DNA of 64,000 bases from Antricoccus suffuscus (GTDB lineage Bacteria > Actinomycetota > Actinomycetes > Mycobacteriales > Antricoccaceae). A model generated the notes under the pieces. The model had not been told where the DNA came from. It did no database searches and saw only the letters and a list, made by a program, of their open reading frames with translations. The translations under genes and the position numbers were made by a program. The DNA is taken from assembly GCF_003003235.1 (NCBI RefSeq), contig NZ_PVUE01000003.1, positions 181,150 to 245,149 of the forward strand, given 5' to 3'. This document shows, piece by piece, positions 1 to 64,000 of the stretch. Within the stretch, counting starts at the first letter, position 1. Each line of letters begins with the position of its first letter.

Positions 1-744
1 CTGTTCGAACGCACCACCCGCAAGGTTGCGTTGACCACCGCCGGCCAGACCTTCCGGGCGGCCGCTTACCGCATCCTCGGGCAGATCGCGACGGCACGCG
101 AAGAACTGACCGACCTCCACGATCTCTCGGCCGGAACGCTCGCGGTGGGGACGGTGCAGACCTTGACCGTGGTCGACCTGCCGGCGGTGCTGGCGCAGTT
201 CAACCAGCGTTACTCCCACATCCGGATCGCATTGCACGAGGCGACCACCGCAGAGCTCGTGCGTTCGGTCCAGGCAGCCGAACTCGATGTCGCGTACGTC
301 GCACTCGATGCCAGTCCGCTCCCGCGAGACCTCACCCTCCTTCGGGGATATGAGGAGGATCTCGCGGTCGTCACGGCGCATGATCATCCGCTGGCGACCC
401 GTGCCGAGACCACGCTTGCCGAACTGGCCGACTACACATTTGTGGAATTCAGTGCCGGCACCGGTCTGCAGACCGTCATCGAGACGCTGTGTGCCGAAGC
501 CGGATTGCACCGGCGTATAGGATTTCGGGCGACCCAGATGGGACAGGTCCTTGCGCTGGTCGGACACGGACTCGGCATTAGCATCGTGCCGAGTTCCATT
601 GCCGAAGGTAGTGGTCTCGCGACTGTGCCCATCGGTCCCGCATCGCCTTCGCGAAAGCTAGCCCTCGTTTCGCGCAGTGCCCGCCCGAGCAACCCGGCCG
701 CACGCGCATTCTTGGAGCTATTAGCGCCCCGAATCTCATCGTAG
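1..744 (+). CDS. LysR-family transcriptional regulator, C-terminal effector-binding domain (5'-truncated by window edge)
   Basis: Reading frame is open from nt 1 and in frame with ORF 31..744. Translation has LysR-type periplasmic-binding-fold features (LAVGTVQTL, FVEFSAGTGL, LALVSRS). The HTH N-terminus lies upstream of the window. Confidence 0.75.
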   Translation: MFERTTRKVALTTAGQTFRAAAYRILGQIATAREELTDLHDLSAGTLAVGTVQTLTVVDLPAVLAQFNQRYSHIRIALHEATTAELVRSVQAAELDVAYVALDASPLPRDLTLLRGYEEDLAVVTAHDHPLATRAETTLAELADYTFVEFSAGTGLQTVIETLCAEAGLHRRIGFRATQMGQVLALVGHGLGISIVPSSIAEGSGLATVPIGPASPSRKLALVSRSARPSNPAARAFLELLAPRISS

Positions 745-787
745 GAACGACGCGCCGCCCGCGGCGATTATGCCTCTGGTGACGGGT

Positions 788-1426
788 TTAAGTGACGGAT
801 GGTCGAACATTAGTGACGGATGGTCGAGCATGAGGCGCCTCACGGACCGGCGCGACAAGGCGATACCAGCGTGACTGACTCAGCCGATCGACGACCAGTA
901 CGGCGCGGCGCCGGAGAAGTGCATAAATCGCCAAGGTAATCAGCGCGCCGGCGACCAGTCCCACGAGGACGTCCGAGGGGTAGTGCACCCCGACGTACAC
1001 GCGCGAGAAGGCCAGCAGCAGCGACAGCAGTGTCGCGATGATGCCGAGCCGGCGGTCGATGAGCCAGAAGCCCGCGGCAAAGGCGCCGGCGATGATGGCG
1101 TGGTCGCTGGGCATGGAGTAGTCCGGGTTGCACGGCAGAAGGGTGGTCATGTGGGGGAGCGCGTTGCAGGGGCGCACCCGACCGATCAGCGGGGAGAGGA
1201 CCTGCGCGTTGAGCCCAACGGCGACGAGGGTCGCGATCCCAGTGAGGACGGCTGCCGCGACGGCGGGCCGTCCAGTAGTACGCCGACGCGCCGACCACCA
1301 CGCGCCGACCAACATGACTGCCAGCAGCACAAGGCCGCCCCACAAGGCGTACGCCGCCATGAAGCCGTGCAGCCAGGTGGTGTTGTCCATGAAGTTGTGT
1401 ACGGCGCGGTAAATAGAAGTGTCCAT
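788..1426 (-). CDS. PAP2-family (type 2 phosphatidic acid phosphatase) membrane phosphatase
   Basis: Signature PAP2 motifs PSDHA and SRVYVGVHYPSDV in a protein with several predicted TM helices. ATG at 1426 lies 12 nt after the response-regulator stop. The C-terminus carries a duplicated heptapeptide (RPSVT..RPSVT) encoded by a 20-bp direct repeat at 791-831. Confidence 0.8.
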   Translation of the reverse strand: MDTSIYRAVHNFMDNTTWLHGFMAAYALWGGLVLLAVMLVGAWWSARRRTTGRPAVAAAVLTGIATLVAVGLNAQVLSPLIGRVRPCNALPHMTTLLPCNPDYSMPSDHAIIAGAFAAGFWLIDRRLGIIATLLSLLLAFSRVYVGVHYPSDVLVGLVAGALITLAIYALLRRRAVLVVDRLSQSRWYRLVAPVREAPHARPSVTNVRPSVT

Positions 1427-1438
1427 GAGGTCCGCCCG

Positions 1439-2131
1439 CTACGCGTGCGCGTTTTGGGGTTTGTCCGCGACCAGCCGATAACCCATTCCGCGCACGGTCT
1501 GCAGTGTCGATAGCTCGTACGGCACGTCGATCTTGCGGCGCAGATATCCGATGTAGACCTCGACCACGTTTTCCGCGCCGTCGTACGCCGGATCCCATAC
1601 GTTGGCGAGGATCTCGCTCTTCGAGACGATGGCACCCTTTTGCCGCATAAGGAAGTGCAGCAGGCCAAACTCCTTGGCGGTCAACGGAATTTCGTCGCCG
1701 TGGCGGGTGACCGAACGGCGCCCAGGGTTGAGGTTGAGCGACCCGATTGTCAATTCGACGGGGCGGGCGGGAGCGCCGCGCCGGATCAACGCGCGCAAAC
1801 GTGCGGTGAGGACCAGGAAGCTAAACGGTTTAGTCAGGTAGTCATCGGCGCCAAGGTCGAAAGCGTCCGTCTGGTCATACTCGCCGTCTTTTGCCGTGAG
1901 CATCATGATCGGTGTCCAGATCTTGCGTTTGCGAATCTCGCGCAGCACGTTGTAGCCGTTGAGCCCGGGCAGCATGATGTCGATGACGATGACGTCGAAG
2001 CGCTCCTCGGTCGCGGCCCAGAGCCCGTCGTTGCCGTTGTGCTCGACGCGTACGACGAACCCCTCGTTGACCAGTCCGCGCCGGATGGTCTCGGCGAGTG
2101 CTTGTTCGTCTTCGATAATCAGCACCCGCAT
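1439..2131 (-). CDS. OmpR/PhoB-family response regulator
   Basis: Receiver domain (MRVLIIEDE ... DVIVIDIMLPGLNG ... MLTAKD) plus winged-helix C-terminus (LTAKEFGLLHFLM ... GMGYRL). ATG at 2131 is preceded by GGAGGAG 6 nt upstream. The 30-aa upstream in-frame extension in the ORF track shows no homology. Confidence 0.85.
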   Translation of the reverse strand: MRVLIIEDEQALAETIRRGLVNEGFVVRVEHNGNDGLWAATEERFDVIVIDIMLPGLNGYNVLREIRKRKIWTPIMMLTAKDGEYDQTDAFDLGADDYLTKPFSFLVLTARLRALIRRGAPARPVELTIGSLNLNPGRRSVTRHGDEIPLTAKEFGLLHFLMRQKGAIVSKSEILANVWDPAYDGAENVVEVYIGYLRRKIDVPYELSTLQTVRGMGYRLVADKPQNAHA

Positions 2132-2217
2132 GCCTAGCTCCTCCGCCGAGTTCGATTCTTGACGGTTCTGATCGTGCCACCGCTGCCTGAGGAAATCCTG
2201 AGAACGTCTCAAAGTGG

Positions 2218-3699
2218 TCATGGTGCGTCGTCTACGGGCAAGGTGAATCGGAACCGGCAGTAGCCTTGGGGCGATTCGGTCGCGACGATCGTGCCGCCAT
2301 GCGCGGTGACGAACTCTGCGGCGATCGCCAGCCCGAGTCCGCTGCTGCCGCTGTCGCGTGAGCGGCTGTCGTCCAGGCGGACGAAACGTTCGAAGATGCG
2401 TGTGCGGTCGGCCCGGGGCACGGCCGGGCCGTCGTTGTCCACGTCCACGGTCGCAATGCCGCCCTCGACCCGGCAGCTGACCCAGATCCGTGAGTTTGCG
2501 TGCCGTTCGGCGTTGTCCAGCAGATTGCGTAGCACCTGCGCGATCCGGGCCCCGTCACATACGACTCGGATTGGTTCGGCGCGTACGACGAACTGTTTGC
2601 TGGATCCGCCGCCGACGGCTCGGGCTTCGTTCTCGATGAGGTCGTCGAGGTCCTGTTCGGTACGCCGCAGGTGCACCTGATGGTCGTCGGCCTTGGCCAG
2701 CGTCAGCAGGTCATCGACCAGGCTCTTCATCCGGCCGGTCTGGCCGAGTAGCACCGGCTGCATGTCGCGCCACGTGTCGCCGGTCTCGTCCGCGATGGCG
2801 ATCTCGAGGGTGGCGTTGAGGGTGGCCAGCGGGCTGCGCAGCTCGTGGCTCGCGTCCGATGCGAAGCGCCGCTGCGCCGCATCGGACTCCTCAAGCCGAG
2901 TCAGCATCGCGTTCATGGTGGTGGCGAGCCGGGCGATCTCATCGGCCGTCGGCGGTACGTCGATACGTTGGCTGAGCCGGGAGCGGCGTACTCCGTCGAC
3001 CTGTTCGCGGATGCGCTCGACCTCGTGCAGCGCCCGTCCGACCAGCAGCCAGGTCAGCCAACCGACCACCAACAGCAACACCGGAATGCCGACCAGTAGG
3101 TAGAGCCCGACGGTGCGCACGGACTGCTTCTGTACGTCGATCTCGGCCATCACGTTGACGGCGTACGCCTTGCCGCCGCTGAGGAATCCGACCGATGTGA
3201 CGACCGGGTCATCCTCGTGAGCGTTGATGTGTGGCGACCCTGCGGGATAGCTGACCGTCTGCCCTGGGGCGGCGGGTGTTTTGACGAGCGAGTGCTCCAG
3301 GTACTCCTCGTGCGCGGCGGCGACGACCTTGTCCTTGGAGGTGACGATCTGCACCTCTTGGCCCTTGTGCGTGAGGTCCTTGGCAAGTGTCGGTACGCCG
3401 GGAACCGTTTCCCCGGCGTACTTGCCGGCGAGGTCTCGTGCGGTAGACACGGTCTGGCTGGTGGCGTCGTTGACCAGAGCCTGCTGGAGCAGGACCAGGA
3501 GCAGAGCGCCGCCGGCAACGAGCGCGAGGAGCACCACCGAGGTGGCGGCCAGGGTAGCTCGGATGCGCACGCCCCATCGTCGGTGGTTGGAGGTGCGGTG
3601 CGGCGAAAGGGGCGCAACCACGGTCTCGTTAGGCTCCGGCGCTACCGTCGCGGGACGGTGCAATAGGCGCCGGAGTCGGTACGGGCGCGGGCGTGTCAA
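2218..3699 (-). CDS. Sensor histidine kinase (two TM helices, periplasmic sensor domain, HAMP, HisKA, HATPase_c)
   Basis: H-box SHELRSPLATL, N-box LLDNAERHA, G-boxes DNDGPAVP and GSSGLGLAIA. Two hydrophobic segments flank a ~130-aa extracytoplasmic domain. Start uncertain (TTG at 3699 or GTG at 3570). Confidence 0.8.
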   Translation of the reverse strand: MTRPRPYRLRRLLHRPATVAPEPNETVVAPLSPHRTSNHRRWGVRIRATLAATSVVLLALVAGGALLLVLLQQALVNDATSQTVSTARDLAGKYAGETVPGVPTLAKDLTHKGQEVQIVTSKDKVVAAAHEEYLEHSLVKTPAAPGQTVSYPAGSPHINAHEDDPVVTSVGFLSGGKAYAVNVMAEIDVQKQSVRTVGLYLLVGIPVLLLVVGWLTWLLVGRALHEVERIREQVDGVRRSRLSQRIDVPPTADEIARLATTMNAMLTRLEESDAAQRRFASDASHELRSPLATLNATLEIAIADETGDTWRDMQPVLLGQTGRMKSLVDDLLTLAKADDHQVHLRRTEQDLDDLIENEARAVGGGSSKQFVVRAEPIRVVCDGARIAQVLRNLLDNAERHANSRIWVSCRVEGGIATVDVDNDGPAVPRADRTRIFERFVRLDDSRSRDSGSSGLGLAIAAEFVTAHGGTIVATESPQGYCRFRFTLPVDDAP

Positions 3700-3831
3700 T
3701 GGTCTGAGCCGTGCGCGCAGGGTACTTATCCGTGTGAGACGGGGGTAGGGGGGAGCTCATACCCAAATAGTGGGTCGTCGGCCTGAGCACGACCTGAGCC
3801 CAGATCGCCTTTGCCGCAGCTGAACACGCTG

Positions 3832-6800
3832 TTATCCCGGTGTGCTACTACCCAATGTGAGGCGACCTGGGGTGGGACGACCCAGCGTGGGACGACCTGG
3901 TGTGAGACGACCCAGTGTGGGACGGACAAACGGGAAGGTGAGGATGGACCGGATTGGCGATCCGGTCAGCAGCATGACGATCCGGTCGACGCCGAGCCCG
4001 AGACCACCGGTCGGTGGCATCCCGGTCTCGATCGCAGTCAGAAATGCCTCGTCGATCTCCATCGCTTCGGGGTCTCCCGCAGCCGCGCGCAACGACTGTT
4101 CGGTCAGCCGTGCTCGCTGGTCGATCGGATCGGTCAGCTCGGAGTACGCAGTGCCCAGTTCCATCCCGAATGCCACCAGGTCCCAGCGCTCAGCCAGTCG
4201 CGGGTCGACGCGATGCGGCCTGGTCAACGGCGAGGTCTCGACCGGGAAGTCGGTGTAGAACGTCGGGGACACAGTGGTCGGCTCGACGCGCCGCTCGTAG
4301 ATCTCGGACACCACTTCACCGGCGCTGGCCCCGTCCGGTACGGCGATGCCCAGGTCGGCGGCGATGCCGGCCACTTCTGCGCGCGGCGTATCAGGGGTAA
4401 TCGAGCGCCCGCAAGCGCGAGAAACGGCGTCGTGCACCGTGACCACCGGCCACTGCCCGGACAGGTCGACGCGCACTTGCTCGCCGGTCTGTGGGTCGGG
4501 ACGGAGTGCCACCGGCGCGCCGTGTACGGCGATGGCGGCCTGCTGGATCAGCTCGGTCGCGAGCTCGCGCATACGGTCGTAGTCGCCGTATGGCAAATAC
4601 GCCTCGAGCGAGGTGAATTCGGGATTGTGGGTCGCGTCGACACCTTCGTTGCGGAAGTTGCGGCCGAGCTCGAAAATCGGTCCCATCCCGCCCACGATGA
4701 GCCGCTTCAAGTAAAGCTCGGGCGCGATGCGCAGCGACAGGTCGATGCCGTACGCGTTGATGTGTGTGCGGAACGGTCGCGCCGACGCGCCACCGTGGAC
4801 CGTCTGCAGGATCGGTGTCTCGACCTCGGCGTACCCCTCGGCGCCAAGGGTGTCGCGCAGCGAGCGTACGGCGCGGCTGCGGTCGGCGAGCAGCGTCCGT
4901 GCCTCCGGGTTGACGATGAGGTCGAGCGATCTCTGACGGGCCCGGCGCTCGGGATCGGTGAGCCCGCTGTGCGCCGGGGGCAGCGGGTGTAACGACTTCG
5001 CGGCCATCGCCCAATCCCGCACGAGCAGAGACCGCTCGCCGGTGCGGCTGTGCGCCATGATCCCGGTGGCGCTTACCAGGTCCCCGCGGTTGACCGTCTG
5101 CGACCACAGTCTCAACAGCGGCCGACCAAGGTCGGCGTCGTTGAGGAGCAACTGCAATAGGGCGCCACCCTCGGTGAGGTGCGCGAAGATCACGCCGCCG
5201 TGGTTGCGGATGCTCAGGACCCGCCCGGTCACACTCAGCTCCGTGCCGATCGGTGCATCGACAAGAGTGTCGAGGGATCCGGTGCGGGGCACGGCCACAG
5301 GGTACGGCGGCATGTGCGCGGCGCGCAGTTCCGCGAGGTCGTCGCGGCGCATCAAATGCTGTTGCGCCAGTCGACGTACCGGGATCGTCGCGGCTAGCGC
5401 GGCCGACTCTTGGGCGGCGACCGTCTCGCCGAACTGCGCGCTGGAAATCTTCTGAGTCAGCGCTCGGCTGGTGCTGGGATCGGGCAGAAACCCCTCCGCG
5501 GCGCCCGCCGCGATCATCACCCTCGGCAGGGACAGCGGCGAGTCGACACAGAGGTAGCGGGGCACCCATTCGGGTCGATACTTCGCGTTGGACCGGTAGA
5601 GCGTCTCGAGCTGGAAGAACCGCGAGAATACCGAGAGCACGCTGTTGTTGAGACGGGTGATGGGCCCGGCGTCGAACTCGTCGGCATCTGCGAACACTCG
5701 GCGGAACATCGCGAAGTTCAGCGAGATCCGTCGTACGCCGTGCGCCGCGGCATCGCCGATCAAGCTCGTCACCATCAACTCGACGAGCCCGTTGGGGCCG
5801 TTCTTGGATCGGCGCATCAGGTCGAGCGAAACCCCGGTGCGGCCCCACGGCACGAACGACAACAGGCCCGCGGGACGGCCATCGGGCGCAGCAGCGACGA
5901 CCATCAGGCACGAGCCGTCGGCCGGGTCGCCGAGCCGGGACAGCGCCATCGAGAAGCCACGCTCGGGTGCGTCACCGCGCCACTGTTCGGCGAGCTCGGC
6001 CAGGTGCCGCAGCTCGTCAGGATCGATGTCGCGGTGCCGGCGGATCGACACGGCGTACCCCTCGCGAGTCAGCCTGCTCACCGCCTGCCGCACCCCCTTC
6101 ATGCCGGGGCCGGTGAGCCGGAAGGTGTCGACGTTGATGATCGCCTCGTCGCCGAGGGGTATCGCGCGCAGGCCGGCGGCGACGTACGCCTCGGCCGCGC
6201 CCTTGCTCGCCGAGAGCACCGCCGGTACCCAGCCGTAGGTGCGCGCCTCGCTCAGCCATGCAGCGATCGCGCTCGGCCACGCCTCGGTCGGCCCGATCGG
6301 GTCCGCCGAGGCGATCGATACGGAGGCCAGCACGCGGTAGGTCACCGATGCCCTGCCGTCTGGAGAGAAGACGACTGCTTTGTCGCGACGGGTAGCAAAG
6401 TAGCCGAGCGAGTCGTCGTGGCCAGTCAGCAACTGGCGACGTACGCGCAGCTCAGCGTCCTCGTCGATGATCCGCAGGGTGCGCGGCGACCGCAGGAACA
6501 CGACCGCTGCCACCAGCATCACGGCGGCCGCAATCCACCCGATAACGTCGGCTACCCACTCCGGGCCGTGAGTGCTCTGTAGAAACAGCCCCTCCTCGTT
6601 GATGCCGAACACCACCCGCAAGCCGAACACGAGATGCTGGCCGAGACTGCCGGGGGACTTCAGGCTCAGAAGTACGGCCAGCAACACGCATGCCGAGAGA
6701 CCGACCGCCAGGATGAGGGCCGTGATCCGCCGGGAACCAGGAGAACGGCGCGCCTGAAATGCCAGCCGGGACCGCCACAGCACCACAATGATGACGATCC

Positions 6801-7248
6801 CGAATATGCCGCTGAACGTCGCGAGGACCTGGCTGCTTCCGCTGCCGAACAGCTGCCCGACGCGCGGTGTCCAGCTGGGCAGTGGCCTGCCGGCGACGTA
6901 CCCAATCCAGATCAGGATCGCACGCAGTACGCCGAGTGCCTGAAAAATCAGCACGATCCAGAGCGCAAACCGTTTGTGGCGAAGGAGCGCCCCCGCGAGC
7001 ACGAAGAGCAGAAGCCCCACAAAGAAGCTCTCGGACATCGGCACGTTGAACAGGCCGAAGAACCGTTCCGGCCAGAAATGTTGGACAAACCCCGCGTGGT
7101 GATGCCAGTAGGTCAGTGACACCAGCGCCGCGAAGGAGTAGACGACCGCGACCCATCGTGCGCACCGATTGGCGGCACTGCTGCCGACTGCCGCAAGGAC
7201 CGGGCGTTGCTGGGTCACATCGAGAAGGTATCCCGTTGCGATGGTCAC
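3832..7248 (-). CDS. lysX: LysX-type bifunctional lysylphosphatidylglycerol synthase (MprF-like membrane and DUF2156 domains) fused to class II lysyl-tRNA synthetase
   Basis: N-terminal polytopic membrane region, then a DUF2156-like aminoacyl-PG synthase domain (GLLSFVPWGRTGVSLDLMRR). C-terminal LysRS has an anticodon-binding OB fold and class II motifs (FRNEGVDATHNPEFTSLEAY, GGLGLGVDRIVMLLTG). Architecture matches M. tuberculosis LysX. GTG start at 7248. Confidence 0.85.
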   Translation of the reverse strand: MTIATGYLLDVTQQRPVLAAVGSSAANRCARWVAVVYSFAALVSLTYWHHHAGFVQHFWPERFFGLFNVPMSESFFVGLLLFVLAGALLRHKRFALWIVLIFQALGVLRAILIWIGYVAGRPLPSWTPRVGQLFGSGSSQVLATFSGIFGIVIIVVLWRSRLAFQARRSPGSRRITALILAVGLSACVLLAVLLSLKSPGSLGQHLVFGLRVVFGINEEGLFLQSTHGPEWVADVIGWIAAAVMLVAAVVFLRSPRTLRIIDEDAELRVRRQLLTGHDDSLGYFATRRDKAVVFSPDGRASVTYRVLASVSIASADPIGPTEAWPSAIAAWLSEARTYGWVPAVLSASKGAAEAYVAAGLRAIPLGDEAIINVDTFRLTGPGMKGVRQAVSRLTREGYAVSIRRHRDIDPDELRHLAELAEQWRGDAPERGFSMALSRLGDPADGSCLMVVAAAPDGRPAGLLSFVPWGRTGVSLDLMRRSKNGPNGLVELMVTSLIGDAAAHGVRRISLNFAMFRRVFADADEFDAGPITRLNNSVLSVFSRFFQLETLYRSNAKYRPEWVPRYLCVDSPLSLPRVMIAAGAAEGFLPDPSTSRALTQKISSAQFGETVAAQESAALAATIPVRRLAQQHLMRRDDLAELRAAHMPPYPVAVPRTGSLDTLVDAPIGTELSVTGRVLSIRNHGGVIFAHLTEGGALLQLLLNDADLGRPLLRLWSQTVNRGDLVSATGIMAHSRTGERSLLVRDWAMAAKSLHPLPPAHSGLTDPERRARQRSLDLIVNPEARTLLADRSRAVRSLRDTLGAEGYAEVETPILQTVHGGASARPFRTHINAYGIDLSLRIAPELYLKRLIVGGMGPIFELGRNFRNEGVDATHNPEFTSLEAYLPYGDYDRMRELATELIQQAAIAVHGAPVALRPDPQTGEQVRVDLSGQWPVVTVHDAVSRACGRSITPDTPRAEVAGIAADLGIAVPDGASAGEVVSEIYERRVEPTTVSPTFYTDFPVETSPLTRPHRVDPRLAERWDLVAFGMELGTAYSELTDPIDQRARLTEQSLRAAAGDPEAMEIDEAFLTAIETGMPPTGGLGLGVDRIVMLLTGSPIRSILTFPFVRPTLGRLTPGRPTLGRPTPGRLTLGSSTPG
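3849..3923. repeat. Five tandem 15-bp repeats (GACCYRGYGTGRGAC) encoding a pentapeptide repeat G-R-(P/L)-T-(L/P) at the extreme C-terminus of LysX
   Basis: Direct reading of the sequence: units at 3864-3878, 3879-3893, 3894-3908 and 3909-3923, plus a degenerate unit at 3849-3863. Confidence 0.7.
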
Positions 7249-7390
7249 GGTCTATATTTGCGCACTAGTTTCTCAGGTAACGCTCAGTTGCCTGCCGACC
7301 GGCATGCGCCACCGCGCTATCAGCTACCCACCGTCGGCCCATCATTTGCGCCTCGCGTCTCCGACCACGGGTTGCCATTAGGATTGCGCC

Positions 7391-7972
7391 GTGGCTGAAC
7401 AGATGTACCTCTTCGAGGCGGACGGCGCCGAACCGGCCGTCGACGATCTCGACGGTCTGCTGTTCGGTCCGGGACACGTCGTCAACCGGTCCGGTACGGC
7501 GCGGGTCTCGGTACTCACCGCGGACGCCTGGCGGGCCGAGGCGCTGGTCACCGCATTCGGCGTACGCGGACTCGGTGGTGAGTACAACGTCAGCCGCGAC
7601 GTCGAGCGTGGCCTGCAGTTCGTCGCGCGAACCGACTTCACCGACGAACTCGCGCCGCTCGCACGCCGATGGTCGCCGGGCGCGGTTCGTAAGAGTTCGC
7701 CGGTCAAGATGACCCCCGCGGCTCTTCGGATCTGGGTGATCGCGGCCGGGCGACCGACCGACTCCGGCTACTTGCTGCCCCTTGCCGCGTCGGAGGAAGT
7801 GCGCTGGTCGGTCTCCGGATCCGCGCTTGCCGGCCTCGGCGTACCTGGAGCGCTGATCGGGGTACGAAGCGGTGAACCGGCGTACCGGATTAGCTCGCAT
7901 AAGCGGCTCTCTCGTCTTGCGGTGCTTGTCGGTGAGCCACCGCCGGACGCTCCGGTGTCCGACTGGCCCTGA
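7391..7972 (+). CDS. Conserved hypothetical protein (actinobacterial, typically found upstream of topA)
   Basis: Protein-like composition, unlike the Arg-rich antisense ORF 7265..7900. Size and position upstream of topA resemble the conserved hypothetical found there in mycobacteria. No recognisable domain. Confidence 0.55.
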   Translation: MAEQMYLFEADGAEPAVDDLDGLLFGPGHVVNRSGTARVSVLTADAWRAEALVTAFGVRGLGGEYNVSRDVERGLQFVARTDFTDELAPLARRWSPGAVRKSSPVKMTPAALRIWVIAAGRPTDSGYLLPLAASEEVRWSVSGSALAGLGVPGALIGVRSGEPAYRISSHKRLSRLAVLVGEPPPDAPVSDWP

Positions 7973-8196
7973 GCGTCGCGGGTCGTCAGAAAGGTCCTGC
8001 GCATCAGTCGCCGACGGGTGCTGGTCGCGTCACGTTTTTATCAACCGTGGCGGGTGGCGAGCGGTGGTGCGAGGCCCCGGCACGTCGTGAAGTGGGGTAG
8101 TTTGCGACAGTTAGTAGTGCTGTCGCGCCGCGATCGACGTACCGAAGTCGGTTGAGCGTGACCGCGTGAGCACGTTTTAGACCACTGGGAGTACCG

Positions 8197-11124
8197 ATTT
8201 CCACCACCGATGCGACAGACGAAGAACTGCAGCTGGGTTCTGACTCAGACGCTGAAGCCGACGGCCTTGCCACTGACACGAGCGGGGACGGCACGACCGC
8301 ACGCCCGAAGAAGTCCCGCGCCAAGGCCCGCGTCGGTGGCAAGAAGCTGGTCATTGTCGAGTCGCCGAAAAAGGCTCAGATGATTGCTGGCTACCTCGGC
8401 GACGATTACATGGTCGAGGCGAGCTACGGGCACATCCGGGATCTGCCCCGCAAGGGCTCACCGATACCCGCGAAGTACAAGGGCGAATCGTGGGCGCGGT
8501 TGGGCGTCGACACGGACAACGGCTTCATGCCGGTGTACGTCGTCGGTCCGGACAAGAAACAGCAGGTCGCGAAGCTCAAGAGTCTTCTGGCGCAGGCCGA
8601 CGAGCTCTACCTCGCCACGGACGAGGACCGCGAAGGGGAGGCCATTGCCTGGCACCTCGCGGAGATCCTCAAGCCAACCGTCCCAGTGCACCGGATGGTG
8701 TTCCACGAGATCACCCCGGCCGCGATCCGGGACGCGATTGCCAACACCCGTGAGCTCAACAACGACATGGTCCAGGCGCAGGAAACTCGCCGGGTCCTAG
8801 ATCGGTTGTACGGCTACGAAGTTTCGCCGGTCCTGTGGCGCAAGGTCGGTCAGGGCCTATCGGCTGGCCGGGTGCAGTCGGTGGCGACGCGCATCATCGT
8901 CGAGCGCGAGCGCTTGCGGATGAAGTTCAAGGCGGCCGACTACTGGAGCGTCAGCGGCGACTTCGCGACAGGGCTTAAAAACGACGATCCGCTCGAGCCA
9001 GGCTCGGTCAAGGCGACCCTCATCAACCTCGACGATCGCCGGGTAGCCGTCGGCCGCGACTTCGACCCCGACACAGGCCTCGCCGCGGCCAGCGTCGTAC
9101 ACCTTGACGAGTCTGGCGCCCGCGGCCTCATCGCGCGCCTCGAGGGTGCGGCATTTGAGGTCACCCGGGTCGATGAGAAGCCATACCGGCGTCGTCCGGC
9201 GGCGCCGTTCATGACCTCCACGCTGCAGCAGGAGGCCGGACGCAAGATGCGCTGGTCGAGCTCGCAGACGATGCGTACGGCGCAGCGACTGTATGAAAAC
9301 GGCTTCATCACCTACATGCGTACCGACTCCACGACGCTGTCGGAAACCGCGTTGAGCGCGGCCCGCAACCAGGCTCGCGAACTGTACGGCGACAAATACG
9401 TCCCGGCCGAGCCCCGCCGTTACCAGCGCAAAGTCAAGAATGCGCAGGAGGCGCACGAGGCGATCCGTCCGGCTGGTGACCAGTTCCGCACACCGGGCCA
9501 GGTGGCGAATCAGATGTCCTCAGACGAGTTCAGGCTCTACGAGATGGTCTGGATGCGCACGATCGCCTCTCAGATGGCCGATGCCGTCGGGCAGACCGTC
9601 TCAATCCGGCTGACGGGCGACTCCAGCACAGGTGAAAAGGCGGAGTTCAGCGCGACCGGTACGACGATCACCTTCCCGGGTTTCCTTCGTGCCTACGTCG
9701 AGTCGAAGGACGAAGACGACAGCAGCGGCAGCGACGACGAAGAGCGCCGGATGCCGAGAGTCGCGAAAGGCCAAGCGCTCACCGCTACGGACCTCACCGC
9801 CAAGGGCCACACGACCCAGCCGCCGGCCCGCTACACCGAACCGAGTCTCGTCAGCGCGTTGGAGGAGCTCGGTATCGGCCGGCCCGCGACGTACGCCTCA
9901 ATCATCCAGACAATCCAAGATCGCGGATATGTATGGAAAAAGGGCTCCGCGCTGATTCCGTCGTTCACAGCGTTTGCCGTCGTCACGCTCCTCGAACGCT
10001 ATTTCACCCGACTTGTCGACTACGACTTCACCGCCCAGGTCGAAGGCGACCTCGACGACATCGCCGATGGCACCCGCAGTCGTGTTGACTGGTTGACGCG
10101 CTTCTACTTCGGCGGCACCGGTGGCGAAGAGGGCGGCATCGCCCAGCTTGGCGGGCTGAAGAAGCTCGTCGCGGACAACCTCGGCGAGATCGACGCCCGC
10201 GGGATCAACTCGATCCCGCTCGAGGGCGGCGTCGTCGTACGCGTCGGCCGCTATGGGCCTTATCTTCAGCAGGGTGCGGACGATGACAGTCGGCGCGCGT
10301 CGGTGCCGGACAATCTGGCGCCCGATGAGCTGACGCCTGAGAAGGTCGAGGAGTTGCTGTCCGCGCCGTCGGGCGACCGGCCGCTCGGCAACGATCCGGA
10401 GTCCGGACAGGAAATCATCGCGAAGTCCGGTCGCTACGGGCCGTATGTCACGACCGTTCCCCCGGAAGACTCCAAGGAGTCCCCGCGGACCGCGAGCCTG
10501 TTCAAGTCGATGGACCTCGACACGATCACGCTTGAGGATGCGCTGAAGCTGCTCCAGATCCCGCGCCTCGTCGGCGCCGATGCCGAAGGCAACGAGATCC
10601 AGGCACTCAATGGTCGCTACGGTCCCTACCTCAAGAAGGGGTCGGACTCGCGCTCGCTGGAGACCGAGGAACAGATCCTCAACATCACGCTTGAAGAGGC
10701 GCTCGCGATCCTCGCCCAGCCGAAGCAGCGCGGGCGGGCGGCCGCGAAACCGCCGCTGCGCGAGATGGGTGACGATCCGGTCAGCGGCGTGAAGATGGTG
10801 GTCAAGGACGGTCGTTTCGGCCCGTATGTCACCGACGGTGAATACAACGCGTCACTGCGCAAGGACGACACGGTCGAGGAGTTGACCGACGAACGCGCGG
10901 CCGAGCTACTCGCCGACCGGCGCGCACGCGGCCCGGCCAAGAAGGCCAAGCGCGCGGCGAAAAAGGCACCCGCGAAGAAGGCGCCGGCGAAGAAAGCCGC
11001 CAAGAAGGCGCCCGCGAAGGCGACTGCTAAGAAGACCACGGCAGCTAAGAAGACCACTGCGACCAAGAAGACCACGGCGAAGAAGACCACCGCAGCGAAG
11101 GCTCCCGCCAAGAAGTCGACCTAG
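8197..11124 (+). CDS. topA: DNA topoisomerase I with C-terminal lysine-rich repeat tail
   Basis: Toprim and Topo IA motifs (SYGHIRDL; catalytic-Tyr region GYITYMRTDS). C-terminal KKAPAKKA / KKTTA repeats are typical of actinobacterial TopA. The conserved N-terminal KKLVIVESPKKAQ is encoded upstream of the first ATG (8380), and there is no in-frame ATG/GTG/TTG back to the stop at 8167. A possible ATT start at 8197 sits 5 nt after GGGAG. Start coordinate uncertain. Confidence 0.85.
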   Translation: MSTTDATDEELQLGSDSDAEADGLATDTSGDGTTARPKKSRAKARVGGKKLVIVESPKKAQMIAGYLGDDYMVEASYGHIRDLPRKGSPIPAKYKGESWARLGVDTDNGFMPVYVVGPDKKQQVAKLKSLLAQADELYLATDEDREGEAIAWHLAEILKPTVPVHRMVFHEITPAAIRDAIANTRELNNDMVQAQETRRVLDRLYGYEVSPVLWRKVGQGLSAGRVQSVATRIIVERERLRMKFKAADYWSVSGDFATGLKNDDPLEPGSVKATLINLDDRRVAVGRDFDPDTGLAAASVVHLDESGARGLIARLEGAAFEVTRVDEKPYRRRPAAPFMTSTLQQEAGRKMRWSSSQTMRTAQRLYENGFITYMRTDSTTLSETALSAARNQARELYGDKYVPAEPRRYQRKVKNAQEAHEAIRPAGDQFRTPGQVANQMSSDEFRLYEMVWMRTIASQMADAVGQTVSIRLTGDSSTGEKAEFSATGTTITFPGFLRAYVESKDEDDSSGSDDEERRMPRVAKGQALTATDLTAKGHTTQPPARYTEPSLVSALEELGIGRPATYASIIQTIQDRGYVWKKGSALIPSFTAFAVVTLLERYFTRLVDYDFTAQVEGDLDDIADGTRSRVDWLTRFYFGGTGGEEGGIAQLGGLKKLVADNLGEIDARGINSIPLEGGVVVRVGRYGPYLQQGADDDSRRASVPDNLAPDELTPEKVEELLSAPSGDRPLGNDPESGQEIIAKSGRYGPYVTTVPPEDSKESPRTASLFKSMDLDTITLEDALKLLQIPRLVGADAEGNEIQALNGRYGPYLKKGSDSRSLETEEQILNITLEEALAILAQPKQRGRAAAKPPLREMGDDPVSGVKMVVKDGRFGPYVTDGEYNASLRKDDTVEELTDERAAELLADRRARGPAKKAKRAAKKAPAKKAPAKKAAKKAPAKATAKKTTAAKKTTATKKTTAKKTTAAKAPAKKST

Positions 11125-11127
11125 GTC

Positions 11128-11901
11128 GTGACCCCGGTCAATGTGGTCGCTCTCGGCGACAGCGTGTCGGAGGGCGTGGGTGACCCGGGCAAGGGTCGTC
11201 TTTTGGGCTGGATCCACCACCTGACAACCGATCCGGAAATCGCGACCGGTCTCAACCTGCCGACCAACTTTGCGCTGACCGGAGCGAAGATCTGCGACGT
11301 ACGCCGTGATCAGCTACCGCAGGCGCGCGCGATGGACGCGGATCTCTACATCTGCGTGATCGGCGTCAACGACGTGATGTCGAGCAGCTTCCGACGATCG
11401 CGGTTCGAGGCCGACTACGACTACGTCATCGACGCATTGATGAACGTAGCTCGCCGCGGTGTACTGACGATGACGCTGCACGACGTAGTTGGAGGCATCC
11501 CGCTTCCGGCAAGCAAGTTGGCCTGTCATCGCGACCGCGCCGAGCAGGCCAACCGCGTGATCGAACGCGTGTCGGCGAAGTACGGCGCGTGGCTGCTCGA
11601 GGCGCGAGACGCGCTGCCCATGCGGGGCAGTGGAATGCTCAGCATCGATCGGTTGCACCCCAACCGGCGTGGTCATCGCTACCTCGCGTCGATGGCCGCC
11701 GCCGAGCTGCACGCCCATGGTGTGGTGCCGCAACCGCCAAAGCTGACGGTCCCGCCGGCGCAGCCGTTGCGCGCTCGTAGTCTCGGTGCGGCCCGTCATG
11801 GGCTGTGGCTCGGGCGCCACCTGACCGCGCCGGTCGTCGATCACGTCTGGTTCAGGGCAGCGCGGCGTACCGACGGGGGATCGCTGACTCCGCTTTCTTA
11901 G
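11128..11901 (+). CDS. SGNH/GDSL-family hydrolase
   Basis: Block I motif VVALGDSVSEG. GTG start 3 nt after the topA stop. 3' end overlaps the convergent AlkZ-like gene by 50 bp. Confidence 0.7.
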   Translation: MTPVNVVALGDSVSEGVGDPGKGRLLGWIHHLTTDPEIATGLNLPTNFALTGAKICDVRRDQLPQARAMDADLYICVIGVNDVMSSSFRRSRFEADYDYVIDALMNVARRGVLTMTLHDVVGGIPLPASKLACHRDRAEQANRVIERVSAKYGAWLLEARDALPMRGSGMLSIDRLHPNRRGHRYLASMAAAELHAHGVVPQPPKLTVPPAQPLRARSLGAARHGLWLGRHLTAPVVDHVWFRAARRTDGGSLTPLS

Positions 11902-12910
11902 TGAAGGTGGTAAACGGCGTCGCGGAGACGGTTGCCTTCTTGCCGCTGCCGTGGCGTTTCCAGGTGCCCACCACTGCGCCGTTGTCGACGACGGACGCCA
12001 TGAACATGCCGTTGTTGCCAGGGACGAGGCGAGGGGCGAACTTGGTCGGTAGGGCCGCGCCGCGGTCTTGATAACCGAGCATGAACTCGTCGAACCCGGG
12101 TAGCAGGAAGACGCCCTTCGCGTTGGCGCTGTGCTCCGCGAGCCGGTCCGGTGTTTGCGGATCCATAAAGTATTCGACGCCGTCGACTTCGACGCGCTCG
12201 AGAAACGGTCGGGCGATCGCGAGTCCGGCCTTGACATCAACCATCAACAGCTTCGTCCACCACGCGAAGTCTTTGACCGTGGCCGGTCCGTGGCTGCGGA
12301 AGTAGCGCAGCGCCCACTCGCCGACCGCTTCGTCGCGATCGAGCCTCCGCGGTCGGCGTACCCATTCGTCGAGCATTACGAGCCGTTGCTCGCCTTTTTG
12401 GAAGGGGCCGAAGCACAGTACGCCGAGCTGCGCGAGCTGGAAGATCAGGCGATAACCTTGCCCGGGCGCGACGACTAGGCCGGCTTCATCCCAAAGGGCG
12501 AGGAGTTCGCTGCGGCGTAGTTGGCCGCCGCCTTCCAGAGCGGTGACGGCCACCTTGCGAGCCTGGTCGATCATCGCATCGTCGATGCCGAGCTCGGCAC
12601 GCCGGGGCGCGGTCGCGATGATCATCCGAGCCGCCGTGAGGCCAAGCATCCAGCCGAGATCTTCGCCTGCGACGAAGTGCAGCGTGCCGCGCATCGGCCA
12701 CGACTTCACGATCTCGCCGGCATCCATTGCCTCATGCACACCGGACCGATCTCGCCCGGCGGTGCGTAGGGCAACTGACGTGACGGCACCGGGATCTTGC
12801 GCCTGGACGGCGGTCATCCATTGCACCGCCTCGCCGGCCGATCCGAAGCCGGGTCCGGCGATGCGTTGCGCGGCTAGCCGAAGTCGCGCGAGGTCTCGTT
12901 GGCTCGTCAT
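11852..12910 (-). CDS. Winged-helix DNA glycosylase of the YcaQ/AlkZ (HTH_42) family
   Basis: Length (~352 aa) and overall pattern match HTH_42 / YcaQ-AlkZ proteins. The N-terminal region has Q-A-Q-D (AVQAQDPG), resembling the catalytic Q-phi-Q motif. Start is ATG 12910 or TTG 12943. Confidence 0.65.
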   Translation of the reverse strand: MTSQRDLARLRLAAQRIAGPGFGSAGEAVQWMTAVQAQDPGAVTSVALRTAGRDRSGVHEAMDAGEIVKSWPMRGTLHFVAGEDLGWMLGLTAARMIIATAPRRAELGIDDAMIDQARKVAVTALEGGGQLRRSELLALWDEAGLVVAPGQGYRLIFQLAQLGVLCFGPFQKGEQRLVMLDEWVRRPRRLDRDEAVGEWALRYFRSHGPATVKDFAWWTKLLMVDVKAGLAIARPFLERVEVDGVEYFMDPQTPDRLAEHSANAKGVFLLPGFDEFMLGYQDRGAALPTKFAPRLVPGNNGMFMASVVDNGAVVGTWKRHGSGKKATVSATPFTTFTKKAESAIPRRYAALP

Positions 12911-12978
12911 CGCCCGACAGTAGTCAACGACCCCGACAAACAACGTGCCACGACCTGTCCGCGCGGTGTAATCGCGCG

Positions 12979-14622
12979 CTATCCCAGGCGGGCGTAGTCG
13001 ATGATCGCCTCGTAGTCGACGTTGCGCAGAGTGCCGAAGCCTGGACCCCAGTCGCCGCCCAGCCGACTATCGATGAATGCTTCGGCGACAACGGTTGGCG
13101 CATGCTCCAGCAGCAGGGCCGCCTGGGTTGCCAACGCGATCTTGGTGACAAGGTAGCGCGCCGTATCGGCTGGGGAGTCCAGCATCGACTCGATGTCGCG
13201 CATCGCCTGGTCCAATGCGGAGTGCGCGCCGGAGACGGTCCGGATCTCGTCCAGGATCGGTTCGATCGTCTTGGGCTCACGGGTGAGGACCCGACCGACA
13301 TCCATCACCATCATGTTGGAGGTACCTTCCCAGATCGCATTCAGCGGCGCTTCGCGGTAGTAGCGCGGCAGCGGGTGTTCCTCGATGTAGCCGTTGCCGC
13401 CGACGCACTGAATCGACTCCTCGACTACCGCGCTTACTCGGCGGCAGTTCCAGTATTTGCTCACCGGTGTCAGAAGCCGGCTCGTCAGCGAGTCCTCCAG
13501 ATCGTGGCCGTCTTCGGCCCGGGCGACCCGGAATCCCAAGTGCGCCGCGCCGGCCCATTCCAGCGCGAGGTCGGCGAGGACCGGTGCCTGGATCGGTAGA
13601 TCGGACAGTCGCTTTCCGAAGGCCCCGCGGTAGTCGTTGTAGAAGAGTGCCTGCGATAGTGCCGCCCGCATCAGGCCGGCCGAACCGACGGCGAAGTCGA
13701 GCCGGGTGTATTCGGACGAGCTGAGGATGGTGCGAATGCCGTGTGCTTCTTCGCCGACCAAAATCGCGTATGCATCGTGATACTCGATCTCCGACGACGC
13801 ATTCGCCCGGTTGCCAAGTTTGTCTTTGAGGCGGTTGATCCGGATTCCGTTGGGGGTGCCGTCGGGTCGCCAGCGCGGCACGAACAGGCACGACGTACCA
13901 CCCTCGGTCTGCGCGACGGTGAGGTAAGCGTCCGACATCGGTGCGCTGCAGAACCATTTGTGGCCGTTCACGATGTATTCCTCGCCGTCTCCGCGCGGCC
14001 CGACGGGGCGGGCGACGGTCACGTTGGCGCGCAAATCGGAGCCGCCCTGTTTCTCGGTCATCGCGTAGGCGATCGTCGCCGCCCGCTTCGTCTCGATTGG
14101 TGCGTACGCCGGGTCGTAGTCATGCGCCGCCACGCGCTCGGCCCACGGCGCGAGCGCCGGATGCGCCCGCAGGATGGGGATCGCGGCGTACGCCATTCCC
14201 ATCGGGCAGGCAGTGCTGCCGTCGACTTGATTCCACAGGTAGGACTGGACCGCGCGCGCGAGATGGGAGCCTTGTTCCTTGCTCGTCCAAGCGAGAGCAT
14301 GGGCGCTGGCGCCGAAGGCCATCGACATGAGCTCGTGGTACGCCGGATGGAACTCGACGACGTCAAGCCGGTTGCCGACTCGGTCGAGGGTGCGCAGCTC
14401 AGGCAGGAAACGCTGAGCGTCGCGGGCCGCTCGAAGGGTGTTCGGATCCCAGACGAGATCGCCCAGGTCGGTGGCGTTGTGCTCCGACCACGGCGCGAAT
14501 CGAGCGAGGACGTCGGTCGCGATCTTGTCTCCGGTAAATGCGTTGACGTTATTGAGGTCGGGAACGAGGTTGGCGGCGCTCTCGCGTGGGCGGGTGAAAT
14601 CGGACTCGGCAGCACTGGTCAT
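12979..14622 (-). CDS. AidB-like acyl-CoA dehydrogenase family protein (putative DNA alkylation response protein)
   Basis: 547 aa. ACAD fold with C-terminal GGNGYIEE ... YYREAPLNAIWEGTSN and an N-terminal ~150-aa extension. Size matches E. coli AidB (541 aa) rather than a FadE. Confidence 0.65.
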   Translation of the reverse strand: MTSAAESDFTRPRESAANLVPDLNNVNAFTGDKIATDVLARFAPWSEHNATDLGDLVWDPNTLRAARDAQRFLPELRTLDRVGNRLDVVEFHPAYHELMSMAFGASAHALAWTSKEQGSHLARAVQSYLWNQVDGSTACPMGMAYAAIPILRAHPALAPWAERVAAHDYDPAYAPIETKRAATIAYAMTEKQGGSDLRANVTVARPVGPRGDGEEYIVNGHKWFCSAPMSDAYLTVAQTEGGTSCLFVPRWRPDGTPNGIRINRLKDKLGNRANASSEIEYHDAYAILVGEEAHGIRTILSSSEYTRLDFAVGSAGLMRAALSQALFYNDYRGAFGKRLSDLPIQAPVLADLALEWAGAAHLGFRVARAEDGHDLEDSLTSRLLTPVSKYWNCRRVSAVVEESIQCVGGNGYIEEHPLPRYYREAPLNAIWEGTSNMMVMDVGRVLTREPKTIEPILDEIRTVSGAHSALDQAMRDIESMLDSPADTARYLVTKIALATQAALLLEHAPTVVAEAFIDSRLGGDWGPGFGTLRNVDYEAIIDYARLG

Positions 14623-14777
14623 TTTTTGGTCCTTTGCTTGGGCTGTTAGTCGACAATGCGCGCCGCGGCGGGTCGGTGGTGATCGCCCGTACGACCTCCA
14701 ATTCGCGTGTGCAGATCGAATCGAGCATCATGATTCATCAGTGGATCAGGATTGATTCCTGACGTCAACGAGCAGTC

Positions 14778-16793
14778 TCATTCGCCGGCGTTCTTGCGCC
14801 GGCCGGCCTTCTTGATCGTGCGAGATGGTGTTTTACGGCTCGCGGGATAGGTCGTGTAGCGACGCCCGGTGGGGCTGATCCAGTCGATGCTGGCGTCGTC
14901 GTTGAGGGTGAGCCGCCACCCGGTCTGGTGTTTCACTCGATGATGTAGCGCGCACAGGCATGCCAGATTATGGTCGGCCGTCGACCCGAGCGGGAACTCC
15001 ACGACATGGTCGAGGTGACAGTACTGCGCCTTGCGTGCGCAGCCCGGGAAGCGGCAGGTCTGGTCCCGGGTGATAACTCGCCGGCGCATGTCGGCTGGTA
15101 TCCGATAGCGGGTTTTGCCGACGTCATAGACGATGCCGGTGACGGGATCGGCGAGGACGCGTCGCCAGCGAGCGTCGCGAGCGAGGTGGCGGGCGAGGTC
15201 GGGGTCGATCGGACCGACTCCGTCGAGGACTGCGGTATGCCGCGCCGCGATTTCGTCGTTCTCGTCGTGCTGATCGCTGTCGTCGGGCACACGTGTCCCT
15301 TCGTCGAAATGGTCGGTTCGATTGGTGCGTGTGCCATTGTCGTCGGGCACAGGTGTCCCGTCGTGCTCGGCGCGATCCCTGCCGGCGAGTAGGTCAACCG
15401 GGATCGTCACGTCCAGATGCACGTCGGGTGGCCTGGGGATTGTGAAGTTGAGTTGCGCGGCCAGCTGCCGGATCATCTCCCACAGTTCACCGACCCGTTG
15501 GACCTCGCTCGGATCGATCAGCGGCAGGATCCGTTCGTTGCCACCCCATAGCGCCCGTCCCAGCCGGTCGGCGTCGTGTTCGGGCTTGTAGAAGGTGAAG
15601 TCTGGCTCGTCATCATCCCGGGCGACGGCTAGCGGTAGCCCACGATAGGGATCCGGCACGTCGTCCTCGGCGCTGCTGTCCGTGCCGGTTGTTGGAGCAA
15701 CGTCAGCATCGCGGCTACCTACTGCGCCGTCTGTGGCATCCGTATCTTTGTCGCCCGCGGCCTCGTCGCTGTCGTCGCAATCGGAGGCGTGGGGATCGGC
15801 GCGCTGAGGGTCGACGTAGCCGTATCCGTAATCGGGCTCCGGTTCGTCGTTGTCGCAGTAATCGGCGTTCTCGGCCGCATCGCCCGGACCCGTGGCAGCG
15901 CCGCCGCCATGGTGGCCGTTAGCGTTGTCGCGGCCATCGGCGTTGCCCGCTGGAGTGGTGAACGCGGCCGGACCCAGCACACAAGTCACGAGCGCATCCG
16001 CGCGCAGCTGGTCGCGGGTGCGCGGGTCGTCCGGGTCCGCGGTATCGGCCAGTGCATCAAGCGCGAGGTCGAGAGCTTTGGCTTGAGCGGCGGGTAGCTC
16101 GCCGAGCAAGTGCGCGACCATCCCATCGGGCATGATGGCGACATAGCGGTCGTCTTCACGGTCTCGTCGTGTTTTGGCCGCAAGCGGTGCGCCGAGCACG
16201 GTGATGATCGCCTCGCGGATTCGCCGAGCCCATGACACGCTCGTATCACCCGCGGCGTGCGGCAGCACCAGCTTCTCTACCGCTTGCTTCTGCTCACGCG
16301 TGAGCGCGTTGGTCTCGGCCAGCAAGATGTTCAACTTTGCCGGCGTCACGCCACTTGCGGCCCGGGTGAGTGCATTGACCGTGTCCGGGAAGTTTTCCCC
16401 GGCGTTCAGGGCCTTGTCCAAGCGTCGACCCGCGGTGCGCAGGCTCAGCCCGCAGTCCGGCGCGTATTCGCTCAAGACAAGTTCGCGGGCATTGAGCCAC
16501 GCGTCACCGCGGTCGGTTGTGCCATCGGTATGTGGTCGGGGTGCGCCCGGGAAGGTGCCTCCGGGAAGCAGGGTGAAGGCGTGCCGGTGAGCGGTAAGCA
16601 AGGCCGTAATTTCGCGGTAGGCCAGCAGCGCCTGCGCGTGTTCGAGAGAAGCGAGCTCGCAGAGCTGATGGTCGAAGACGCGTTCGGAGTAGCTCGACTC
16701 GGGAAGACTGGCCAGGTGGCTAGAGTCGCCACGACTGCCACCGTCGCTGGCGACGGCGCCGCCGGAGAGCGAGGTTTCCTGGGTCGTGGTCAT
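14778..16793 (-). CDS. DUF222 / HNH endonuclease-signature protein (REP13E12-type) with an expanded acidic linker
   Basis: C-terminal HNH motif CRFPGCARKAQYCHLDHVVEF ... NLACLCALHH. The ~100-aa Asp/Glu-rich low-complexity insert is encoded at ~15700-16000. Confidence 0.8.
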   Translation of the reverse strand: MTTTQETSLSGGAVASDGGSRGDSSHLASLPESSYSERVFDHQLCELASLEHAQALLAYREITALLTAHRHAFTLLPGGTFPGAPRPHTDGTTDRGDAWLNARELVLSEYAPDCGLSLRTAGRRLDKALNAGENFPDTVNALTRAASGVTPAKLNILLAETNALTREQKQAVEKLVLPHAAGDTSVSWARRIREAIITVLGAPLAAKTRRDREDDRYVAIMPDGMVAHLLGELPAAQAKALDLALDALADTADPDDPRTRDQLRADALVTCVLGPAAFTTPAGNADGRDNANGHHGGGAATGPGDAAENADYCDNDEPEPDYGYGYVDPQRADPHASDCDDSDEAAGDKDTDATDGAVGSRDADVAPTTGTDSSAEDDVPDPYRGLPLAVARDDDEPDFTFYKPEHDADRLGRALWGGNERILPLIDPSEVQRVGELWEMIRQLAAQLNFTIPRPPDVHLDVTIPVDLLAGRDRAEHDGTPVPDDNGTRTNRTDHFDEGTRVPDDSDQHDENDEIAARHTAVLDGVGPIDPDLARHLARDARWRRVLADPVTGIVYDVGKTRYRIPADMRRRVITRDQTCRFPGCARKAQYCHLDHVVEFPLGSTADHNLACLCALHHRVKHQTGWRLTLNDDASIDWISPTGRRYTTYPASRKTPSRTIKKAGRRKNAGE

Positions 16794-16881
16794 GAATTAA
16801 TCATAGAACATGCGTACGACAAGAATGTTGGCGTTTTTCAGCGCACGTGTTCAGTGCGGTCGCCATCTATTGGTGGGCAAG

Positions 16882-19353
16882 CTATGGAGCGGCGTATCTT
16901 TCGCGGACGGCGAGGCGGCGCTCAAGCTCGTCGGTCATGTCGACGACGGTACGACGCAGCGAACCTTCGAGGCCCTCGGTCTGGATCAGCGCCCGACACT
17001 GGTCCAGCGTGCCCGGTGACAGTGACGTGATCGGAAAGAACCATCCTGCGGCATCGGCCAACACCCATCCGCTGCGGACCGCCACAGTGCCTGGTAACTC
17101 GGCGAAGTAGCGCTCTACGTACGGCTCCGTCAGGGACTCCTGGCCGGTCCGCCACATGGCAGTTCCGGCCGCCTCGAGTTCGTAGTTGGGTACGTCGTCC
17201 TCGCCGGTGAACCGCCGCCACGCCCAATCCTTGGCCTCGGCGTCTGGAAGCGAGGCGACGGCGCGCGTATGTTCGACGATTGCCCGTGCCGTGGAGTCGA
17301 CCTCGAGCGCCTTCGCCAAGTCGTCGCGGTCAGTCTCGCCGAGAACGGCAAGGCGCACCAGGATCCGCCACCGTAGGTCCAGATCGATGCGCAGTCCGGC
17401 CGGCAGCGAGCGTCCCGACAGCCATGCGCGAAGTTTGGCTGGATCTGTCGATGAGCTTGCGGCGGACTGGAAAGCGGATAGTTGCAACGTCGAGTCTGCG
17501 GGCGCATTGTCCAGCAGCGCAAGGCAAGCGCGGTGAATGCGTCCGAGCGCTAGGGGTTGATCGGCCGAAAGCGCGGCGACCTTGCCGATCGCCCACGGCA
17601 TCGTGGCGCCGATCGCGTCGTCGTTGTCCTCGACCGGGATTGCAGCCTCGACGAGTGAGAGCACCTGTGCGGGATCGATGGCTGCGTTGTGGAATGCGCT
17701 GCGTACGCCGTTCCAGACTCCCGCCCGCATCAGTCCGTCCGTGGTTCTCGGGAGCAGTTCGACAAGGGCGTCCACGGTGGTGGCGTCCGGTTGGACGAGC
17801 GCCCAGGTGTCCTCGTGGGGATCGAGTACGACGGCGGCATCCGACGGTGCGGCGTACGGCGTGTCCGGCCCGTCGACGGTGATGGTGTCGATGCGCCAGT
17901 CCTCGCCTGGGGCCGCGACGCCGACCCGTAGGGTGTGCCGGCGATCGGCCGGGTAGTCCGACGGGGGAGTACGCCGTACTGCTCCCGCTGAGCGATCCAG
18001 CGCGAGTGTGTCGGGTCCGGCGGTGCGCAGCCAGCTGCTGGTGAACGTCGAAAGATCCGCGGCGCCGGCTTTCTCCCAGCTGTTGAAAAGATCGTCCATG
18101 GTCGCGTTGCCGAATCGGTGCGTTGTGAAATGGTCGATCGCGCCGCGCATGAACACGTCGTCGCCGATCGCCGTGTTGAGCTGCTTAAGAATGCTCGAGC
18201 CTTTTGTATAAGAGATGCCGTCGAAGTTCTGCAGCGCGGTCGAAGCGTCGGCCGCGCCGTTTCCCGCAACCGGATGAGTGCTTGGCCGCTGGTCGGCGAT
18301 GAGTCCCCATTGGCGTCGGGCGAAGGCATTGTGGGTCCACGCATCTGCGTACTCGGTGACGTCGGCGGTCACTCGATTGCCCATATATTCGGCAAACGAC
18401 TCGTTGAGCCACAAGTCGTCCCACCACTGCGGTGTAACCAGGTTGCCAAACCATTGGTGTGCCATTTCATGGGCTAGCGTCGTCGCACGCCGAATTCGGT
18501 CTCCTCGGGTGACCCGACTGGAGAAGACAAGCGGGTCACGGAAAGTCACGCATCCCGGGTTCTCCATCGCGCCGGCGTTGAACTCCGGGACGAATGCCTG
18601 GTGATAGTCGCCGAACGGGTAGCGAATCCCAAAGAGCCGGTGGTATTCATCGAAGCATTGCCGGGTCATCGTCAAGAGCTCGTCTGCGTCGGTGTCGAGA
18701 TCCTTGGCGATGCTCTGTCGGGCCGAGAGTCCGAGTGGTATTCCGTCATGTTCGTCGCGGATCAGGTAATAGGGCCCCGCGACCAGGGTGACGAAGTACG
18801 TCGACAGCGGCTGACTTTTCGCGAACTCCCACACTCCGGTGGAAACTTGTTCGCCCGGCGCGTTGCCCACGACGATCCAGTCGGGTGGCGCGGTGACGTG
18901 GAACGTGTACGGCGCCTTCAGATCCGGTTGGTCGAAACACGCGAAGATGCTTGGCGCGGCGTCCATGAAGGACATCCCATAGACGTAGTGCCGCCCGTCC
19001 GCCGGATCGACGCTGCGGTGCAGGCCCTCGCCATCGTTGCGGAAGCGCATCACCGCGTCGACGGTCAGCTCGTTCGGTCCGTCGATCGTCTCCAGCGGCA
19101 GCCGGCCGCGATCCAGCAGGTCGGCATCGATAGCTCGACCGTTCAAGCGAATATCGTTGATCCGTAAGGGTTTCAGATCCACGAACGTGCGTCCACCGTG
19201 ACTGTCGAAGCGGACCGTCGTGACCGAGCGGTACGTCGCATCATCGGCGGCGAGGTCCAGCCGCACGTCGTACGACCGCACAGTCAATAGCTCGGATCGG
19301 GCCTGTGCCTCAGTGTGTTGAAGGCTGTAAAAGGGAGCGTCGGTAGTAGCCAC
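16882..19353 (-). CDS. pepN: Aminopeptidase N (M1 family)
   Basis: Zinc motif HEMAHQWFGNLVT ... WLNESFAEY and GAMEN motif (NAGAMENPG). Confidence 0.9.
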   Translation of the reverse strand: MATTDAPFYSLQHTEAQARSELLTVRSYDVRLDLAADDATYRSVTTVRFDSHGGRTFVDLKPLRINDIRLNGRAIDADLLDRGRLPLETIDGPNELTVDAVMRFRNDGEGLHRSVDPADGRHYVYGMSFMDAAPSIFACFDQPDLKAPYTFHVTAPPDWIVVGNAPGEQVSTGVWEFAKSQPLSTYFVTLVAGPYYLIRDEHDGIPLGLSARQSIAKDLDTDADELLTMTRQCFDEYHRLFGIRYPFGDYHQAFVPEFNAGAMENPGCVTFRDPLVFSSRVTRGDRIRRATTLAHEMAHQWFGNLVTPQWWDDLWLNESFAEYMGNRVTADVTEYADAWTHNAFARRQWGLIADQRPSTHPVAGNGAADASTALQNFDGISYTKGSSILKQLNTAIGDDVFMRGAIDHFTTHRFGNATMDDLFNSWEKAGAADLSTFTSSWLRTAGPDTLALDRSAGAVRRTPPSDYPADRRHTLRVGVAAPGEDWRIDTITVDGPDTPYAAPSDAAVVLDPHEDTWALVQPDATTVDALVELLPRTTDGLMRAGVWNGVRSAFHNAAIDPAQVLSLVEAAIPVEDNDDAIGATMPWAIGKVAALSADQPLALGRIHRACLALLDNAPADSTLQLSAFQSAASSSTDPAKLRAWLSGRSLPAGLRIDLDLRWRILVRLAVLGETDRDDLAKALEVDSTARAIVEHTRAVASLPDAEAKDWAWRRFTGEDDVPNYELEAAGTAMWRTGQESLTEPYVERYFAELPGTVAVRSGWVLADAAGWFFPITSLSPGTLDQCRALIQTEGLEGSLRRTVVDMTDELERRLAVRERYAAP

Positions 19354-19362
19354 CCAACCACC

Positions 19363-20145
19363 TTAGTGTCGGATGCGGTGACCAACGGCAAAAAATCGGC
19401 GGAACGGGAAGACCGTGCCGTAGGGGCGGGCGGGGTACGCCGCCCGCAGCCGCGTTCCGAGGTCGTCGAGGAAGTCGGCCGTATCAACGGTAGAAAGGCG
19501 ATCGAGTACGGGTCGCAGCGCCGTACCCTTGACCCATTCGAGCACTGGATCGTCGCCGGGTAGTACTTGGTTGTACGTCGTCTCCCATGTGTCGACCGCG
19601 AGGCCCTCGGCCGCGAAAATGTCGCCATAGCCATCGGGGGTGAGCACGGGATCGTGCCGTAGCGCGAAGTCCGGGCCGAGCGCGGTGGCCCAGCGTTCCT
19701 CGGCGACCACCTCGCGGATGATGCGGTGCGACGGGGCGTCGAAGTTGCCCGGCACCTGGATCGCGAGCCAGCCATCGATCGGCAGATCCGAGGCGATAGC
19801 GGTCAGAATCGTTTCGTGCCCCTCGACCCACTGGTACGCGGCGTTGGAGACCACCACGTCGTACGACGTGCCGGGCATGAAAGTAGTGAGATCGGCCTGC
19901 CGGAAGGTGACCGGATAGTCGCCCGCGGCGGCCTGGGTGAGCATCGTCTCCGAGCTGTCGACCCCTTCGACTGTGGCATTGGGCCACCGATCAGCCAGCG
20001 TCGCAGTCAGCTCGCCGGAGCCGCAGCCCAGGTCGATCACGCGGCCGGGGTCGGCGTCGATCCGGGCGACCAGGTCGAAGAACGGCCGGGACCGGTGGTC
20101 GGCGAAACGACCGTATTGCTGGGGATCCCAACCAAACTTCGCCAT
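19363..20145 (-). CDS. tam: Trans-aconitate 2-methyltransferase
   Basis: SAM-binding motif VIDLGCGSGELT and overall similarity to E. coli Tam. ATG at 20145 with AAGGAGG 8 nt upstream. Confidence 0.8.
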   Translation of the reverse strand: MAKFGWDPQQYGRFADHRSRPFFDLVARIDADPGRVIDLGCGSGELTATLADRWPNATVEGVDSSETMLTQAAAGDYPVTFRQADLTTFMPGTSYDVVVSNAAYQWVEGHETILTAIASDLPIDGWLAIQVPGNFDAPSHRIIREVVAEERWATALGPDFALRHDPVLTPDGYGDIFAAEGLAVDTWETTYNQVLPGDDPVLEWVKGTALRPVLDRLSTVDTADFLDDLGTRLRAAYPARPYGTVFPFRRFFAVGHRIRH

Positions 20146-20232
20146 TGCAGATGCCTCCTTGACGTCCGTCATAGACACTAGCCTCGGCGTACTCCAAACC
20201 GGGCGCCTGTATGGTCCCGCGCGGAGGTACCA

Positions 20233-21582
20233 ATGACAATCGTCGAGTTTGACACCATCGAGCGGCTACTACGGGACGAGGATCTCGCGGGCGTCACCTC
20301 CGTGCTCTCCACGATGTCGGTGGCGGAAATCCTCGCCGCGATGCGCCGGCTGCGATCGAACCGGCAAGCGCTGCTGTACCGGCTGCTCGACAAGGACGTC
20401 GCGATGGCGGTCTTCGAACGGCTCGCACCGGCTGTGCAGACCGAGCTGGTTGCCGGGCTACGCGACGAGGAGCTCGTCAGCCTCGTTGAGGACCTTGACC
20501 CCGACGACCGTGTGCTGTTGTTCGATGAGCTGCCCGCCCAGGTCGCGGATCGTCTGCTGCATGGTCTATCCCCGCAAGAACGTCGCCTGACCACGCCGAT
20601 GCTCGGATACCCGCAGGGGTCGACAGGGCGTCGGATGAGTCCCGAATACGTGCGGGTAAAGCCGACCATGACCGTCGCCGAGACGTTGGACCGCGTACGC
20701 CGGGTCGGGTCGGACGTCGAGACGGTCTACACACTGATGGTGACCGACGAGGTACGTCATCTCGTCGGCGTCGTCGCGCTGGACGACGTCGTGCTTGCCT
20801 CCGAGTCCACCCCGATCGGTGAGATCTACCGAGAGACGGCCAGCGTCACGGCGATCAGCAACGCCGAGGACGCGGCTCGCCTGTGTGCTGACCTCCGGGC
20901 GATCGCGCTACCGGTCGTCGACAGCGAGCAGCGGCTGATCGGGATCTTGTCCATCGACGATGCGTTGACGATCTTGGAGGACGCCGAGTCCGAGGACGCC
21001 GCCCGCGCCGGTGGCGCCGAGCCGCTGCGGCGTCCGTATCTCTCGACACCGATCCATCGCCTGGTTCGCGCGCGAACGGTCTGGCTCCTAGTGCTTGCGG
21101 TGTCGGCGATGCTGACCGTAGGCGTCCTCGAACGGTTCGAGGCGACCCTCGGCGAGGCCGTCGTGCTCGCGCTGTTCATTCCGCTGCTGACTGGCATCGG
21201 TGGCAATACCGGGTCGCAAGCGGCGAGCACGCTCACCCGGGCGCTGGCCGTCGCCGACGTACGACCGGCCGACATCGGTCGGGTCGTCATGCGCGAGGCG
21301 CAGGTCGGGTTGACCATGGGCGCGGTGCTCGGCGCCCTCGGATGGTGCATTGCCACGCCGATCTATGGCGTGGACATCGGCAACATCATCGCCTTGACTT
21401 TGCTCAGCGTCTGCACGATTGCCGCAGTCGTCGGCGGCGCGATGCCGCTGCTGGCCAAGACGCTCCGAGTGGACCCGGCCGTATTCAGCACACCGTTTAT
21501 CAGCACGTTCTGCGATGCGACCGGGCTGCTCATCTACTTCACCATCGCCTCGGCGATCCTTGGGCTCGGTTCGGGCTCGTAG
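20233..21582 (+). CDS. mgtE: Magnesium transporter MgtE
   Basis: MgtE N-domain, tandem CBS domains and C-terminal membrane domain (GIGGNTGSQAAS). Confidence 0.9.
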   Translation: MTIVEFDTIERLLRDEDLAGVTSVLSTMSVAEILAAMRRLRSNRQALLYRLLDKDVAMAVFERLAPAVQTELVAGLRDEELVSLVEDLDPDDRVLLFDELPAQVADRLLHGLSPQERRLTTPMLGYPQGSTGRRMSPEYVRVKPTMTVAETLDRVRRVGSDVETVYTLMVTDEVRHLVGVVALDDVVLASESTPIGEIYRETASVTAISNAEDAARLCADLRAIALPVVDSEQRLIGILSIDDALTILEDAESEDAARAGGAEPLRRPYLSTPIHRLVRARTVWLLVLAVSAMLTVGVLERFEATLGEAVVLALFIPLLTGIGGNTGSQAASTLTRALAVADVRPADIGRVVMREAQVGLTMGAVLGALGWCIATPIYGVDIGNIIALTLLSVCTIAAVVGGAMPLLAKTLRVDPAVFSTPFISTFCDATGLLIYFTIASAILGLGSGS

Positions 21583-21659
21583 ACGCTGTAGAGAAGCTGA
21601 GCAGTCACCACGGTCCGCCTCCTCCTGCGAGGATGGCCGCTAACCTGGACTAGACCAGC

Positions 21660-22349
21660 ATGTCCGTCCTCCTGCTATTACGAAGTGGTTGCATGAATAT
21701 CGACGCGATTCTCACGAGCATCCCAGTGGCTCTCGTGTATGTGTTGGTCGCGTTGTTTGTCGGCGTCGAGAGCCTGGGTATCCCGCTGCCGGGCGAGATA
21801 GTGCTCGTGGCCGCGGCGCTCTTGTCCTCGCACCCGGGCCTCGGTGTGTCGCCAATCTGGGTCGCCGTTGCCGGCATCCTCGGCGCCGCTGTAGGCGACA
21901 GCATCGGATACGGCATCGGGCATCGGTACGGGCGAAGACTTTTCGCGGTGATGGGTCGACGATTCCCCAAGCACGTCAACGATGACACCGTGGCGTACGC
22001 CGAGCACATCTTTCGTCGGTTCGGCGTACTCGCGGTGTTTTTCGGCCGGTTCATCGCGCTGCTGCGGATCTTCGCCGGCCCCCTGGCCGGCATGCTGCGG
22101 ATGCACTACCGCCGTTTCCTCGCGGCCAACATCGCGGGCGCGGTGTGCTGGGCCGGCGGTACGACGCTACTGATCTACCTGCTCGGAACCGTCGCCGACC
22201 GATGGCTCAAGGACTTCTCCTGGGTCGCCCTTCTGATCGCGGTCGTCGTCGGCATCGCCGCGGCGGTCCTACTGCGGCACCGAGTCGAACGCAACATGCA
22301 CGCGTTTATCGAGTCCCGGCGCACCGGGAGCGTCGATCAGGCCGAGTAG
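21660..22349 (+). CDS. DedA / SNARE-associated family membrane protein
   Basis: DedA core (ESLGIPLPGEIVLV ... GDSIGYGIGHRYGRRL). Confidence 0.8.
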   Translation: MSVLLLLRSGCMNIDAILTSIPVALVYVLVALFVGVESLGIPLPGEIVLVAAALLSSHPGLGVSPIWVAVAGILGAAVGDSIGYGIGHRYGRRLFAVMGRRFPKHVNDDTVAYAEHIFRRFGVLAVFFGRFIALLRIFAGPLAGMLRMHYRRFLAANIAGAVCWAGGTTLLIYLLGTVADRWLKDFSWVALLIAVVVGIAAAVLLRHRVERNMHAFIESRRTGSVDQAE

Positions 22350-23158
22350 GTCACGGTGAGGGGCGCGTGGTCGCTCCACCGTTCGGCGTACGTCGTCGCG
22401 CGACCTACCTCCGCGGCGACCGAGCGGTTCGCCAGGCCGCGCGTCGCGAGTTGATAGTCGATCCGCCAGCCGGTGTCGTTGTCGAAGGCCTGACCACGCC
22501 AGGTCCACCAGGTATAGGGACCTGGTCCGATGCCGCCATGCTTGCGACCGAGGTCGACCCATGCGCCGTCGAGTTCTTCGCCGCCGAGCCAGCGGTCGAA
22601 GTAGGCGCGCTCGTCCTCGAGAAATCCGGCCTTGCCGCGGTTGCCGCGCCAGTTCTTCATGTCGACCTCGCGGTGCGCGACATTGAGATCCCCGGTGATG
22701 AGCGCTTCACCTGCGCCACGGGCGGCACGCTGCGCGAACTGGTCCATGCGTACGTGCATCGCGTCCATAAACCGGTACTTGTCCGCTTGCTTCGGGGTGT
22801 CGGCCTCGCCGGTGTGGGTGTACGCCGACACGACCGTCAGCAGACTGTCACCGTCGACGAAGTCAGCCTCGACCCACCGCCCGTCGGTCTCGAACTCACC
22901 GAGCCCGGTCCGGACCTCGAGAGGTTGCCGCCCGGACAGGATGGCGACGCCCGCGCGGCCGGCCTGATCGGACGGCGCGTGTGCGACTTGCATGTCTGCC
23001 AGGGGCGAGTCGCTGAGCGCAGCGGCGAGCTGCTTGTCGTTTGCACGCACCTCCTGCAGGCAGATGATGTGCGGATCACGGTCGGCTAGCCACTTCACTC
23101 CGCCGCGCCGTTGCGCGGCGCGGATTCCGTTGACGTTGGCGGAGATGACGGTGAGCAA
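22337..23158 (-). CDS. xthA: Exodeoxyribonuclease III
   Basis: ExoIII/APE1 motifs (ISANVNGIRAA, ICLQEV, ITGDLNVAHREVD, WSDHAPLTV). Probable TTG start at 23158 with GAAGGA upstream. The longer N-terminal extension in the ORF track is Arg/Pro-rich and was not called as coding. Confidence 0.85.
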   Translation of the reverse strand: MLTVISANVNGIRAAQRRGGVKWLADRDPHIICLQEVRANDKQLAAALSDSPLADMQVAHAPSDQAGRAGVAILSGRQPLEVRTGLGEFETDGRWVEADFVDGDSLLTVVSAYTHTGEADTPKQADKYRFMDAMHVRMDQFAQRAARGAGEALITGDLNVAHREVDMKNWRGNRGKAGFLEDERAYFDRWLGGEELDGAWVDLGRKHGGIGPGPYTWWTWRGQAFDNDTGWRIDYQLATRGLANRSVAAEVGRATTYAERWSDHAPLTVTYSA

Positions 23159-23265
23159 AATTCTGGTCCTTCGTACTGATGTGATGATGCGGGCCGGTAC
23201 GGCGGCGTACGCATTCTTTTCCACTTGTGCAAAAGCGACAACGATACATCTGCGGCGTCGGCAAG

Positions 23266-24165
23266 TCAGCGGTGGTGGGCCAGCCGCGCCAGTGTGGTGG
23301 CCACCTCGTTGGGTCGATAGTCGCGGCGGCTCACCATGCGCAGCAGTCGGCGCAGGTCGAGCCCGTGGACGGGGACCTCGACAAGCCGGCTGTCGGCGAG
23401 TTCGGCCGCGACCGCAAGCTGGCTGATCACCGTGCACCCGGCGCCGGACGCGACGCTGATCTTGACCGCAGCGTTGCTGTCCAGCTCAAGCAGGTCGACG
23501 GCGTCGAGATTGCCGAGCGCACGCTCGAGCACCTCGCGGGTGCCAGAGCCCACCTCGCGGACGACGAGCTGGCTGGCGGCGAGCTCTTTGCGCGTGACGG
23601 CGCTCGCACGACCGGCGAAGGGATGTCCCGGTGCGACCACCAGTCGCAGCTCGTCGCGTCGTACTGTCGTCGCGGTCAGATCGGCTGGTACGCCGGGGGA
23701 CTCGACAAAGCCGACGTCGCAGCTGCTGGCACGGACCGCGTCGATGACGCCCGCGGAGTTCATGACTTCGAGCCGGACCGCGGCGTCGGGCATCGCGGTG
23801 CGCAGCTTCGCGAGCCAGATCGGGACCAGATACTCGGCGATCGTCTGGCTTGCCGCGACTCGTAGTGTGCCGGTGTGCGCCGCGCGCAGGGCCGCCGATC
23901 CGGTCAGGAGTGCCTCGGTGGCCTCAAGCACCCCACGCGCCCATTCGGTGACGACCCGCCCGTTATCGGTGAGGGAAGAACCGCGGGTGCTACGTCGCAA
24001 CAGCTCGACGCCGAGCCGTCGTTCGAGTACGGCGATCCGCTTGCTCGCTGATGGCTGGGTAATGCCTTCCCGGCGGGCGGCCGCGCCGATCGAACCGCAG
24101 TCGGCAATCACCACGAGAAGTCGGATCGCATCGAGGTCCGGTAACGGACGACCCACTTCAGTCAT
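23266..24165 (-). CDS. LysR-family transcriptional regulator
   Basis: N-terminal HTH (LDAIRLLVVIADCGSIGAAARREGITQPSASKRIAVLE) plus substrate-binding domain. Divergent from the metallophosphoesterase gene. Confidence 0.85.
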   Translation of the reverse strand: MTEVGRPLPDLDAIRLLVVIADCGSIGAAARREGITQPSASKRIAVLERRLGVELLRRSTRGSSLTDNGRVVTEWARGVLEATEALLTGSAALRAAHTGTLRVAASQTIAEYLVPIWLAKLRTAMPDAAVRLEVMNSAGVIDAVRASSCDVGFVESPGVPADLTATTVRRDELRLVVAPGHPFAGRASAVTRKELAASQLVVREVGSGTREVLERALGNLDAVDLLELDSNAAVKISVASGAGCTVISQLAVAAELADSRLVEVPVHGLDLRRLLRMVSRRDYRPNEVATTLARLAHHR

Positions 24166-24342
24166 AGCCGAAGTCTATGATGCCGCCCGAGCGATCCGTG
24201 ACGTCGTACCGCTTCCGCGTCGGCGGCTCCGGTGTTTGTGACCGAATTTCAAGCAGGCTAAACGCATCAGTAGCGCTGGGGATCGGCTCGTGGTTGGCCG
24301 TCGCACACAAATGTATGGTTCGGCATCGCTGATGACGAAATC

Positions 24343-24357
24343 TTGCTGTCAAACAGC
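24343..24357. promoter_or_regulatory. Candidate LysR-type operator palindrome TGCTGT-caa-ACAGCA in the divergent LysR / phosphoesterase intergenic region
   Basis: Perfect 6-bp inverted repeat with 3-nt spacer, read directly. Position fits a divergent LysR promoter architecture. Confidence 0.35.
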
Positions 24358-24465
24358 ACACTTGTACGACCCGGTTTGTGAATTCGCCCCCGGATTTCGT
24401 GACTGACGAGCGGGAGACGGCTCGGGTCCGGCGGGGTGACGTGGTGCGCCGTTAGGATTACTGCC

Positions 24466-25956
24466 ATGTCCTCGCGCAGCCTGCGTCGCCGCTCTTCGGC
24501 CCGCCTCCTTCCGCAGCGGCTGGCCGGGATGGGACTCGCGCTCGTCGGCACGGGCCTCGGCATGCGCCTTGCCGGACGCTCCCGTATTAACGTTGGTCCG
24601 GCCGTGCTCGACGTGGCTATTGTCTTCGGCCGCTCCGGCGGTACGACGGTGCGGGTCCCGCCGCTTGGCGAGGCGCGGCTGGCTACCCACAAGGGACCGC
24701 TGCGCGCGGATGCGCGCCTGGTCGGAGTGGACGTGACCGTCGTCAGAGAGTTGATCGGCGCTCAAAAATTCGCGCTCGAACTGCCGCCGTTGACGCCCGC
24801 GCTCGTGAAGACCGCCGCACGTTCCGGTCTCGGTGGGGTAGCCGGCGCGGCAGCGCTTGCCGCGATCACGCGTCGTACCGCCGGATCCGCGCTCACAGCG
24901 ACTATTACGTCGGTGGGGGCGCTGGCCGGAGCCGGTGCCGTCGCGGCCGCGTCACTCGACAAACAGTCCTGGCGTACGCCGCACCTGACCGGGCTGCTGA
25001 CCCGGGCGCCGCAGCTGGTCGGGGACGTAAAGCACATCCCGGCACAGTTCTCTCGGTATCGCAAACAACTATCTGAGATCGCGGCCTCCGTGACTGGCGT
25101 GTTCCGCGGACTCGGGGCGCTCCCCGATGCACCGCCGGATGACGCGATCCGGCTCGTGCACCTCTCCGACATCCATAACAACCCGCTTGCGTATGCCGTC
25201 GCCAAGAGCCTTGTCGCGCAGTACGCCGCCGACGCCGTACTCGACACCGGCGATATCGGGGACTGGGGGACGCCGCAAGAGGCCAAGACATTTGAGGACG
25301 TCGGCACGATCGGCGCGCCGTACGTCTTCGTCAAGGGCAACCACGATTCCGACAAGACCCTTGCCGCACTGCGGAAACACGACAACGTGCGGATCCTTGA
25401 CGGCGGCGCGACGACCGACATCGCGGGGCTCACGATCGCCGGCCAGGCGGACCCCCGCTTTACTCCGGACAAGTCGACCGGTGGCGACCACGTCACGAAA
25501 GACGCGCTTGCGGCGGTCGGTCGCCAGTTCGCCGACACCGTGAAGGGGAGGTCCGTCGACATCGCACTGACGCACGACCCGGTCGTCGCGGCGCAGTTGG
25601 CGGGGCTCGTCCCGCTTGTCCTGGCCGGTCACACGCACAAGCGTGGCGAACGCCGGATCGACGGCACGCTACTGCTCACGCAGGGGTCTAGCGGGGGCGC
25701 CGGCCTGCGCGGCGTACGGCAGGTGCCGCCGGACCCGTTGACAGCGTCGGTCCTGCACATCGACCGAAAACGGCACACACTGGTAGCCGTCGATGAATTC
25801 ACGTTTGGCGGGCTGGGGCGGACCGAAGTGTCCCTGGTACGCCGTACCGCGGCGGACCTCGCACCTCCGGCGTCGGAGGCGACGACGCCAGTCACGCAGA
25901 CGACGGGTCAGACGACGATCATGCAGCCCCCGACCGACCAGACCGACCCGATCTAG
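24466..25956 (+). CDS. Membrane-anchored calcineurin-like metallophosphoesterase
   Basis: Metallophosphoesterase motifs (LVHLSDIHNN, DTGDIGDW, VKGNHD, GHTH). N-terminal hydrophobic segments. Start ATG 24466 or 24436. Confidence 0.7.
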   Translation: MSSRSLRRRSSARLLPQRLAGMGLALVGTGLGMRLAGRSRINVGPAVLDVAIVFGRSGGTTVRVPPLGEARLATHKGPLRADARLVGVDVTVVRELIGAQKFALELPPLTPALVKTAARSGLGGVAGAAALAAITRRTAGSALTATITSVGALAGAGAVAAASLDKQSWRTPHLTGLLTRAPQLVGDVKHIPAQFSRYRKQLSEIAASVTGVFRGLGALPDAPPDDAIRLVHLSDIHNNPLAYAVAKSLVAQYAADAVLDTGDIGDWGTPQEAKTFEDVGTIGAPYVFVKGNHDSDKTLAALRKHDNVRILDGGATTDIAGLTIAGQADPRFTPDKSTGGDHVTKDALAAVGRQFADTVKGRSVDIALTHDPVVAAQLAGLVPLVLAGHTHKRGERRIDGTLLLTQGSSGGAGLRGVRQVPPDPLTASVLHIDRKRHTLVAVDEFTFGGLGRTEVSLVRRTAADLAPPASEATTPVTQTTGQTTIMQPPTDQTDPI

Positions 25957-25968
25957 AGAGGGCACGAC

Positions 25969-28194
25969 ATTCCTTCGTCACGACGCTCCGAGCGCAGCGA
26001 AAGCGCCCTCCGTTCGCTGCTGGGGATCAAGGCATTCCGGCGGATGTGGCTATCCATCGGCGTGTCCAGCCTCGGCGACTGGCTGGCGTTGCTCGCGACG
26101 ATCTCGATGGCGCAGCAACTGACCAACCATCGTTCAGCGGCCGCGCAGGGCGTCGCGATCTCCGGCGTACTGCTCGTGCGTTTGCTGCCGGACCTCCTGC
26201 TCGCCCCCCTCGCCGGGGCGATCGCGGATCGGCTGGATCGCCGTAAGGTCGTGATCATCGGCGAGTGTCTGGCAGGTTTGCTGTATCTGAGCATCGCGAT
26301 CGTCTACGACCTGCGCTACCTCTACGTCGCACAGTTCGTCATCGAGGGGATCGGCCTGTTCACGGTGGCCTCCAAGCAGACGCTGTGGATGTCGACGGTC
26401 ACGAAGGACAAGCTGCCGCTGGGCAACCAGATCCTGATGTTCACCATCTATGGATCGTTCCCGATCGCGGCGGTGGCGTCGGCGCTGTTCTCGACGATCA
26501 ACCGGTTCTTCACCTCGGCTCCTATCGATCCCGCCCTGGCCGATGTGCGGTTTGCGGTGATCCTCGCGCTCGTGATCGACGCGGTCAGCTACTTCGCCTC
26601 GGCCTCGATCATCTACCTCAACCGACGACATTTGTCGCCGCACCCCGAACAACAGTCCAAGCACACGGGCATCTTCGGGCTGATCGCCGAAGGTGCGAAG
26701 TTCGTCTTCGGCGACCGCGTGATCCGCTCGCTCTACATCGGCGTTATCGGTGCGTTCGCGGCCGGCGGTATCACCGTCGGCGTGGCGCAGCTCTACGTCA
26801 ACACGCTCGGCGCGGGTGTCGCCGGCTTCAACATCCTCGTCGGTACGGCCTTCACAGGACTCGCGCTGGGCATGGTGATCGGGCCGCGCGTACTGCCTAG
26901 CTTCTCGCGGCGCCGTGTCTTCGGTACGTCGATCGCCGGCGCCGGCCTGAGCTTGATCGGGATGGCGGTGGTCGGCGACTTCGTACTCGGGCTCGCGTTC
27001 TCGTTCGGGGTCGGCCTCTGCGCCGGTATGGCGTGGATCCTCGGCTACACGATGATCGGCGAAGAGGTCGAGGATCGACTTCGCGGGCGGACCTTCTCAT
27101 TCGTGCAGTCCTCGGCGCGGATTGTGCTCATGATGACCCTGGCCGTCGGGCCGGTGCTCGCGGGCGTGTTCGGCCACTACTCGGTCAACCTTGGCGGCGT
27201 CGAGGTAGCGATCTCGGGCCCCGGCCTGGCGCTCCTACTCGCGGGCGCCGTCGCGCTGCTCATCGGCATGTTCGCCGCACGGCACGTATCCGGCGCCCGG
27301 GACATCCCCGTGCGCGCGTTCCTAGGCCGGATCTTGCTACGCCGAGGCAACCGGCTGATCGCCTCGGCGACCAACACCGGGCTGTTCGTCGTGCTGGAAG
27401 GCGCGGACCTGGAGCGGACCCGCGACTACGCGCAGCGCATCGTCGACCAGTTGCGCTCCGAGGGACGGCCCGTCGTACTGACGGGAGAGCCGACGGCGTC
27501 GCCGTACGGCAAGCGCGTGTCCGATGTCCTGCGCGCACGCGCTGCCGGCACGGAATCGGATCTGGACATTCAGCCGCAGACGGTGGTCTTCTTGGCCGCG
27601 GCCGATCGCGCCGAGCATGTGGGACAGGTGATCCGGCCGGCCCTCGAACGCGGCGATGTAGTCATCTGCGACCGCTATGTCGATACCACGGTCGCGTTCC
27701 TGAGCAGTTCCCACGACGCCGATCCGGAGGCGATCATCCGCCTGTCGGACTGGGGCAATGACGGGCTGCAGCCCGACTTGACGATCGTCCTGGACGAGTC
27801 GGCCGGGCGAGAGGCGATCCGCCACTCGTACCTCAGCCGGGTCCGGGCCAGTGCCGAGGGTTATCGCGTCGTACCCATCCCTGCTGAGACCGCCGCCGAC
27901 GACGCCGAGGAGTCGCGGCCGGACCCATACGACGAGGTCCTTGATCAGGTACGCCGGGCGATGGCGCGCAACTACATGCGGATCGGCCCGCTCGCCGCGC
28001 TGTCCGAACTCGGCTCGCCGGTCGGTGATGAGATCGACGACGATCTCGAGGCCGCGGAGCGCGACGCCCCGGCTGTCGACTCAACGGCCGTTGACCCGCC
28101 GATCGAAGAGGATTCGTCGACCGACGCGCCAGCAGTCCAGCAGACGACAGCGCTGCCCGAAGAGGTCGCTCAGTCTCGTCGGCCCGCCGAGTAG
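25969..28194 (+). CDS. MFS transporter fused to a degenerate (P-loop-less) thymidylate-kinase-like domain with an acidic C-terminal tail
   Basis: 12-TM MFS region (AFRRMWLSIGVSSLGDW ...). The C-terminal ~200 aa align with the adjacent Tmk (FVVLEGADLERTRD vs FISFEGGEGVGKST; DRYVDTTVAFLSS vs DRYADSSLAYQG), but the P-loop glycines/Lys/Ser-Thr are missing. The conserved N-terminus lies upstream of the first ATG (26044) with no canonical in-frame start. A possible ATT start at 25969 follows GAGAGGG. The start coordinate is therefore uncertain. Confidence 0.75.
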   Translation: MPSSRRSERSESALRSLLGIKAFRRMWLSIGVSSLGDWLALLATISMAQQLTNHRSAAAQGVAISGVLLVRLLPDLLLAPLAGAIADRLDRRKVVIIGECLAGLLYLSIAIVYDLRYLYVAQFVIEGIGLFTVASKQTLWMSTVTKDKLPLGNQILMFTIYGSFPIAAVASALFSTINRFFTSAPIDPALADVRFAVILALVIDAVSYFASASIIYLNRRHLSPHPEQQSKHTGIFGLIAEGAKFVFGDRVIRSLYIGVIGAFAAGGITVGVAQLYVNTLGAGVAGFNILVGTAFTGLALGMVIGPRVLPSFSRRRVFGTSIAGAGLSLIGMAVVGDFVLGLAFSFGVGLCAGMAWILGYTMIGEEVEDRLRGRTFSFVQSSARIVLMMTLAVGPVLAGVFGHYSVNLGGVEVAISGPGLALLLAGAVALLIGMFAARHVSGARDIPVRAFLGRILLRRGNRLIASATNTGLFVVLEGADLERTRDYAQRIVDQLRSEGRPVVLTGEPTASPYGKRVSDVLRARAAGTESDLDIQPQTVVFLAAADRAEHVGQVIRPALERGDVVICDRYVDTTVAFLSSSHDADPEAIIRLSDWGNDGLQPDLTIVLDESAGREAIRHSYLSRVRASAEGYRVVPIPAETAADDAEESRPDPYDEVLDQVRRAMARNYMRIGPLAALSELGSPVGDEIDDDLEAAERDAPAVDSTAVDPPIEEDSSTDAPAVQQTTALPEEVAQSRRPAE

Positions 28195-28200
28195 GTTGGT

Positions 28201-28842
28201 GTGGTGCACGGGCTGTTTATCTCATTCGAAGGTGGCGAAGGCGTCGGTAAGTCGACGCAGATCGCCCGTCTCGCCGACCGTCTGCGCGGGCACGGCCACG
28301 AGGTGATCGTCACTCTCGAACCAGGCGGTACGCCGCTGGGCACGGAGCTACGCCGGCTGGTCCTCAACCCGGACGGGCATGTCACCCCCCGCGCCGAGGC
28401 GCTGCTCTATGCCGCGGACCGCGCGCACCACGTCGATACCGTCATCGAACCCGCGCTGGCCGCCGGCAAGGTGGTGATTACCGATCGATACGCCGACTCT
28501 TCGCTTGCCTACCAAGGGGTCGGGCGCGCGCTCGACCCGCAGCAGATGCGGGAGTTGTGCGAATTCGCGGTCGGAGGGCGCTGGCCAGAGGTGACGATCT
28601 TGCTCGATGTCGACCCGATCGTTGGGCTGCGCAGGGCTCGGGGTGACGGCGCCGGTGACCGGATCGAAGCGGAGGGCCTGGAATTCCATAAGGCTGTCCG
28701 CGCAGCGTTTCTCGACCTTGCCGGCCAGGATCCGGACCGGTTCGTGGTCGTCGACGCCTCGGGCAGCCTTGACGAGGTTGCACAACGTGTGCGGGTCGCA
28801 GTCGACCGGCATCTGGAGTCGTTACCGGGTGCGACCCGATGA
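28201..28842 (+). CDS. tmk: Thymidylate kinase
   Basis: Intact P-loop FEGGEGVGKST, DRYADSSLAYQG and LID region. GTG start. 4-bp overlap (ATGA) with holB. Confidence 0.9.
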   Translation: MVHGLFISFEGGEGVGKSTQIARLADRLRGHGHEVIVTLEPGGTPLGTELRRLVLNPDGHVTPRAEALLYAADRAHHVDTVIEPALAAGKVVITDRYADSSLAYQGVGRALDPQQMRELCEFAVGGRWPEVTILLDVDPIVGLRRARGDGAGDRIEAEGLEFHKAVRAAFLDLAGQDPDRFVVVDASGSLDEVAQRVRVAVDRHLESLPGATR

Positions 28843-30047
28843 GCGCGCACATGGAAACCACCGGCGTGTTTGCGCAGCTGGTCGGTCAGGACCGCGCAAT
28901 CGAGGTCTTGACCGCGGCCTCCGCGGCGGCCAAGGAACTCATCGACGGCAGCGGCTCGGGTACGGCGATGACCCACGCGTGGTTGTTCGTCGGGCCGCCG
29001 GGATCGGGCCGCTCGGTCGCGGCGCGTGCCTTCGCGCAGGCGCTGCAGTGCCGCGACGGTGGCTGCGGACACTGCCAGGACTGCCACACGGTCAAGGTCG
29101 GCACGCACCCCGACGTACACGTCGTCATCCCCGAAGGTCTCTCGATCTCGGTCCGCGAAATCCGCGAGATCGTCCGCGTGGCGGCGTTCCATCCGGCCGG
29201 CGGACGTTGGCAGATCGTCATCATCGAGGACGCGGACCGGCTCACCGAAGGCGCGGCCAACGCCCTCCTCAAAGCGATCGAAGAACCCAGTGCGCACACC
29301 GTGTTCTTGCTCTGCGCGCCGACGACGCATCCCGACGATGTTTCGGTGACCATCCGGTCTCGGTGCCGGGTCCTGCCGCTGCGCACACCCCCGGCGGAGG
29401 CGGTCGCCGCCGTCCTGATCGACCGCGACGGGATAGACTCTGAGGCGGCCCATTGGGCGGCGCGGGCCGCGCAGGGTCACGTCGGGCGGGCCAAACGATT
29501 GGCCACTGACGAGGTCGCGAAGCAACGTCGCGCGGCTGTCCTGGCGATCCCGGCGAAGCTCGTCTCGATGGAAGCGTGCCTCAGCGCGGCGGACGACCTC
29601 GTCGGCGCCGCGGAAGCCGATGCCGCGGCGCTGGCCGACGAGCTCGATGCGCCCGAACGTGAGTCGCTGATGCAGTCGCTCGGTGCGGGAGGCACCGGCA
29701 AGGGCACCGGAGCCGCTCCTCGCGGATCGGCCGGAGCAGTCAAGGAGCTCGAACGCAAGCAGAAGGCGCGCGCGACGCGTGTGCAACGTGATGCGCTGGA
29801 CCGGGCGCTGGTCGACCTGACCGGGTTCTACCGCGACGTACTTCTCGTTCATGCAGGCTCCGACGTACCGCTGTCGCATGCCGATCACCAGCAGGAAATC
29901 AACCAGGTCGCGTCCGCCGTCACGCCCGAATGGCTGCTGAAGTCGCTCGATGCGATCGTCGCCGCGCGGCAGTCGCTGGAAACCAACGTTAAACCGCGTA
30001 TCGCGCTCGCCGCGTTGACAACTGGGTTGCGACTGCCACGTCAATAG
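28839..30047 (+). CDS. holB: DNA polymerase III subunit delta'
   Basis: AAA+ clamp-loader motifs (HAWLFVGPPGSGRS; zinc module C-x2-C ... C-x2-C; SRC motif TIRSRCRVL). Confidence 0.9.
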   Translation: MSAHMETTGVFAQLVGQDRAIEVLTAASAAAKELIDGSGSGTAMTHAWLFVGPPGSGRSVAARAFAQALQCRDGGCGHCQDCHTVKVGTHPDVHVVIPEGLSISVREIREIVRVAAFHPAGGRWQIVIIEDADRLTEGAANALLKAIEEPSAHTVFLLCAPTTHPDDVSVTIRSRCRVLPLRTPPAEAVAAVLIDRDGIDSEAAHWAARAAQGHVGRAKRLATDEVAKQRRAAVLAIPAKLVSMEACLSAADDLVGAAEADAAALADELDAPERESLMQSLGAGGTGKGTGAAPRGSAGAVKELERKQKARATRVQRDALDRALVDLTGFYRDVLLVHAGSDVPLSHADHQQEINQVASAVTPEWLLKSLDAIVAARQSLETNVKPRIALAALTTGLRLPRQ

Positions 30048-30051
30048 CGCG

Positions 30052-30936
30052 ATGCGGCCGCTGCCGCGGCCGATCTTCGGTATGGTCGGACCTGTGGGCA
30101 TGCTCTGCGCGGTTAGCTTCACCCGAAACGGTCAGTTGTACTACTACGACCCGGGCGATCTTGACGTGCGAATTGGCGACAAAGTTCTGATCCCCGCCGA
30201 GGACGTCGACGAGGTCGCCGAGGTCATGTGGGCCTCGCAGTGGGTGAGTGAGGAGACCGACGGCTTTCCCAAGCTCGTCGGCCGCGCCGACGAGGTCGAT
30301 ATCGATCGTGCGGGCGTCGTACGTCGGTCCAAGGCGAAAGCGCGGGTTGCCGCCAAACGGCTGATCAAGGCGCACGGTCTGGCGATGAAGTTTGTCGGGG
30401 TAGACGTGGCGGTGCCGCGCGGGGCCAAGAAGCACGACCGGGTCACGGTGTTCTTCTCCGCACCGCACCGGATCGACTTTCGCGCGCTGGTGCGCGATCT
30501 TGGCGCGACGCTGGAGAGCCGCGTCGAGTTGCGCCAGATTTCGGCTCGCGACGAGGCGAAGCTCAGCGGATCGATCGGCAGCTGCGGGCGGGAGCTGTGC
30601 TGTTCGACGTTCCTCAAAGACTTTGAACCCGTCACGTTGCGGATGGCTAAAGACCAGGATCTGCCGATGAACCCGCTGCGAATCTCCGGCGCGTGTGGCA
30701 GGTTGATGTGCTGCTTGAAATACGAGCATCCGCTGTACGAGAAATTCAAGGAAGACGCCCCCGAGATCGGTTCGCGGGTCGACACCGAGCAGGGCAGCGG
30801 TGTCGTGGTCGGGCATAGCGTGCCCAGTGAGTCGGTCGTCGTACGGATGGATGAGGACGGCTCGCGCTGCGCGTGCACGCTGGCCAGTGTCTGCGGCTCG
30901 CGCCAGGAATACGAGGCCCACTACCTCGATCCCTGA
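30052..30936 (+). CDS. PSP1 C-terminal domain protein (YaaT/RicT-like)
   Basis: PSP1 domain with conserved Cys cluster (GSCGRELCCSTF ... CGRLMCCLKYE). Position after holB is conserved. Confidence 0.75.
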   Translation: MRPLPRPIFGMVGPVGMLCAVSFTRNGQLYYYDPGDLDVRIGDKVLIPAEDVDEVAEVMWASQWVSEETDGFPKLVGRADEVDIDRAGVVRRSKAKARVAAKRLIKAHGLAMKFVGVDVAVPRGAKKHDRVTVFFSAPHRIDFRALVRDLGATLESRVELRQISARDEAKLSGSIGSCGRELCCSTFLKDFEPVTLRMAKDQDLPMNPLRISGACGRLMCCLKYEHPLYEKFKEDAPEIGSRVDTEQGSGVVVGHSVPSESVVVRMDEDGSRCACTLASVCGSRQEYEAHYLDP

Positions 30937-31041
30937 GTAGGGACCGGGTAGGCCCGGCGCGACCCCTTCGGCGAAGTCAGCGTGAGGACCAGTTAAGATG
31001 GGACGGTTGTTTTCGGGCGTCCCGAAAACGCGTTGTTTATC

Positions 31042-31114
31042 GCCGCCTTAGCTCAGTCGGTAGAGCGTCTCACTCGTAATGAGAAGGTCTGGAGTTCGAT
31101 TCTCCAAGGCGGCT
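31042..31114 (+). tRNA. tRNA-Thr (anticodon CGT)
   Basis: Manual cloverleaf: acceptor stem GCCGCCT/AGGCGGC, D-arm GCTC-AGTCGGTA-GAGC, anticodon stem TCTCA/TGAGA with loop CTCGTAA, T-arm TGGAG-TTCGATT-CTCCA. 73 nt; CCA not encoded. Confidence 0.9.
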
Positions 31115-31120
31115 CCGCGA

Positions 31121-31157
31121 AAAAGCCCCATCCGGTGATCCGGATGGGGCTTTTGGG
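31121..31157 (+). terminator. Rho-independent terminator after tRNA-Thr
   Basis: Perfect 15-bp stem AAAAGCCCCATCCGG / CCGGATGGGGCTTTT with loop TGAT, followed by TTTGGG. Confidence 0.8.
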
Positions 31158-31217
31158 TGGTGCGGGCGCTCGCGTGAGATCCCGCGGGATTTCGTCAGAC
31201 AGGTCGATCTGCGGTAG

Positions 31218-31373
31218 CTAGCTTTTGACTCTGCGCTTGATGGCGCCGTAGGCGAGCGTAGCCAGGAACAGCACGATCCCGACGATCGCGAGCCAGAGCA
31301 GCCCCTTGACCACAAATCCGAGTACGGCGATTACAAGCCAGACGACCAGCAGTACCACTATCAATGTCAACAT
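31218..31373 (-). CDS. Small hydrophobic membrane protein (51 aa, two TM helices)
   Basis: Only the 3'-terminal 156 nt of ORF 31218..32270 is protein-like (MLTLIVVLLVVWLVIAVLGF ... KRRVKS). The rest of that ORF is an Arg-rich antisense artefact over the SPFH gene. Local GC is lower. Confidence 0.5.
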   Translation of the reverse strand: MLTLIVVLLVVWLVIAVLGFVVKGLLWLAIVGIVLFLATLAYGAIKRRVKS

Positions 31374-31478
31374 TCCAAAACCGTACCTGACCACGGCGTC
31401 GCAGGTACGCCGGATCGCCGCACCCGCCGATAGAGTGTGTGTCGACCGAATCGTCGGTAACACAAGGAGACACGCAAC

Positions 31479-32522
31479 GTGAGCACACCAGGACCGGGTC
31501 AGTTCCCGCCGCCAACCGGACCGGGGCCGTCCGCTCAGCGGCAGCCGCCGGCGCCGCAATACGCGCAGCCTCCGGCTGGGCAATCGCAGTCGCCGGGCCA
31601 GAGCGTTGGTCCCGTCGGGCACGCCGGGGCAAAGGTCGCGGTGACGGAGAAGCATGCGTGGCAGGTCAGTGGGTTCCTTGCGCTGGCCGTTTCTTTGGTG
31701 CTGTTTCTGTTCGCTGCTATCGAGCTGATCTTGGCTATTTCCAATGGTTCGGAAGACAAGAGCGTCGCGGGCAACGTCGCGTTGTGCATCATCGCGTTCA
31801 TCCTGGGACTGCTCCTCGCCCGCCCGTTGATCATCATCCAGCCGGGGCAGGCACGCGTGATCCAGTTCTTCGGCCGTTACGTCGGTACGGCGCGACGCAC
31901 CGGGCTGACCTGGGTGATGCCGTTGACGACGCGCAGGCCGGTATCGATCAAGGTGCACAACTTCGAGACCAGCGCCCTGAAGGTCAACGACGCGGACGGT
32001 AATCCGGTGGACGTCGCGGCGATCGTGGTCTGGCAGGTCGCCGACACCGCGAAGGCGACGTTCGCGGTCGAGGATTATGGCAGCTTTGTCGCCGTACAGG
32101 CGGAGTCGGCCGTGCGACACGTCGCGACCACCCATCCGTACGACGACCCCACGGGCAGCGGTACGTCGCTGCGTGGGTCGACCGATCTGGTGTCTGCGGA
32201 GCTCGCTCGTGAGGTTGCCACGCGGGTGTACGTCGCGGGAGTGCAGATCGTCGAGGTGCGCATCAGCCACCTTGCGTACTCATCCGAGATCGCCCAGGCG
32301 ATGTTGCAGCGGCAGCAGGCCAGCGCGATCGTCGCGGCACGTGAACGGATTGTTGAGGGCGCGGTGGGGATGGTCGAGATGGCCGTCAACCGGCTTGAAG
32401 CCAACAGCGTGGTCACCATGGACAACGAACGCAAATCCGCGATGGTGTCCAACTTGCTGGTCGTCCTCTGCGGCGATCAGAAGGCAACGCCCGTCGTCAA
32501 CACTGGTACTTCGGTTATATAA
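31479..32522 (+). CDS. SPFH / band-7 (stomatin-prohibitin) domain membrane protein with Pro/Gln-rich N-terminus
   Basis: N-terminal low-complexity region ([18 protein letters not shown]), one TM, SPFH core, C-terminal coiled-coil-like region. GTG start with AGGAGA 8 nt upstream. Confidence 0.85.
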
Positions 32523-32531
32523 CGGCACAAT

Positions 32532-33218
32532 TCACGTGACCTCGTCTCCTGATTGAAGCTCGGCGAGACTCGCGGCGTGGTCGCATGTCGCGTCCAGCAG
32601 TGGCAAGTCATGGGACGCGACAAGTACGGCGGCGCCCGCGTCCGCGTGAGCGCGAAGCAGCCGCATGATGACCGCCGTCGTTGGCGCATCGAGCATCGCG
32701 GTGGGTTCGTCGCAGATCAGCACCTTCGGATCGAGCGCTAAGGCACGGGCAAGGCATGCGCGCTGGAGTTGACCGTCGGATACCTGGTGCGGGAGCCGGT
32801 CGAGGAGATCGTCGGACAGTTGGACCTGTTCGGTCAGCTGGGCGACCAGCTCGGCGGTGTCCTTGTGCCTCGGCCGCAGCCGGCCGCGGTCGTGCGACAG
32901 TGGCGCGCAGATGATCTGTCGCAATGTCAGTCGACCATCGGTTGATGAGCGTGGCGACTGGAAGACGATTCCTACCTTGCGACGCACGTCCCGTGGTACG
33001 GCGTAGCCAGCGCCGTTCACGGCGGATCCGTCCAGCGTCACGTTGCCGTGCTCTGGGGCAAGTAACAGCGCAGCCGTCTTCAATAGGGTCGTCTTGCCGC
33101 TGCCGGACGGCGCGTGTACGCCGGTGGTCAGGCGCGCGTGAGCGGTGAGGGTTAGGCCGGCGAACACCGGCCGCGGTTCGCCCGGGTAGCGCACCGCGAG
33201 GTCGTCCAGGACTAGCAT
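32532..33218 (-). CDS. ABC transporter ATP-binding protein (DppF/NikE-like, short form)
   Basis: Walker A GSGKTT, ABC signature LSGGQ-like VSDGQLQR, Walker B LICDEPT. Confidence 0.85.
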   Translation of the reverse strand: MLVLDDLAVRYPGEPRPVFAGLTLTAHARLTTGVHAPSGSGKTTLLKTAALLLAPEHGNVTLDGSAVNGAGYAVPRDVRRKVGIVFQSPRSSTDGRLTLRQIICAPLSHDRGRLRPRHKDTAELVAQLTEQVQLSDDLLDRLPHQVSDGQLQRACLARALALDPKVLICDEPTAMLDAPTTAVIMRLLRAHADAGAAVLVASHDLPLLDATCDHAASLAELQSGDEVT

Positions 33219-34150
33219 CGCGCCGCCGAATCACACGCCACGAGATGATCGGCGCCGACCGCGCTCAGCGAGGCGGCACTGCATGACACACCGACCCGCT
33301 GGTGCCACGGGCACACGGCGGGGTGCGGGTCGACGAGCGAGGACGGGGTACCGGGCGGGGGTATTAGGCCGTTCTCGGGTAGCGCGGCCAGCAACGCGCG
33401 CGTGTAGTCGTGCGCCGGTGCACGCAGTGCGACCCTCGCGGGACCGGTCTCGAGAATCTGTCCGGCGTACATCACGGCGACATGGTCCGCGGCGGCCCGT
33501 GCGGCAACCAGGTCATGAGTAATGAGCACGACGGCGGCACCCCGATTGGCCTGATCGCGCAGTTGTCGTCGGACCAGCGCGGCGGTGTCCGCATCGAGCG
33601 CGGACGTCGGCTCGTCGGCGACCAGGATGGTCGGTTCAAGCGCGCAGGTGAGTGCGATGAGCACTCGCTGTGCCATCCCACCGGATACCTCGTGTGGGTA
33701 ACGCCGCGCCGTTTCCGCGTCCAGCTCGACCGTCCGCAGTAGATGAGCGATATCGATCGGTCGCGCTGGGAACCCATGTATAGCAAGAGACTCGGCCATG
33801 GTCGAGCCGATGGTGCGTACCGGGGTGAGGTGCGTGGCCGCGGACTGCGGGATGAGTCCGACGCCGCGCCCGCGCACGTTGCGCAACTCGGACTCGGTAG
33901 CGGCGAGTACGTCGATGTCCCGGGCGAAGATCGAGCCGCTGGTCTGCGTCCCTGCCGGAAGCAGCCCCATCGCCGCGAGTGCGAGCACGGACTTGCCGCA
34001 GCCGGACTCTCCGACGATCGCGGTAATCGAGCCAGCATGGAACGGCAGGCTGATATCGCGGGCGGGATACACCCAACGCCGTGGTGTACCTGGAAGCGGT
34101 ATTCGGATCGACAGGTCGACGAGCTCCATACCGGTGGCTGCGCTGCTCAT
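33212..34150 (-). CDS. ABC transporter ATP-binding protein (DppD/NikD-like)
   Basis: Walker A GESGCGKS, signature VSGGMAQR, Walker B LVADEPTSALD. ATG 34150 with GGAGGTGA SD. 4-bp overlap with the upstream permease. Confidence 0.85.
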   Translation of the reverse strand: MSSAATGMELVDLSIRIPLPGTPRRWVYPARDISLPFHAGSITAIVGESGCGKSVLALAAMGLLPAGTQTSGSIFARDIDVLAATESELRNVRGRGVGLIPQSAATHLTPVRTIGSTMAESLAIHGFPARPIDIAHLLRTVELDAETARRYPHEVSGGMAQRVLIALTCALEPTILVADEPTSALDADTAALVRRQLRDQANRGAAVVLITHDLVAARAAADHVAVMYAGQILETGPARVALRAPAHDYTRALLAALPENGLIPPPGTPSSLVDPHPAVCPWHQRVGVSCSAASLSAVGADHLVACDSAARC

Positions 34151-35103
34151 CGCGTCACCTCCGCCTCGATCGCGCGCTTCGGAATCGACTTCTCCCGCAG
34201 TCTGCCGCCGAGTCCCGCTACGGCGAGACAGGCCGCGGTGAGAAGCGCTGCCGGAAACACCAGGAGCCACCAGCCGCCACCGAGGATGCCCTCTCTGGCG
34301 TCCTCGAGCAGGGTGCCGAGCGACGGGTCGTTCGGTGGCAGTCCGACGCCGAGAAATGACAGTGCGCTCTCATGCCAGATGGCGTGCGGAAGTGTGAGTA
34401 CGACCGCGAGCAACGCTTGCGGTACGACGGCCGGGATTAAATGGGTGGCCCAGACCTGTCTGCGGGAGGCGCCGGACACGACGGCCGCGGCAACATGCTC
34501 TCGGCCGCGCAGAGACAGGATTTCCGAGCGGACGATGCGCGCGATCTGGGTCCAGTGAGTGATCCCGATTGACGCGACGATAGCCCACCACTGGCCGCGC
34601 CACAGTGACGCGATCACGACGCCCAGCAGCAGGTGAGGAAGTGAGTTGAGTGCGTCGACCGAGCGCATAACGAATTTGTCGACCAGGCCGCCAAACGCGG
34701 CCGCCAAGGTGCCGACCAGTACGCCGAGCACCGTGGAGAGGACTGCGGCCGCAGCGGCGAGGAGCAGCGAGATCCGTAGCGCCTGCGCGCAACGCACGAG
34801 AAGGTCCCGGCCGAGAAGGTCGGTGCCCATGAGATGGGCGCCGGACGGCACCTCGAGATACGCGCCTAGGTCGACGACGCGGGGGTCGGTGTCGCTGAAC
34901 GCAGGAACGACGATGCAGTAGATGCCGAGCACCACCAGAGTGAGCACACAGATCGTGACTGTCCGCCGTCCGGTCGGGCGCTTCTGACGCCGGTCTCGGG
35001 GCCAGCCGGTGACTGTGCGCCACGTGCGATCGGTGACGGTCCGGCCGGCGGCGTGATCGGCCACGTCGTACCGCGGATCTGCGACGGTCTGTTTGTCAGG
35101 CAT
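34147..35103 (-). CDS. ABC transporter permease (DppC/NikC-like)
   Basis: Six TM segments and an EAA-like loop typical of BPD_transp_1 permeases. Confidence 0.85.
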   Translation of the reverse strand: MPDKQTVADPRYDVADHAAGRTVTDRTWRTVTGWPRDRRQKRPTGRRTVTICVLTLVVLGIYCIVVPAFSDTDPRVVDLGAYLEVPSGAHLMGTDLLGRDLLVRCAQALRISLLLAAAAAVLSTVLGVLVGTLAAAFGGLVDKFVMRSVDALNSLPHLLLGVVIASLWRGQWWAIVASIGITHWTQIARIVRSEILSLRGREHVAAAVVSGASRRQVWATHLIPAVVPQALLAVVLTLPHAIWHESALSFLGVGLPPNDPSLGTLLEDAREGILGGGWWLLVFPAALLTAACLAVAGLGGRLREKSIPKRAIEAEVTR

Positions 35104-36133
35104 CGTCGACCCTCGGATCTACCAGCACGTAGAGGGCGTCGGCGAGCAGCGACCCGATGAGCACCATCAGGCAAGTCAGCACCGTGACGGCGGCGAGGAG
35201 CGGGAAGTCGCCGGACACTGCTGCGTCGACGGTCGCCGCGGCGAGGCCGGGCCAGGCGAATACGGTCTCGACGAGGACGGCGCCCGTTACCAGCTCGGGG
35301 AGTCGTGCGCCAATGACCGTGACGAATGGTAGTAACGCTGCGGGAAGCGCGTGGCGCCACACGGTCGTTCGGTCAGGAAGTCCGCGCGCGCGGGCAGCGG
35401 TCACGTGATCCTCGGTGAGGGCGGTGATCACCGACGTACGAATGTTGAGCAACAGCCACGGAACCTGCGAGAGGCCAAGAACCGTTGCGGGAAGGACGAT
35501 ATGGATGGCGATCGAACCCCACGTCGGGTCCGCTCCACCACGCGACACGCCGGCGACTGGCAGCCATCCCAGGGCAAGCGAGAAGACTGCGACCGCGCCC
35601 AGCGCGATGACAAACGGCGGTATTCCCTGGACAAGGTGTGCCAGTCCGGTCGCGAACCTATCGATCGTAGAACCCGGACGACGGGCCGCGCTGACGCCGA
35701 GCACGAGCGAAATCCCTACGCCGAGGGCGATGCCGACACCAGCGAGCATCAGGGTCCACGGGAGCCGCTCTGAAAGCACCTCGGCTACCGGACGGGACAT
35801 CGACCTCGAGTAGCCCCAGTCCCAGTGCAGTACGACGTCGCGCACCCACCGTCCCCAAATCGCGATCCAGGCGTCGTTGATACCCAGCTCCTCGGCGAGC
35901 GCGGCGCGTTGCTCGATGCTTACCCGCTCGAACTTCGCTCCTAGGTACGCCGCGAGCGGGTTGAACGGCGCGATCGATGCGAGCCAGAAGACGACCATCG
36001 ACACGAAAGCCGTGATCGGAAACGCGACCGCGGCACGCCAGCCTGCGAGCTTGGCAGCCTTCGTCCATCGCGCGCGAGATTGCCAACTTGGCGGTGGTTG
36101 AGACGCCTTTTCGGCGGTAGCGAGATCTGACAC
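35096..36133 (-). CDS. ABC transporter permease (DppB/NikB-like)
   Basis: BPD_transp_1 permease architecture. 8-bp overlap with the next permease. Confidence 0.85.
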   Translation of the reverse strand: MSDLATAEKASQPPPSWQSRARWTKAAKLAGWRAAVAFPITAFVSMVVFWLASIAPFNPLAAYLGAKFERVSIEQRAALAEELGINDAWIAIWGRWVRDVVLHWDWGYSRSMSRPVAEVLSERLPWTLMLAGVGIALGVGISLVLGVSAARRPGSTIDRFATGLAHLVQGIPPFVIALGAVAVFSLALGWLPVAGVSRGGADPTWGSIAIHIVLPATVLGLSQVPWLLLNIRTSVITALTEDHVTAARARGLPDRTTVWRHALPAALLPFVTVIGARLPELVTGAVLVETVFAWPGLAAATVDAAVSGDFPLLAAVTVLTCLMVLIGSLLADALYVLVDPRVDDA

Positions 36134-36136
36134 GGA

Positions 36137-37756
36137 CTACTTCTTCGGGGTCCACTTCTCGATGTTGACCCACGGTCCCCACGCCGTACCATGCTCGTGC
36201 GGTTCGAGAATCGTCTGCGTGCCATTCCACGCTTCAGTCACGGATTTCAACTGAACGTAGGTGTGATCGACAAAGACGAGCACGACCATTGAGGGTTCGG
36301 CGAGGTAGATGTCCTGCACCTTCTCGTAAGCCGCGACCCGGTCCTCTGTAGTCAGCGATGTGCGGCCGAGGTCGAGGGCCGCGTCCATGTCGGGATTGGC
36401 GTACTGGCTTGGATTGTCGTAGTAGGCGCCAGCGGCCGGGTAGGAGGAGTGCAGCATGGAGTACAGCTGCGAGTCGACGTCGTACGGAGTGTCGCCGCCG
36501 CCCAGCATCACCGCGTCCTTGTGGATGCGAGGCTCCAGTACGTCGAAGCCTTGACCCTCGATCGACACGTCGAAGCCGGCCTTGAGTGCCTCGGATGCGA
36601 ACGCGGCGGACAGATCCTTACGCAGTCGGTCTTCGGGCTTGTACATAACCGTGAACGCGGCGCGGACGCCGTTCTTGTGCCGAATTCCATCCGATCCCTC
36701 GATCCAGCCCGCCTCGTCGAGCATCGACTTCGCCTTGTCGAGCTCATACGGGAATACTGCGTCTTCGGAGTAATAGTCGACGTACTGTGGCGGAATGAAC
36801 GTCGAAGCGATGCGGCCGTACCCCATCAGCACGCTGTCGAGCATCGCCTGACGGTCGACGGCGAGGTTGAGCGCCATCCGAACTGCCGGGTCGGAGGTGA
36901 CCGGGTTGTCCAGTGGCAGCGAGATTCCGCGCCAGTCGGCGGATGTCGCGGCAATCACGTCGACTGCGTCGGACTTCTTGAAGTTGGCGGCGAGTCGTGG
37001 TGGCAGAACTGAACCGTCGTACTCACCGGCGGTCATCTGCTGAGCGCGAGTGTTGTCGTCGGCGGCCAGAACGTAGGTGACCTTCTTGACTGCGGGTGCC
37101 CCGTCCCGGAATCTGGCGTTGGCGGCGTAGACCAGTTTGCCGTTGGAGAAGGACTCCACGACGTATGGACCGGTCCCGATCGGCTTCTGGTTGAGCGCTG
37201 ACTCCTCGACCTTCTGTCCGGCAACGATCGCGCTCGCCGGTGCGATCCCGACAAGGAGTTTGGTCGGGAATGCGACGTACGGGATATTGAGGGTGAAGAC
37301 CACAGTGGCCGGGTCGGGCGCCTCGATGCCGGCCAGCATGGAGAGGTCGCCGGCGATCGGCGAGGCCGTCGCCGGGTCGATGATCGCCTTGTACGTCGCG
37401 ACCACATCGTCGGCGGTCAGCGGCGTACCGTCGGAAAACGTGACACCCGAGCGAATTTTGACCGTCCAGGTCTTCGCGTCCTCGGACGGCTCCGGTGGAC
37501 TCGCTGCCAGTTGAGGCACAAGGTCCGGCAGGTCGTTCGGCTTTGCCTTGAGGGTGAGCAGTCCCTCGTTGATCTTGCCCATCCCGTTGCTGTCGGCACC
37601 GGCGATCGGGTTGAGCGTTTCGGGGAGGAGCGCGGTGACCAGTGAGAGGGAAGCAGAACGACCGCCGCCGCCGGTCGTCGGCGCAGAACATGCGGCCGCG
37701 GCGAGCGCGGCACCCGCCGTGCCGATGAGGAAGAGTCGTCTGCTGAATTCGGACAC
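36137..37756 (-). CDS. ABC transporter substrate-binding lipoprotein, family 5 (DppA/OppA/NikA-like)
   Basis: Tat-like RRLFLIGTAGAALAAAAC signal with lipobox Cys, followed by a family-5 SBP domain. GTG start with GAAGG SD. Confidence 0.85.
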   Translation of the reverse strand: MSEFSRRLFLIGTAGAALAAAACSAPTTGGGGRSASLSLVTALLPETLNPIAGADSNGMGKINEGLLTLKAKPNDLPDLVPQLAASPPEPSEDAKTWTVKIRSGVTFSDGTPLTADDVVATYKAIIDPATASPIAGDLSMLAGIEAPDPATVVFTLNIPYVAFPTKLLVGIAPASAIVAGQKVEESALNQKPIGTGPYVVESFSNGKLVYAANARFRDGAPAVKKVTYVLAADDNTRAQQMTAGEYDGSVLPPRLAANFKKSDAVDVIAATSADWRGISLPLDNPVTSDPAVRMALNLAVDRQAMLDSVLMGYGRIASTFIPPQYVDYYSEDAVFPYELDKAKSMLDEAGWIEGSDGIRHKNGVRAAFTVMYKPEDRLRKDLSAAFASEALKAGFDVSIEGQGFDVLEPRIHKDAVMLGGGDTPYDVDSQLYSMLHSSYPAAGAYYDNPSQYANPDMDAALDLGRTSLTTEDRVAAYEKVQDIYLAEPSMVVLVFVDHTYVQLKSVTEAWNGTQTILEPHEHGTAWGPWVNIEKWTPKK

Positions 37757-37802
37757 GGGTAGCCTTCAGGTGGGGAGCGAGTGACGGTTTCCGACACTAC
37801 CT

Positions 37803-37828
37803 CACATGTGTTTAACAAGACACATGTC
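37803..37828. promoter_or_regulatory. Candidate ArsR operator: two CACATGTG boxes forming a perfect inverted repeat ACATGTGT-N8-ACACATGT
   Basis: Read directly: 8-bp arms at 37804-37811 and 37820-37827. Each half contains the self-palindrome CACATGTG. The site lies between the divergent ABC importer operon and the arsR-family gene. Confidence 0.6.
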
Positions 37829-37839
37829 GTGCTGGATCG

Positions 37840-38217
37840 TTGGCTGAACGCGAGGATGACGTGAGTGCGGAAAACGAGAGACCAGGCGACATCGCCGCAG
37901 ATGCAGTGAACAGCAGTAGCGCCGCGATAAGCGAATGGGTTGGCACGTTTGAGCTGTTTGCGGATCCGACGCGAATGAAGATTCTCATCGCCGTACATGC
38001 CGCGCCCGAGGCCTCGGTGTCTGAGATCGCCGCGGCTACAGGGATAACCCCTAACACCGTGACGCAGGCCCTCGCGACGCTACAGGGTGCGCACGTAGTT
38101 TCGTGCCGCAAGGACGGCCGCTACCGCCGCTGGCGGCTCAGTGACGATGCGGCGCATCAGGTGTTGCACCACATGAAAGCGCCACACACGCAGCTGCACC
38201 CCGACCACGACACCTGA
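37840..38217 (+). CDS. ArsR/SmtB-family metalloregulator with His-rich C-terminal tail
   Basis: HTH core (LFADPTRMKILIAVHAAPEASVSEIAAATGITPNTVTQALATLQGAHVV). C-terminal HQVLHHMKAPHTQLHPDHD suggests an alpha5/C-terminal-type metal site. TTG or GTG start. Confidence 0.8.
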   Translation: MAEREDDVSAENERPGDIAADAVNSSSAAISEWVGTFELFADPTRMKILIAVHAAPEASVSEIAAATGITPNTVTQALATLQGAHVVSCRKDGRYRRWRLSDDAAHQVLHHMKAPHTQLHPDHDT

Positions 38218-38340
38218 TGCCCGACCGAGCGTCGTGAATTGAGCACGTCAACCGAAGTTTGTCGATGCGCTGCAGGAAAAATTCGGCATCGACCTCTCCG
38301 CTCTCGATGGGATGGAAGCGTCGATCAAAGAACTCCTGCT

Positions 38341-39519
38341 CTAGACGAGCGACCCGATCGGGAGCTCGTCGCCGAACATGTGCGTCGTAAACAGCTCGGC
38401 ACTCGTGTCCTGATCGAACACGACGTGCCCGCTGCCGGTGTTGATGTCCCTGAGCGCACGCTGCAGTGGGGAGTCGAGGCGATGTGCGCTGGCGCCGCTG
38501 CCGGCGACCAGCTCGGTCACGACGCGGCGGCAGACACCGACGACCCACGCCACCGTCCAACGGATACGCACCCGCTCGGCGAGGTCCGGCGGCGGCGCAC
38601 CATCTCGTACGGCGTCCAGCCGCGCGACGGCATCGTCGAAGGCGAGGGTCGCCGCGTGCAGCTCCGCAGTAGCGTGTGCCAGCCGCAGTCGGGCACCGGG
38701 CACGTCGCGCTGCTTCGTGCCGGGCGAGTAGGTCATTACCCGTTCGCTGAGCCGTGCCCGATATGCCTCGAGCACACCCTCGGCGATCCCGAGCAAGGGT
38801 GCGGCGGCGCCCAACGCGAGCACAGGGACCATCGGCCAGCCATATATGGGATCGCCGTACGGCGCCGCCACGGCCGGTCGTGCCTCGCGGATGGTGCCGA
38901 GCCGGAACGCGCGATCTTCGGGAACAAGGAGTTCCGCGGCACTGACGTCATCACTGCCCGTGGCACGCATGCCGTCGGTGTGCCACGTGTCGTGTACGAC
39001 GACGTCCTCGGTGGGCAACAGGAACAGTCGTACGTCCGGTGGTCCGTGACCATCGGGTGGCGGGATCATTCCGCCGGCCATCACCCACGGACCGTGATGT
39101 ACGCCGGTCGCCCACGACCAGCGGCCGGTGAGTCGGTAGCCGTCGCCGTCAGCGACCGCCTTACCGTTCGGCGCAAAAGGCCCTGAGGCCAAGGGCATCG
39201 GGTCGTTGGCGAACAGCTCCCTGACGGTGGCGTCCGGCCACAGCGACAGAATCCACGCGTGCAGGCCGAAGAAGCTCGTTACCCATCCCGTCGAGCCACA
39301 TCCGCGGGCCAGGATGCGCGCGATCATCGTGTGCGTGCGGTAGTCCAGCTGGTGGCCACCGAGCTCCCTAGGCACAAGCGCGCTCAGCAGCTCGGCTTCG
39401 CGAAGATCTGCGATCGTCTCGTCAGGAAGGGTGCGGCCGCGTTCGGCGTCGTCGGCGCGCTTGGCGATGACCGGGACGAGGGAAGCGGCACGGTCGATCA
39501 GTTCGGCTGATGTCGTCAT
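38341..39519 (-). CDS. Acyl-CoA-dehydrogenase-fold flavin-dependent monooxygenase (DszC/HsaA/SfnB-like)
   Basis: ACAD-like fold without the catalytic Glu context of true ACADs. Similar in size and pattern to group D flavin monooxygenases. ATG 39519. Confidence 0.65.
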   Translation of the reverse strand: MTTSAELIDRAASLVPVIAKRADDAERGRTLPDETIADLREAELLSALVPRELGGHQLDYRTHTMIARILARGCGSTGWVTSFFGLHAWILSLWPDATVRELFANDPMPLASGPFAPNGKAVADGDGYRLTGRWSWATGVHHGPWVMAGGMIPPPDGHGPPDVRLFLLPTEDVVVHDTWHTDGMRATGSDDVSAAELLVPEDRAFRLGTIREARPAVAAPYGDPIYGWPMVPVLALGAAAPLLGIAEGVLEAYRARLSERVMTYSPGTKQRDVPGARLRLAHATAELHAATLAFDDAVARLDAVRDGAPPPDLAERVRIRWTVAWVVGVCRRVVTELVAGSGASAHRLDSPLQRALRDINTGSGHVVFDQDTSAELFTTHMFGDELPIGSLV

Positions 39520-39675
39520 GCAATGCAGTGCATCACGGACACGACTCGTCCCACAATGGGCTAGTCGCCGGGACATTTAACAACGCCGATAATGCTCCCA
39601 GAGCCGACCGTCGCCAGTCTCTCAGGCATATTGGGTTCCGTTCTCGCAATACCCGCCGGGACGTGGGAAACTTGA

Positions 39676-40467
39676 ATGATGCTCGACCGGGAATCCAAGA
39701 CCATGGTCGCTGGATTTAGCCGTCCCGCACCAGATGGCCACGATCGGCCGGCGCCGACGTATCGGGAGCACACCGAGGTGGCCCGACCGGATCTCATTCG
39801 CTGCTGGTGGACGCATAGATTGCCGCCGCATAGCGGTGCCTCTCGGATTCTTCCCGATAACTGTGCGGATCTAATTGTCCGGGACGATGGCGCGGCGTGG
39901 CTCGTAGGGCCGGCTACCGGACCAGACCTTTTCGAGCTCGAGGGCCGCTTCAACTTGCGCGCGATCAGGATCAACCCGGCCGCTCTGGCCACGGTGACCC
40001 GACTCGACGCCGACGAGCTCGTGGATCAGCGGCTGGGCTTCGGCGAGATCTTCACGCCGTCCGTGGCGCGGGCCTTGACTGACGCGGTCTGGGCCGTTGA
40101 CGAGCACACCGTACGCCGGATCTTTGCCGACAGGGAAGCGATCCCGTCGCTAGCCGAGGGATTCCGGATGCTTGAGTGTCATCCGGGTCAGGACATCAAC
40201 CGAATCGCCGAGCGGCTCGGGCACTCGCCGCGCAACTTTCGCCGGCTGATGAAAAGGAACGCCGGTCTCGGGCCAAAGACGATCCAGCGAGTGAGCCGGT
40301 TCAGGTCGTTCCTTGATGCGGCCGAGCGTGCCGGTGACGTGGCATCGCTTGCGGGACTGGCATTCGCGGCCGGGTACGTCGACCAAGCGCACCTCACGCG
40401 CGACTCGACTGCGCTGAGCGGTCTCCCTCCGCGGGCACTACTCGTCGAGCGGTCGTCAGGTCGCTAG
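39676..40467 (+). CDS. AraC-family transcriptional regulator
   Basis: C-terminal AraC-type HTH pair (INRIAERLGHSPRNFRRLMKRNAGLGPKTIQRVSRFRSF ... AGYVDQAHLTRD). Confidence 0.75.
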   Translation: MMLDRESKTMVAGFSRPAPDGHDRPAPTYREHTEVARPDLIRCWWTHRLPPHSGASRILPDNCADLIVRDDGAAWLVGPATGPDLFELEGRFNLRAIRINPAALATVTRLDADELVDQRLGFGEIFTPSVARALTDAVWAVDEHTVRRIFADREAIPSLAEGFRMLECHPGQDINRIAERLGHSPRNFRRLMKRNAGLGPKTIQRVSRFRSFLDAAERAGDVASLAGLAFAAGYVDQAHLTRDSTALSGLPPRALLVERSSGR

Positions 40468-40501
40468 TCGACGACGTCGCGATGATTGGCAGGGCACAGA
40501 C

Positions 40502-40973
40502 TCACAAGTCGCGGGTGAGGGTGGCGCTGAGGTGGTGGGTGAGCGGCAGGCCGACCGCGGCCATGCGCACGTCGTACCGCAACACGTCGCCGTCCAGGAT
40601 GAAGTCGCGCTCGGTGGCGGTGACGTCCTTCGCCGTACTGGTGCCGTGCACGACCGTCGATCGCAGCCACACGCCGGACCCATCAAGCGTCCCTTCGAGT
40701 ATCTCCACGATGCCGAACGGGTGCGCGAGGACAACCTCGACCTGGCCGGCCGAGGGCAGCCGCCAGTAGCCGGTCTCGGCATGCATCGGCAGCCCGTCGG
40801 GATTGCGCGTCTTCTGTGCGTAGGCCAGGAATGGCTTGCCGACGTGGCTGAAGGTCACGGACTCGACGTACTCGAACGGCTCAATCGTCGGATACTCGCC
40901 TTGGCCTGGACCGGACCAAGTGCCAAGAAGGTGCCGAAGCGGTTCAATACCTGGATGCAGCTGCGGAGTCATG
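40502..40973 (-). CDS. Nitrobindin / THAP4-like heme-binding beta-barrel (FABP-like, DUF1794) protein
   Basis: Pattern [21 protein letters not shown] ... typical of the nitrobindin family. ATG 40973. The 57-aa N-terminal extension in the ORF track is non-homologous. Confidence 0.6.
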
Positions 40974-41007
40974 ACTCGACTGTCCCACATCGTCGTAGTA
41001 GCGGAGC

Positions 41008-41532
41008 GTGTTGGAAGATAGAAGCATGCCAGAGCAACAAGTCGTCGTACGCCGTGCACACACGCGAGACGTCCCCACCATCCGTCACATCGTCGAACCA
41101 CTTTCGGATGCGCGTGTACTTGTCGCGAAGGAAGCTGTCGCATATTACGAGAGCTTGCAAGAATTTCGTGTCGCCGAAGTCGACGGCGAGATCGCTGGAT
41201 TCGGTGCGCTGCACGTGATGTGGGAAGACCTCGCCGAAGTGCGCACGCTGGCTGTGTCGAAGGATTTTAAGAGCAAGGGCGTTGGCTCGATCCTTCTGGA
41301 GCACTTACTTGACGACGCTCGAGAAATCGGGGTCGACCGGGTCTTCTGCCTGACGTTCGAGATCGAGTTCTTCACCCGGCACGGATTTATGGAGATCGAA
41401 GGTACGCCGGTCGAGCCGGACGTGTACGTCGAACTGCTGCGCTCGCACGACGACGGTGTCGCGGAGTTCCTGGACCTGGCACGGGTCAAGCCCAATACGC
41501 TCGGCAACTCGCGGATGCTGCGCCTGCTGTAA
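41008..41532 (+). CDS. argA: Short-form amino-acid N-acetyltransferase (GNAT), resembling the mycobacterial single-domain N-acetylglutamate synthase ArgA (Rv2747)
   Basis: Recalled similarity to the Rv2747-type short NAGS along the whole length (VVRRA-T-DVP-I, QEF-VAE, GALHV-W-DL-E-RT-AV, RVF-LTFE-EFF-RHGF-EI-GTPV, VAEFLDL-VKPN-LGNSRML). Divergent from the nitrobindin-like gene with a 34-bp gap. Confidence 0.6.
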
Positions 41533-41630
41533 CGCCAACTGCCAGACGCTGTTGCGTCAGACAGCTAATATTGGGTGCTCACGGAGGACTCCGGCGGCGG
41601 GGTCCGGATACCCGACGCACTTGGAGAGAC

Positions 41631-42857
41631 ATGTCTGACGGGCTTGGAAAACAGACTGACTTCGCGCTGGTGGGCGGACGGCTGCTCAGCATGGCCGGCG
41701 AGCCGATCGACGACGCCACGGTGATTATCCGCGGCGGCAAGATCCTGGCGGCGGGTCGGCGTACCAAGACGAAAATACCCCGCGGATTGGCAAACGTCGA
41801 TGCGAAAGGGAAGTGGATCCTGCCCGGATTCGTCGAGCCGCACGCGCACCTCGGCGTACACGAAGAGGGCGAGGGCTGGGCCGGCGACGACACCAACGAG
41901 ATGACCGACCCCAACGGCGCGCGGCTAAGAGCGCTCGACGCGATTAACCCCGATGACGAGGGATTGCGCGATGCGCTCAGCGGCGGCATCACCACCGCCG
42001 TCGTCAAACCGGGCTCCGGCAACCCGATCGGCGGCCAGACCGTCGCGATCAAGACATGGGGACGGATCGTCGACGAGATGGTCCTTAAGGAACCGTGCAG
42101 CGTCAAGAGCGCGCTCGGTGAAAACCCCAAGCGCGTGTACGGCGAGAAGAAGGCGCTCCCGTCGACAAGGCTCGGCGTCGCGGCCGTGATCCGGGACGCG
42201 CTTACCGACGCGCGGGAGTACGCCGACGCGCGGATGCGGAAGAACAGCACTGAAAAGTACGACCCGACAAAGGAAACTCTCGCTCGGGTGCTCAGCGGTG
42301 AGCTTCCGTGGTGCCAGCACACGCATCGCGTGGATGACATCGCGACGGCGATCCGGCTTTCGGAGGAGTTTGGCTACCGGTTGGTGATCAACCACGGCAC
42401 GGAGGCGCACCTGATCGCCAGTTTTATTGCCGAAAAGCAGATCCCGGTCGTCATCGGGCCACTCTTTACGTCTCGTTCCAAAGTCGAGGTACGGCGTCGT
42501 TCGTTGAAGAATCCGGGCCACCTGCAGAAGGCGGGTGTGAAGATCGCGCTCACCACGGACCACCCCGTCGTACCGATCGAGTTCCTCGTCTACCAGGCGG
42601 CGCTCGCGGTAAAAGAAGGTCTCGACCGCGATGAAGCGCTTAAAAGCCTCACGATCAATCCGGCCGAGATGCTCGGACTCGACGATCGAGTCGGCTCGCT
42701 AGAACCCGGTAAGGACGCCGACATCGCGCTGTGGTCGGGGGATCCGCTCGACGTGTACTCGCGCTGCGAGAAGGTGTGGATCGACGGCCGTAACGTCTAC
42801 GAGTACGACTACGAGCGGGACCTGCCGGTCACCGCGAAGCAGTTCGAAAACAGCTAA
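41631..42857 (+). CDS. Amidohydrolase-family metal-dependent hydrolase
   Basis: Metal-binding HxH (VEPHAHLGVHEEG), downstream His/Asp ligands, TIM-barrel amidohydrolase layout. ATG 41631 with GGAGAGA SD. Confidence 0.7.
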   Translation: MSDGLGKQTDFALVGGRLLSMAGEPIDDATVIIRGGKILAAGRRTKTKIPRGLANVDAKGKWILPGFVEPHAHLGVHEEGEGWAGDDTNEMTDPNGARLRALDAINPDDEGLRDALSGGITTAVVKPGSGNPIGGQTVAIKTWGRIVDEMVLKEPCSVKSALGENPKRVYGEKKALPSTRLGVAAVIRDALTDAREYADARMRKNSTEKYDPTKETLARVLSGELPWCQHTHRVDDIATAIRLSEEFGYRLVINHGTEAHLIASFIAEKQIPVVIGPLFTSRSKVEVRRRSLKNPGHLQKAGVKIALTTDHPVVPIEFLVYQAALAVKEGLDRDEALKSLTINPAEMLGLDDRVGSLEPGKDADIALWSGDPLDVYSRCEKVWIDGRNVYEYDYERDLPVTAKQFENS

Positions 42858-42873
42858 GTCCCCGGCGACCTGT

Positions 42874-43284
42874 CTACCAACCGGGTTTGCCGGCAAGCAC
42901 ATTCTTGTGTACGACGTGCTCGGTGTAGAAGCTGAGAAGCGGAATCGTGCCGCACAGGATGACGATGATGGTGCGCTTGAAGTCCCAGCGGCGCTTGATC
43001 GACAACATCACGGCGGTAATGATGAAGATTAGGTAAAGGTAACCGTGCGCGACACCGATGACGGTGACCGGCGTCGGGTTGTTCCCGAAGTATTTGAGCG
43101 GCACCGCGACCAGGATGAGCACCGCCAGCGGTACGCCGACGATCCACGCCATGATCCGGTAGTTGCGCAGCGCCGTCGTGACGGCCATCCGGTCGATGAA
43201 GTTGGTCTTGCGCTTCCGGCGGGCGCCGGCGGGCCGCTTCACGTGGGGTTTCGCGGGCGCGTCGGTTTCGTTTATGTCGGTCAC
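42874..43284 (-). CDS. DUF3817-like small membrane protein
   Basis: Basic N-terminus followed by three hydrophobic helices. GTG 43284 with AGGAAG SD. Confidence 0.5.
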   Translation of the reverse strand: MTDINETDAPAKPHVKRPAGARRKRKTNFIDRMAVTTALRNYRIMAWIVGVPLAVLILVAVPLKYFGNNPTPVTVIGVAHGYLYLIFIITAVMLSIKRRWDFKRTIIVILCGTIPLLSFYTEHVVHKNVLAGKPGW

Positions 43285-43291
43285 GGTCGGA

Positions 43292-43699
43292 TCAAACTTC
43301 CTGTTCCTGTGCGGCTTTTTCGTTGAGCGCGCGGAGATGCTCGTTGTATGCCGCAGTCTCCGGGTCTTCGGGGCCAATGTAGTCCGAATAGTGTGGCCGG
43401 GATGTGATGGCCTTCGGACGTACGTCGTGGATCACGCGCCCCGGATCGGGCTCGTCCCACAGCAGGGCGGGCTCGTTGGCGCCTGGTGGATGGAAGTGCA
43501 TCCAGATCGAGCGGCCCCATCCGTACAGCCCCATCAGCGCGAAGATCGGCCACTGGATCGCGTACAGGATGTTTTGCCAGTCACCGGCGCTCGATTCCGC
43601 CTTGTCGAACTGCCATAGGAATGCAAGCACGCAGACCGCCAAGTAAATGACGCATACGGCGTGCCACGTCAGCCACTTGGAGGTCAGGACGCTACGCAT
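43292..43699 (-). CDS. Hypothetical membrane protein (two TM helices plus acidic C-terminal tail)
   Basis: Protein-like composition. 8-bp spacing to the downstream DUF3817 gene suggests an operon. Confidence 0.5.
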   Translation of the reverse strand: MRSVLTSKWLTWHAVCVIYLAVCVLAFLWQFDKAESSAGDWQNILYAIQWPIFALMGLYGWGRSIWMHFHPPGANEPALLWDEPDPGRVIHDVRPKAITSRPHYSDYIGPEDPETAAYNEHLRALNEKAAQEQEV

Positions 43700-43820
43700 C
43701 AGTCAAGGGTACGTCGGCGTGCCGTGAGCGGCCCTCGCGGTGCACGAGATGCTGGCCGCATTCCGCAGGCGACTTGCCGCGGATCGCGGGGCGAGTTGCC
43801 GTGGATGGTGGGGAACGGGT

Positions 43821-44318
43821 TTAGATGTGCGGGTCGGCCGAGTCCTTGAACGCCTGGACGCACTTCAAGTACTCGGCTTCGGCTTCCGCTGCGCCGACCC
43901 AGTCCGAGCCCTGGACGTGCTTGCCGGGCTCGAGATCTTTGTAATGCTCGAAGAAGTGCTTGATCTCATCGAGTTGGAACTGCGAGACGTCGCCGATGTC
44001 CTTGATGCCGTCCCACCGAACGTCACCGGCTGGCACACACAACAACTTGTCGTCGCCGCCTGCTTCGTCGACCATCTTGTACATCGCGATCGGGCGGGCG
44101 GCGACATAACAGCCGGGAAACAGCGGCTCCGGGAGCAAGACCAGCGCGTCGAGTGGATCGCCGTCGTCCGCGAGAGTTCCGGCGATGTAGCCGTAGTCGG
44201 CGGGGTAGGCCATCGAGGTGTAGAGGTAGCGGTCGAGATGCACCCGGCCGGTGCTGTGGTCGACCTCGTATTTGTTGCGGCTTCCCTTGGGAATCTCAAT
44301 GAGTACGTCGAATTCCAC
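43821..44318 (-). CDS. ppa: Inorganic pyrophosphatase
   Basis: Family I PPase motifs ([14 protein letters not shown] ... DGDPLDALV). GTG 44318 with AGGAGA 7 nt upstream. The long N-terminal extension in the ORF track was rejected. Confidence 0.9.
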
Positions 44319-44507
44319 AGCTATCTCTCCTCGTATGAATGCGCTCGTCGATAAAAGGCACATCGCAAGTGACTTGGGGCCGGGCACACCGAATAGGGCG
44401 CACATCGGGCCCGCTCATTATGCCGTGTCCGGCGTGAGCGGCTGCGGGCCCATCCCGCGCGCCACTACTCTGGTACGTCGAGAGGCCGCACACGACTGAG
44501 GGGCTGG

Positions 44508-45950
44508 ATGAAGACGCCGTCATTTCCTAACGTGGACCCCGTGGTCTGGCGTCGGAAGAACGCCGTGGCACGGGCCTTTATCGTGTTCGGCGCGGTCGTG
44601 CTTGCCGCGGTCCTCGGTGTCGCGGTTGTCGTCGTCGTAGGTCAGGTCACCGGGCCCACGCGCCCGGCCGCCGGCGCCAAGGGCCAGACCAAGCAACTCG
44701 TCACAGAGTTGCCGCCTAACTCCAGCCCGTCACCGGTCCTGGGCCGCCTCGATCCAAACGCCAAAACGCCCTCGACCACGGGCCTGGCGGCCGCGCTTGC
44801 GCCGGCACTAGCCAACCCGGCGCTCGGGAGTACCGCAGCCGTGGTCGTCGACCCGGCGTCGGGTACGACGTTGTTCGACCAGGATGGAACCGCTTCGTTG
44901 CAGCCCGGTTCGACGATGAAGCTATTCACCGCGATCGCGGCCGCGAAAGCGGTCAAGCCTGGCACCCGGTTGACCACGAAGGTCGTCGCCGGTGCCGCGC
45001 CGGGGGAGATCGTGCTGGTGGGAGGCGGCGACCCGACCCTCAGCTCGCAACCGACCTCGACGCTCTACCCGGGTGCGGCCTCGGTCGAGCAGCTGGCCGC
45101 CGCCGTGCGGGCCGCCGGAATCGCGCCGGGCAGCGTCACCAAGGTCACCGTCGACGACGGCGCGTTCGCGGGCCCGCCGCAGGCCGTCGGATGGGGCGCC
45201 GGCGACGCTCCATCGACGTACGCCACACCCATTTACCCCGTCATGGTCGACGCCGGCCGGTTGAGCCCGGAAGACAAGGCCCAGCGCACCGCGAACCCCG
45301 ACCTTGCCGCGGGTACGGCGCTCGCGGCCGCGCTCGGCAGCCCGGGCGCCGTCGTCGGACGCGGTCAGGCCGGTCCGGGGGCAACCCTCCTCGGCAGCGT
45401 CCAGTCGGCGCCGATTGAGGATCTGATTGAGCAGGCGCTCGTCAACTCCGACAACGTGCTCGCCGAGATCCTCGGCCGGCAGGTCGCGATCGCCGAAGGT
45501 GCGCAGCCGTCGTTCACAGGCGCAGTATCGGCGGTCACCAAGGTCGTGCAGGGAATGGGCGTCGACCTGACCGGCTTTGAAGCGCACGACTCCAGCGGAC
45601 TGTCGATGAATGACCGGGCCAGCGCCGGTTCGATCGCTTCCGCGCTTGCTGTGATGGCCAAAGGCGACCAGCCGTTGACCGACGTCGTCGGCTCGGCCCT
45701 TGCGGTCGCTGGCTACAACGGCACGCTCGCGACCCGCTACCTATCGGGTTCGGCGGCCGCCGCCGCGGGAGACGTGCGCGCAAAGACGGGGTCGCTCACG
45801 GCCGTCGATACGCTCGCCGGGACCGTCGTGACCGCCGATGGCCGGCTGCTCATATTTGCGCTGATCTCCAATGGAGCGCCCGCACAGGACCCGGCGAGGG
45901 CGGCGCTGGACGAGGTCGCTGCGACGATGGCCGGGTGCGGGTGCCAATAG
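44508..45950 (+). CDS. dacB: D-alanyl-D-alanine carboxypeptidase / endopeptidase (PBP4, S13 family)
   Basis: Signal peptide / TM, then SxxK (STMKLF), SxN (SDN) and KTG (KTGSL) motifs. Confidence 0.85.
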   Translation: MKTPSFPNVDPVVWRRKNAVARAFIVFGAVVLAAVLGVAVVVVVGQVTGPTRPAAGAKGQTKQLVTELPPNSSPSPVLGRLDPNAKTPSTTGLAAALAPALANPALGSTAAVVVDPASGTTLFDQDGTASLQPGSTMKLFTAIAAAKAVKPGTRLTTKVVAGAAPGEIVLVGGGDPTLSSQPTSTLYPGAASVEQLAAAVRAAGIAPGSVTKVTVDDGAFAGPPQAVGWGAGDAPSTYATPIYPVMVDAGRLSPEDKAQRTANPDLAAGTALAAALGSPGAVVGRGQAGPGATLLGSVQSAPIEDLIEQALVNSDNVLAEILGRQVAIAEGAQPSFTGAVSAVTKVVQGMGVDLTGFEAHDSSGLSMNDRASAGSIASALAVMAKGDQPLTDVVGSALAVAGYNGTLATRYLSGSAAAAAGDVRAKTGSLTAVDTLAGTVVTADGRLLIFALISNGAPAQDPARAALDEVAATMAGCGCQ

Positions 45951-45968
45951 GCACGTAACCTCAGACGT

Positions 45969-47048
45969 ATGAGTTCTGATGCGATGATCGACTGGGATGT
46001 TGCCGCGCGCGCCGGCAAACGGGTAGTGCGTGCCGGACCGGAAGTATCGCTGCACGAGGCTAAATCGGCGGTCGCACAGCTGCGCGAGAGCGCGCTGGCG
46101 GCGGACGCGCACGTCAGCGCGATCACCAAGATCGCGCAGCCGCCGCACACCGCGCCGACCCTGGTGGTCGACCGCGCCGGCTGGATCGACGTCAACAGCG
46201 AGTCAGTGGGCCACCTCATGGCACCGCTGGTCGACAAGCTGGCCAGCGCCAACGCGACATCCGGGGTCGGCAAGCTCGTTGGGTCCAGGGTCACCGGGAC
46301 CGAAGCCGGGGTCGTGCTCGGGTTCCTCGCCAGCCGCGTGCTGGGCCAGTTCGATGTATTCGGGCCCCGCGGCGGTCAGTTGCTACTCGTCGCGCCCAAC
46401 ATCATCGACGCCGAACGCAAGCTCGACGTCAACCCGACCGACTTCCGGCTCTGGGTCTGCCTGCATGAGGTCACGCACCGGCTGCAGTTCACCGCGGTGG
46501 ACTGGATTGGCCAGTACATGCGCACCCAGATTGCCGATCTGGTCGATGCGTCGGACCTCGACTCCGATTCGCTCAAGCAGAAGATCAAGGAAGTCGCCGG
46601 CGAGCTCAAGGACCGCAAACGGTCCGGCGACAGGGAACCGGGCCTCGGCATCGTCTCGCTGGCGCAGTCCCCGCAGCAGCGCGCCATCATCGAACGGATG
46701 ACCGCGGTGATGAGCCTGCTGGAGGGCCACGCCGAATACGTGATGGACGCGGTCGGGCCCTCCGTCGTGCCGTCGGTCGCGGAGATCCGCCGCAAGTTCA
46801 AGCGCCGCAGGGCGGGGCGCTCACCGATCGACCGGGTCTTCCGCAAGCTGCTGGGCCTCGAGGCCAAGATGCGCCAGTACGCCGAGGGGCGCAAGTTCAT
46901 CGACGGCGTCGTCGACGAAGTGGGGATGGACGGGTTCAACCGCGTGTGGGCGACCCCGGACAACCTCCCGACGATGACCGAGTTGCGCGATCCGGCGCTC
47001 TGGGTCAAGCGCGTGCAGCCGCTGGGCATCACGCCCGGCGCCTCCTGA
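45969..47048 (+). CDS. Zinc-dependent metalloprotease family protein (DUF2342-like)
   Basis: HExxH motif LHEVTHRLQF. Conserved position between dacB and tilS. Confidence 0.7.
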   Translation: MSSDAMIDWDVAARAGKRVVRAGPEVSLHEAKSAVAQLRESALAADAHVSAITKIAQPPHTAPTLVVDRAGWIDVNSESVGHLMAPLVDKLASANATSGVGKLVGSRVTGTEAGVVLGFLASRVLGQFDVFGPRGGQLLLVAPNIIDAERKLDVNPTDFRLWVCLHEVTHRLQFTAVDWIGQYMRTQIADLVDASDLDSDSLKQKIKEVAGELKDRKRSGDREPGLGIVSLAQSPQQRAIIERMTAVMSLLEGHAEYVMDAVGPSVVPSVAEIRRKFKRRRAGRSPIDRVFRKLLGLEAKMRQYAEGRKFIDGVVDEVGMDGFNRVWATPDNLPTMTELRDPALWVKRVQPLGITPGAS

Positions 47049-47055
47049 CCAGCCG

Positions 47056-48048
47056 GTGGTCGGGCCTCCGCCCGCGGTCGCGGCCGTCCGGGTCGCCGTA
47101 CGCCGGTGGCTCGAGAATGCCGGCCACGATCAGCCGTATCCGCCCGCCGAATCGTTGTGCGTGGCCGTCTCCGGTGGGGCCGACTCGCTGGCGCTCCTAA
47201 CCGCGACAATCTTCGAGGCGGGCAAACTCGGCCTCGAGGTCGATGCGCTGAGCGTCGACCATCAGCTGCAGGACGGTTCCGCGGCGCGGGCCGCACAAGT
47301 TGCGGACCTGGCTCGGCGGCTTGGCGCTCGCTCGGCGACGGTGTGCACGGTGACCGTCGCGGGGACGTCCAATATCGAGGCGCAGGCACGAACCGCGCGG
47401 TACGCCGCCCTCGCCGCCCAGTCGCACGGCCGCTGGATCCTGCTCGGGCACACCCTCGACGACCAGGCCGAATCGGTGCTGCTCGGCCTCGGTCGGGGCT
47501 CCGGGCCACGGGCGATCGCCGGCATGTCGGCCCACAACTTCCCTTACGGACGGCCGCTTCTGACGGTACGGCGTGCCCAGACGCGCTCGGCCTGCCGCGA
47601 CGAGGGTCTACCGATTTGGGACGATCCGCATAACGACGACCCCCGGTTCACCCGCGTCCGGATCCGAAACGAGGCGCTGCCGCTGCTGGAGGAGATCCTC
47701 GGCGGGGGAGTGGCCGAGGCGCTCGCCACCACCGCCGAATTGCTGCAGCACGATGACCGGGCCGTCGGCGAGCTCGCGCTGAGGGCGCTCGACGTACTTC
47801 GCGCGGATCCGGTGCCGGATATGGCCTCGGCGCTGCGGGCCCGGGCGCTCGCCGACCACCCGGCCGGGCTACGACGCCGGATCATTAAGCTCTGGCTCGA
47901 AAAAGACGGCGGGTTCGGCTCGCTGACCGGCCCGCACATCGCCGCCGTCGACGCGCTGGTCGCCGACTATCACGGCCAGGGTCCGGCGTACTTGCCCGGC
48001 GGTCGGCGCGTGACGCGCACTCGTGAGACGATCAATCTGACGCGCTAG
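47056..48048 (+). CDS. tilS: tRNA(Ile)-lysidine synthetase
   Basis: PP-loop SGGADS (CVAVSGGADSLAL). Confidence 0.85.
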   Translation: MVGPPPAVAAVRVAVRRWLENAGHDQPYPPAESLCVAVSGGADSLALLTATIFEAGKLGLEVDALSVDHQLQDGSAARAAQVADLARRLGARSATVCTVTVAGTSNIEAQARTARYAALAAQSHGRWILLGHTLDDQAESVLLGLGRGSGPRAIAGMSAHNFPYGRPLLTVRRAQTRSACRDEGLPIWDDPHNDDPRFTRVRIRNEALPLLEEILGGGVAEALATTAELLQHDDRAVGELALRALDVLRADPVPDMASALRARALADHPAGLRRRIIKLWLEKDGGFGSLTGPHIAAVDALVADYHGQGPAYLPGGRRVTRTRETINLTR

Positions 48049-48072
48049 CGACCACTTCAGGAAGGCCCGCCC

Positions 48073-48612
48073 GTGTACGACGGCGAAATCGAAAAGGTAC
48101 TGATCTCCGAGGAAGAGATCGTGCAGAAGACCCGTGAGCTCGCGGAGGTGATCGCCGCGGACTACGCCGACAAGGAAGTCCTCATGATCGGGGTCCTCAA
48201 GGGTGCGGTGATGTTCATGTCGGACTTGGCGCGGGCGTTGCCGTTGCCGGTGCAGCTGGAGTTCATGGCGGTCTCGTCGTACGGCTCGTCCACCAGCTCA
48301 AGCGGGATCGTGCGGATTCTGAAGGACCTGGACAAGGACATCACCGGCAAGGACGTGCTGGTCGTCGAGGACATTATCGATTCCGGCCTGACGCTGTCGT
48401 GGCTGCTGAAGAACCTCGGCGCGCGCAACCCATCGTCCATCGAGGTGTGCACGCTACTGCGCAAGCCGGACGCGATCAAGGTCCCGATCGAGGTGAAATA
48501 TCTCGGCTTCGACATCCCCAACGAGTTCGTCGTCGGCTACGGCCTCGACTACGCCGAGCGTTATCGCGACCTGCGCTATATCGGCACGTTGAAACCCGAG
48601 ATCTACTCCTGA
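48073..48612 (+). CDS. hpt: Hypoxanthine-guanine phosphoribosyltransferase
   Basis: PRPP-binding motif [14 protein letters not shown]. Close match to the mycobacterial Hpt pattern. Confidence 0.9.
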
Positions 48613-48810
48613 ATCGCAGCGGCGTAGGTCACGTCGGAACAACAGTCCTCCGTGATGCGTTGGACCTCTGTTACGAGATGCGTACGTTCACGCGTGTAGG
48701 CGCGGGGACGGCGGGTATCGTCGTAACTTCCAGATCTGCGCGTAGCGCTAGGTCAGGCGTGTGTTGGCAGCCAGACTCAGGAGGTACGGACCGCCCCGGT
48801 CCGCGCAAGC

Positions 48811-50970
48811 ATGAAAAATAAGCGTTTCTACAGATCGCCGTGGTTCTTCATCCTCATCGCGGCCGTCATCGCGCTCGTGCTGCCTTCTGTGCTGTCCGGC
48901 GGCGACAGTTACACCAACGTCAAGACGTCGGTGGCTATTGGGCAGCTTCAGGATGGCAACGCCAAATCCGTCAACATCAAGGACAAAGAGCAGTCCCTCG
49001 ACATCATCCTGAAAAAGGCGATCGACCCAACGGGCGACGGCAAGGAAAAAGTCACCAAGATCACCACGTCGTACCCGTCCAGCGCCGGCACGGAGATCTT
49101 CAACGCGGTCCGTGACTCGCAGGGCGACAGTGCGACGGCGTCCAAGAACACCGGTTTCACGACAACGGTGACTCAACAGAGTGTTCTGGTCTCGATGCTG
49201 CTGAGCATCTTGCCGTTCATCATCATCCTCGGGCTGCTGTTCTTCCTCATGAACTCCATGCAGGGTGGCGGCCGTGGCGTGATGCAGTTCGGCAAGAGCA
49301 AAGCCAAGCTGGTCAGTAAAGACATGCCGAAGACGACTTTCGCCGACGTCGCGGGCGCCGATGAGGCACTTGAAGAGCTTGGCGAGCTCAAAGACTTCCT
49401 GGAGAACCCGGCCAAATTTCAGGCGGTCGGCGCGAAGATCCCCAAAGGCGTGCTGCTGTTCGGCCCGCCGGGTACCGGCAAGACGCTGCTCGCGCGCGCC
49501 GTCGCGGGCGAGGCCGGGGTGCCGTTCTACGCAATCTCCGGTTCGGACTTTGTGGAGATGTTCGTCGGTGTCGGCGCCTCTCGTGTGCGTGACCTTTTCG
49601 AGCAGGCCAAGGCCAACGCGCCGGCCATCATCTTCATCGATGAGATCGACGCCGTCGGCCGTCATCGTGGCGCGGGCATGGGCGGCGGTCACGACGAACG
49701 CGAGCAGACCCTCAACCAGATGCTTGTCGAGATGGACGGCTTCGACGTCAAGGGCGGCGTCATCATGATCGCCGCGACCAACCGTCCGGACATCCTCGAC
49801 CCGGCACTGCTGCGCCCCGGTCGGTTTGACCGGCAGATCGCCGTCGACCGGCCCGACCTCGAGGGTCGCAAGGGGATCTTGCGGGTGCACGCCAAGGGCA
49901 AGCCGATGGCGCCCGGCGTCGACCTCGACACCGTCGCGCGTCGTACCCCCGGCTTCACCGGCGCGGACCTCGCCAACGTCATCAACGAGGCCGCTCTCCT
50001 CACGGCGCGCCACGGGAGTACGTCGATTACCAACGAGACTCTCGAAGAGTCGATCGACCGCGTTATCGCCGGCCCAGAACGCAAGGGTCGCGCGATGAGC
50101 GACAAGGAAAAGAAGCTCACGGCATACCACGAAGGCGGACACGCACTCGTCGCGCAGGCGTTGCCGCACTCCGCGCCGGTGCACAAGGTGACGATCCTGC
50201 CGCGTGGCCGCTCGCTCGGGCACACACTGATCCTGCCGACCGAAGACAAATACACCCAGACGCGCTCAGAGATGATCGACAGTCTCGCCTACATGCTCGG
50301 CGGGCGGGCCGCGGAAGAGCTGATCTTCCACGATCCGATGACCGGTGCGGGCAACGACATCGAGAAGGCGACGAGTGTTGCCCGGTCGATGGTGACCGAA
50401 TACGGCATGAGCGCCAAGCTCGGCGCGGTCAAATACGGCAGCAAAGACTCCGAGCCGTTCCTCGGCCGCGAGATGAGCCACTCGCCGGAATACTCGCAGC
50501 AGGTGGCTTCCGTCATCGACTCCGAGGTCCACGAGTTGATCGAGATAGCGCACGATGAGGCCTACGAGATCCTCACCGCCCATCGCGCCGAGCTTGACCA
50601 GATCGTGTTGGAGCTGATGGCAAACGAGACGCTCAGCGCCGATGACATGAACCGGATCTGCATCAATGTCAAGAAACGCTCGCCCATGGCGCCGTACGTC
50701 GGTTCCTCCGACCGGCGTAAACCGTCCAACCAACCGCCGGTACTCACCCCGGCCGAAATGCGGGCGCAGCAGCAGACCAACGGTCACCCGGTCGATGAAC
50801 TCGCCGCTCGCCCAGGCGGCGGCAGGCACAGCGCGGATCTCGACCATACGGTTGAGCTGCCCGCCGTACCACCGCAGTCGGCGACACCGGAAGCCGAACG
50901 CCCGCAACCGCCCGCTCAGGGCACTCGCCCAGCCGACTGGGTCAATCGGCCGCATCCCGGCGAGGCCTAA
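48811..50970 (+). CDS. ftsH: ATP-dependent zinc metalloprotease FtsH
   Basis: Two TM helices, AAA Walker [12 protein letters not shown], protease HEGGHAL motif, C-terminal Pro-rich tail. Confidence 0.95.
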
Positions 50971-51551
50971 TGGACGCGGCGCGCCCGTTCGACCGTGACC
51001 GTGCCATCGCCGCCGTCCGTGAACTGCTGATCGCGATCGGTGAGGACCCGGACCGCGAGGGTTTGCAGCGCACTCCCCAACGTGTCGCTAACGCCTACGC
51101 CGAAATATTCGCCGGTCTGCATAGCGATCCGAGCGAAGTTCTGCAGACCGTCTTCGACGAGGGCCATCAGGAGATGATCCTGGTCCGCGACATCGAGCTC
51201 TACTCGACCTGCGAGCATCACCTCGTTCCCTTCCACGGCGTCGCGCATGTCGGCTACATCCCCGGCGCTGACGGCAGAATCACCGGACTGTCCAAGCTTG
51301 CCCGCCTCGTCGACCTGCTCGCCAAGCGGCCGCAGGTGCAGGAGCGGCTCACCGGCCAGATCGCCGACGTACTGGTCGGCGAGCTCAAACCGCGTGGCGC
51401 GATCGTCGTAATCGAGTGCGAGCACCTGTGCATGGCGATGCGCGGCATCCGCAAGCCCGGTGCACGCACCGTCACGTCCGCCGTGCGCGGCATCTTCCAG
51501 CACAACCTGTCCACTCGAGCCGAGGCGATGAGCCTCATCGTCGGCAGGTAG
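50970..51551 (+). CDS. folE: GTP cyclohydrolase I
   Basis: FolE motifs ([21 protein letters not shown]). 1-nt overlap TAATG with ftsH. Confidence 0.9.
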
Positions 51552-51554
51552 TCG

Positions 51555-52421
51555 GTGCTCACGAGCGCTCCGGCGTCGCCGCCAGCAGGACTACCGGGCG
51601 GGGCGTCTCTCGGTCGGTGCGCGGTCATCGGCGTACTCAACGTCACCTCGGACTCGTTCTCGGACGGCGGCCGCTACCTCGACGAGTCCACGGCGTTGGC
51701 GCACGCCGAGCAGATGTACGCCGACGGCGCCGACATCATCGACGTTGGTGGCGAGTCCACCCGACCCGGTGCGGCCCGGGTCGCCAGCGGCGACGAGGCC
51801 CGGCGCGTGGTGCCGGTGCTCAAAACCCTTGCCGCGCGGGGGATCCCGACCACGGTTGACACCATGCGCGCCGATGTCGCGCGGGCCGCGCTCGATGCGG
51901 GGTGCACCGCGATCAACGACGTATCGGGCGGCCTCGCCGACCCGGACATGCTGCCGGTCGCCGCGGCGTACGACGTGCCGGTGATCCTGATGCACTGGCG
52001 GGCGCACTCGGCCACGATGCGGGACTTCGCGACGTACGAGGACGTCGTACAGGACGTACGCCGCGAGCTGTCGGCGAGGGTCGATGCTGCACTTGCGGCC
52101 GGAGTCAAGCCAGAGCGGATCGCGATCGACCCGGGACTCGGCTTCGCCAAGACCGCCGAGCACAACTGGCAGCTGCTTCGCCGGCTCGATGCGCTGCTGG
52201 AGCTGGGTTATCCGGTGCTTGTCGCCGCGTCACGCAAGTCTTTTCTCGGATCGTTGTTGGCGGCGCCGGACGGCACTCCACGGCCGCCGGACCAACGCGA
52301 AGACGCGACCGCCGCGATCAGCATGATGTCGGCGATGGTAGGCGCCTGGGCCGTGCGGGTGCACAAGGTGCGCCCGTCGATGGACGCGGTCCGGGTCGCG
52401 GCCGCATGGGCGGGCCGATGA
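51555..52421 (+). CDS. folP: Dihydropteroate synthase
   Basis: Pterin-binding motifs (GVLNVTSDSFSDGG, DIIDVGGESTRPG). Confidence 0.9.
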   Translation: MLTSAPASPPAGLPGGASLGRCAVIGVLNVTSDSFSDGGRYLDESTALAHAEQMYADGADIIDVGGESTRPGAARVASGDEARRVVPVLKTLAARGIPTTVDTMRADVARAALDAGCTAINDVSGGLADPDMLPVAAAYDVPVILMHWRAHSATMRDFATYEDVVQDVRRELSARVDAALAAGVKPERIAIDPGLGFAKTAEHNWQLLRRLDALLELGYPVLVAASRKSFLGSLLAAPDGTPRPPDQREDATAAISMMSAMVGAWAVRVHKVRPSMDAVRVAAAWAGR

Positions 52422-52780
52422 GCGACGAGATACGGCTGCGCGGGCTGACGGTCCGTGGCCACCACGGGGTCTTCGATTTCGAACGACGTGACGGGCAGGA
52501 CTTCGTCATCGACTGCACTCTTGGCCTGGACACGTCGGCCGCGGCGCAGACCGACGACGTGTTGCAGACCGTGCACTACGGCGAGCTGGCCGAAGGGCTT
52601 GCCGGCGTGGTGGCCGGTGAGCCATGCAACCTGATCGAGACGCTCGCTCAGCGGTTGCTGGATGTCGCGCTCGGCTACGACCTGGTCGAGTGGGCGGAGA
52701 TCGTCGTGCACAAGCCGTCCGCGCCGATCCCTTTGACGTTTGCCGACGTGGCGGTCGTCGTACGCCGGGAGAAGTCGTGA
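52418..52780 (+). CDS. folB: Dihydroneopterin aldolase
   Basis: 120 aa, MSDEIRLRGLTVRGHHGVFDFE. ATGA overlap with folP. Confidence 0.85.
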   Translation: MSDEIRLRGLTVRGHHGVFDFERRDGQDFVIDCTLGLDTSAAAQTDDVLQTVHYGELAEGLAGVVAGEPCNLIETLAQRLLDVALGYDLVEWAEIVVHKPSAPIPLTFADVAVVVRREKS

Positions 52781-53298
52781 CTCGCGCCGTACTATCCATT
52801 GGCTCCAACATCGGCGACACCATCGGACACCTGCAGTCGGTGCTGACTGCCGCCGGTTCCGCCGTCCGAGCCGTGTCGTCGGTCTATGAGACCGCGCCGT
52901 GGGGCGGGGTCCAGCAAGATCCCTTCCATAACGCGGTTCTGATCGTTGACGACCCGGCCCGCGACGCTTGGCGTTGGCTCGAGTTCGCGCACTCATGTGA
53001 GGATCGAGCCCGCCGCACGAGGGAGGTGCGATGGGGACCGCGCACGCTCGACGTCGACATCGTCGCTGTGTACGACGGTCCCGCCTCGGTCACCAGCGCC
53101 GATCCGACGCTGACCCTGCCGCACCCGCGGGCACACCAACGCGCGTTCGTGCTCGTCCCGTGGGCAGAAATCGAGCCCGCAGCACGGCTGCCTCAGGGCC
53201 CGGTGGCCGAACTTGTCGGCGCACTTGACCTGGCAGACCCGGAGCAACGCGTCGTACGCCGTAGCGACATACACCTTGAGGTGCGTGGTGGCGCGTAA
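52777..53298 (+). CDS. folK: 2-amino-4-hydroxy-6-hydroxymethyldihydropteridine diphosphokinase (HPPK)
   Basis: LSIGSNIGD ... YETAPWG ... WGPRTLDVDIV. GTGA overlap with folB. Confidence 0.85.
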   Translation: MTRAVLSIGSNIGDTIGHLQSVLTAAGSAVRAVSSVYETAPWGGVQQDPFHNAVLIVDDPARDAWRWLEFAHSCEDRARRTREVRWGPRTLDVDIVAVYDGPASVTSADPTLTLPHPRAHQRAFVLVPWAEIEPAARLPQGPVAELVGALDLADPEQRVVRRSDIHLEVRGGA

Positions 53299-53791
53299 GC
53301 AACTCGCGTCGACGAAGGCGTCCACGCTAGCCACGATCGCCGTGGTGGCGGGCTTGTTGAGCTGGGGGTTGGTGCGCAGCTTCTACGGGTCAATCCCTCC
53401 ATTGGACTGGTACGTCCCGCTGTGGTCTGCGATCCTCGCCGCCGCCGAGTTCGTGTTTGGGCGGCAGCTCAAGCGCCGTATCGACCGCGCGCCCGGTACG
53501 ACTCCGCCGGAACCGTTGGTCGCCGCGCGGGCGCTCGCGTTTGCAAAGGCGAGCTCGATCGTGGGGTCACTGCTGGTCGGCGTGTGGGCCGGAGTCGCGA
53601 TATATACCGGTGGGCAGTGGGGCTATCTACAGTCGGCGAAGGCCGACACCGTCGTTGCGGCGTTCGGGTTGCTGTGCTCGGCCGCGCTCGTAGCCGGCGG
53701 CATATTTCTGGAATACGGCTGTCGCACCCCGCCTCAAAAAGACGACGAGGACGACGACGACCCCGACGGCGACTGGTTGACCCACCGCTAG
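53285..53791 (+). CDS. DUF3180-family membrane protein (conserved downstream of folK in actinobacteria)
   Basis: Four hydrophobic helices and an acidic tail (DDEDDDDPD). GTG start overlapping the folK stop. The long N-terminal extension in the ORF track overlaps folK and was rejected. Confidence 0.6.
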   Translation: MVARKQLASTKASTLATIAVVAGLLSWGLVRSFYGSIPPLDWYVPLWSAILAAAEFVFGRQLKRRIDRAPGTTPPEPLVAARALAFAKASSIVGSLLVGVWAGVAIYTGGQWGYLQSAKADTVVAAFGLLCSAALVAGGIFLEYGCRTPPQKDDEDDDDPDGDWLTHR

Positions 53792-53947
53792 CCCCGGTTG
53801 CGCGCAGGTGAAGCACTCACGAATTCGAGGCTTCGCGCCGGCCTTTTATGCCGAATCGCTATGCAATCTCGGATCCGTCAGGCAGTGTGAGCGGATCTGT
53901 TAATGCCCGCCCTACACAAGTTAAGGGCGGATACGGGAGGTCTATCG

Positions 53948-56425
53948 ATGAGGCAAGGCGTGCGCCGGATCGCGAGTGCCGCGGCAGTGGCAGCGTTATC
54001 AACCGGAACAATTTTCGCATTCGGCGCAGGCACGGCGAACGCCGCGACGAATATCGGCGACGGCGTGCTGGATCCCAGCCTTACTGAGGTCAACATCCTC
54101 AACTTCAATGACTTCCACGGTCGTATTGACGAAAACAACGGCGGCGCGACGGGTCTGGCGTTTGCCGATAACGTCAAGACGTCGATGGCGAAGTACGACC
54201 CTGCGAAGACCCTCCTGCTGTCGGACGGTGACAACATCGGCGCGTCGCCATTTACGTCGATGTCCGACGCGGACAACCCGACACTCGCGTACCTCAACGC
54301 GCTGGGAGTCGAAGCGTCCGCGGTCGGTAACCACGAGTTCGACAAAGGGGTCGATGACCTCACCGGGCGTGTGAGCACTGCGGCGGCGTTCCCATACCTG
54401 GCCGCAAACGTCTACGCCAAAGGTACGACGACCCCGATCCTCGACGAGTATGTCGTGATCGAGAAGAACGGCCTGAAGATCGGCGTCATCGGCGCGGTCA
54501 CCCAGGAGACGCCGGCCCTGACCGGCCCCAACGCGACCGGAACGGTCGATTTCGTCGACCCTGTCGACGCGGTCAATCGGGTCGCGGACCAGCTCACCGA
54601 TGGCAACGAGGCCAACGGCGAGGCCGACGTACTCATCGCCGAATACCACGAAGGTGCGGGCGCCGGTACGCCAGAAGGCGCGACGATCGAGCAGGAGGTC
54701 GCACACGGGGGAGCGTTCGCCAAGATCGTCACGCAGACCAGCGCGGCCGTATCGGCGATCTTCACCGGCCATACGCACAAGGAGTACGCCTGGGACGGGC
54801 CCGTCCCAGGCGAGCCCGGCCAGACTCGGCCGATCCTGCAGGCCGCGTCGTACGCGACCTTCCTTGGGCACGTGCAGCTCGGATTCGACGCCAACAAGAA
54901 GCTTGTCCAGTACAAAGTGGAAAACCTGCCCACCAGCACGGTCGACCAGTCGAAACCCGAAGGCCAGCAGACGATGGCCGACTGGAAAGCGAAATACCCG
55001 GCGATCTGGCAGATCATCGACGCCGCAATCCAGAAGGCCGCGATCATCGGCAAGGAACATCTGGGCAACGTCACCGCCGACATCACCACGGCGTACGCCG
55101 CCGGTAAACGCGACGACCGGGCAAGCGAGTCGACGCTGAGCAATCTGATCGCGCAGTCGATGGTCGACGTACTCAACGACCCGGGGCGCAGCGGCGCCGA
55201 CATCGGTCTAATGAATCCGGGCGGCGTGCGTGCGGAGCTGCTGTTTAACGACGGGGCAGACAACACCGGCGACATCACATATGCCGAAGCCGCCGCCGTC
55301 GTACCGTTCGCCAACACGCTGCAGACAATCGAGCTCACCGGCGCGCAGCTCAAGACGGTGCTCGAGCAGCAGTGGCAGACAAACGAGGATGGCACGATTC
55401 CGTCTCGTCCCTACCTGCAGCTCGGGCTCTCAGACAACCTCACCTACACCTATGACCCTGCCGCGACGCAGGGTGCGCACATCACCTCGGTCTCGCTCGA
55501 CGGCGCGCCGCTCGACCTGACCGCGACTTACACCGTTGTCGGATCGTCGTTTCTCATCGGCGGAGGCGACAACTTCCGCGAGGTCGCGGCCGGTCAGAAC
55601 ATGAAGGACTCCGGTCTGATTGACACGGAGTCGTTCGCGACCTGGATCAAAGACAAGGGCACACTGTCACCGTCGTTCAATCGGCACGCGGTCGTCACCA
55701 ATGGGCAGCCGGATGCGGTCACGATCGGCGAGCAGACCAGTTTTGCCGCCTCCGGTCTGGACCTGACTAGCCTCGGCAGCCCCTCGAACACCGAGCTCAC
55801 GGCGTACGTCGGTGACACCGCGGTGGGGATGTTCTCGGTCAGCGAAGGCGCGGCGACGATCGCATTCACGACGCCCGACGGCATCGCCACCGGTCCGGCA
55901 ACGCTCAAGCTGGTCGCGACCCCGTCCAACACCACGGTGACGTTCCCGGTCACGGTCAACGCGGCCACGCCCATCACGCCACCGACAACCGAGCCACCGA
56001 CAACTCAGCCACCGACAACCGAGCCGCCGGCCCCGCAGCCGACCGTCACGGTCGATCACGCCAAGATCGCCCCCGGCTCGAAGATCACCGTCAAGGCCGT
56101 CAACTTCTCCGCGGCAGTCGGATCGATGGCGCAGGTCGAGCTGCATTCCGATCCGGTCACCATCGGTCAGATGTCCGTCGGCAGCGGCGGCTCGGCGACC
56201 GGGGTGTTCACGATCCCGGCAGCTACGACGCGCGGTGCGCACTCGATTGTCGTCACCGCCGGTGGCGTGACCGCATCGGTGCAGATCACGGTGACAGCCT
56301 CGGGCGGCAAGGGTGGCACCCTCGCGAGCACCGGCGCCGACGTCGCGCCGAAGCTTGAGGTGGCCGCGATCATGTTGGTGCTTGGCGGCGGGCTCACTCT
56401 CGCAGGCCGCCGCCGTAACGGCTAG
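53948..56425 (+). CDS. Secreted bifunctional 5'-nucleotidase / metallophosphoesterase with Pro/Thr linker and LAXTG sortase cell-wall anchor
   Basis: Signal peptide (MRQGVRRIASAAAVA ... ANA), metallophos N-domain (NDFHG, GNHEFD, GHTH), 5'-nucleotidase C-domain, PTTEPPTTQPPTTEPP linker, and C-terminal LASTG plus hydrophobic segment plus RRRNG. ATG 53948 preceded by GGGAGG. Confidence 0.85.
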   Translation: MRQGVRRIASAAAVAALSTGTIFAFGAGTANAATNIGDGVLDPSLTEVNILNFNDFHGRIDENNGGATGLAFADNVKTSMAKYDPAKTLLLSDGDNIGASPFTSMSDADNPTLAYLNALGVEASAVGNHEFDKGVDDLTGRVSTAAAFPYLAANVYAKGTTTPILDEYVVIEKNGLKIGVIGAVTQETPALTGPNATGTVDFVDPVDAVNRVADQLTDGNEANGEADVLIAEYHEGAGAGTPEGATIEQEVAHGGAFAKIVTQTSAAVSAIFTGHTHKEYAWDGPVPGEPGQTRPILQAASYATFLGHVQLGFDANKKLVQYKVENLPTSTVDQSKPEGQQTMADWKAKYPAIWQIIDAAIQKAAIIGKEHLGNVTADITTAYAAGKRDDRASESTLSNLIAQSMVDVLNDPGRSGADIGLMNPGGVRAELLFNDGADNTGDITYAEAAAVVPFANTLQTIELTGAQLKTVLEQQWQTNEDGTIPSRPYLQLGLSDNLTYTYDPAATQGAHITSVSLDGAPLDLTATYTVVGSSFLIGGGDNFREVAAGQNMKDSGLIDTESFATWIKDKGTLSPSFNRHAVVTNGQPDAVTIGEQTSFAASGLDLTSLGSPSNTELTAYVGDTAVGMFSVSEGAATIAFTTPDGIATGPATLKLVATPSNTTVTFPVTVNAATPITPPTTEPPTTQPPTTEPPAPQPTVTVDHAKIAPGSKITVKAVNFSAAVGSMAQVELHSDPVTIGQMSVGSGGSATGVFTIPAATTRGAHSIVVTAGGVTASVQITVTASGGKGGTLASTGADVAPKLEVAAIMLVLGGGLTLAGRRRNG

Positions 56426-56440
56426 CCCCAAACGTCAACA

Positions 56441-56480
56441 GGGGCGGCGTTGTTGCGGACTACCGCAACAACGCCGCCCC
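56441..56480. terminator. Bidirectional terminator hairpin (perfect 18-bp stem) between convergent genes
   Basis: GGGGCGGCGTTGTTGCGG-ACTA-CCGCAACAACGCCGCCCC read directly. Sits between the stops at 56425 (+) and 56500 (-). Confidence 0.8.
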
Positions 56481-56499
56481 ACTTGACAGCAGCGAAGGA

Positions 56500-57966
56500 C
56501 TATTCGGCCAGCTCAGGCTGTAGCACTGGACTGCGGCGTATGACTAGACCCACGACCGCCGCGGTTGCCGCGAGCAGGATCGCTCCGGCAAGGAAGGCTG
56601 CATCTGCGCCGGAGACAAACAGCCCGGTTGGGCTCGTGCCCGCTGCCGCGTCGCGGGTCGCGGTACCAAAGACCGTGACGAGAATCGCCAGTCCCAGTGA
56701 TCCGCCGACCTGTTGCGACACGTTGACCAGACCGGACGCCGCGCCACTGTGCTCCGGCTTGACGCCGGCCAGCGCCGCGGAGGTGAGCGGTACGAACGCC
56801 GCCCCGTTGCCGAGCCCGAGCAGCAGCAGCGGACCCAGCACGTCCAGGTAGCCGCTCGAGGCGGACAGCTGCGTCATCCAGAGCATGCTCACCGTGGACA
56901 TCGACGCGCCGACGATCATGACCAGGCGCTCGCCGTACCGCTCGACAAGCACCCGTGCGCTGAGCTGGGAGCCGGAGAACAGCGCGATCGATACCGGCAG
57001 AAAGGCAAGGCCGGTCGCGATCGGGCTGTAATGAAGGATGTCCTGCAGGAACTGTGTCAGGAAGAAGAACATTCCCATCATTCCGGCGGTCATGAGCATT
57101 CTCGCGACGTTGGCGCCAGATCGGGTGCGGCTGGCGAACAGTTGCAGGGGCGTGATCGGCTCCGCCGCCCGCCGTTCGATCACGATGTACGTCGCCAGCA
57201 GCACGACGCCGGCGCCGAATGCGAACAATGTGCTGCTGTCGCTCCACCCGTGCGTCGACGCCTGCACGAACCCAAGCACCAGGCCGGTCATTCCGAGCGT
57301 CGAGGTAATGGCGCCGGACAGATCGAACTTGCCGGGACGTCCGGGTGAGCGCGGCACGATCAGCGATCCGGCGATGACCAACGCGAGGCCGATCGGGACG
57401 TTGACATACATGACCGATCGCCAGGACAGCCACTGGGTGAGCATGCCGCCGGCCAACAGGCCGATGGCCGCGCCGCCGACGGAGATGGCGGTATAGAGAC
57501 CGAGCGCGCGGGTGCGTTCGCGGCCCTCGGCGTACATGCCCATGAGGAGGGCAAGCACGGCCGGCGTTGCAAACGCGGCGCCACCGCCTTGCAGCGCGCG
57601 AGCGGCGATCAGCCACGCCGGCGATGTGGCGAGACCTCCGAGCAGGGAGGCCGCGGTGAAGACCGATACGCCGGTGAGCATGGTACGGCGCCGGCCGAGG
57701 AGATCACCGGTGCGTGCGCCGAGTAGCAGTAGTCCGCCGAAGGTGAGCGTGTAGGCGCTGAGCACCCACGACAGGCCCGACGCGGTGAAGCCGAGTGCGC
57801 TTTGCATGTGCGGGAGCGCGACATTGACGACGGTCATGTCGAGCACGACCATCAGCTGGGTGATGAGGATGACCGCGAGGATCAGCCCGCGACGGGTGAC
57901 GCGTTGGGTGCCGGGTGCGCCGGTGGGCGGACGCGGCGAGATTGTGGATTCTTGCTGAACAGGCAC
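56500..57966 (-). CDS. MFS drug efflux transporter (DHA2 / EmrB-QacA family, 14 TMS)
   Basis: 14 hydrophobic segments and a motif-A-like loop. GTG 57966 with AAGGAG 9 nt upstream. Divergent from the TetR gene. Confidence 0.85.
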   Translation of the reverse strand: MPVQQESTISPRPPTGAPGTQRVTRRGLILAVILITQLMVVLDMTVVNVALPHMQSALGFTASGLSWVLSAYTLTFGGLLLLGARTGDLLGRRRTMLTGVSVFTAASLLGGLATSPAWLIAARALQGGGAAFATPAVLALLMGMYAEGRERTRALGLYTAISVGGAAIGLLAGGMLTQWLSWRSVMYVNVPIGLALVIAGSLIVPRSPGRPGKFDLSGAITSTLGMTGLVLGFVQASTHGWSDSSTLFAFGAGVVLLATYIVIERRAAEPITPLQLFASRTRSGANVARMLMTAGMMGMFFFLTQFLQDILHYSPIATGLAFLPVSIALFSGSQLSARVLVERYGERLVMIVGASMSTVSMLWMTQLSASSGYLDVLGPLLLLGLGNGAAFVPLTSAALAGVKPEHSGAASGLVNVSQQVGGSLGLAILVTVFGTATRDAAAGTSPTGLFVSGADAAFLAGAILLAATAAVVGLVIRRSPVLQPELAE

Positions 57967-58026
57967 GGAGTTAGACTCCTTGGAGTAGATTGATACGAAG
58001 AAACGGAAGGTCCCTCCAGTTACAAT

Positions 58027-58043
58027 ACGGAGGCATCCTCCGT
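58027..58043. promoter_or_regulatory. Candidate TetR operator palindrome ACGGAGG-cat-CCTCCGT
   Basis: Perfect 7-bp inverted repeat centred in the 111-bp divergent MFS / tetR intergenic region. Confidence 0.55.
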
Positions 58044-58077
58044 TTAGCAACACTATTTCCAAGGAGGTTTGTCGCAA

Positions 58078-58673
58078 TGTCTTCCAGCGCCCCGGCTTCG
58101 TCGGGTACGACGGTGAGTGCGACGACCGGCCGGCCGATGCGCGCAGACGCGCGTCGCAACTACGAATTGCTGGTCGAGGCGGCCAAGGCAGTGCTCGTCG
58201 AAAACGACGGCGACGCTCCGCTCGAGGACATCGCGCGTCGAGCAGGCGTCGGGATCGGCACCCTATACCGGCATTTTCCTAAGCGGCTCGATCTTCTCGA
58301 GGCCGTCTACCGCGAGGAAGTCGACGCGCTCGCGCACAGCAAAGACCAGCTGGCCGCGGACGTCTCGCCGTGGGAGGGGCTCGACCGATGGCTGCATCTG
58401 CTCGTCGGTTACGTCGCTACCAAGCGGGTGCTCTTTCAAGAACTCGTCGATGCGATCGGCAAGGAATCCGAGCTGTTGACGCACTCGCGGGCGGTCATGA
58501 TGGATTCGACGGCTGCGATGCTCAAGGCCGCCCAGGATGCCGGCGTCGCACGCGCCGACGTGCGACCGGATGACCTGGTCCGCATTGTCGGTGGCTGCAC
58601 GATGATGCCGCACGTCGCACCGGACCAGCAAGAACGCATGGTGCAGATCGTGCTGGACGGCGTACGCATCTAG
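58078..58673 (+). CDS. TetR-family transcriptional regulator
   Basis: TetR HTH (LEDIARRAGVGIGTLYRHFPKR). ATG 58078 with AAGGAGG SD. Confidence 0.85.
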
Positions 58674-58674
58674 A

Positions 58675-58760
58675 CCCGCGATCCGTCACGTAATTCGCGC
58701 GATCCGTCACTTACGACCCGTGATCCGTCGCTTATGCCCCGTGATCGGTCGCTCCTGTCC
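58675..58760. repeat. Four tandem imperfect ~21-bp direct repeats (consensus CGYGATCCGTCRCTTAYGMC) immediately after the tetR stop
   Basis: Read directly: units at 58675-58697, 58698-58717, 58718-58738 and 58739-58760. Confidence 0.6.
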
Positions 58761-58940
58761 CATGCGTCCGACCTTCGCCGACTTTCAAACGGGCTGACCA
58801 CAGGCGGTACCGCTTCGGCCTACCTCCACCGTCCCGTCACCGATAATCGCCCGCGCGAGTACAAATGTGCCGACCCGCATCAAGGTCCGGACATTCTTGC
58901 TGCGTATCAGCACATTTGTGCGAATGTCGTTCAGCGACCA

Positions 58941-58969
58941 AAAAGCCCCGGGCCTCTAAAGCTCCCGGG
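58941..58969 (-). terminator. Rho-independent terminator for the YceI-like gene
   Basis: On the minus strand: stem CCCGGG / CCCGGG with an 11-nt loop, followed by GCTTTTTGG. Confidence 0.65.
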
Positions 58970-58997
58970 ACTTTCTGTGTAGCTGTATGACGATGCG

Positions 58998-59549
58998 TTA
59001 GGCGTTGGCCTCGACCTTCGCCGGATGAGCCTCGACGTCGAGAGTGATGGTCACCTTGTCGCCGACGACCACCCCGCCGTCTTCCATCGGAATCTGGAAC
59101 TTGATGCCGAAGTCGGAGCGCAGGATCTCGGTGGACGCCTCGAACCCGGCGGTCTCACCCGCCACGCCGCCGAACTCGGTCTTGAGCTCGACCGGCTTGG
59201 TGATTCCGTTGATGGTCAGATCGCCGGTAACCACCCAGTCGTCGCCCTTTGGCGCGATGCTGGTCGACGCGAAGCCGATCGTGTTGTGGTTATCGAGGTC
59301 GAAGAAGTCCGCAGAGCGCAGGTGTCCGTCGCGCTGCTCGTTGCCGGTGTCGACCGACGGGACGTCAATGGTGACCTTGACCGAGGAATCCTCGACCTGG
59401 TCGGCGACGGTGATGGCGCCGGAGAACGTCTTGAACGTGCCCTTCACCTTGCTGACCATCATGTGGCGGACGCTGAAACCGATCGCGGTGTGTGCGGTGT
59501 CGATGTTCCAGACGCCGGGGGTGAGGTTGAGCGTGGATGCTGCGGTCAT
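58998..59549 (-). CDS. YceI-family periplasmic / polyisoprenoid-binding-like protein
   Basis: YceI beta-barrel pattern (WNIDTAHTAIGFSVRHMMVSKVKGTF ... TGDLTINGITKPV). Confidence 0.85.
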   Translation of the reverse strand: MTAASTLNLTPGVWNIDTAHTAIGFSVRHMMVSKVKGTFKTFSGAITVADQVEDSSVKVTIDVPSVDTGNEQRDGHLRSADFFDLDNHNTIGFASTSIAPKGDDWVVTGDLTINGITKPVELKTEFGGVAGETAGFEASTEILRSDFGIKFQIPMEDGGVVVGDKVTITLDVEAHPAKVEANA

Positions 59550-59714
59550 CGTTGAATGCTCCAGTCGGGATTCGGCCCAGGCCTGCCCGGGTCGGGTAAT
59601 TTGTACGTCGGACGGAGGGTGTCGGCTAGTGTTGACCGACTTCGTCCGCGAGGCATGAATTGAAGTTACAACTATTAAGTTGAAATGTCAACCAAAGACA
59701 ACTAGAGTGGTGTC

Positions 59715-60209
59715 ATGACCGAGACCAAATGGCTAAGTTCCGAAGAGCAGCTAGGCTGGCGCGGATTTCTGCTTGCCTCCCGTCTGATCATGGACCAGCT
59801 CAACCGTGAGTTGCAGGACGCGCACGACTTGTCGCTCACTGACTACGCCATACTTGTCCGTCTCAGCGAAGAGCAAGACCACCAACTGCGGATGACCGAG
59901 TTGGCCGCGTCGAGCGGCCTGTCCAAGAGTCGGCTGTCCCACCAGATGAAGCGGCTCGAGCAACGTGGCCTAACATCGCGTTCGGTCTGCCCGGACGATG
60001 CGCGCGGCACCAACGCGGAGCTCACCAAGGCTGGTTACAAGGCATTGCAAGATGCCAGCCACACCCATGTCGCCGGTGTGCGCGAGCACTTGCTTGACCA
60101 TTTCGACCCGGACCAAGTGCGCGAGCTGGCTCGATGGACCGAGGAAGTCGTACATCATCTTGATCAAGATGGAAGGTCCGGGCCGCTGCTGCCGTCCTGT
60201 CAGCCATAG
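59715..60209 (+). CDS. MarR-family transcriptional regulator
   Basis: Winged HTH (LSLTDYAILVRLSEEQDHQLRMTELAASSGLSKSRLSHQMKRLEQRGL). Confidence 0.85.
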   Translation: MTETKWLSSEEQLGWRGFLLASRLIMDQLNRELQDAHDLSLTDYAILVRLSEEQDHQLRMTELAASSGLSKSRLSHQMKRLEQRGLTSRSVCPDDARGTNAELTKAGYKALQDASHTHVAGVREHLLDHFDPDQVRELARWTEEVVHHLDQDGRSGPLLPSCQP

Positions 60210-60224
60210 GGCAAAATCGGTTGC

Positions 60225-60845
60225 ATGCCACAACTGACGCCCACCCGTGCGTGGGAGAGGATGCTCGAAGGTAACGCCCGTTTCGTGAGCGGCGACCCCG
60301 CCCACCCGGATCAGGATGTCGCGAAGCGAGAAGAGCTCACCGGCGGCCAGAATCCGTTCGCCTTGGTGTTTGGCTGCGCCGACTCGCGCGTCGCCGCGGA
60401 GATCATTTTTGACCAGGGCCTCGGCGACCTATTCGTCGTACGCACGGCAGGGCACGTCATCGACCCCGGTGTACTCGGTTCTATCGAGTTCGGTGTCGAA
60501 CTTCTGAATATCCCCCTGATCATCGTTCTCGGGCACGATTCCTGCGGCGCGATTGGTGCAACGCTTGCGACGACCAAATCAGGTGACATGCCTGGCGGCT
60601 TTATCCGCGACATCGTCGAACGAGTGATGCCGAGTGCCATCGCGGCGCGCTCCAAGGCAGGCGGTGCCGAGGTTGGGTCCGAAGAAGTTGTCTCCGAGCA
60701 CGTCATGCAGTCGGCCAAGCTACTCGCAGATCGGTCGCGGATCATCTCCAACGCTATCGATTCCGGGAAACTCGCGATCGTCGGCGCCACATACAAACTG
60801 CATGACGGCGAAGCGCGCGTCGAAGGTGTCGTCGGCAATCTCTGA
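60225..60845 (+). CDS. Beta-class carbonic anhydrase
   Basis: Zinc ligands in CADSR and HDSCGA motifs. Starts 15 nt after the marR stop. Confidence 0.9.
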   Translation: MPQLTPTRAWERMLEGNARFVSGDPAHPDQDVAKREELTGGQNPFALVFGCADSRVAAEIIFDQGLGDLFVVRTAGHVIDPGVLGSIEFGVELLNIPLIIVLGHDSCGAIGATLATTKSGDMPGGFIRDIVERVMPSAIAARSKAGGAEVGSEEVVSEHVMQSAKLLADRSRIISNAIDSGKLAIVGATYKLHDGEARVEGVVGNL

Positions 60846-60860
60846 CCACGACTGTGAGGC

Positions 60861-62069
60861 CTAAGCCTCGATGAGTACGGCGGCTCCTAGCCCGACTCCG
60901 ATACATGCGGCCGCCACGCCGTAGCCACCGCCGCGACGCCGAAGCTCGCGCGCGCAGTCGATGATGACCCGCGGCATCGAGGCGCCCAACGGGTGGCCGA
61001 TCGCGATCGCGCCGCCGTTCGGGTTGACGTCAGTGTCGGCGACCTTGGCCACCTCGGGCATCAATCGCAGGCAAGACAGCACCATCGACGCGAAAGCCTC
61101 GTTGATCTCCCATACTTTGATGTCGGAAGCGGAGAGCGCGGCCTTGTCCAAGAGCTTGCCTATCGCATCGACGGGTGCGATCGAGAACTGATCGGGCCGG
61201 CGAGCCGTCGTCACCGATGCGTGCAGCCTCGCGATCGGCTCCATTCCCTGTGCGGCAGCGGTCTTCTCGTGCATCATCAGCGTCGCGATCGCGCCGTCGT
61301 TGATCGGGGACGAGTTGCCCGCCGTACCGATGCCGTCGTCCGAGAACGCCGGGCGCAGCCGCCGCAACACGTCCATCGAGGTCGCGTCCCGGATCGACTC
61401 GTCTCGCTCGACGAGCCCGTCCCGTGCCTGGATCGGCAGCACGAAGTCGTGATGCAGCTTGTCTCGCCATGCCGCGGCAGCGCGCTGGTGTGAGCGAGTC
61501 GCCCACTCGTCCATCTCGGTGCGGGTGACGCCAAGTTTGACGGCCTCGATTTCTGCGCACCGGCCGAGCGAGGCCACCCACTCACGCGGGAAACGCGGAT
61601 TGACCAGCCGCCAACCGACCGTCGTACCGACGAGATTCATGGCGCGGGGCAACTCCTCGTCGGGCCGGGGAAGGACATACGGCGCACGGCTCATCGACTC
61701 GACACCGCCTGCGATGACGGTATCGAGCTCGCCAACCGCGATCGCTCGCGCGGCTTGGATCATCGCCTCGCCACCAGAACCACAGAGGCGGTTGACCGTC
61801 ACCCCGGGGACGGTGTGCGGCAGGTCCGCGATCAGCGCGGCCATCCGGGCCACGTTGCGGTTGTCTTCGCCCGCTCCATTGGTGTCACCCAGGATGACAT
61901 CGTCGATGCTTGCCGGATCCACATCGTCATTGCGCCGGCAAAGTTCGGCGATCGGCATGGCCGCGAAGTCATCGGTGCGGATATGCGACAGGCCGCCGCG
62001 ATACTTGCCGAACGGCGTGCGCACCGCGTCGATGATCACGGCACTGGACAATGGGAATCGAATAGCCAT
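60861..62069 (-). CDS. Acetyl-CoA C-acyltransferase (thiolase II)
   Basis: Thiolase motifs (VIIDAVRTPFGK, NRLCGSG, GNSSPINDGA, C-terminal GHPLGASMPR and CIGVGLGAA). Confidence 0.9.
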   Translation of the reverse strand: MAIRFPLSSAVIIDAVRTPFGKYRGGLSHIRTDDFAAMPIAELCRRNDDVDPASIDDVILGDTNGAGEDNRNVARMAALIADLPHTVPGVTVNRLCGSGGEAMIQAARAIAVGELDTVIAGGVESMSRAPYVLPRPDEELPRAMNLVGTTVGWRLVNPRFPREWVASLGRCAEIEAVKLGVTRTEMDEWATRSHQRAAAAWRDKLHHDFVLPIQARDGLVERDESIRDATSMDVLRRLRPAFSDDGIGTAGNSSPINDGAIATLMMHEKTAAAQGMEPIARLHASVTTARRPDQFSIAPVDAIGKLLDKAALSASDIKVWEINEAFASMVLSCLRLMPEVAKVADTDVNPNGGAIAIGHPLGASMPRVIIDCARELRRRGGGYGVAAACIGVGLGAAVLIEA

Positions 62070-62097
62070 ACCGCGACGATACAAAGGGGTTCGGAAC

Positions 62098-62601
62098 GTG
62101 ACTGAGGCATCCCAACGACCGGGTCGCCACCCGGCCAGCCACCACTACGAGGCCACGGTTGTGTGGACCGGCAACCGCGGCACCGGCACGTCGGCGTACC
62201 GCGAGTTCGGGCGTGAACACGACATCATCTCCGCGGGACGCCCGACACTCGCCGGCTCCGCAGATCCGGCCTTCCGCGGAGATCCGGAGCGATGGAATCC
62301 GGAGGACTTCCTGGTCGCCGCGCTTGCCGAGTGCCACATGCTGACATTTCTGCACCTCGCGGCGCTCGGCGGCGTGATTGTGACCGAATACGTCGACACC
62401 GCCACCGGAACGATGGAGATGAACAACGACGGTAGCGGGCAGTTCGCCGAGGTGACGCTGCATCCGGTCGTGACCGTGCAGGACGAGTCGATGCGCGAGA
62501 AGGCGATGTCACTGCACCACCCCGCGGGCGAGATGTGTTTCATTGCGCGGTCCGTCAACTTCCCGGTCAACCACGACGGGACCGTGGTCGTTACGTCGTA
62601 A
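62098..62601 (+). CDS. OsmC/Ohr-family peroxiredoxin
   Basis: OsmC pattern with the two conserved Cys contexts (LVAALAECHMLTF ... EMCFIARSVNFPV). GTG 62098 with AAAGGGG SD. Only the 3' part of ORF 61459..62601 is coding. Confidence 0.8.
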   Translation: MTEASQRPGRHPASHHYEATVVWTGNRGTGTSAYREFGREHDIISAGRPTLAGSADPAFRGDPERWNPEDFLVAALAECHMLTFLHLAALGGVIVTEYVDTATGTMEMNNDGSGQFAEVTLHPVVTVQDESMREKAMSLHHPAGEMCFIARSVNFPVNHDGTVVVTS

Positions 62602-63409
62602 TGACGTCGAGCCCCAGGTCGTCCTGAGCGGCCTCCACATAGAGATCGACCTTTTCGCCGGTCGCGGTGTAGACGGCATGCTGATCGAAGTGTGCGTTGA
62701 GCAGTACGACGAGCTCGTCGACCGACTTCGGCGCAGCGGCCTGCTGGGTGAGGGCCCGGGCGATCAGACCGCGACTGTGTTTGGCCATGTGGGATACGAC
62801 CGTGCGTACGCCCGCCTGCTCTCGGAAAACCCGCACCGGGACGTATCGCTTGGTGAGAGTGCCGCTGGGCCTCCACGATGCGGCGTACGTCGAGGACCGG
62901 CAGTCGATGATCAGGCCGCGCGCCGCGGCATCGGTCATCGGCTCGTCGAGCATCGGCTTCCAGAATCTCGCGAGTCCGCCGAGCCTCGGCAGTGACACCG
63001 ACATCGATAGCCGGTACGCCGGAATCCGGTCGGTCAGCCGCACCGCACCCCAGAGTGCCGAGGAGACGACGACCTGCCGGGCGGCGCGTCGTTTAGCGGC
63101 AGGGTCGAGGTCGGCGTACCCGAACGCGTCGAACAGTACGCCGGTATAGACCTTCCAGGCTGGCGCCGCGGGGGCGTCGAGTAGGTCGGCGTTGGCCGCG
63201 ACGAGCTCGCCAAGTCCGGCCGGGACCTTGAGCACCTTCAGTGCGTCTGCGCCGCCGGACACCTCGATGAGCGACTTGGCCACCTCGTGCCGCGCGGATG
63301 TCAGTTCTGGGAACGACAGCGAACTCACATCGACCGGTTTCCCGGTCGATGCTTGGGTTTTACCCTCGGACGGCGGTAGCAAGATCAGCACTGGCCCATC
63401 ATCTCGCAC
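62591..63409 (-). CDS. YaaA-family peroxide stress protein (UPF0246 / DUF328)
   Basis: N-terminal LILLPPSEGKT and overall UPF0246 pattern. Converges on the OsmC gene. Confidence 0.8.
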   Translation of the reverse strand: MRDDGPVLILLPPSEGKTQASTGKPVDVSSLSFPELTSARHEVAKSLIEVSGGADALKVLKVPAGLGELVAANADLLDAPAAPAWKVYTGVLFDAFGYADLDPAAKRRAARQVVVSSALWGAVRLTDRIPAYRLSMSVSLPRLGGLARFWKPMLDEPMTDAAARGLIIDCRSSTYAASWRPSGTLTKRYVPVRVFREQAGVRTVVSHMAKHSRGLIARALTQQAAAPKSVDELVVLLNAHFDQHAVYTATGEKVDLYVEAAQDDLGLDVITT

Positions 63410-63490
63410 CTCCGGCCGTCCGTCACGAATGTCCGGCCGTCCGTCGTGCTGACGTTGTGCTCGGTATCGTCACTGACCGGAATGGTCTAA

Positions 63491-64000
63491 CGTCGTCGCC
63501 ATGGAGATCTCCCCGTCGTCGCGACTCGCCCGTCAACTCGGCTCGGTATTGGAACCGATCGTCGGACAGGTGTACTTCTCGCCCGAAGCACACGCGAACT
63601 ATGTGGCGCTCGGGTTCGACGCCAGCCGCGGAGACGCGAACGGCGTTGCGCTGCCGGACGGTCCGTCGTACTTCGCCAGCCGAGGAAGCGTGCTGGGCCA
63701 GGTCTCCGGCGAGGTGATCGCGGCGGGATTCGGTGTGTTCAGCCCGGCTGTCGTCGTACCGTCGGTGAAACTGGCGTGGACCCGGACCGACGCAGCCACA
63801 ATCCGCGCCGCTCGCGCCGAGGGCGCCCTCGCCCAACTCCGCCGCCTCCTGGGTGAGCACCCCGACGGCACAGACCGTGGACTCGAACTGCTCGCCCGCG
63901 CGGCCGCCGTACTGTCGATCACGGGTCGGCCGATGGCGGCGGGGATCAGGTCTTTGCCGTTACCGTCCGATCCGCTGGCGGCGCTCTGGCACGTGGGCGA
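63491..64000 (+). CDS. Conserved actinobacterial hypothetical protein (3'-truncated by window edge)
   Basis: Open frame from ATG 63491 to the window end with protein-like composition (LEPIVGQVYFSPEAHANYVALGFD ...). No recognised domain. Confidence 0.45.

Follow-up and report, generated by a model that had tools for sequence, protein, structure and literature searches.

NmtR and KmtR of Mycobacterium tuberculosis are Ni/Co-sensing repressors of the ArsR/SmtB family. They recognize inverted repeats at promoters and carry His-rich sites on or near helix α5 and in the C-terminal tail; their targets are exporters (one P-type ATPase, one CDF protein), and Ni/Co makes them leave the DNA. The α5 Zn sensors CzrA and SmtB regulate exporters or metallothionein. 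Nickel uptake through nik ABC, NikMNQO-type ECF and NiCoT transporters is shut off at Ni sufficiency by NikR (ribbon-helix-helix) and Nur (Fur family), whose folds are unrelated to that of ArsR/SmtB, at operators overlapping the importer promoter. AdcR and ZitR of the MarR family, which repress Zn uptake with Zn as co-repressor, have an activating site made of a His on α2 and an HxxxH pair on α5. To our knowledge, all characterized Ni uptake systems are repressed by their own metal; the NiCoT gene hoxN of Streptomyces mirabilis, which lowers Ni tolerance, is repressed 6.3-fold by Ni. Ni(II) binding by the protein CcNikZ-II is chelator-independent and involves a double-His prong together with an Arg and a variable loop. 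SrnR of Streptomyces griseus, a DNA-binding protein of the ArsR family, mediates repression in response to Ni, but it needs the Ni-binding SrnQ and regulates sodF, not importers (PMC11672702). In all characterized ArsR/SmtB sensors, effector binding leads to loss of DNA affinity (PMC11672702). No published precedent for ArsR/SmtB control of Ni/Co import was found in the literature.

In the window (the whole 64-kb stretch of DNA that was analyzed), the arrangement given in a first-pass annotation, an arsR gene divergent from a five-gene ABC importer, was found at the stated coordinates, and Pfam and NCBIfam profiles confirmed the identity of each gene. The arsR gene lies on the forward strand and ends at 38217, starting either at TTG 37840 (125 aa) or at GTG 37861 (118 aa). 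An Antricoccus suffuscus protein that is 99% identical to the product is annotated from the GTG, and the homologs P0002 and P0003 begin with M-AERE at the TTG position. Beyond a spacer of 83 bp, the translationally coupled importer genes (32532-37756) occupy the reverse strand. The first encodes a NikZ-like family-5 binding protein (SBP), a lipoprotein of 539 aa (36137-37756; SBP_bac_5, 1.2e-80) with GAAGG 8 nt upstream of its GTG start and the lipobox AAAAC at residues 19-23. The NikB/Opp2B-like permease gene (35096-36133; BPD_transp_1) starts 3 nt past the SBP stop, and the NikC/Opp4C-like permease gene (34147-35103; BPD_transp_1) overlaps it by 8 nt. For the NikD-like ATPase (33212-34150; ABC_tran and oligo_HPY) the open reading frame extends to GTG 34270, but ATG 34150, where start and permease stop overlap as ATGA, is probably the true start. 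The NikE-like ATPase gene (32532-33218; ABC_tran) overlaps the preceding gene by 7 nt. In NCBIfam all four proteins stayed below the cutoffs of their matches: the first permease fitted nickel ABC permease Opp2B best (223 bits, cutoff 350), the second matched Opp4C, Opp2C and NikC, and the ATPases matched NikD (187 bits) and, as best match, NikE (135 bits). Ni- or Co-dependent enzyme genes were not seen within the 64-kb window.

The best solved relative of the SBP is CcNikZ-II (PDB 8EFZ; 1.6e-60, 208 bits), followed by YpYntA, CjNikZ and EcNikA, so that its nearest neighbors are proven Ni(II)-binding proteins of the NikZ type. Peptide, opine and haem binders were also matched in the PDB, with about 115 bits or less for peptide binders and at most 84 bits for haem binders. 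Family-5 SBPs have very diverse ligands, and the score of the SBP lies below every NCBIfam nickel equivalog cutoff (141 bits versus 393 for NikA). Like CcNikZ-II and CjNikZ, it has a ligand-site Arg, within EDRLRKDL (375-382), His at the prong position, and a variable loop after a conserved LNP motif (LNP[IL]AG.D..G.GK, 48-61). The Arg and the prong motif LEPH[E/D]HGT (517-524) are kept in the window SBP and its 21 orthologs. The prong region, which aligns to NikZ with low posterior probability, reads H-E-H (H-[E/D]-H among the orthologs) instead of the GHHG of NikZ, and the loop reads AGADSNG instead of TEDKYT as in CcNikZ-II and CjNikZ. Ni binding by the SBP is predicted from these features.

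For the regulator, membership of the ArsR/SmtB family was indicated by NF033788 (61.9 bits, cutoff 55) and by matches to HTH_20 and HTH_5 in Pfam. The AF2 model (pLDDT 86) has the topology α1-α2-α3-α4-β1-β2-α5, with a moderately confident C-terminal tail (pLDDT 74 dropping to 53), and the top Foldseek matches were YgaV, SmtB, NolR and CzrA. The C-terminal segment is HQVLHHMKAPHTQLHPDHD, exactly as quoted in the first-pass annotation, and the resemblance to NmtR/CzrA-type α5 sites claimed there holds in part. CzrA and SmtB are the best PDB matches in both sequence and structure, and in the HMMER tail alignment D102 and H120-P121 correspond to D84 and H100-P101 of CzrA. However, Ala (A104) and Thr (T117) stand where CzrA has H86 and H97, the segment from α5 to the tail is two residues longer, and the defining motif DxHx10Hx2(H/E), which NmtR has as DxHx10Hx2H, is absent. 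NmtR, although of the same family and fold and also actinobacterial, matched the subfamily profile with E=6.7e-5 only, and SrnR matched it weakly (E=0.008), in the wHTH region only.

Compared with CzrA/SmtB, the regulator has extra invariant His residues at α2 (H53, codon 37996-37998) and α5 (H106, 38155-38157; H110, 38167-38169). Together with H116 (38185-38187) these are invariant across the wider subfamily, and within the regulator's own clade H120 (38197-38199) and H123 (38206-38208) are invariant as well. Among the subfamily members seen, H53 is missing from P0038 alone, and this protein has neither H106 nor H116. No conserved Cys was found in the alignment of clade and subfamily. H53 together with H106xxxH110 would resemble the activating site of AdcR and ZitR; these are winged-helix importer repressors too, but they gave weak profile and Foldseek matches and differ in family and dimer architecture.

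The six-gene module of arsR and importer is present in each of the 26 distinct loci examined from the regulator's clade (29 related loci were fetched). It was found in Antricoccus, Cumulibacter, Ornithinimicrobium, Glutamicibacter, Paeniglutamicibacter, Arthrobacter and Kocuria, and spans Antricoccaceae, Micrococcaceae, Ornithinimicrobium and metagenomes. The genes around the module differ between loci. Neither an exporter nor a partner gene is part of the conserved module in the 26 loci, and no metallophore biosynthesis genes are conserved near it.

The spacer contains a predicted operator, a 26-bp inverted repeat of 10-6-10 architecture (37803-37828), supported by its uniqueness in the window and by a footprint alignment of 23 loci. 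Its core is a perfect 8-N8-8 inverted repeat, ACATGTGT (37804-37811) and ACACATGT (37820-37827), which has no second match in the 64 kb even with three mismatches allowed; by chance 0.05 matches are expected, and one or more appeared in 5 of 100 shuffles. The double repeat reported in the first-pass annotation is real and greatly exceeds what chance would give, but its description of both boxes as self-palindromes applies fully only to the left one, CACATGTG (37803-37810), an 8-bp palindrome. The right box, CACATGTC (37821-37828), is not a perfect one and shares with the left the 6-bp palindrome ACATGT. The element was found in all 29 related loci fetched. Its consensus is T-ACAT-s-TGT-y N6 r-ACA-s-AT-G-w, with 11 positions invariant in the 23 loci (A1, C2, A3, T4, T6, G7, T8, A17, C18, A19 and T22) and weakly conserved flanking columns (mostly below 0.7 bits). 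In 581 kb of related loci, searched on both strands, the degenerate pattern ACATNTGT-N8-ACANNT occurred once per locus, always in the arsR-importer spacer and nowhere else.

The right arm ends 12 nt upstream of the arsR TTG and 33 nt upstream of the GTG, and the start codon of the SBP gene lies 47 nt from the beginning of the left arm. A putative −10 hexamer of the importer promoter, TAGTGT (37794-37799, reverse strand), abuts the left arm. We infer this hexamer from the sequence, since an E. coli-type sigma-70 scan gave no match. At 37799 (motif position −4) all 23 loci have an A on the forward strand, and in the Micrococcaceae loci the first two bases of the operator are shared with a TANNNT hexamer on the importer strand.

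More distant proteins with the His pattern adjoin other transporters: CbiM-PDGLE-CbiQ-CbiO ECF importers in eight distinct loci and NicT/HoxN permeases (signature RHAFDADHI; NF052500, 550 bits, cutoff 450) in another eight. The only known substrates of CbiM-type ECF and NicT transporters are Ni and Co. Tandem pairs of His-pattern ArsR paralogs occur upstream of NicT. The recognition helix of the distant members reads NA[AT]SHAL instead of NTVTQAL in the module clade, and a different predicted operator, CATCGG-N10-CCGATG or CATCTGCGCATCTGTTCCGATG, precedes their transporter genes; helix and operator thus co-vary. Exceptions are four near-identical contigs in which a His-pattern ArsR precedes an arsM-ACR3-arsC operon and one genome copy that is an orphan. 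Since the subfamily is linked to three unrelated kinds of Ni/Co importer, it probably controls metal uptake.

As originally proposed, a His-rich ArsR/SmtB metal sensor would control the adjacent Nik-type importer, and not an exporter, via the intergenic palindrome. This proposal is supported, and it is strengthened by the conserved pairing and operator in several actinobacterial families, by the NikZ-type relatives of the SBP and by the Ni/Co importers next to other subfamily members. The locus would form a self-contained acquisition module for nickel, possibly also for cobalt. A dimer of the regulator would bind the 26-bp repeat and repress both divergent transcription units, as expected from a site over or beside the importer −10 and just upstream of arsR. 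The putative sensory site would be a His cluster unlike the canonical α5 site, with H53 at the C-terminal end of α2, H106 and H110 separated by one turn of α5, and three His of the tail (H116, H120 and H123); a set of six imidazoles would be well suited to Ni(II) or Co(II) in octahedral coordination. The genes under control encode high-affinity importers, and for this reason the metal-bound form may be the one that occupies the operator, so that uptake would be closed down at sufficient Ni/Co and resume under starvation. With slightly better than even confidence, we favor a Ni/Co-responsive controller of uptake with metal as co-repressor.

Alternatively, the apo-regulator could sit on the operator and be released by metal at the His site, which would make the importer metal-induced. 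The inducer could be Ni/Co itself, if separate exporters set a limit to the substrate-induced uptake, or Zn, Cu or another competing metal, an excess of which would raise the need for Ni. We know of no metal-induced high-affinity Ni/Co uptake system, and such induction of three importer kinds would let a toxic trace metal promote its own uptake. ArsR-effector pairs typically have such a divergent, autoregulated layout, and D102 and H120-P121 could be remnants of an α5 site, but two of its four canonical ligands are gone, new invariant His residues are present, and the conserved module has no exporter. Although release is the mode of all characterized family members (PMC11672702), it is considered unlikely here.

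It is improbable that the regulator senses something other than metal or the cargo of the importer (for instance histidine, haem, a peptide or a metallophore complex), with the His residues binding that ligand and the ABC system importing peptides, opines or haem. The diversity of family-5 ligands, the sub-cutoff nickel scores and the non-nickel PDB matches of the SBP would allow this, as would the many ArsR proteins that are not metal sensors (PMC11672702). However, Ni binders are nearest to the SBP by a wide margin, the subfamily adjoins transporters known only for Ni/Co, and metallophore genes are not conserved nearby. The known ArsR sensors of non-metal signals rely on Cys pairs (PMC11672702), and with six conserved His and no conserved Cys a non-metal signal is not favored. 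Equally doubtful is a ligand-independent or partner-dependent repressor with the His tail as an interaction or buffering motif and another protein supplying the metal information, on the model of SrnQ and SrnR: there are ArsRs with no inducer site (PMC11672702), and the tandem paralogs before NicT hint at hetero-oligomers in some lineages, but the module has no conserved partner gene, and four to six strictly invariant His, with H53 inside the DNA-binding domain and lost in P0038 together with H106 and H116, better fit a defined metal site.

Of the two options raised in the first-pass annotation, an unusual metal-responsive control of Ni/Co uptake or a response to a non-metal signal, the former is thus favored. 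As characterized ArsR/SmtB sensors lose DNA affinity with their effector, a co-repressor role for the metal would be without family precedent except for the partner-dependent SrnR/SrnQ. If metal does act as co-repressor, the regulator would play a role like that of NikR or Nur and invert the classical ArsR/SmtB allostery. Turning on metal export is what the family is otherwise known for, and control of uptake would be a previously undescribed role.

The interval 32532-38217, in which the first-pass annotation had placed a metal sensor divergent from an ABC importer, contains six genes, whose identities were assigned with Pfam and NCBIfam. The arsR gene is located on the forward strand and extends from 37840 (TTG) or 37861 (GTG) to 38217; its product, the regulator, is 99% identical to an Antricoccus suffuscus protein. 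On the reverse strand lie the genes for a family-5 solute-binding protein (SBP; 36137-37756) with a lipoprotein signal and a GAAGG sequence 8 nt 5' of its GTG start, two BPD_transp_1 permeases (35096-36133 and 34147-35103) and two ABC ATPases (33212-34270 as a mechanical ORF, and 32532-33218). Successive importer genes are separated by a 3-nt gap and then by overlaps of 8, 4 (ATGA) and 7 nt, and the five transporter genes are translationally coupled. For the first ATPase, ATG 34150 is more likely to be the true start than GTG 34270, because it creates the ATGA stop/start overlap with the upstream permease; the GTG start results in an overlap of 124 nt.

The regulator scored 61.9 bits against the NCBIfam ArsR/SmtB model NF033788, above its cutoff of 55, and both Pfam HTH_20 and HTH_5 exceeded their gathering scores. 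Its AF2 model (pLDDT 86) is a winged helix of the order a1-a2-a3-a4-b1-b2-a5 followed by a coil tail, with helices at 15-39, 43-54, 60-67 and 71-83, strands at 87-92 and 95-100, and a last helix at 103-111. With a Foldseek probability of 1.00 this model matched YgaV, SmtB, NolR, CzrA and CadC, the same proteins with which HMMER groups the regulator. By curated-model score and predicted fold, the regulator is thus a member of the ArsR/SmtB family. Among 21 homologues, H53 at the end of a2, H106 and H110 in a5, and H116, H120 and H123 in the tail are invariant, as is the recognition helix NTVTQAL. H53, H106, H110 and H116 are also invariant across the wider homologue set. The homologue P0038, the sole member without H53, has also lost H106 and H116, and these joint losses hint that all these histidines may belong to one site. 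A full-library profile search recovered a small family, in which the complete tail is restricted to roughly a dozen clusters at 50% identity.

The spacer of 83 bp between arsR and the SBP gene contains ACATGTGT (37804-37811) and ACACATGT (37820-37827), which are separated by eight bases and form a perfect inverted repeat. Within the 64 kb this repeat occurs once at ≤3 mismatches, with 0.05 occurrences expected by chance. Two CACATGTG boxes had been described here in the first-pass annotation; the inverted repeat holds, but the boxes are not identical, as the right one reads CACATGTC. The distances that had been given from the palindrome to both start codons are correct. When 23 spacers were aligned, positions A1, C2, A3, T4, T6, G7, T8, A17, C18, A19 and T22 were invariant and the flanking columns mostly contained <0.7 bits, resulting in a 10-6-10 inverted repeat with the consensus T-ACAT-s-TGT-y, N6, r-ACA-s-AT-G-w. 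The degenerate pattern ACATNTGT-N8-ACANNT was found once per locus in 29 of 29 loci, each time within the spacer, and nowhere outside the spacers on either strand of the 581 kb that these loci comprise.

The 23 spacers share one more invariant position, a forward-strand A located four bases to the left of the repeat; in the Micrococcaceae, this A and the first operator bases make up a TANNNT hexamer of the importer strand. In the window, the hexamer TAGTGT (37799-37794, importer strand) abuts the left operator arm. When 37650-37950 was scanned for terminators and, with an E. coli-type model, for sigma-70 promoters, nothing was found, and the promoter placement rests on TANNNT hexamers read by eye. 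Since the putative operator abuts or overlaps such a hexamer, a protein bound there would be expected to occlude the importer promoter.

A genome scan with the alignment of regulator homologues identified 22 loci, in Cumulibacter, Glutamicibacter, Paeniglutamicibacter, Arthrobacter spp. and Kocuria polaris. The regulator gene is divergent from orthologous transporter genes in all 22. Twenty-one of the 22 loci have all five transporter genes, and the remaining one (L019), at a contig end, has the SBP and both permeases; SBP identity ranges from 53 to 78%. The same arrangement was present in Ornithinimicrobium faecis, in a metagenomic relative and at the locus of P0027, a regulator of 47% identity, so that the pairing was observed in 26 of 26 distinct loci. 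In Glutamicibacter sp. M10 (locus L021, 8254-9761) the SBP orthologue is split over two frames (9761-9192 and 9195-8254), which indicates a frameshift, due either to a pseudogene or to a sequencing error.

More distant regulators with the His pattern are found next to other importers; the neighbor counts leave out many contigs too short to judge. Regulators similar to the homologue P0034 are divergent from CbiM-PDGLE-CbiQ-CbiO ECF importers at 8 distinct loci, although in one of these 8 regulator and transporter are co-directional. Regulators similar to the homologues P0033 and P0035 have a NiCoT permease divergent or directly downstream, again at 8 distinct loci. This permease carries the RHAFDADHI signature and scored 550 bits against the NicT equivalog (cutoff 450) and 362 bits against the HoxN/HupN/NixA model (cutoff 333). 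Where members of these groups are named, they are from Nakamurella. The CbiM- and NicT-linked regulators have the recognition helix NA[AT]SHAL, and their putative operator at divergent CbiM and NicT loci reads CATCGG-CTCAGACGwT-CCGATG; at co-directional loci, the variant CATsTGCGCATCTGTTCCkATG is located between arsR and nicT. Across the sequences of the His-pattern subfamily, recognition helix and putative operator co-vary. This co-variation and the linkage to three unrelated classes of Ni/Co importers point to Ni/Co as the signal and uptake as the output of the subfamily.

Several contigs show further arrangements. At loci L030 (182-2726) and L031 (216-1441) two His-pattern ArsR paralogues of 142 and 121 aa precede NicT in tandem, with the operator variant CATGTGCGCATCTGTTCCGATG between them, and NicT is followed by a Cys-rich ORF of 117 aa (MVTICRGCCCGTKRKHPDTDHD...) that matched neither Pfam nor NCBIfam. 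On the related contigs L052 (1594-2832) and L050 (606-1874) an MFS transporter (PF07690) is encoded ~140-300 bp downstream of the regulator, and one of the two contigs has a divergent NicT on the upstream side; an NreB-kind Ni exporter was considered for the MFS protein, which has no His-rich tail. There are two exceptions to the linkage. On four near-identical contigs (L061, 6848-9500; L062, 6848-10207; L063, 3585-6000; L071, 6833-9447) the genes for an ArsM-like methyltransferase, an ACR3 carrier of the SBF family and an LMWPc arsenate reductase directly follow that for a Cys-free His-pattern ArsR, and no CbiM/NicT-type operator could be recognized between arsR and arsM. Since it lacks Cys, this ArsR does not qualify as a standard As(III) sensor. 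The other exception is an orphan His-pattern arsR directly after a cluster of three tRNA genes (L076, 7384-8408), where neither a Ni/Co transporter within 8 kb nor a match to the operator was present.

It is proposed that the regulator would sit on the spacer operator and repress both the importer and its own gene, that it would sense Ni/Co through the His cluster, and that the metal-bound regulator would be the DNA-binding form, with Ni/Co acting as co-repressor. That it is a Ni/Co-responsive regulator of this importer is probable. The complete statement, comprising Ni/Co sensing, repression of the importer and of itself, and metal as co-repressor, is held with less assurance, as the reading towards which we lean. 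Only tentatively can it be called the founding case in ArsR/SmtB of a Ni(II)/Co(II) co-repressor with a six-His site formed by a2, a5 and the tail, which would serve three unrelated importer classes (NikZ-type ABC, CbiM/NikM-type ECF and NicT/HoxN permease).

The sign of the response is the part for which an alternative has to be weighed. ArsR/SmtB proteins are textbook sensors that leave the DNA upon binding of a toxic metal, whereby export or sequestration is switched on. Since the targets here are importers, the opposite sign is argued for, and on this physiological argument metal as co-repressor is favored: to our knowledge, high-affinity trace-metal importers are always shut off by their own metal. 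In AdcR and ZitR, which are MarR-type co-repressors, an a2 His and an a5 HxxxH pair form the activating Zn site, and this ligand pattern resembles the one predicted for the a2 His and a5 HxxxH of the regulator. A NiCoT importer of Streptomyces mirabilis was repressed 6.3-fold by Ni. The classical sign, in which metal binding would release the regulator from DNA, is nevertheless consistent with a recent review in which ArsR allostery is uniformly an inhibition of DNA binding, described as the common feature of the family; no ArsR protein in control of uptake is listed there, and SrnR depends on a partner protein (2024 Chem Rev review, PMC11672702). With importers as targets, the classical sign is considered unlikely. 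A co-repressor would give the regulator, in several actinobacterial lineages, the role in control of Ni uptake that NikR and Nur have elsewhere.

The substrate of the transporter was considered from its proteins. NCBIfam nickel models were the best or near-best match for four of the five, and none of the proteins reached a NikA/B/C/D/E equivalog cutoff (bits/cutoff: NikA 141/393, Opp2B 223/350, NikC 171/335, NikD 187/319, NikE 135/333). The NikC-like second permease scored higher with the oligopeptide model Opp4C (208.5 bits) than with NikC (171), and the NikD-like first ATPase higher with the glutathione model GsiA (258.6 bits) than with NikD (187); the best match of the SBP was NikA, below cutoff. 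Among solved structures, the SBP was closest to CcNikZ-II (8EFZ; 208 bits, E=1.6e-60), followed by the Ni binder YpYntA (4OFL), CjNikZ (4OET) and various E. coli NikA structures; the scores of various structures of peptide, opine and haem binders were much lower. A peptide, opine or haem importer was rejected in view of how much closer the Ni binders are to the SBP and of the linkage of the subfamily to CbiM and NicT.

CcNikZ-II binds Ni(II) without a chelator at micromolar affinity (bioRxiv 10.1101/2022.10.03.510666); its site comprises a double-His prong, GHHG, together with a conserved Arg and a variable loop. The ligand-site Arg of NikZ-type proteins (CcNikZ-II R379, CjNikZ R344) is present in the window SBP, where the Arg in EDRLRKDL (375-382) aligns with DEVRVKM of 8EFZ and is kept in the window SBP and 21 orthologues. 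In the same set, LEPH[E/D]HGT (517-524) is invariant at the prong position and AG.D..G.GK is conserved in the loop after LNP[IL]. Unlike the GHHG prong, the SBP motif H-[E/D]-H has one residue between the histidines, and the alignment posterior probability is low here. Because of this low-posterior alignment and of H-x-H instead of HH, it is only plausible that the SBP is NikZ-type; as such a protein it would bind Ni(II) directly, at micromolar or better affinity.

The first-pass annotation had likened the C-terminus of the regulator to the alpha5 sites of NmtR and CzrA. This likeness is limited to D102 and H120-P121, which align by HMMER with D84 and H100-P101 of CzrA and are the only survivors of the alpha5 site; H86 and H97 of CzrA are replaced by A104 and T117, the a5-tail segment is two residues longer, and D102 varies across the family (D, H, S or N). 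The alpha5 motif DxHx10Hx2(H/E) is absent from helix a5 of the regulator, and a canonical alpha5 Zn sensor was rejected on that ground. An As(III)/thiol sensor of the ArsR As(III), CadC, CmtR or BigR/SqrR type was likewise rejected, since no Cys is conserved among the 21 homologues; many family members lack Cys altogether, and the only one in the window regulator, C89, is not conserved.

In the window, the module lies in an ordinary actinobacterial housekeeping stretch, with topA, tmk, holB and a tRNA on its 5' side and ppa, dacB, hpt, ftsH, folE and folP on its 3' side. The tRNA gene (31042-31114) follows holB and a PSP1-domain gene. Downstream of it, the region 31479-41143 contains an SPFH-domain gene, the nik-like module, a gene for an HsaA-like flavin-dependent oxygenase (38341-39576, reverse strand), an AraC/DUF6597 regulator gene (39676-40467, forward strand) and a further ORF. 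Of the flanking genes, those for the SPFH protein, the oxygenase and the AraC regulator were tested, and none recurred at any related locus; no other locus has either flank of the window in common with it. These unshared flanks and the neighboring tRNA are compatible with insertion of the module beside the tRNA; a base-composition check found no anomaly around the module. An action of the regulator on the adjacent oxygenase or AraC genes was dropped, as neither is kept at any other locus. Over the full 64 kb, Rfam models matched one tRNA only, so no B12 or NiCo riboswitch is present.

The open-access literature searched yielded no description of this subfamily, and none of an ArsR-family protein that regulates Ni/Co uptake. 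Proteins and transporters belong to known types; the novelty lies in the sensory site, in the target class and, possibly, in the allosteric sign. An ArsR subfamily dedicated to importers would imply either that the allosteric sign is inverted on this small scaffold or that uptake follows a feed-forward logic, which has not been seen for trace metals. If the proposal is true, the H-x-H motif would represent a new form of the metal-binding site known from NikZ, which is relevant to the engineering of metal capture, the two operator motifs could be used in regulon prediction, and the missing Ni-uptake regulator of actinobacterial lineages such as Antricoccus, Cumulibacter, Nakamurella, Glutamicibacter, Paeniglutamicibacter and Ornithinimicrobium would be named.

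What the first reader, a model, noticed from the sequence alone, without database searches (positions are those of the whole stretch)
58998..63409. Stress-defence cluster: YceI, MarR-beta-carbonic anhydrase operon, thiolase, OsmC, YaaA
MarR is followed 15 nt downstream by a beta-carbonic anhydrase, an unusual operon partner, with a divergent YceI gene. About 2 kb away, OsmC/Ohr-type peroxiredoxin and YaaA (peroxide-stress) genes converge. OsmC starts only 28 bp from the divergent thiolase start. The YceI-MarR intergenic region (59590-59714) is AT-rich with a near-palindrome GTTGAaAT gTCAAC (59679-59692) and repeated AAGTT motifs, a candidate MarR operator. This suggests a redox or organic-peroxide-responsive regulon that includes CO2/bicarbonate metabolism.
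Basis: partly seen in the sequence, partly recalled or inferred. Interest (0 to 1): 0.5.

Follow-up and report, generated by a model that had tools for sequence, protein, structure and literature searches.

The report
MarR repressor controlling YceI and carbonic anhydrase
An actinobacterial MarR-type repressor most likely switches off its own gene, a co-transcribed carbonic anhydrase and a neighbouring lipid-binding YceI gene through two conserved DNA boxes; the nearby "peroxide" genes look like unrelated neighbours, so this is a tidy but fairly ordinary regulatory unit.

Summary
All six genes and the stated spacings are real. It matches exactly the measured operator consensus (TTnAAnnnTCAA) of SCO3205, one of the two closest solved homologues of this MarR. 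It is the only such match in the 64 kb window. It is conserved upstream of marR in all 12 related loci examined.

A second box lies 20 bp upstream. It is kept in relatives that have yceI and is absent from the one lineage without yceI.

The boxes overlap a probable leaderless marR promoter and a divergent yceI promoter. marR is followed directly by the CanB-type beta-carbonic anhydrase in every close relative (gaps of -4 to about 60 nt). Three more distant actinobacteria instead place this enzyme after a fumarase gene.

The wider reading, a peroxide-responsive regulon that includes OsmC and YaaA, is not supported:
- Thiolase and OsmC occur only in the window and its nearest relative.
- No box lies near thiolase, OsmC or yaaA.
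- The MarR lacks the OhrR-type N-terminal cysteine.

An invariant wing cysteine (Cys92) keeps redox sensing possible. The effector is unknown. I rate this a new member of a known kind, of modest interest.

The parts
58998..59549 (-). yceI: YceI-family lipocalin-like protein, 183 aa, with no room for a signal peptide; the divergent target gene
   Evidence: PF04264 E 1.8e-52; the domain covers residues 14-174. It lies divergent to marR in L001, L012, L013, L014/15, L016, L023-L026 and L006.
58940..58971 (-). Terminator-like hairpin after yceI: a CCCGGG/CCCGGG stem with an 11-nt loop, followed by TTTTT
   Evidence: Read directly. The automatic scan missed it because the loop exceeds 8 nt. Inference only.
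59658..59673 (+). Box A, AATTGAAGTTACAACT (core TTGAAGTTACAA, 59660-59671); one mismatch to TTnAAnnnTCAA; overlaps the proposed yceI -10
   Evidence: (23.9 bits with a matrix built from relatives only). It is conserved where yceI is present and absent in L009/L011, which lack yceI.
59678..59693 (+). Box B, AGTTGAAATGTCAACC (core TTGAAATGTCAA, 59680-59691); exact match to the SCO3205 operator consensus; overlaps the -35 of marR and the -35 of yceI
   Evidence: searches (the only match in 64 kb; conserved in 12 of 12 related loci; 28.3 bits), PMC3737563 (consensus).
59680..59708 (+). Proposed marR-CA promoter: -35 TTGAAA (59680-59685), 17 nt, -10 TAGAGT (59703-59708). The ATG at 59715 is 7 nt after the -10, so the mRNA is probably leaderless.
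   Evidence: the only promoter-like site in 58900-63600. In eight of the other lineages a TAnnnT sits 17-18 nt after TTGAAn, with the start codon 6-8 nt further on; L001 and L013 are ambiguous. The transcription start site is inferred, not mapped.
59663..59691 (-). Proposed yceI promoter on the minus strand: -35 TTGACA (59691 to 59686), 17 nt, -10 TAACTT (59668 to 59663)
   Evidence: Read. The same TTGAyr-17/18-TAnnTT layout is seen in L001, L013 and L014. It falls below the scan's threshold. Inference only.
59715..60209 (+). marR: MarR-family regulator of the SCO3205/AbsC subfamily, 164 aa
   Evidence: PF01047. PDB 3ZMD and 3ZPL, E about 1e-29. 40% identity to SCO3205, with DNA-contact residues, the Trp15/His118 pocket and Cys92 conserved.
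60225..60845 (+). CanB-type beta-carbonic anhydrase, 206 aa, 15 nt after marR; probably co-transcribed with it
   Evidence: PF00484. PDB 1YM3/2A5V, E 4e-69, with the CxDxR and HxxC zinc-site motifs aligned. It lies directly downstream of marR in all 9 orthologous lineages.
60861..62069 (-). Thiolase (acetyl-CoA C-acyltransferase). A neighbour, not part of the MarR unit; a lineage-specific gene between CA and yaaA.
   Evidence: TIGR01930, 400 bits against a cut-off of 240. Found only in the window and L023. No box nearby.
62098..62601 (+). OsmC-family protein with both family cysteines, of an unassigned subfamily. A neighbour, not part of the MarR unit.
   Evidence: PF02566. Best solved match is 2D7V (VCA0330), E 6e-15. 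Below the NCBIfam subfamily cut-offs. Unrelated context in L032.
62591..63409 (-). yaaA (DUF328/YaaA). A conserved syntenic neighbour, convergent to the CA side, with no evidence of shared control.
   Evidence: PF03883 E 9e-37. Present downstream in L001, L013, L025, L014, L009/L011 and L023; absent in L012. No box nearby.

Best explanation
The functional unit is yceI <-> marR-CA (58998-60845), not the six-gene cluster.

The proposed mechanism:
- The MarR is a homodimeric winged-helix repressor of the SCO3205/AbsC subfamily. It binds two pseudopalindromic boxes set 20 bp apart in the AT-rich core of the 165-bp intergenic region.
- Box B (59678-59693) covers the -35 of a probably leaderless marR-CA transcript. 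On the other strand it covers the -35 of the yceI promoter.
- Box A (59658-59673) covers the yceI -10.
- Bound MarR therefore represses its own gene, the co-transcribed CanB-type beta-carbonic anhydrase, and yceI.
- Repression is presumably relieved in one of two ways. An effector, most likely a carboxylate-bearing aromatic or lipophilic compound, may occupy the conserved Trp15/His118 pocket. Alternatively, the invariant Cys92 in the wing may be oxidised.

Thiolase, OsmC and YaaA are neighbours without detectable regulatory linkage.

Shown here:
- the gene identities;
- the box sequences and their conservation;
- the conserved marR-CA adjacency;
- the retention of DNA-contact residues.

Inferred:
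- binding of MarR to the boxes;
- the promoter positions and the leaderless start;
- co-transcription of marR and CA;
- repression;
- the nature of the effector.
For: **The regulator**
- The closest solved relatives are AbsC (3ZMD) and the SCO3205-DNA complex (3ZPL), with E about 1e-29.
- The window MarR is 40% identical to SCO3205.
- It keeps Ser72 and His76, which correspond to the base-contacting Ser73 and His77. It also keeps R59, M60, T61, R73, S75, R80, R89, R31 and D27, and has Lys71 in place of Arg72 (residue roles from PMC3737563).

**The boxes**
- The SCO3205 operator consensus TTnAAnnnTCAA, defined by SPR footprinting and a crystal structure (PMC3737563), matches box B exactly. This is its only occurrence in the window.
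- Box A has one mismatch and lies 20 bp upstream.
- Box B is present upstream of marR in all 12 related loci. It sits about 35 nt from the start codon wherever that codon is well defined.
- Box A is conserved only where yceI is present.
- Invariant intergenic columns are confined to the boxes.
- A matrix built from relatives only recovers both window boxes at 28 and 24 bits.
- SCO3205 likewise has two operators in a divergent intergenic region, one of them 21 nt upstream of its own gene. It also binds an operator 20 nt upstream of a YceI-like gene, sco5533 (PMC3737563).

**The operon**
- marR-CA adjacency holds in 9 of 9 orthologous lineages, with gaps of -4 to about 60 nt and no terminator between the genes.
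- Meanwhile the flanking genes changed. yceI was lost in L009. A deacetylase gene was inserted in L009 and L014. Thiolase and OsmC are present only in the window and L023.

**The promoter**
- The only promoter-like site in the region is TTGAAA-17-TAGAGT, which ends 7 nt before the marR ATG.
Against: - No binding, transcript or expression data exist for this organism.
- The promoter calls are consensus matches. The yceI promoter falls below the scan threshold.
- The relatives with CA downstream of marR are all at least 70% identical in MarR. Part of the synteny may therefore be shared ancestry rather than selection.
- At 58-61% MarR identity (L016, L026) yceI is retained, but the downstream gene gave no CA match. 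CA is therefore a late recruit and could be a passenger.
- Box A departs from the consensus at a position (T14) that mattered for SCO3205 binding.
- The effector is unknown.
- CA may also have an undetected internal promoter, particularly in relatives with 47-60 nt gaps.
Confidence: 0.65

Rival explanations
1. The whole cluster (YceI, MarR-CA, thiolase, OsmC, YaaA) is one peroxide- or redox-responsive regulon under this MarR, acting like OhrR.
For: OsmC-family and YaaA-family genes lie within 2.5 kb. yaaA is a recurrent neighbour of the CA gene in relatives. Cys92 is invariant, and the equivalent SCO3205 Cys93 showed density suggesting oxidation (PMC3737563).
Against: - No box-like site lies anywhere in 60861-63409. 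The best score outside the intergenic region is 15 bits, inside a gene at 1745.
- Thiolase and OsmC are absent from 5 of the 7 lineages whose sequence reaches yaaA.
- yaaA is convergent and is separated from CA by different genes in different relatives.
- The MarR has no N-terminal cysteine and scores 25 bits against an OhrR cut-off of 200.
- The OsmC homologue in L032 has an unrelated context.
Confidence: 0.07
2. The MarR regulates only itself and yceI. The carbonic anhydrase is a housekeeping gene that happens to lie downstream. It is expressed mainly from its own promoter or by constitutive read-through, and the pairing has no physiological logic.
For: - The yceI-marR pairing reaches further in evolution (58-61% MarR homologues L016 and L026, and 36% in a Dormiibacterota genome, L006) than the marR-CA pairing does.
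- SCO3205 has a YceI-like target but no CA target (PMC3737563).
- The CA sits in the same conserved fol-ftsH chromosomal neighbourhood as M. tuberculosis canB. The window half of this comes; the M. tuberculosis gene order is from my own knowledge.
- Two relatives have gaps of 47-60 nt, enough room for a promoter.
Against: - In six lineages the gap is -4 to 15 nt, including a 4-nt stop/start overlap in L001, which leaves no room for a promoter.
- No promoter-like or terminator-like site lies between the genes.
- The lineage that lost yceI and box A kept box B, marR and CA together.
Confidence: 0.2
3. Same architecture, but the input signal is oxidation of the single invariant Cys92 rather than a small-molecule ligand. 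The output would be protection against membrane-lipid or quinone oxidation (YceI), with CA as an accessory.
For: - Cys92 is invariant in 23 orthologues.
- It aligns with SCO3205 Cys93, which showed residual density 'indicative of potential oxidation', and with a Cys in AbsC.
- YceI lipocalins bind isoprenoid quinones and take part in peroxyl-radical detoxification in Gram-negative bacteria (PMC9113575).
Against: - The Trp/His carboxylate-binding pair is equally invariant.
- A second cysteine is not conserved, because Cys162 varies.
- The crystal observation was not modelled or tested.
- No peroxidase gene is under detectable control of the boxes.
Confidence: 0.15

Closest known systems
SCO3205 of Streptomyces coelicolor (PDB 3ZPL), with its paralogues AbsC (SCO5405, PDB 3ZMD) and SCO7727
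   Same: - MarR fold, with 40% identity over 147 aa.
- The same recognition-helix base contacts (Ser/His) and most of the phosphate contacts.
- The same Trp/His ligand-pocket pair and the same wing cysteine.
- An extended C-terminal tail.
- The same operator consensus, TTnAAnnnTCAA.
- Two operators in a divergent intergenic region, one about 21 nt upstream of the regulator's own start codon.
- A YceI-like gene among the bound targets (sco5533).
   Different: - It is a paralogue-level relative, not an orthologue.
- The divergent partner here is yceI itself, not an extradiol-dioxygenase-like gene (sco3204).
- A CanB-type carbonic anhydrase is fused into the regulator's operon, which has not been reported for SCO3205 or AbsC.
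- Arg72 is Lys and Tyr44 is Asp.
- The C-terminal tail has its own conserved motif, DGRSGPLLP.
OhrR/Ohr organic-hydroperoxide system (MarR-family redox sensor plus Ohr peroxidase)
   Same: A MarR-family regulator, with an OsmC/Ohr-superfamily protein carrying two cysteines in the vicinity.
   Different: - No N-terminal sensing cysteine.
- The OhrR model score is far below its cut-off.
- The OsmC-like gene is not adjacent, carries no operator, is not conserved in relatives and is not of the Ohr subfamily.
CanB (Rv3588c) beta-carbonic anhydrase of Mycobacterium tuberculosis (PDB 1YM3, 2A5V)
   Same: - Aligns over essentially the full length, E 4e-69.
- The zinc-site Cys/His/Cys and the Asp-Arg dyad motifs are aligned.
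- It lies in the same conserved chromosomal neighbourhood near ftsH-folE-folP-folB-folK.
   Different: Here it lies 15 nt downstream of a MarR gene. In three other actinobacterial lineages sampled it follows a class-I fumarase gene. From my own knowledge of the M. tuberculosis gene order, no MarR precedes canB there.
E. coli YceI and Burkholderia BcnA lipocalins (yceJ/lcoA cytochrome b561-yceI operons)
   Same: A full-length YceI domain.
   Different: No signal peptide, so the protein is probably cytoplasmic. No cytochrome b561 partner. It is paired with a MarR regulator instead.

Membership tests
SCO3205/AbsC subfamily of MarR regulators | Significant full-length sequence similarity to SCO3205 and AbsC | tested here: met
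   phmmer E 1e-29 and 3e-29 to 3ZMD and 3ZPL. The next solved MarR scores 1e-08. 40% identity over 147 aa.
SCO3205/AbsC subfamily of MarR regulators | Recognition-helix and wing residues that contact DNA in the 3ZPL complex | tested here: met
   Ser72, His76, Arg73, Ser75, Arg80, Arg59, Met60, Thr61, Arg89, Arg31 and Asp27 are identical, and Lys71 replaces Arg72. Tyr44, Lys97 and Gln100 are not conserved (roles from PMC3737563).
SCO3205/AbsC subfamily of MarR regulators | Operator of the form TTnAAnnnTCAA upstream of its own gene, paired with a second site for the divergent gene | tested here: met
   Box B is an exact match and box A has one mismatch. Both are conserved in orthologous loci. 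Physical binding was not tested.
SCO3205/AbsC subfamily of MarR regulators | Trp/His pair that hydrogen-bonds the carboxylate of salicylate in AbsC | tested here: met
   Trp15 and His118 align with SCO3205 Trp16/His119 and are invariant in 23 orthologues. Ligand binding was not tested.
OhrR-type peroxide-sensing MarR | Reactive cysteine near the N-terminus (helix alpha-1) | tested here: not met
   The first cysteine is Cys92, and there is none in residues 1-91.
OhrR-type peroxide-sensing MarR | Score above the curated OhrR model cut-off, and an adjacent ohr gene | tested here: not met
   NF052638 scores 25.2 bits against a cut-off of 200. The nearest OsmC-family gene is 1.9 kb away across two other genes and is absent in most relatives.
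Beta-carbonic anhydrase, CanB (Rv3588c) type | Pro_CA domain with Cys-x-Asp-x-Arg and His-x-x-Cys zinc-site motifs | tested here: met
   PF00484, 132 bits. GCADSR and GHDSCG align identically with 1YM3/2A5V. Enzyme activity was not tested.
OsmC/Ohr peroxiredoxin superfamily | OsmC domain with the two conserved cysteines | tested here: met
   PF02566, 53.6 bits. The cysteines in AECHML and EMCFIA align with those of 2D7V.
OsmC/Ohr peroxiredoxin superfamily | Assignment to the OsmC or SACOL1771 peroxiredoxin subfamilies | tested here: not met
   TIGR03562 scores 19.3 bits against a cut-off of 85.8. TIGR03563 scores 28.5 bits against 166.
YceI family | Full-length YceI lipocalin-like domain | tested here: met
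   PF04264, 178 bits, covering profile positions 1-150 of 150. Ligand unknown.
YaaA (DUF328) peroxide-stress protein | H2O2_YaaD domain | tested here: met
   PF03883, 127 bits. NF002545 scores 270 bits, below its equivalog cut-off of 324. Peroxide induction was not tested.

The most novel reading that the evidence does not exclude
The MarR might sense inorganic carbon, pH or a carboxylated metabolite through its conserved Trp/His carboxylate-binding pocket. It would then feed back on the cell's CanB carbonic anhydrase, together with a cytoplasmic isoprenoid-binding YceI. That would be a one-component CO2/bicarbonate or alkaline-stress switch in a cave- and soil-dwelling actinobacterial lineage. 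No MarR-family bicarbonate sensor, and no MarR-controlled carbonic anhydrase, turned up in the literature searched.
Probability: 0.06. Interest if true: 0.6.

Novelty: new member of a known kind. Interest (0 to 1): 0.3.

Why it matters
If it is confirmed, three things follow:
- It extends the experimentally defined SCO3205/AbsC operator code to another actinobacterial order. The nearest named genome is an Antricoccus MAG (order Geodermatophilales).
- It gives a second, independent link between this MarR subfamily and YceI lipocalins, whose physiological role in Gram-positive bacteria is unknown.
- It shows an otherwise housekeeping-type carbonic anhydrase placed under a ligand-responsive repressor.

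It also gives a concrete, cheap experimental handle: two 16-bp boxes, one protein and three output genes. That could be used to find the still-unknown effector of this widespread subfamily. It does not open a new class of mechanism.

Tried and rejected
- **Rfam** search of 58600-64000 at E<=1 gave only a chance snoRNA hit, so no riboswitch or sRNA was found.
- **Folding the putative 107-nt yceI leader** gave z = -0.98, which is not significant.
- **A weight-matrix scan** for extra MarR boxes near thiolase, OsmC and yaaA found none. The weak hit at 1745-1760 lies inside a response-regulator gene and was dismissed.
- **MarR homologues at about 50% identity** (Actinophytocola, Actinokineospora, Rhodococcus and others) have unrelated neighbours. 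They look like paralogues and were not used for footprinting.
- **The genome-collection scan** with the single MarR protein returned only 8 loci. **The metagenome scan** returned 5. The footprint therefore rests on 12 loci, about 9 of them orthologous lineages.
- **Literature searches** for a MarR-carbonic anhydrase operon found nothing relevant.
- **A zinc-sensing (AdcR-like) reading** was considered because CA is a zinc enzyme and AbsC is linked to zinc. The AdcR model scores 19.8 bits against a cut-off of 175, and no conserved metal-site motif was evident, so I did not pursue it.
- **The OsmC context check** in Phytoactinopolyspora showed no thiolase, MarR, CA or YaaA nearby.

Full report
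**1. What is in the sequence**

| Gene | Coordinates | Strand | Evidence |
|---|---|---|---|
| YceI | 58998-59549 | - | PF04264; domain spans residues 14-174, so there is no signal peptide |
| MarR | 59715-60209 | + | PF01047 |
| Beta-carbonic anhydrase (CA) | 60225-60845 | + | PF00484 |
| Thiolase | 60861-62069 | - | TIGR01930, 400 bits |
| OsmC-family protein | 62098-62601 | + | GTG start |
| YaaA | 62591-63409 | - | PF03883 |

- The marR-CA gap is 15 nt.
- The thiolase and OsmC start codons are 28 bp apart.
- OsmC and yaaA overlap tail to tail by 11 nt.
- GTTGAAATGTCAAC sits at 59679-59692.
- Only 59650-59714 is truly AT-rich, with GC 0.37 against 0.655 for the window. 59590-59649 has GC 0.60.
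- Upstream lie a TetR/MFS efflux pair and the conserved actinobacterial block tilS-hpt-ftsH-folE-folP-folB-folK-DUF3180-5'-nucleotidase.
- The nearest named genome is an Antricoccus MAG, with 78% MarR identity.

**2. The regulator and its operator**

The closest solved relatives of the MarR are AbsC (3ZMD) and the SCO3205-DNA complex (3ZPL) of Streptomyces coelicolor, at E about 1e-29. All other solved MarR proteins score 1e-08 or worse.

The SCO3205 study (PMC3737563) reported the following:
- It defined two operators in the divergent sco3204-sco3205 intergenic region by SPR footprinting and crystallography.
- The consensus is TTnAAnnnTCAA.
- One operator lies 21 nt upstream of sco3205.
- A further bound operator lies 20 nt upstream of sco5533, a YceI-like gene.

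In the window:
It is the only one in 64 kb on either strand, against 0.21 expected. As a 16-mer it ends 21 nt before the marR ATG.
- A second copy with one mismatch, TTGAAGTTACAA (59660-59671), lies 20 bp upstream.
- The window protein is 40% identical to SCO3205. It keeps the base-contacting Ser and His, nearly all the phosphate contacts, the Trp/His pair that binds the carboxylate of salicylate in AbsC, and the wing cysteine.

**3. Comparative evidence**

Genome, metagenome and protein-index searches gave 12 related loci, about 9 of them orthologous lineages with at least 70% MarR identity.

- Box B, AGTTGAAnnnTCAAC, is present upstream of marR in all of them. It sits about 35 nt before the start codon wherever that codon is well defined.
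- Box A, GTTGAAnnTACAA, is conserved in the lineages that have a divergent yceI. It is missing in the one lineage (L009-L011) where yceI has been replaced by a co-directional gene.
- In a 7-lineage alignment of the intergenic region, 23 of 25 invariant columns fall within the two boxes. The rest has diverged in both sequence and length, from 83 to 171 bp.
- A weight matrix built without the window's own sites scores the window boxes at 28.3 and 23.9 bits. The next-best hit for each box matrix is 10.4 and 13.9 bits, and 15.4 bits with the combined matrix. No such hit lies in 60861-63409.

**4. Promoter architecture (inferred)**

- The only promoter-like site in 58900-63600 is TTGAAA (59680-59685), 17 nt, TAGAGT (59703-59708). 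The marR ATG lies 7 nt further on. This implies a leaderless transcript.
- In eight of the other lineages a TAnnnT element lies at the same distance, with the start codon 6-8 nt beyond it. L001 and L013 are ambiguous.
- On the opposite strand, TTGACA (59691 to 59686), 17 nt, TAACTT (59668 to 59663) forms a plausible yceI promoter. Its -35 lies in box B and its -10 in box A. The same layout is seen in L001, L013 and L014.
- This dual coding would explain why box A carries TACAA rather than TCAAC.
- A Shine-Dalgarno sequence (GGAG) precedes yceI, and a hairpin plus T-run follows it.

**5. The carbonic anhydrase link**

- The enzyme aligns over essentially its full length with M. tuberculosis CanB (Rv3588c), E 4e-69, with the zinc-site motifs intact.
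- It directly follows marR in every orthologous lineage, with gaps of -4, 4, 9, 14, 15, 15, 47 and about 55-60 nt. No terminator-like or promoter-like site lies between the genes.
- The surrounding genes have changed meanwhile, and the lineage that lost yceI kept marR-CA.
- The pairing is clade-specific. MarR homologues at 58-61% identity keep yceI, but their downstream gene gave no CA match.
- In three other actinobacterial lineages the CanB-type gene follows a class-I fumarase gene.
The yceI-marR pair is the older core. It is even seen in a Dormiibacterota genome at 36% MarR identity.

**6. The supposed peroxide genes**

- Thiolase and OsmC lie between CA and yaaA only in the window and its 96% relative L023. 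In L001, L013 and L025, CA and yaaA converge directly. In L009 and L014 a deacetylase gene intervenes.
- None of these genes has a box.
- The OsmC-family protein has both family cysteines. However, it resembles VCA0330 (2D7V) rather than Ohr or OsmC proper, and it misses the subfamily cut-offs. A 65% homologue in Phytoactinopolyspora has unrelated neighbours.
- The MarR has no N-terminal cysteine and is far below the OhrR model cut-off.
- The cluster-wide peroxide regulon is therefore unsupported.

Two observations leave a narrower redox idea open. Cys92 is invariant in 23 orthologues, and its SCO3205 equivalent showed possible oxidation in the crystal. In addition, YceI lipocalins bind isoprenoid quinones and act in lipid-peroxyl detoxification in Gram-negative bacteria (PMC9113575).

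**7. Verdict**

- The best-supported reading is a SCO3205-type MarR that autoregulates a leaderless marR-CA operon and represses the divergent yceI through two boxes. The effector is unknown and is probably a carboxylate-bearing small molecule.
- This is a new member of a known kind with one unusual output gene.
- Interest is modest at 0.3.
- The most novel reading still allowed is inorganic-carbon or pH sensing by the MarR. It is speculative, at about 6%.
- No literature on a MarR-controlled carbonic anhydrase was found.

Noticed in passing
window 58677-58739: Three tandem 21-nt repeats (CGCGATCCGTCAC plus 8 variable nt) lie directly after the TetR stop codon, in the 324-bp non-coding spacer between the TetR gene and yceI. 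The 13-nt core occurs without mismatch only here in the window.
   Followed up: partly
window 58861-58919: A 24-nt imperfect inverted repeat (ACAAATGTGCCGACCCGCATCAAG / CTTGCTGCGTATCAGCACATTTGT, 83% complementary, 11 nt between the arms) lies in the same spacer. Its function is unknown. The spacer is only about 105 bp in relative L024.
   Followed up: no
loci L028, L029, L030: In three other actinobacterial lineages (Nostocoides and two MAGs) the CanB-type carbonic anhydrase lies immediately downstream of a class-I fumarase gene (Fumerase/Fumerase_C). This may be a conserved fumarase-CA pair.
   Followed up: no
window 45969-56425: The conserved actinobacterial core block: Zincin_2 peptidase, tilS, hpt, ftsH, folE, folP, folB, folK, DUF3180 and a 5'-nucleotidase-like protein (folB sits in the 52421-52624 interval and was inferred from relatives). 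This places the MarR-CA unit in the canB-type chromosomal neighbourhood.
   Followed up: partly
window 59609-59648: An imperfect inverted repeat (CGGACGGAG / CTTCGTCCG) encloses GTCGG...CCGAC inside the putative yceI 5' leader, and GTCGGCTA is conserved in L023 and L025. The leader does not fold significantly better than shuffled sequence (z = -0.98).
   Followed up: partly
window 1745-1760: The best off-target match to the MarR box matrix (CGTCGAATTGACAATC, 15 bits) lies inside a response-regulator gene at 1439-2221. It is probably chance.
   Followed up: partly
locus L009 5496-5555: In the relative that lacks yceI, the 60-nt marR-CA spacer contains a GC-rich imperfect hairpin (CGCGATCCCGA...TCGGGTGATCGCG) that is absent from the other lineages. 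It could be an attenuator or a processing site.
   Followed up: no
MarR residues 150-160 (window 60162-60194): A C-terminal motif, D-x-[DE]-G-R-S-G-P-L-L-P, is almost invariant in the 23 MarR orthologues. In SCO3205 the C-terminal tail helps to position DNA-contacting arginines, but its sequence there differs.
   Followed up: no
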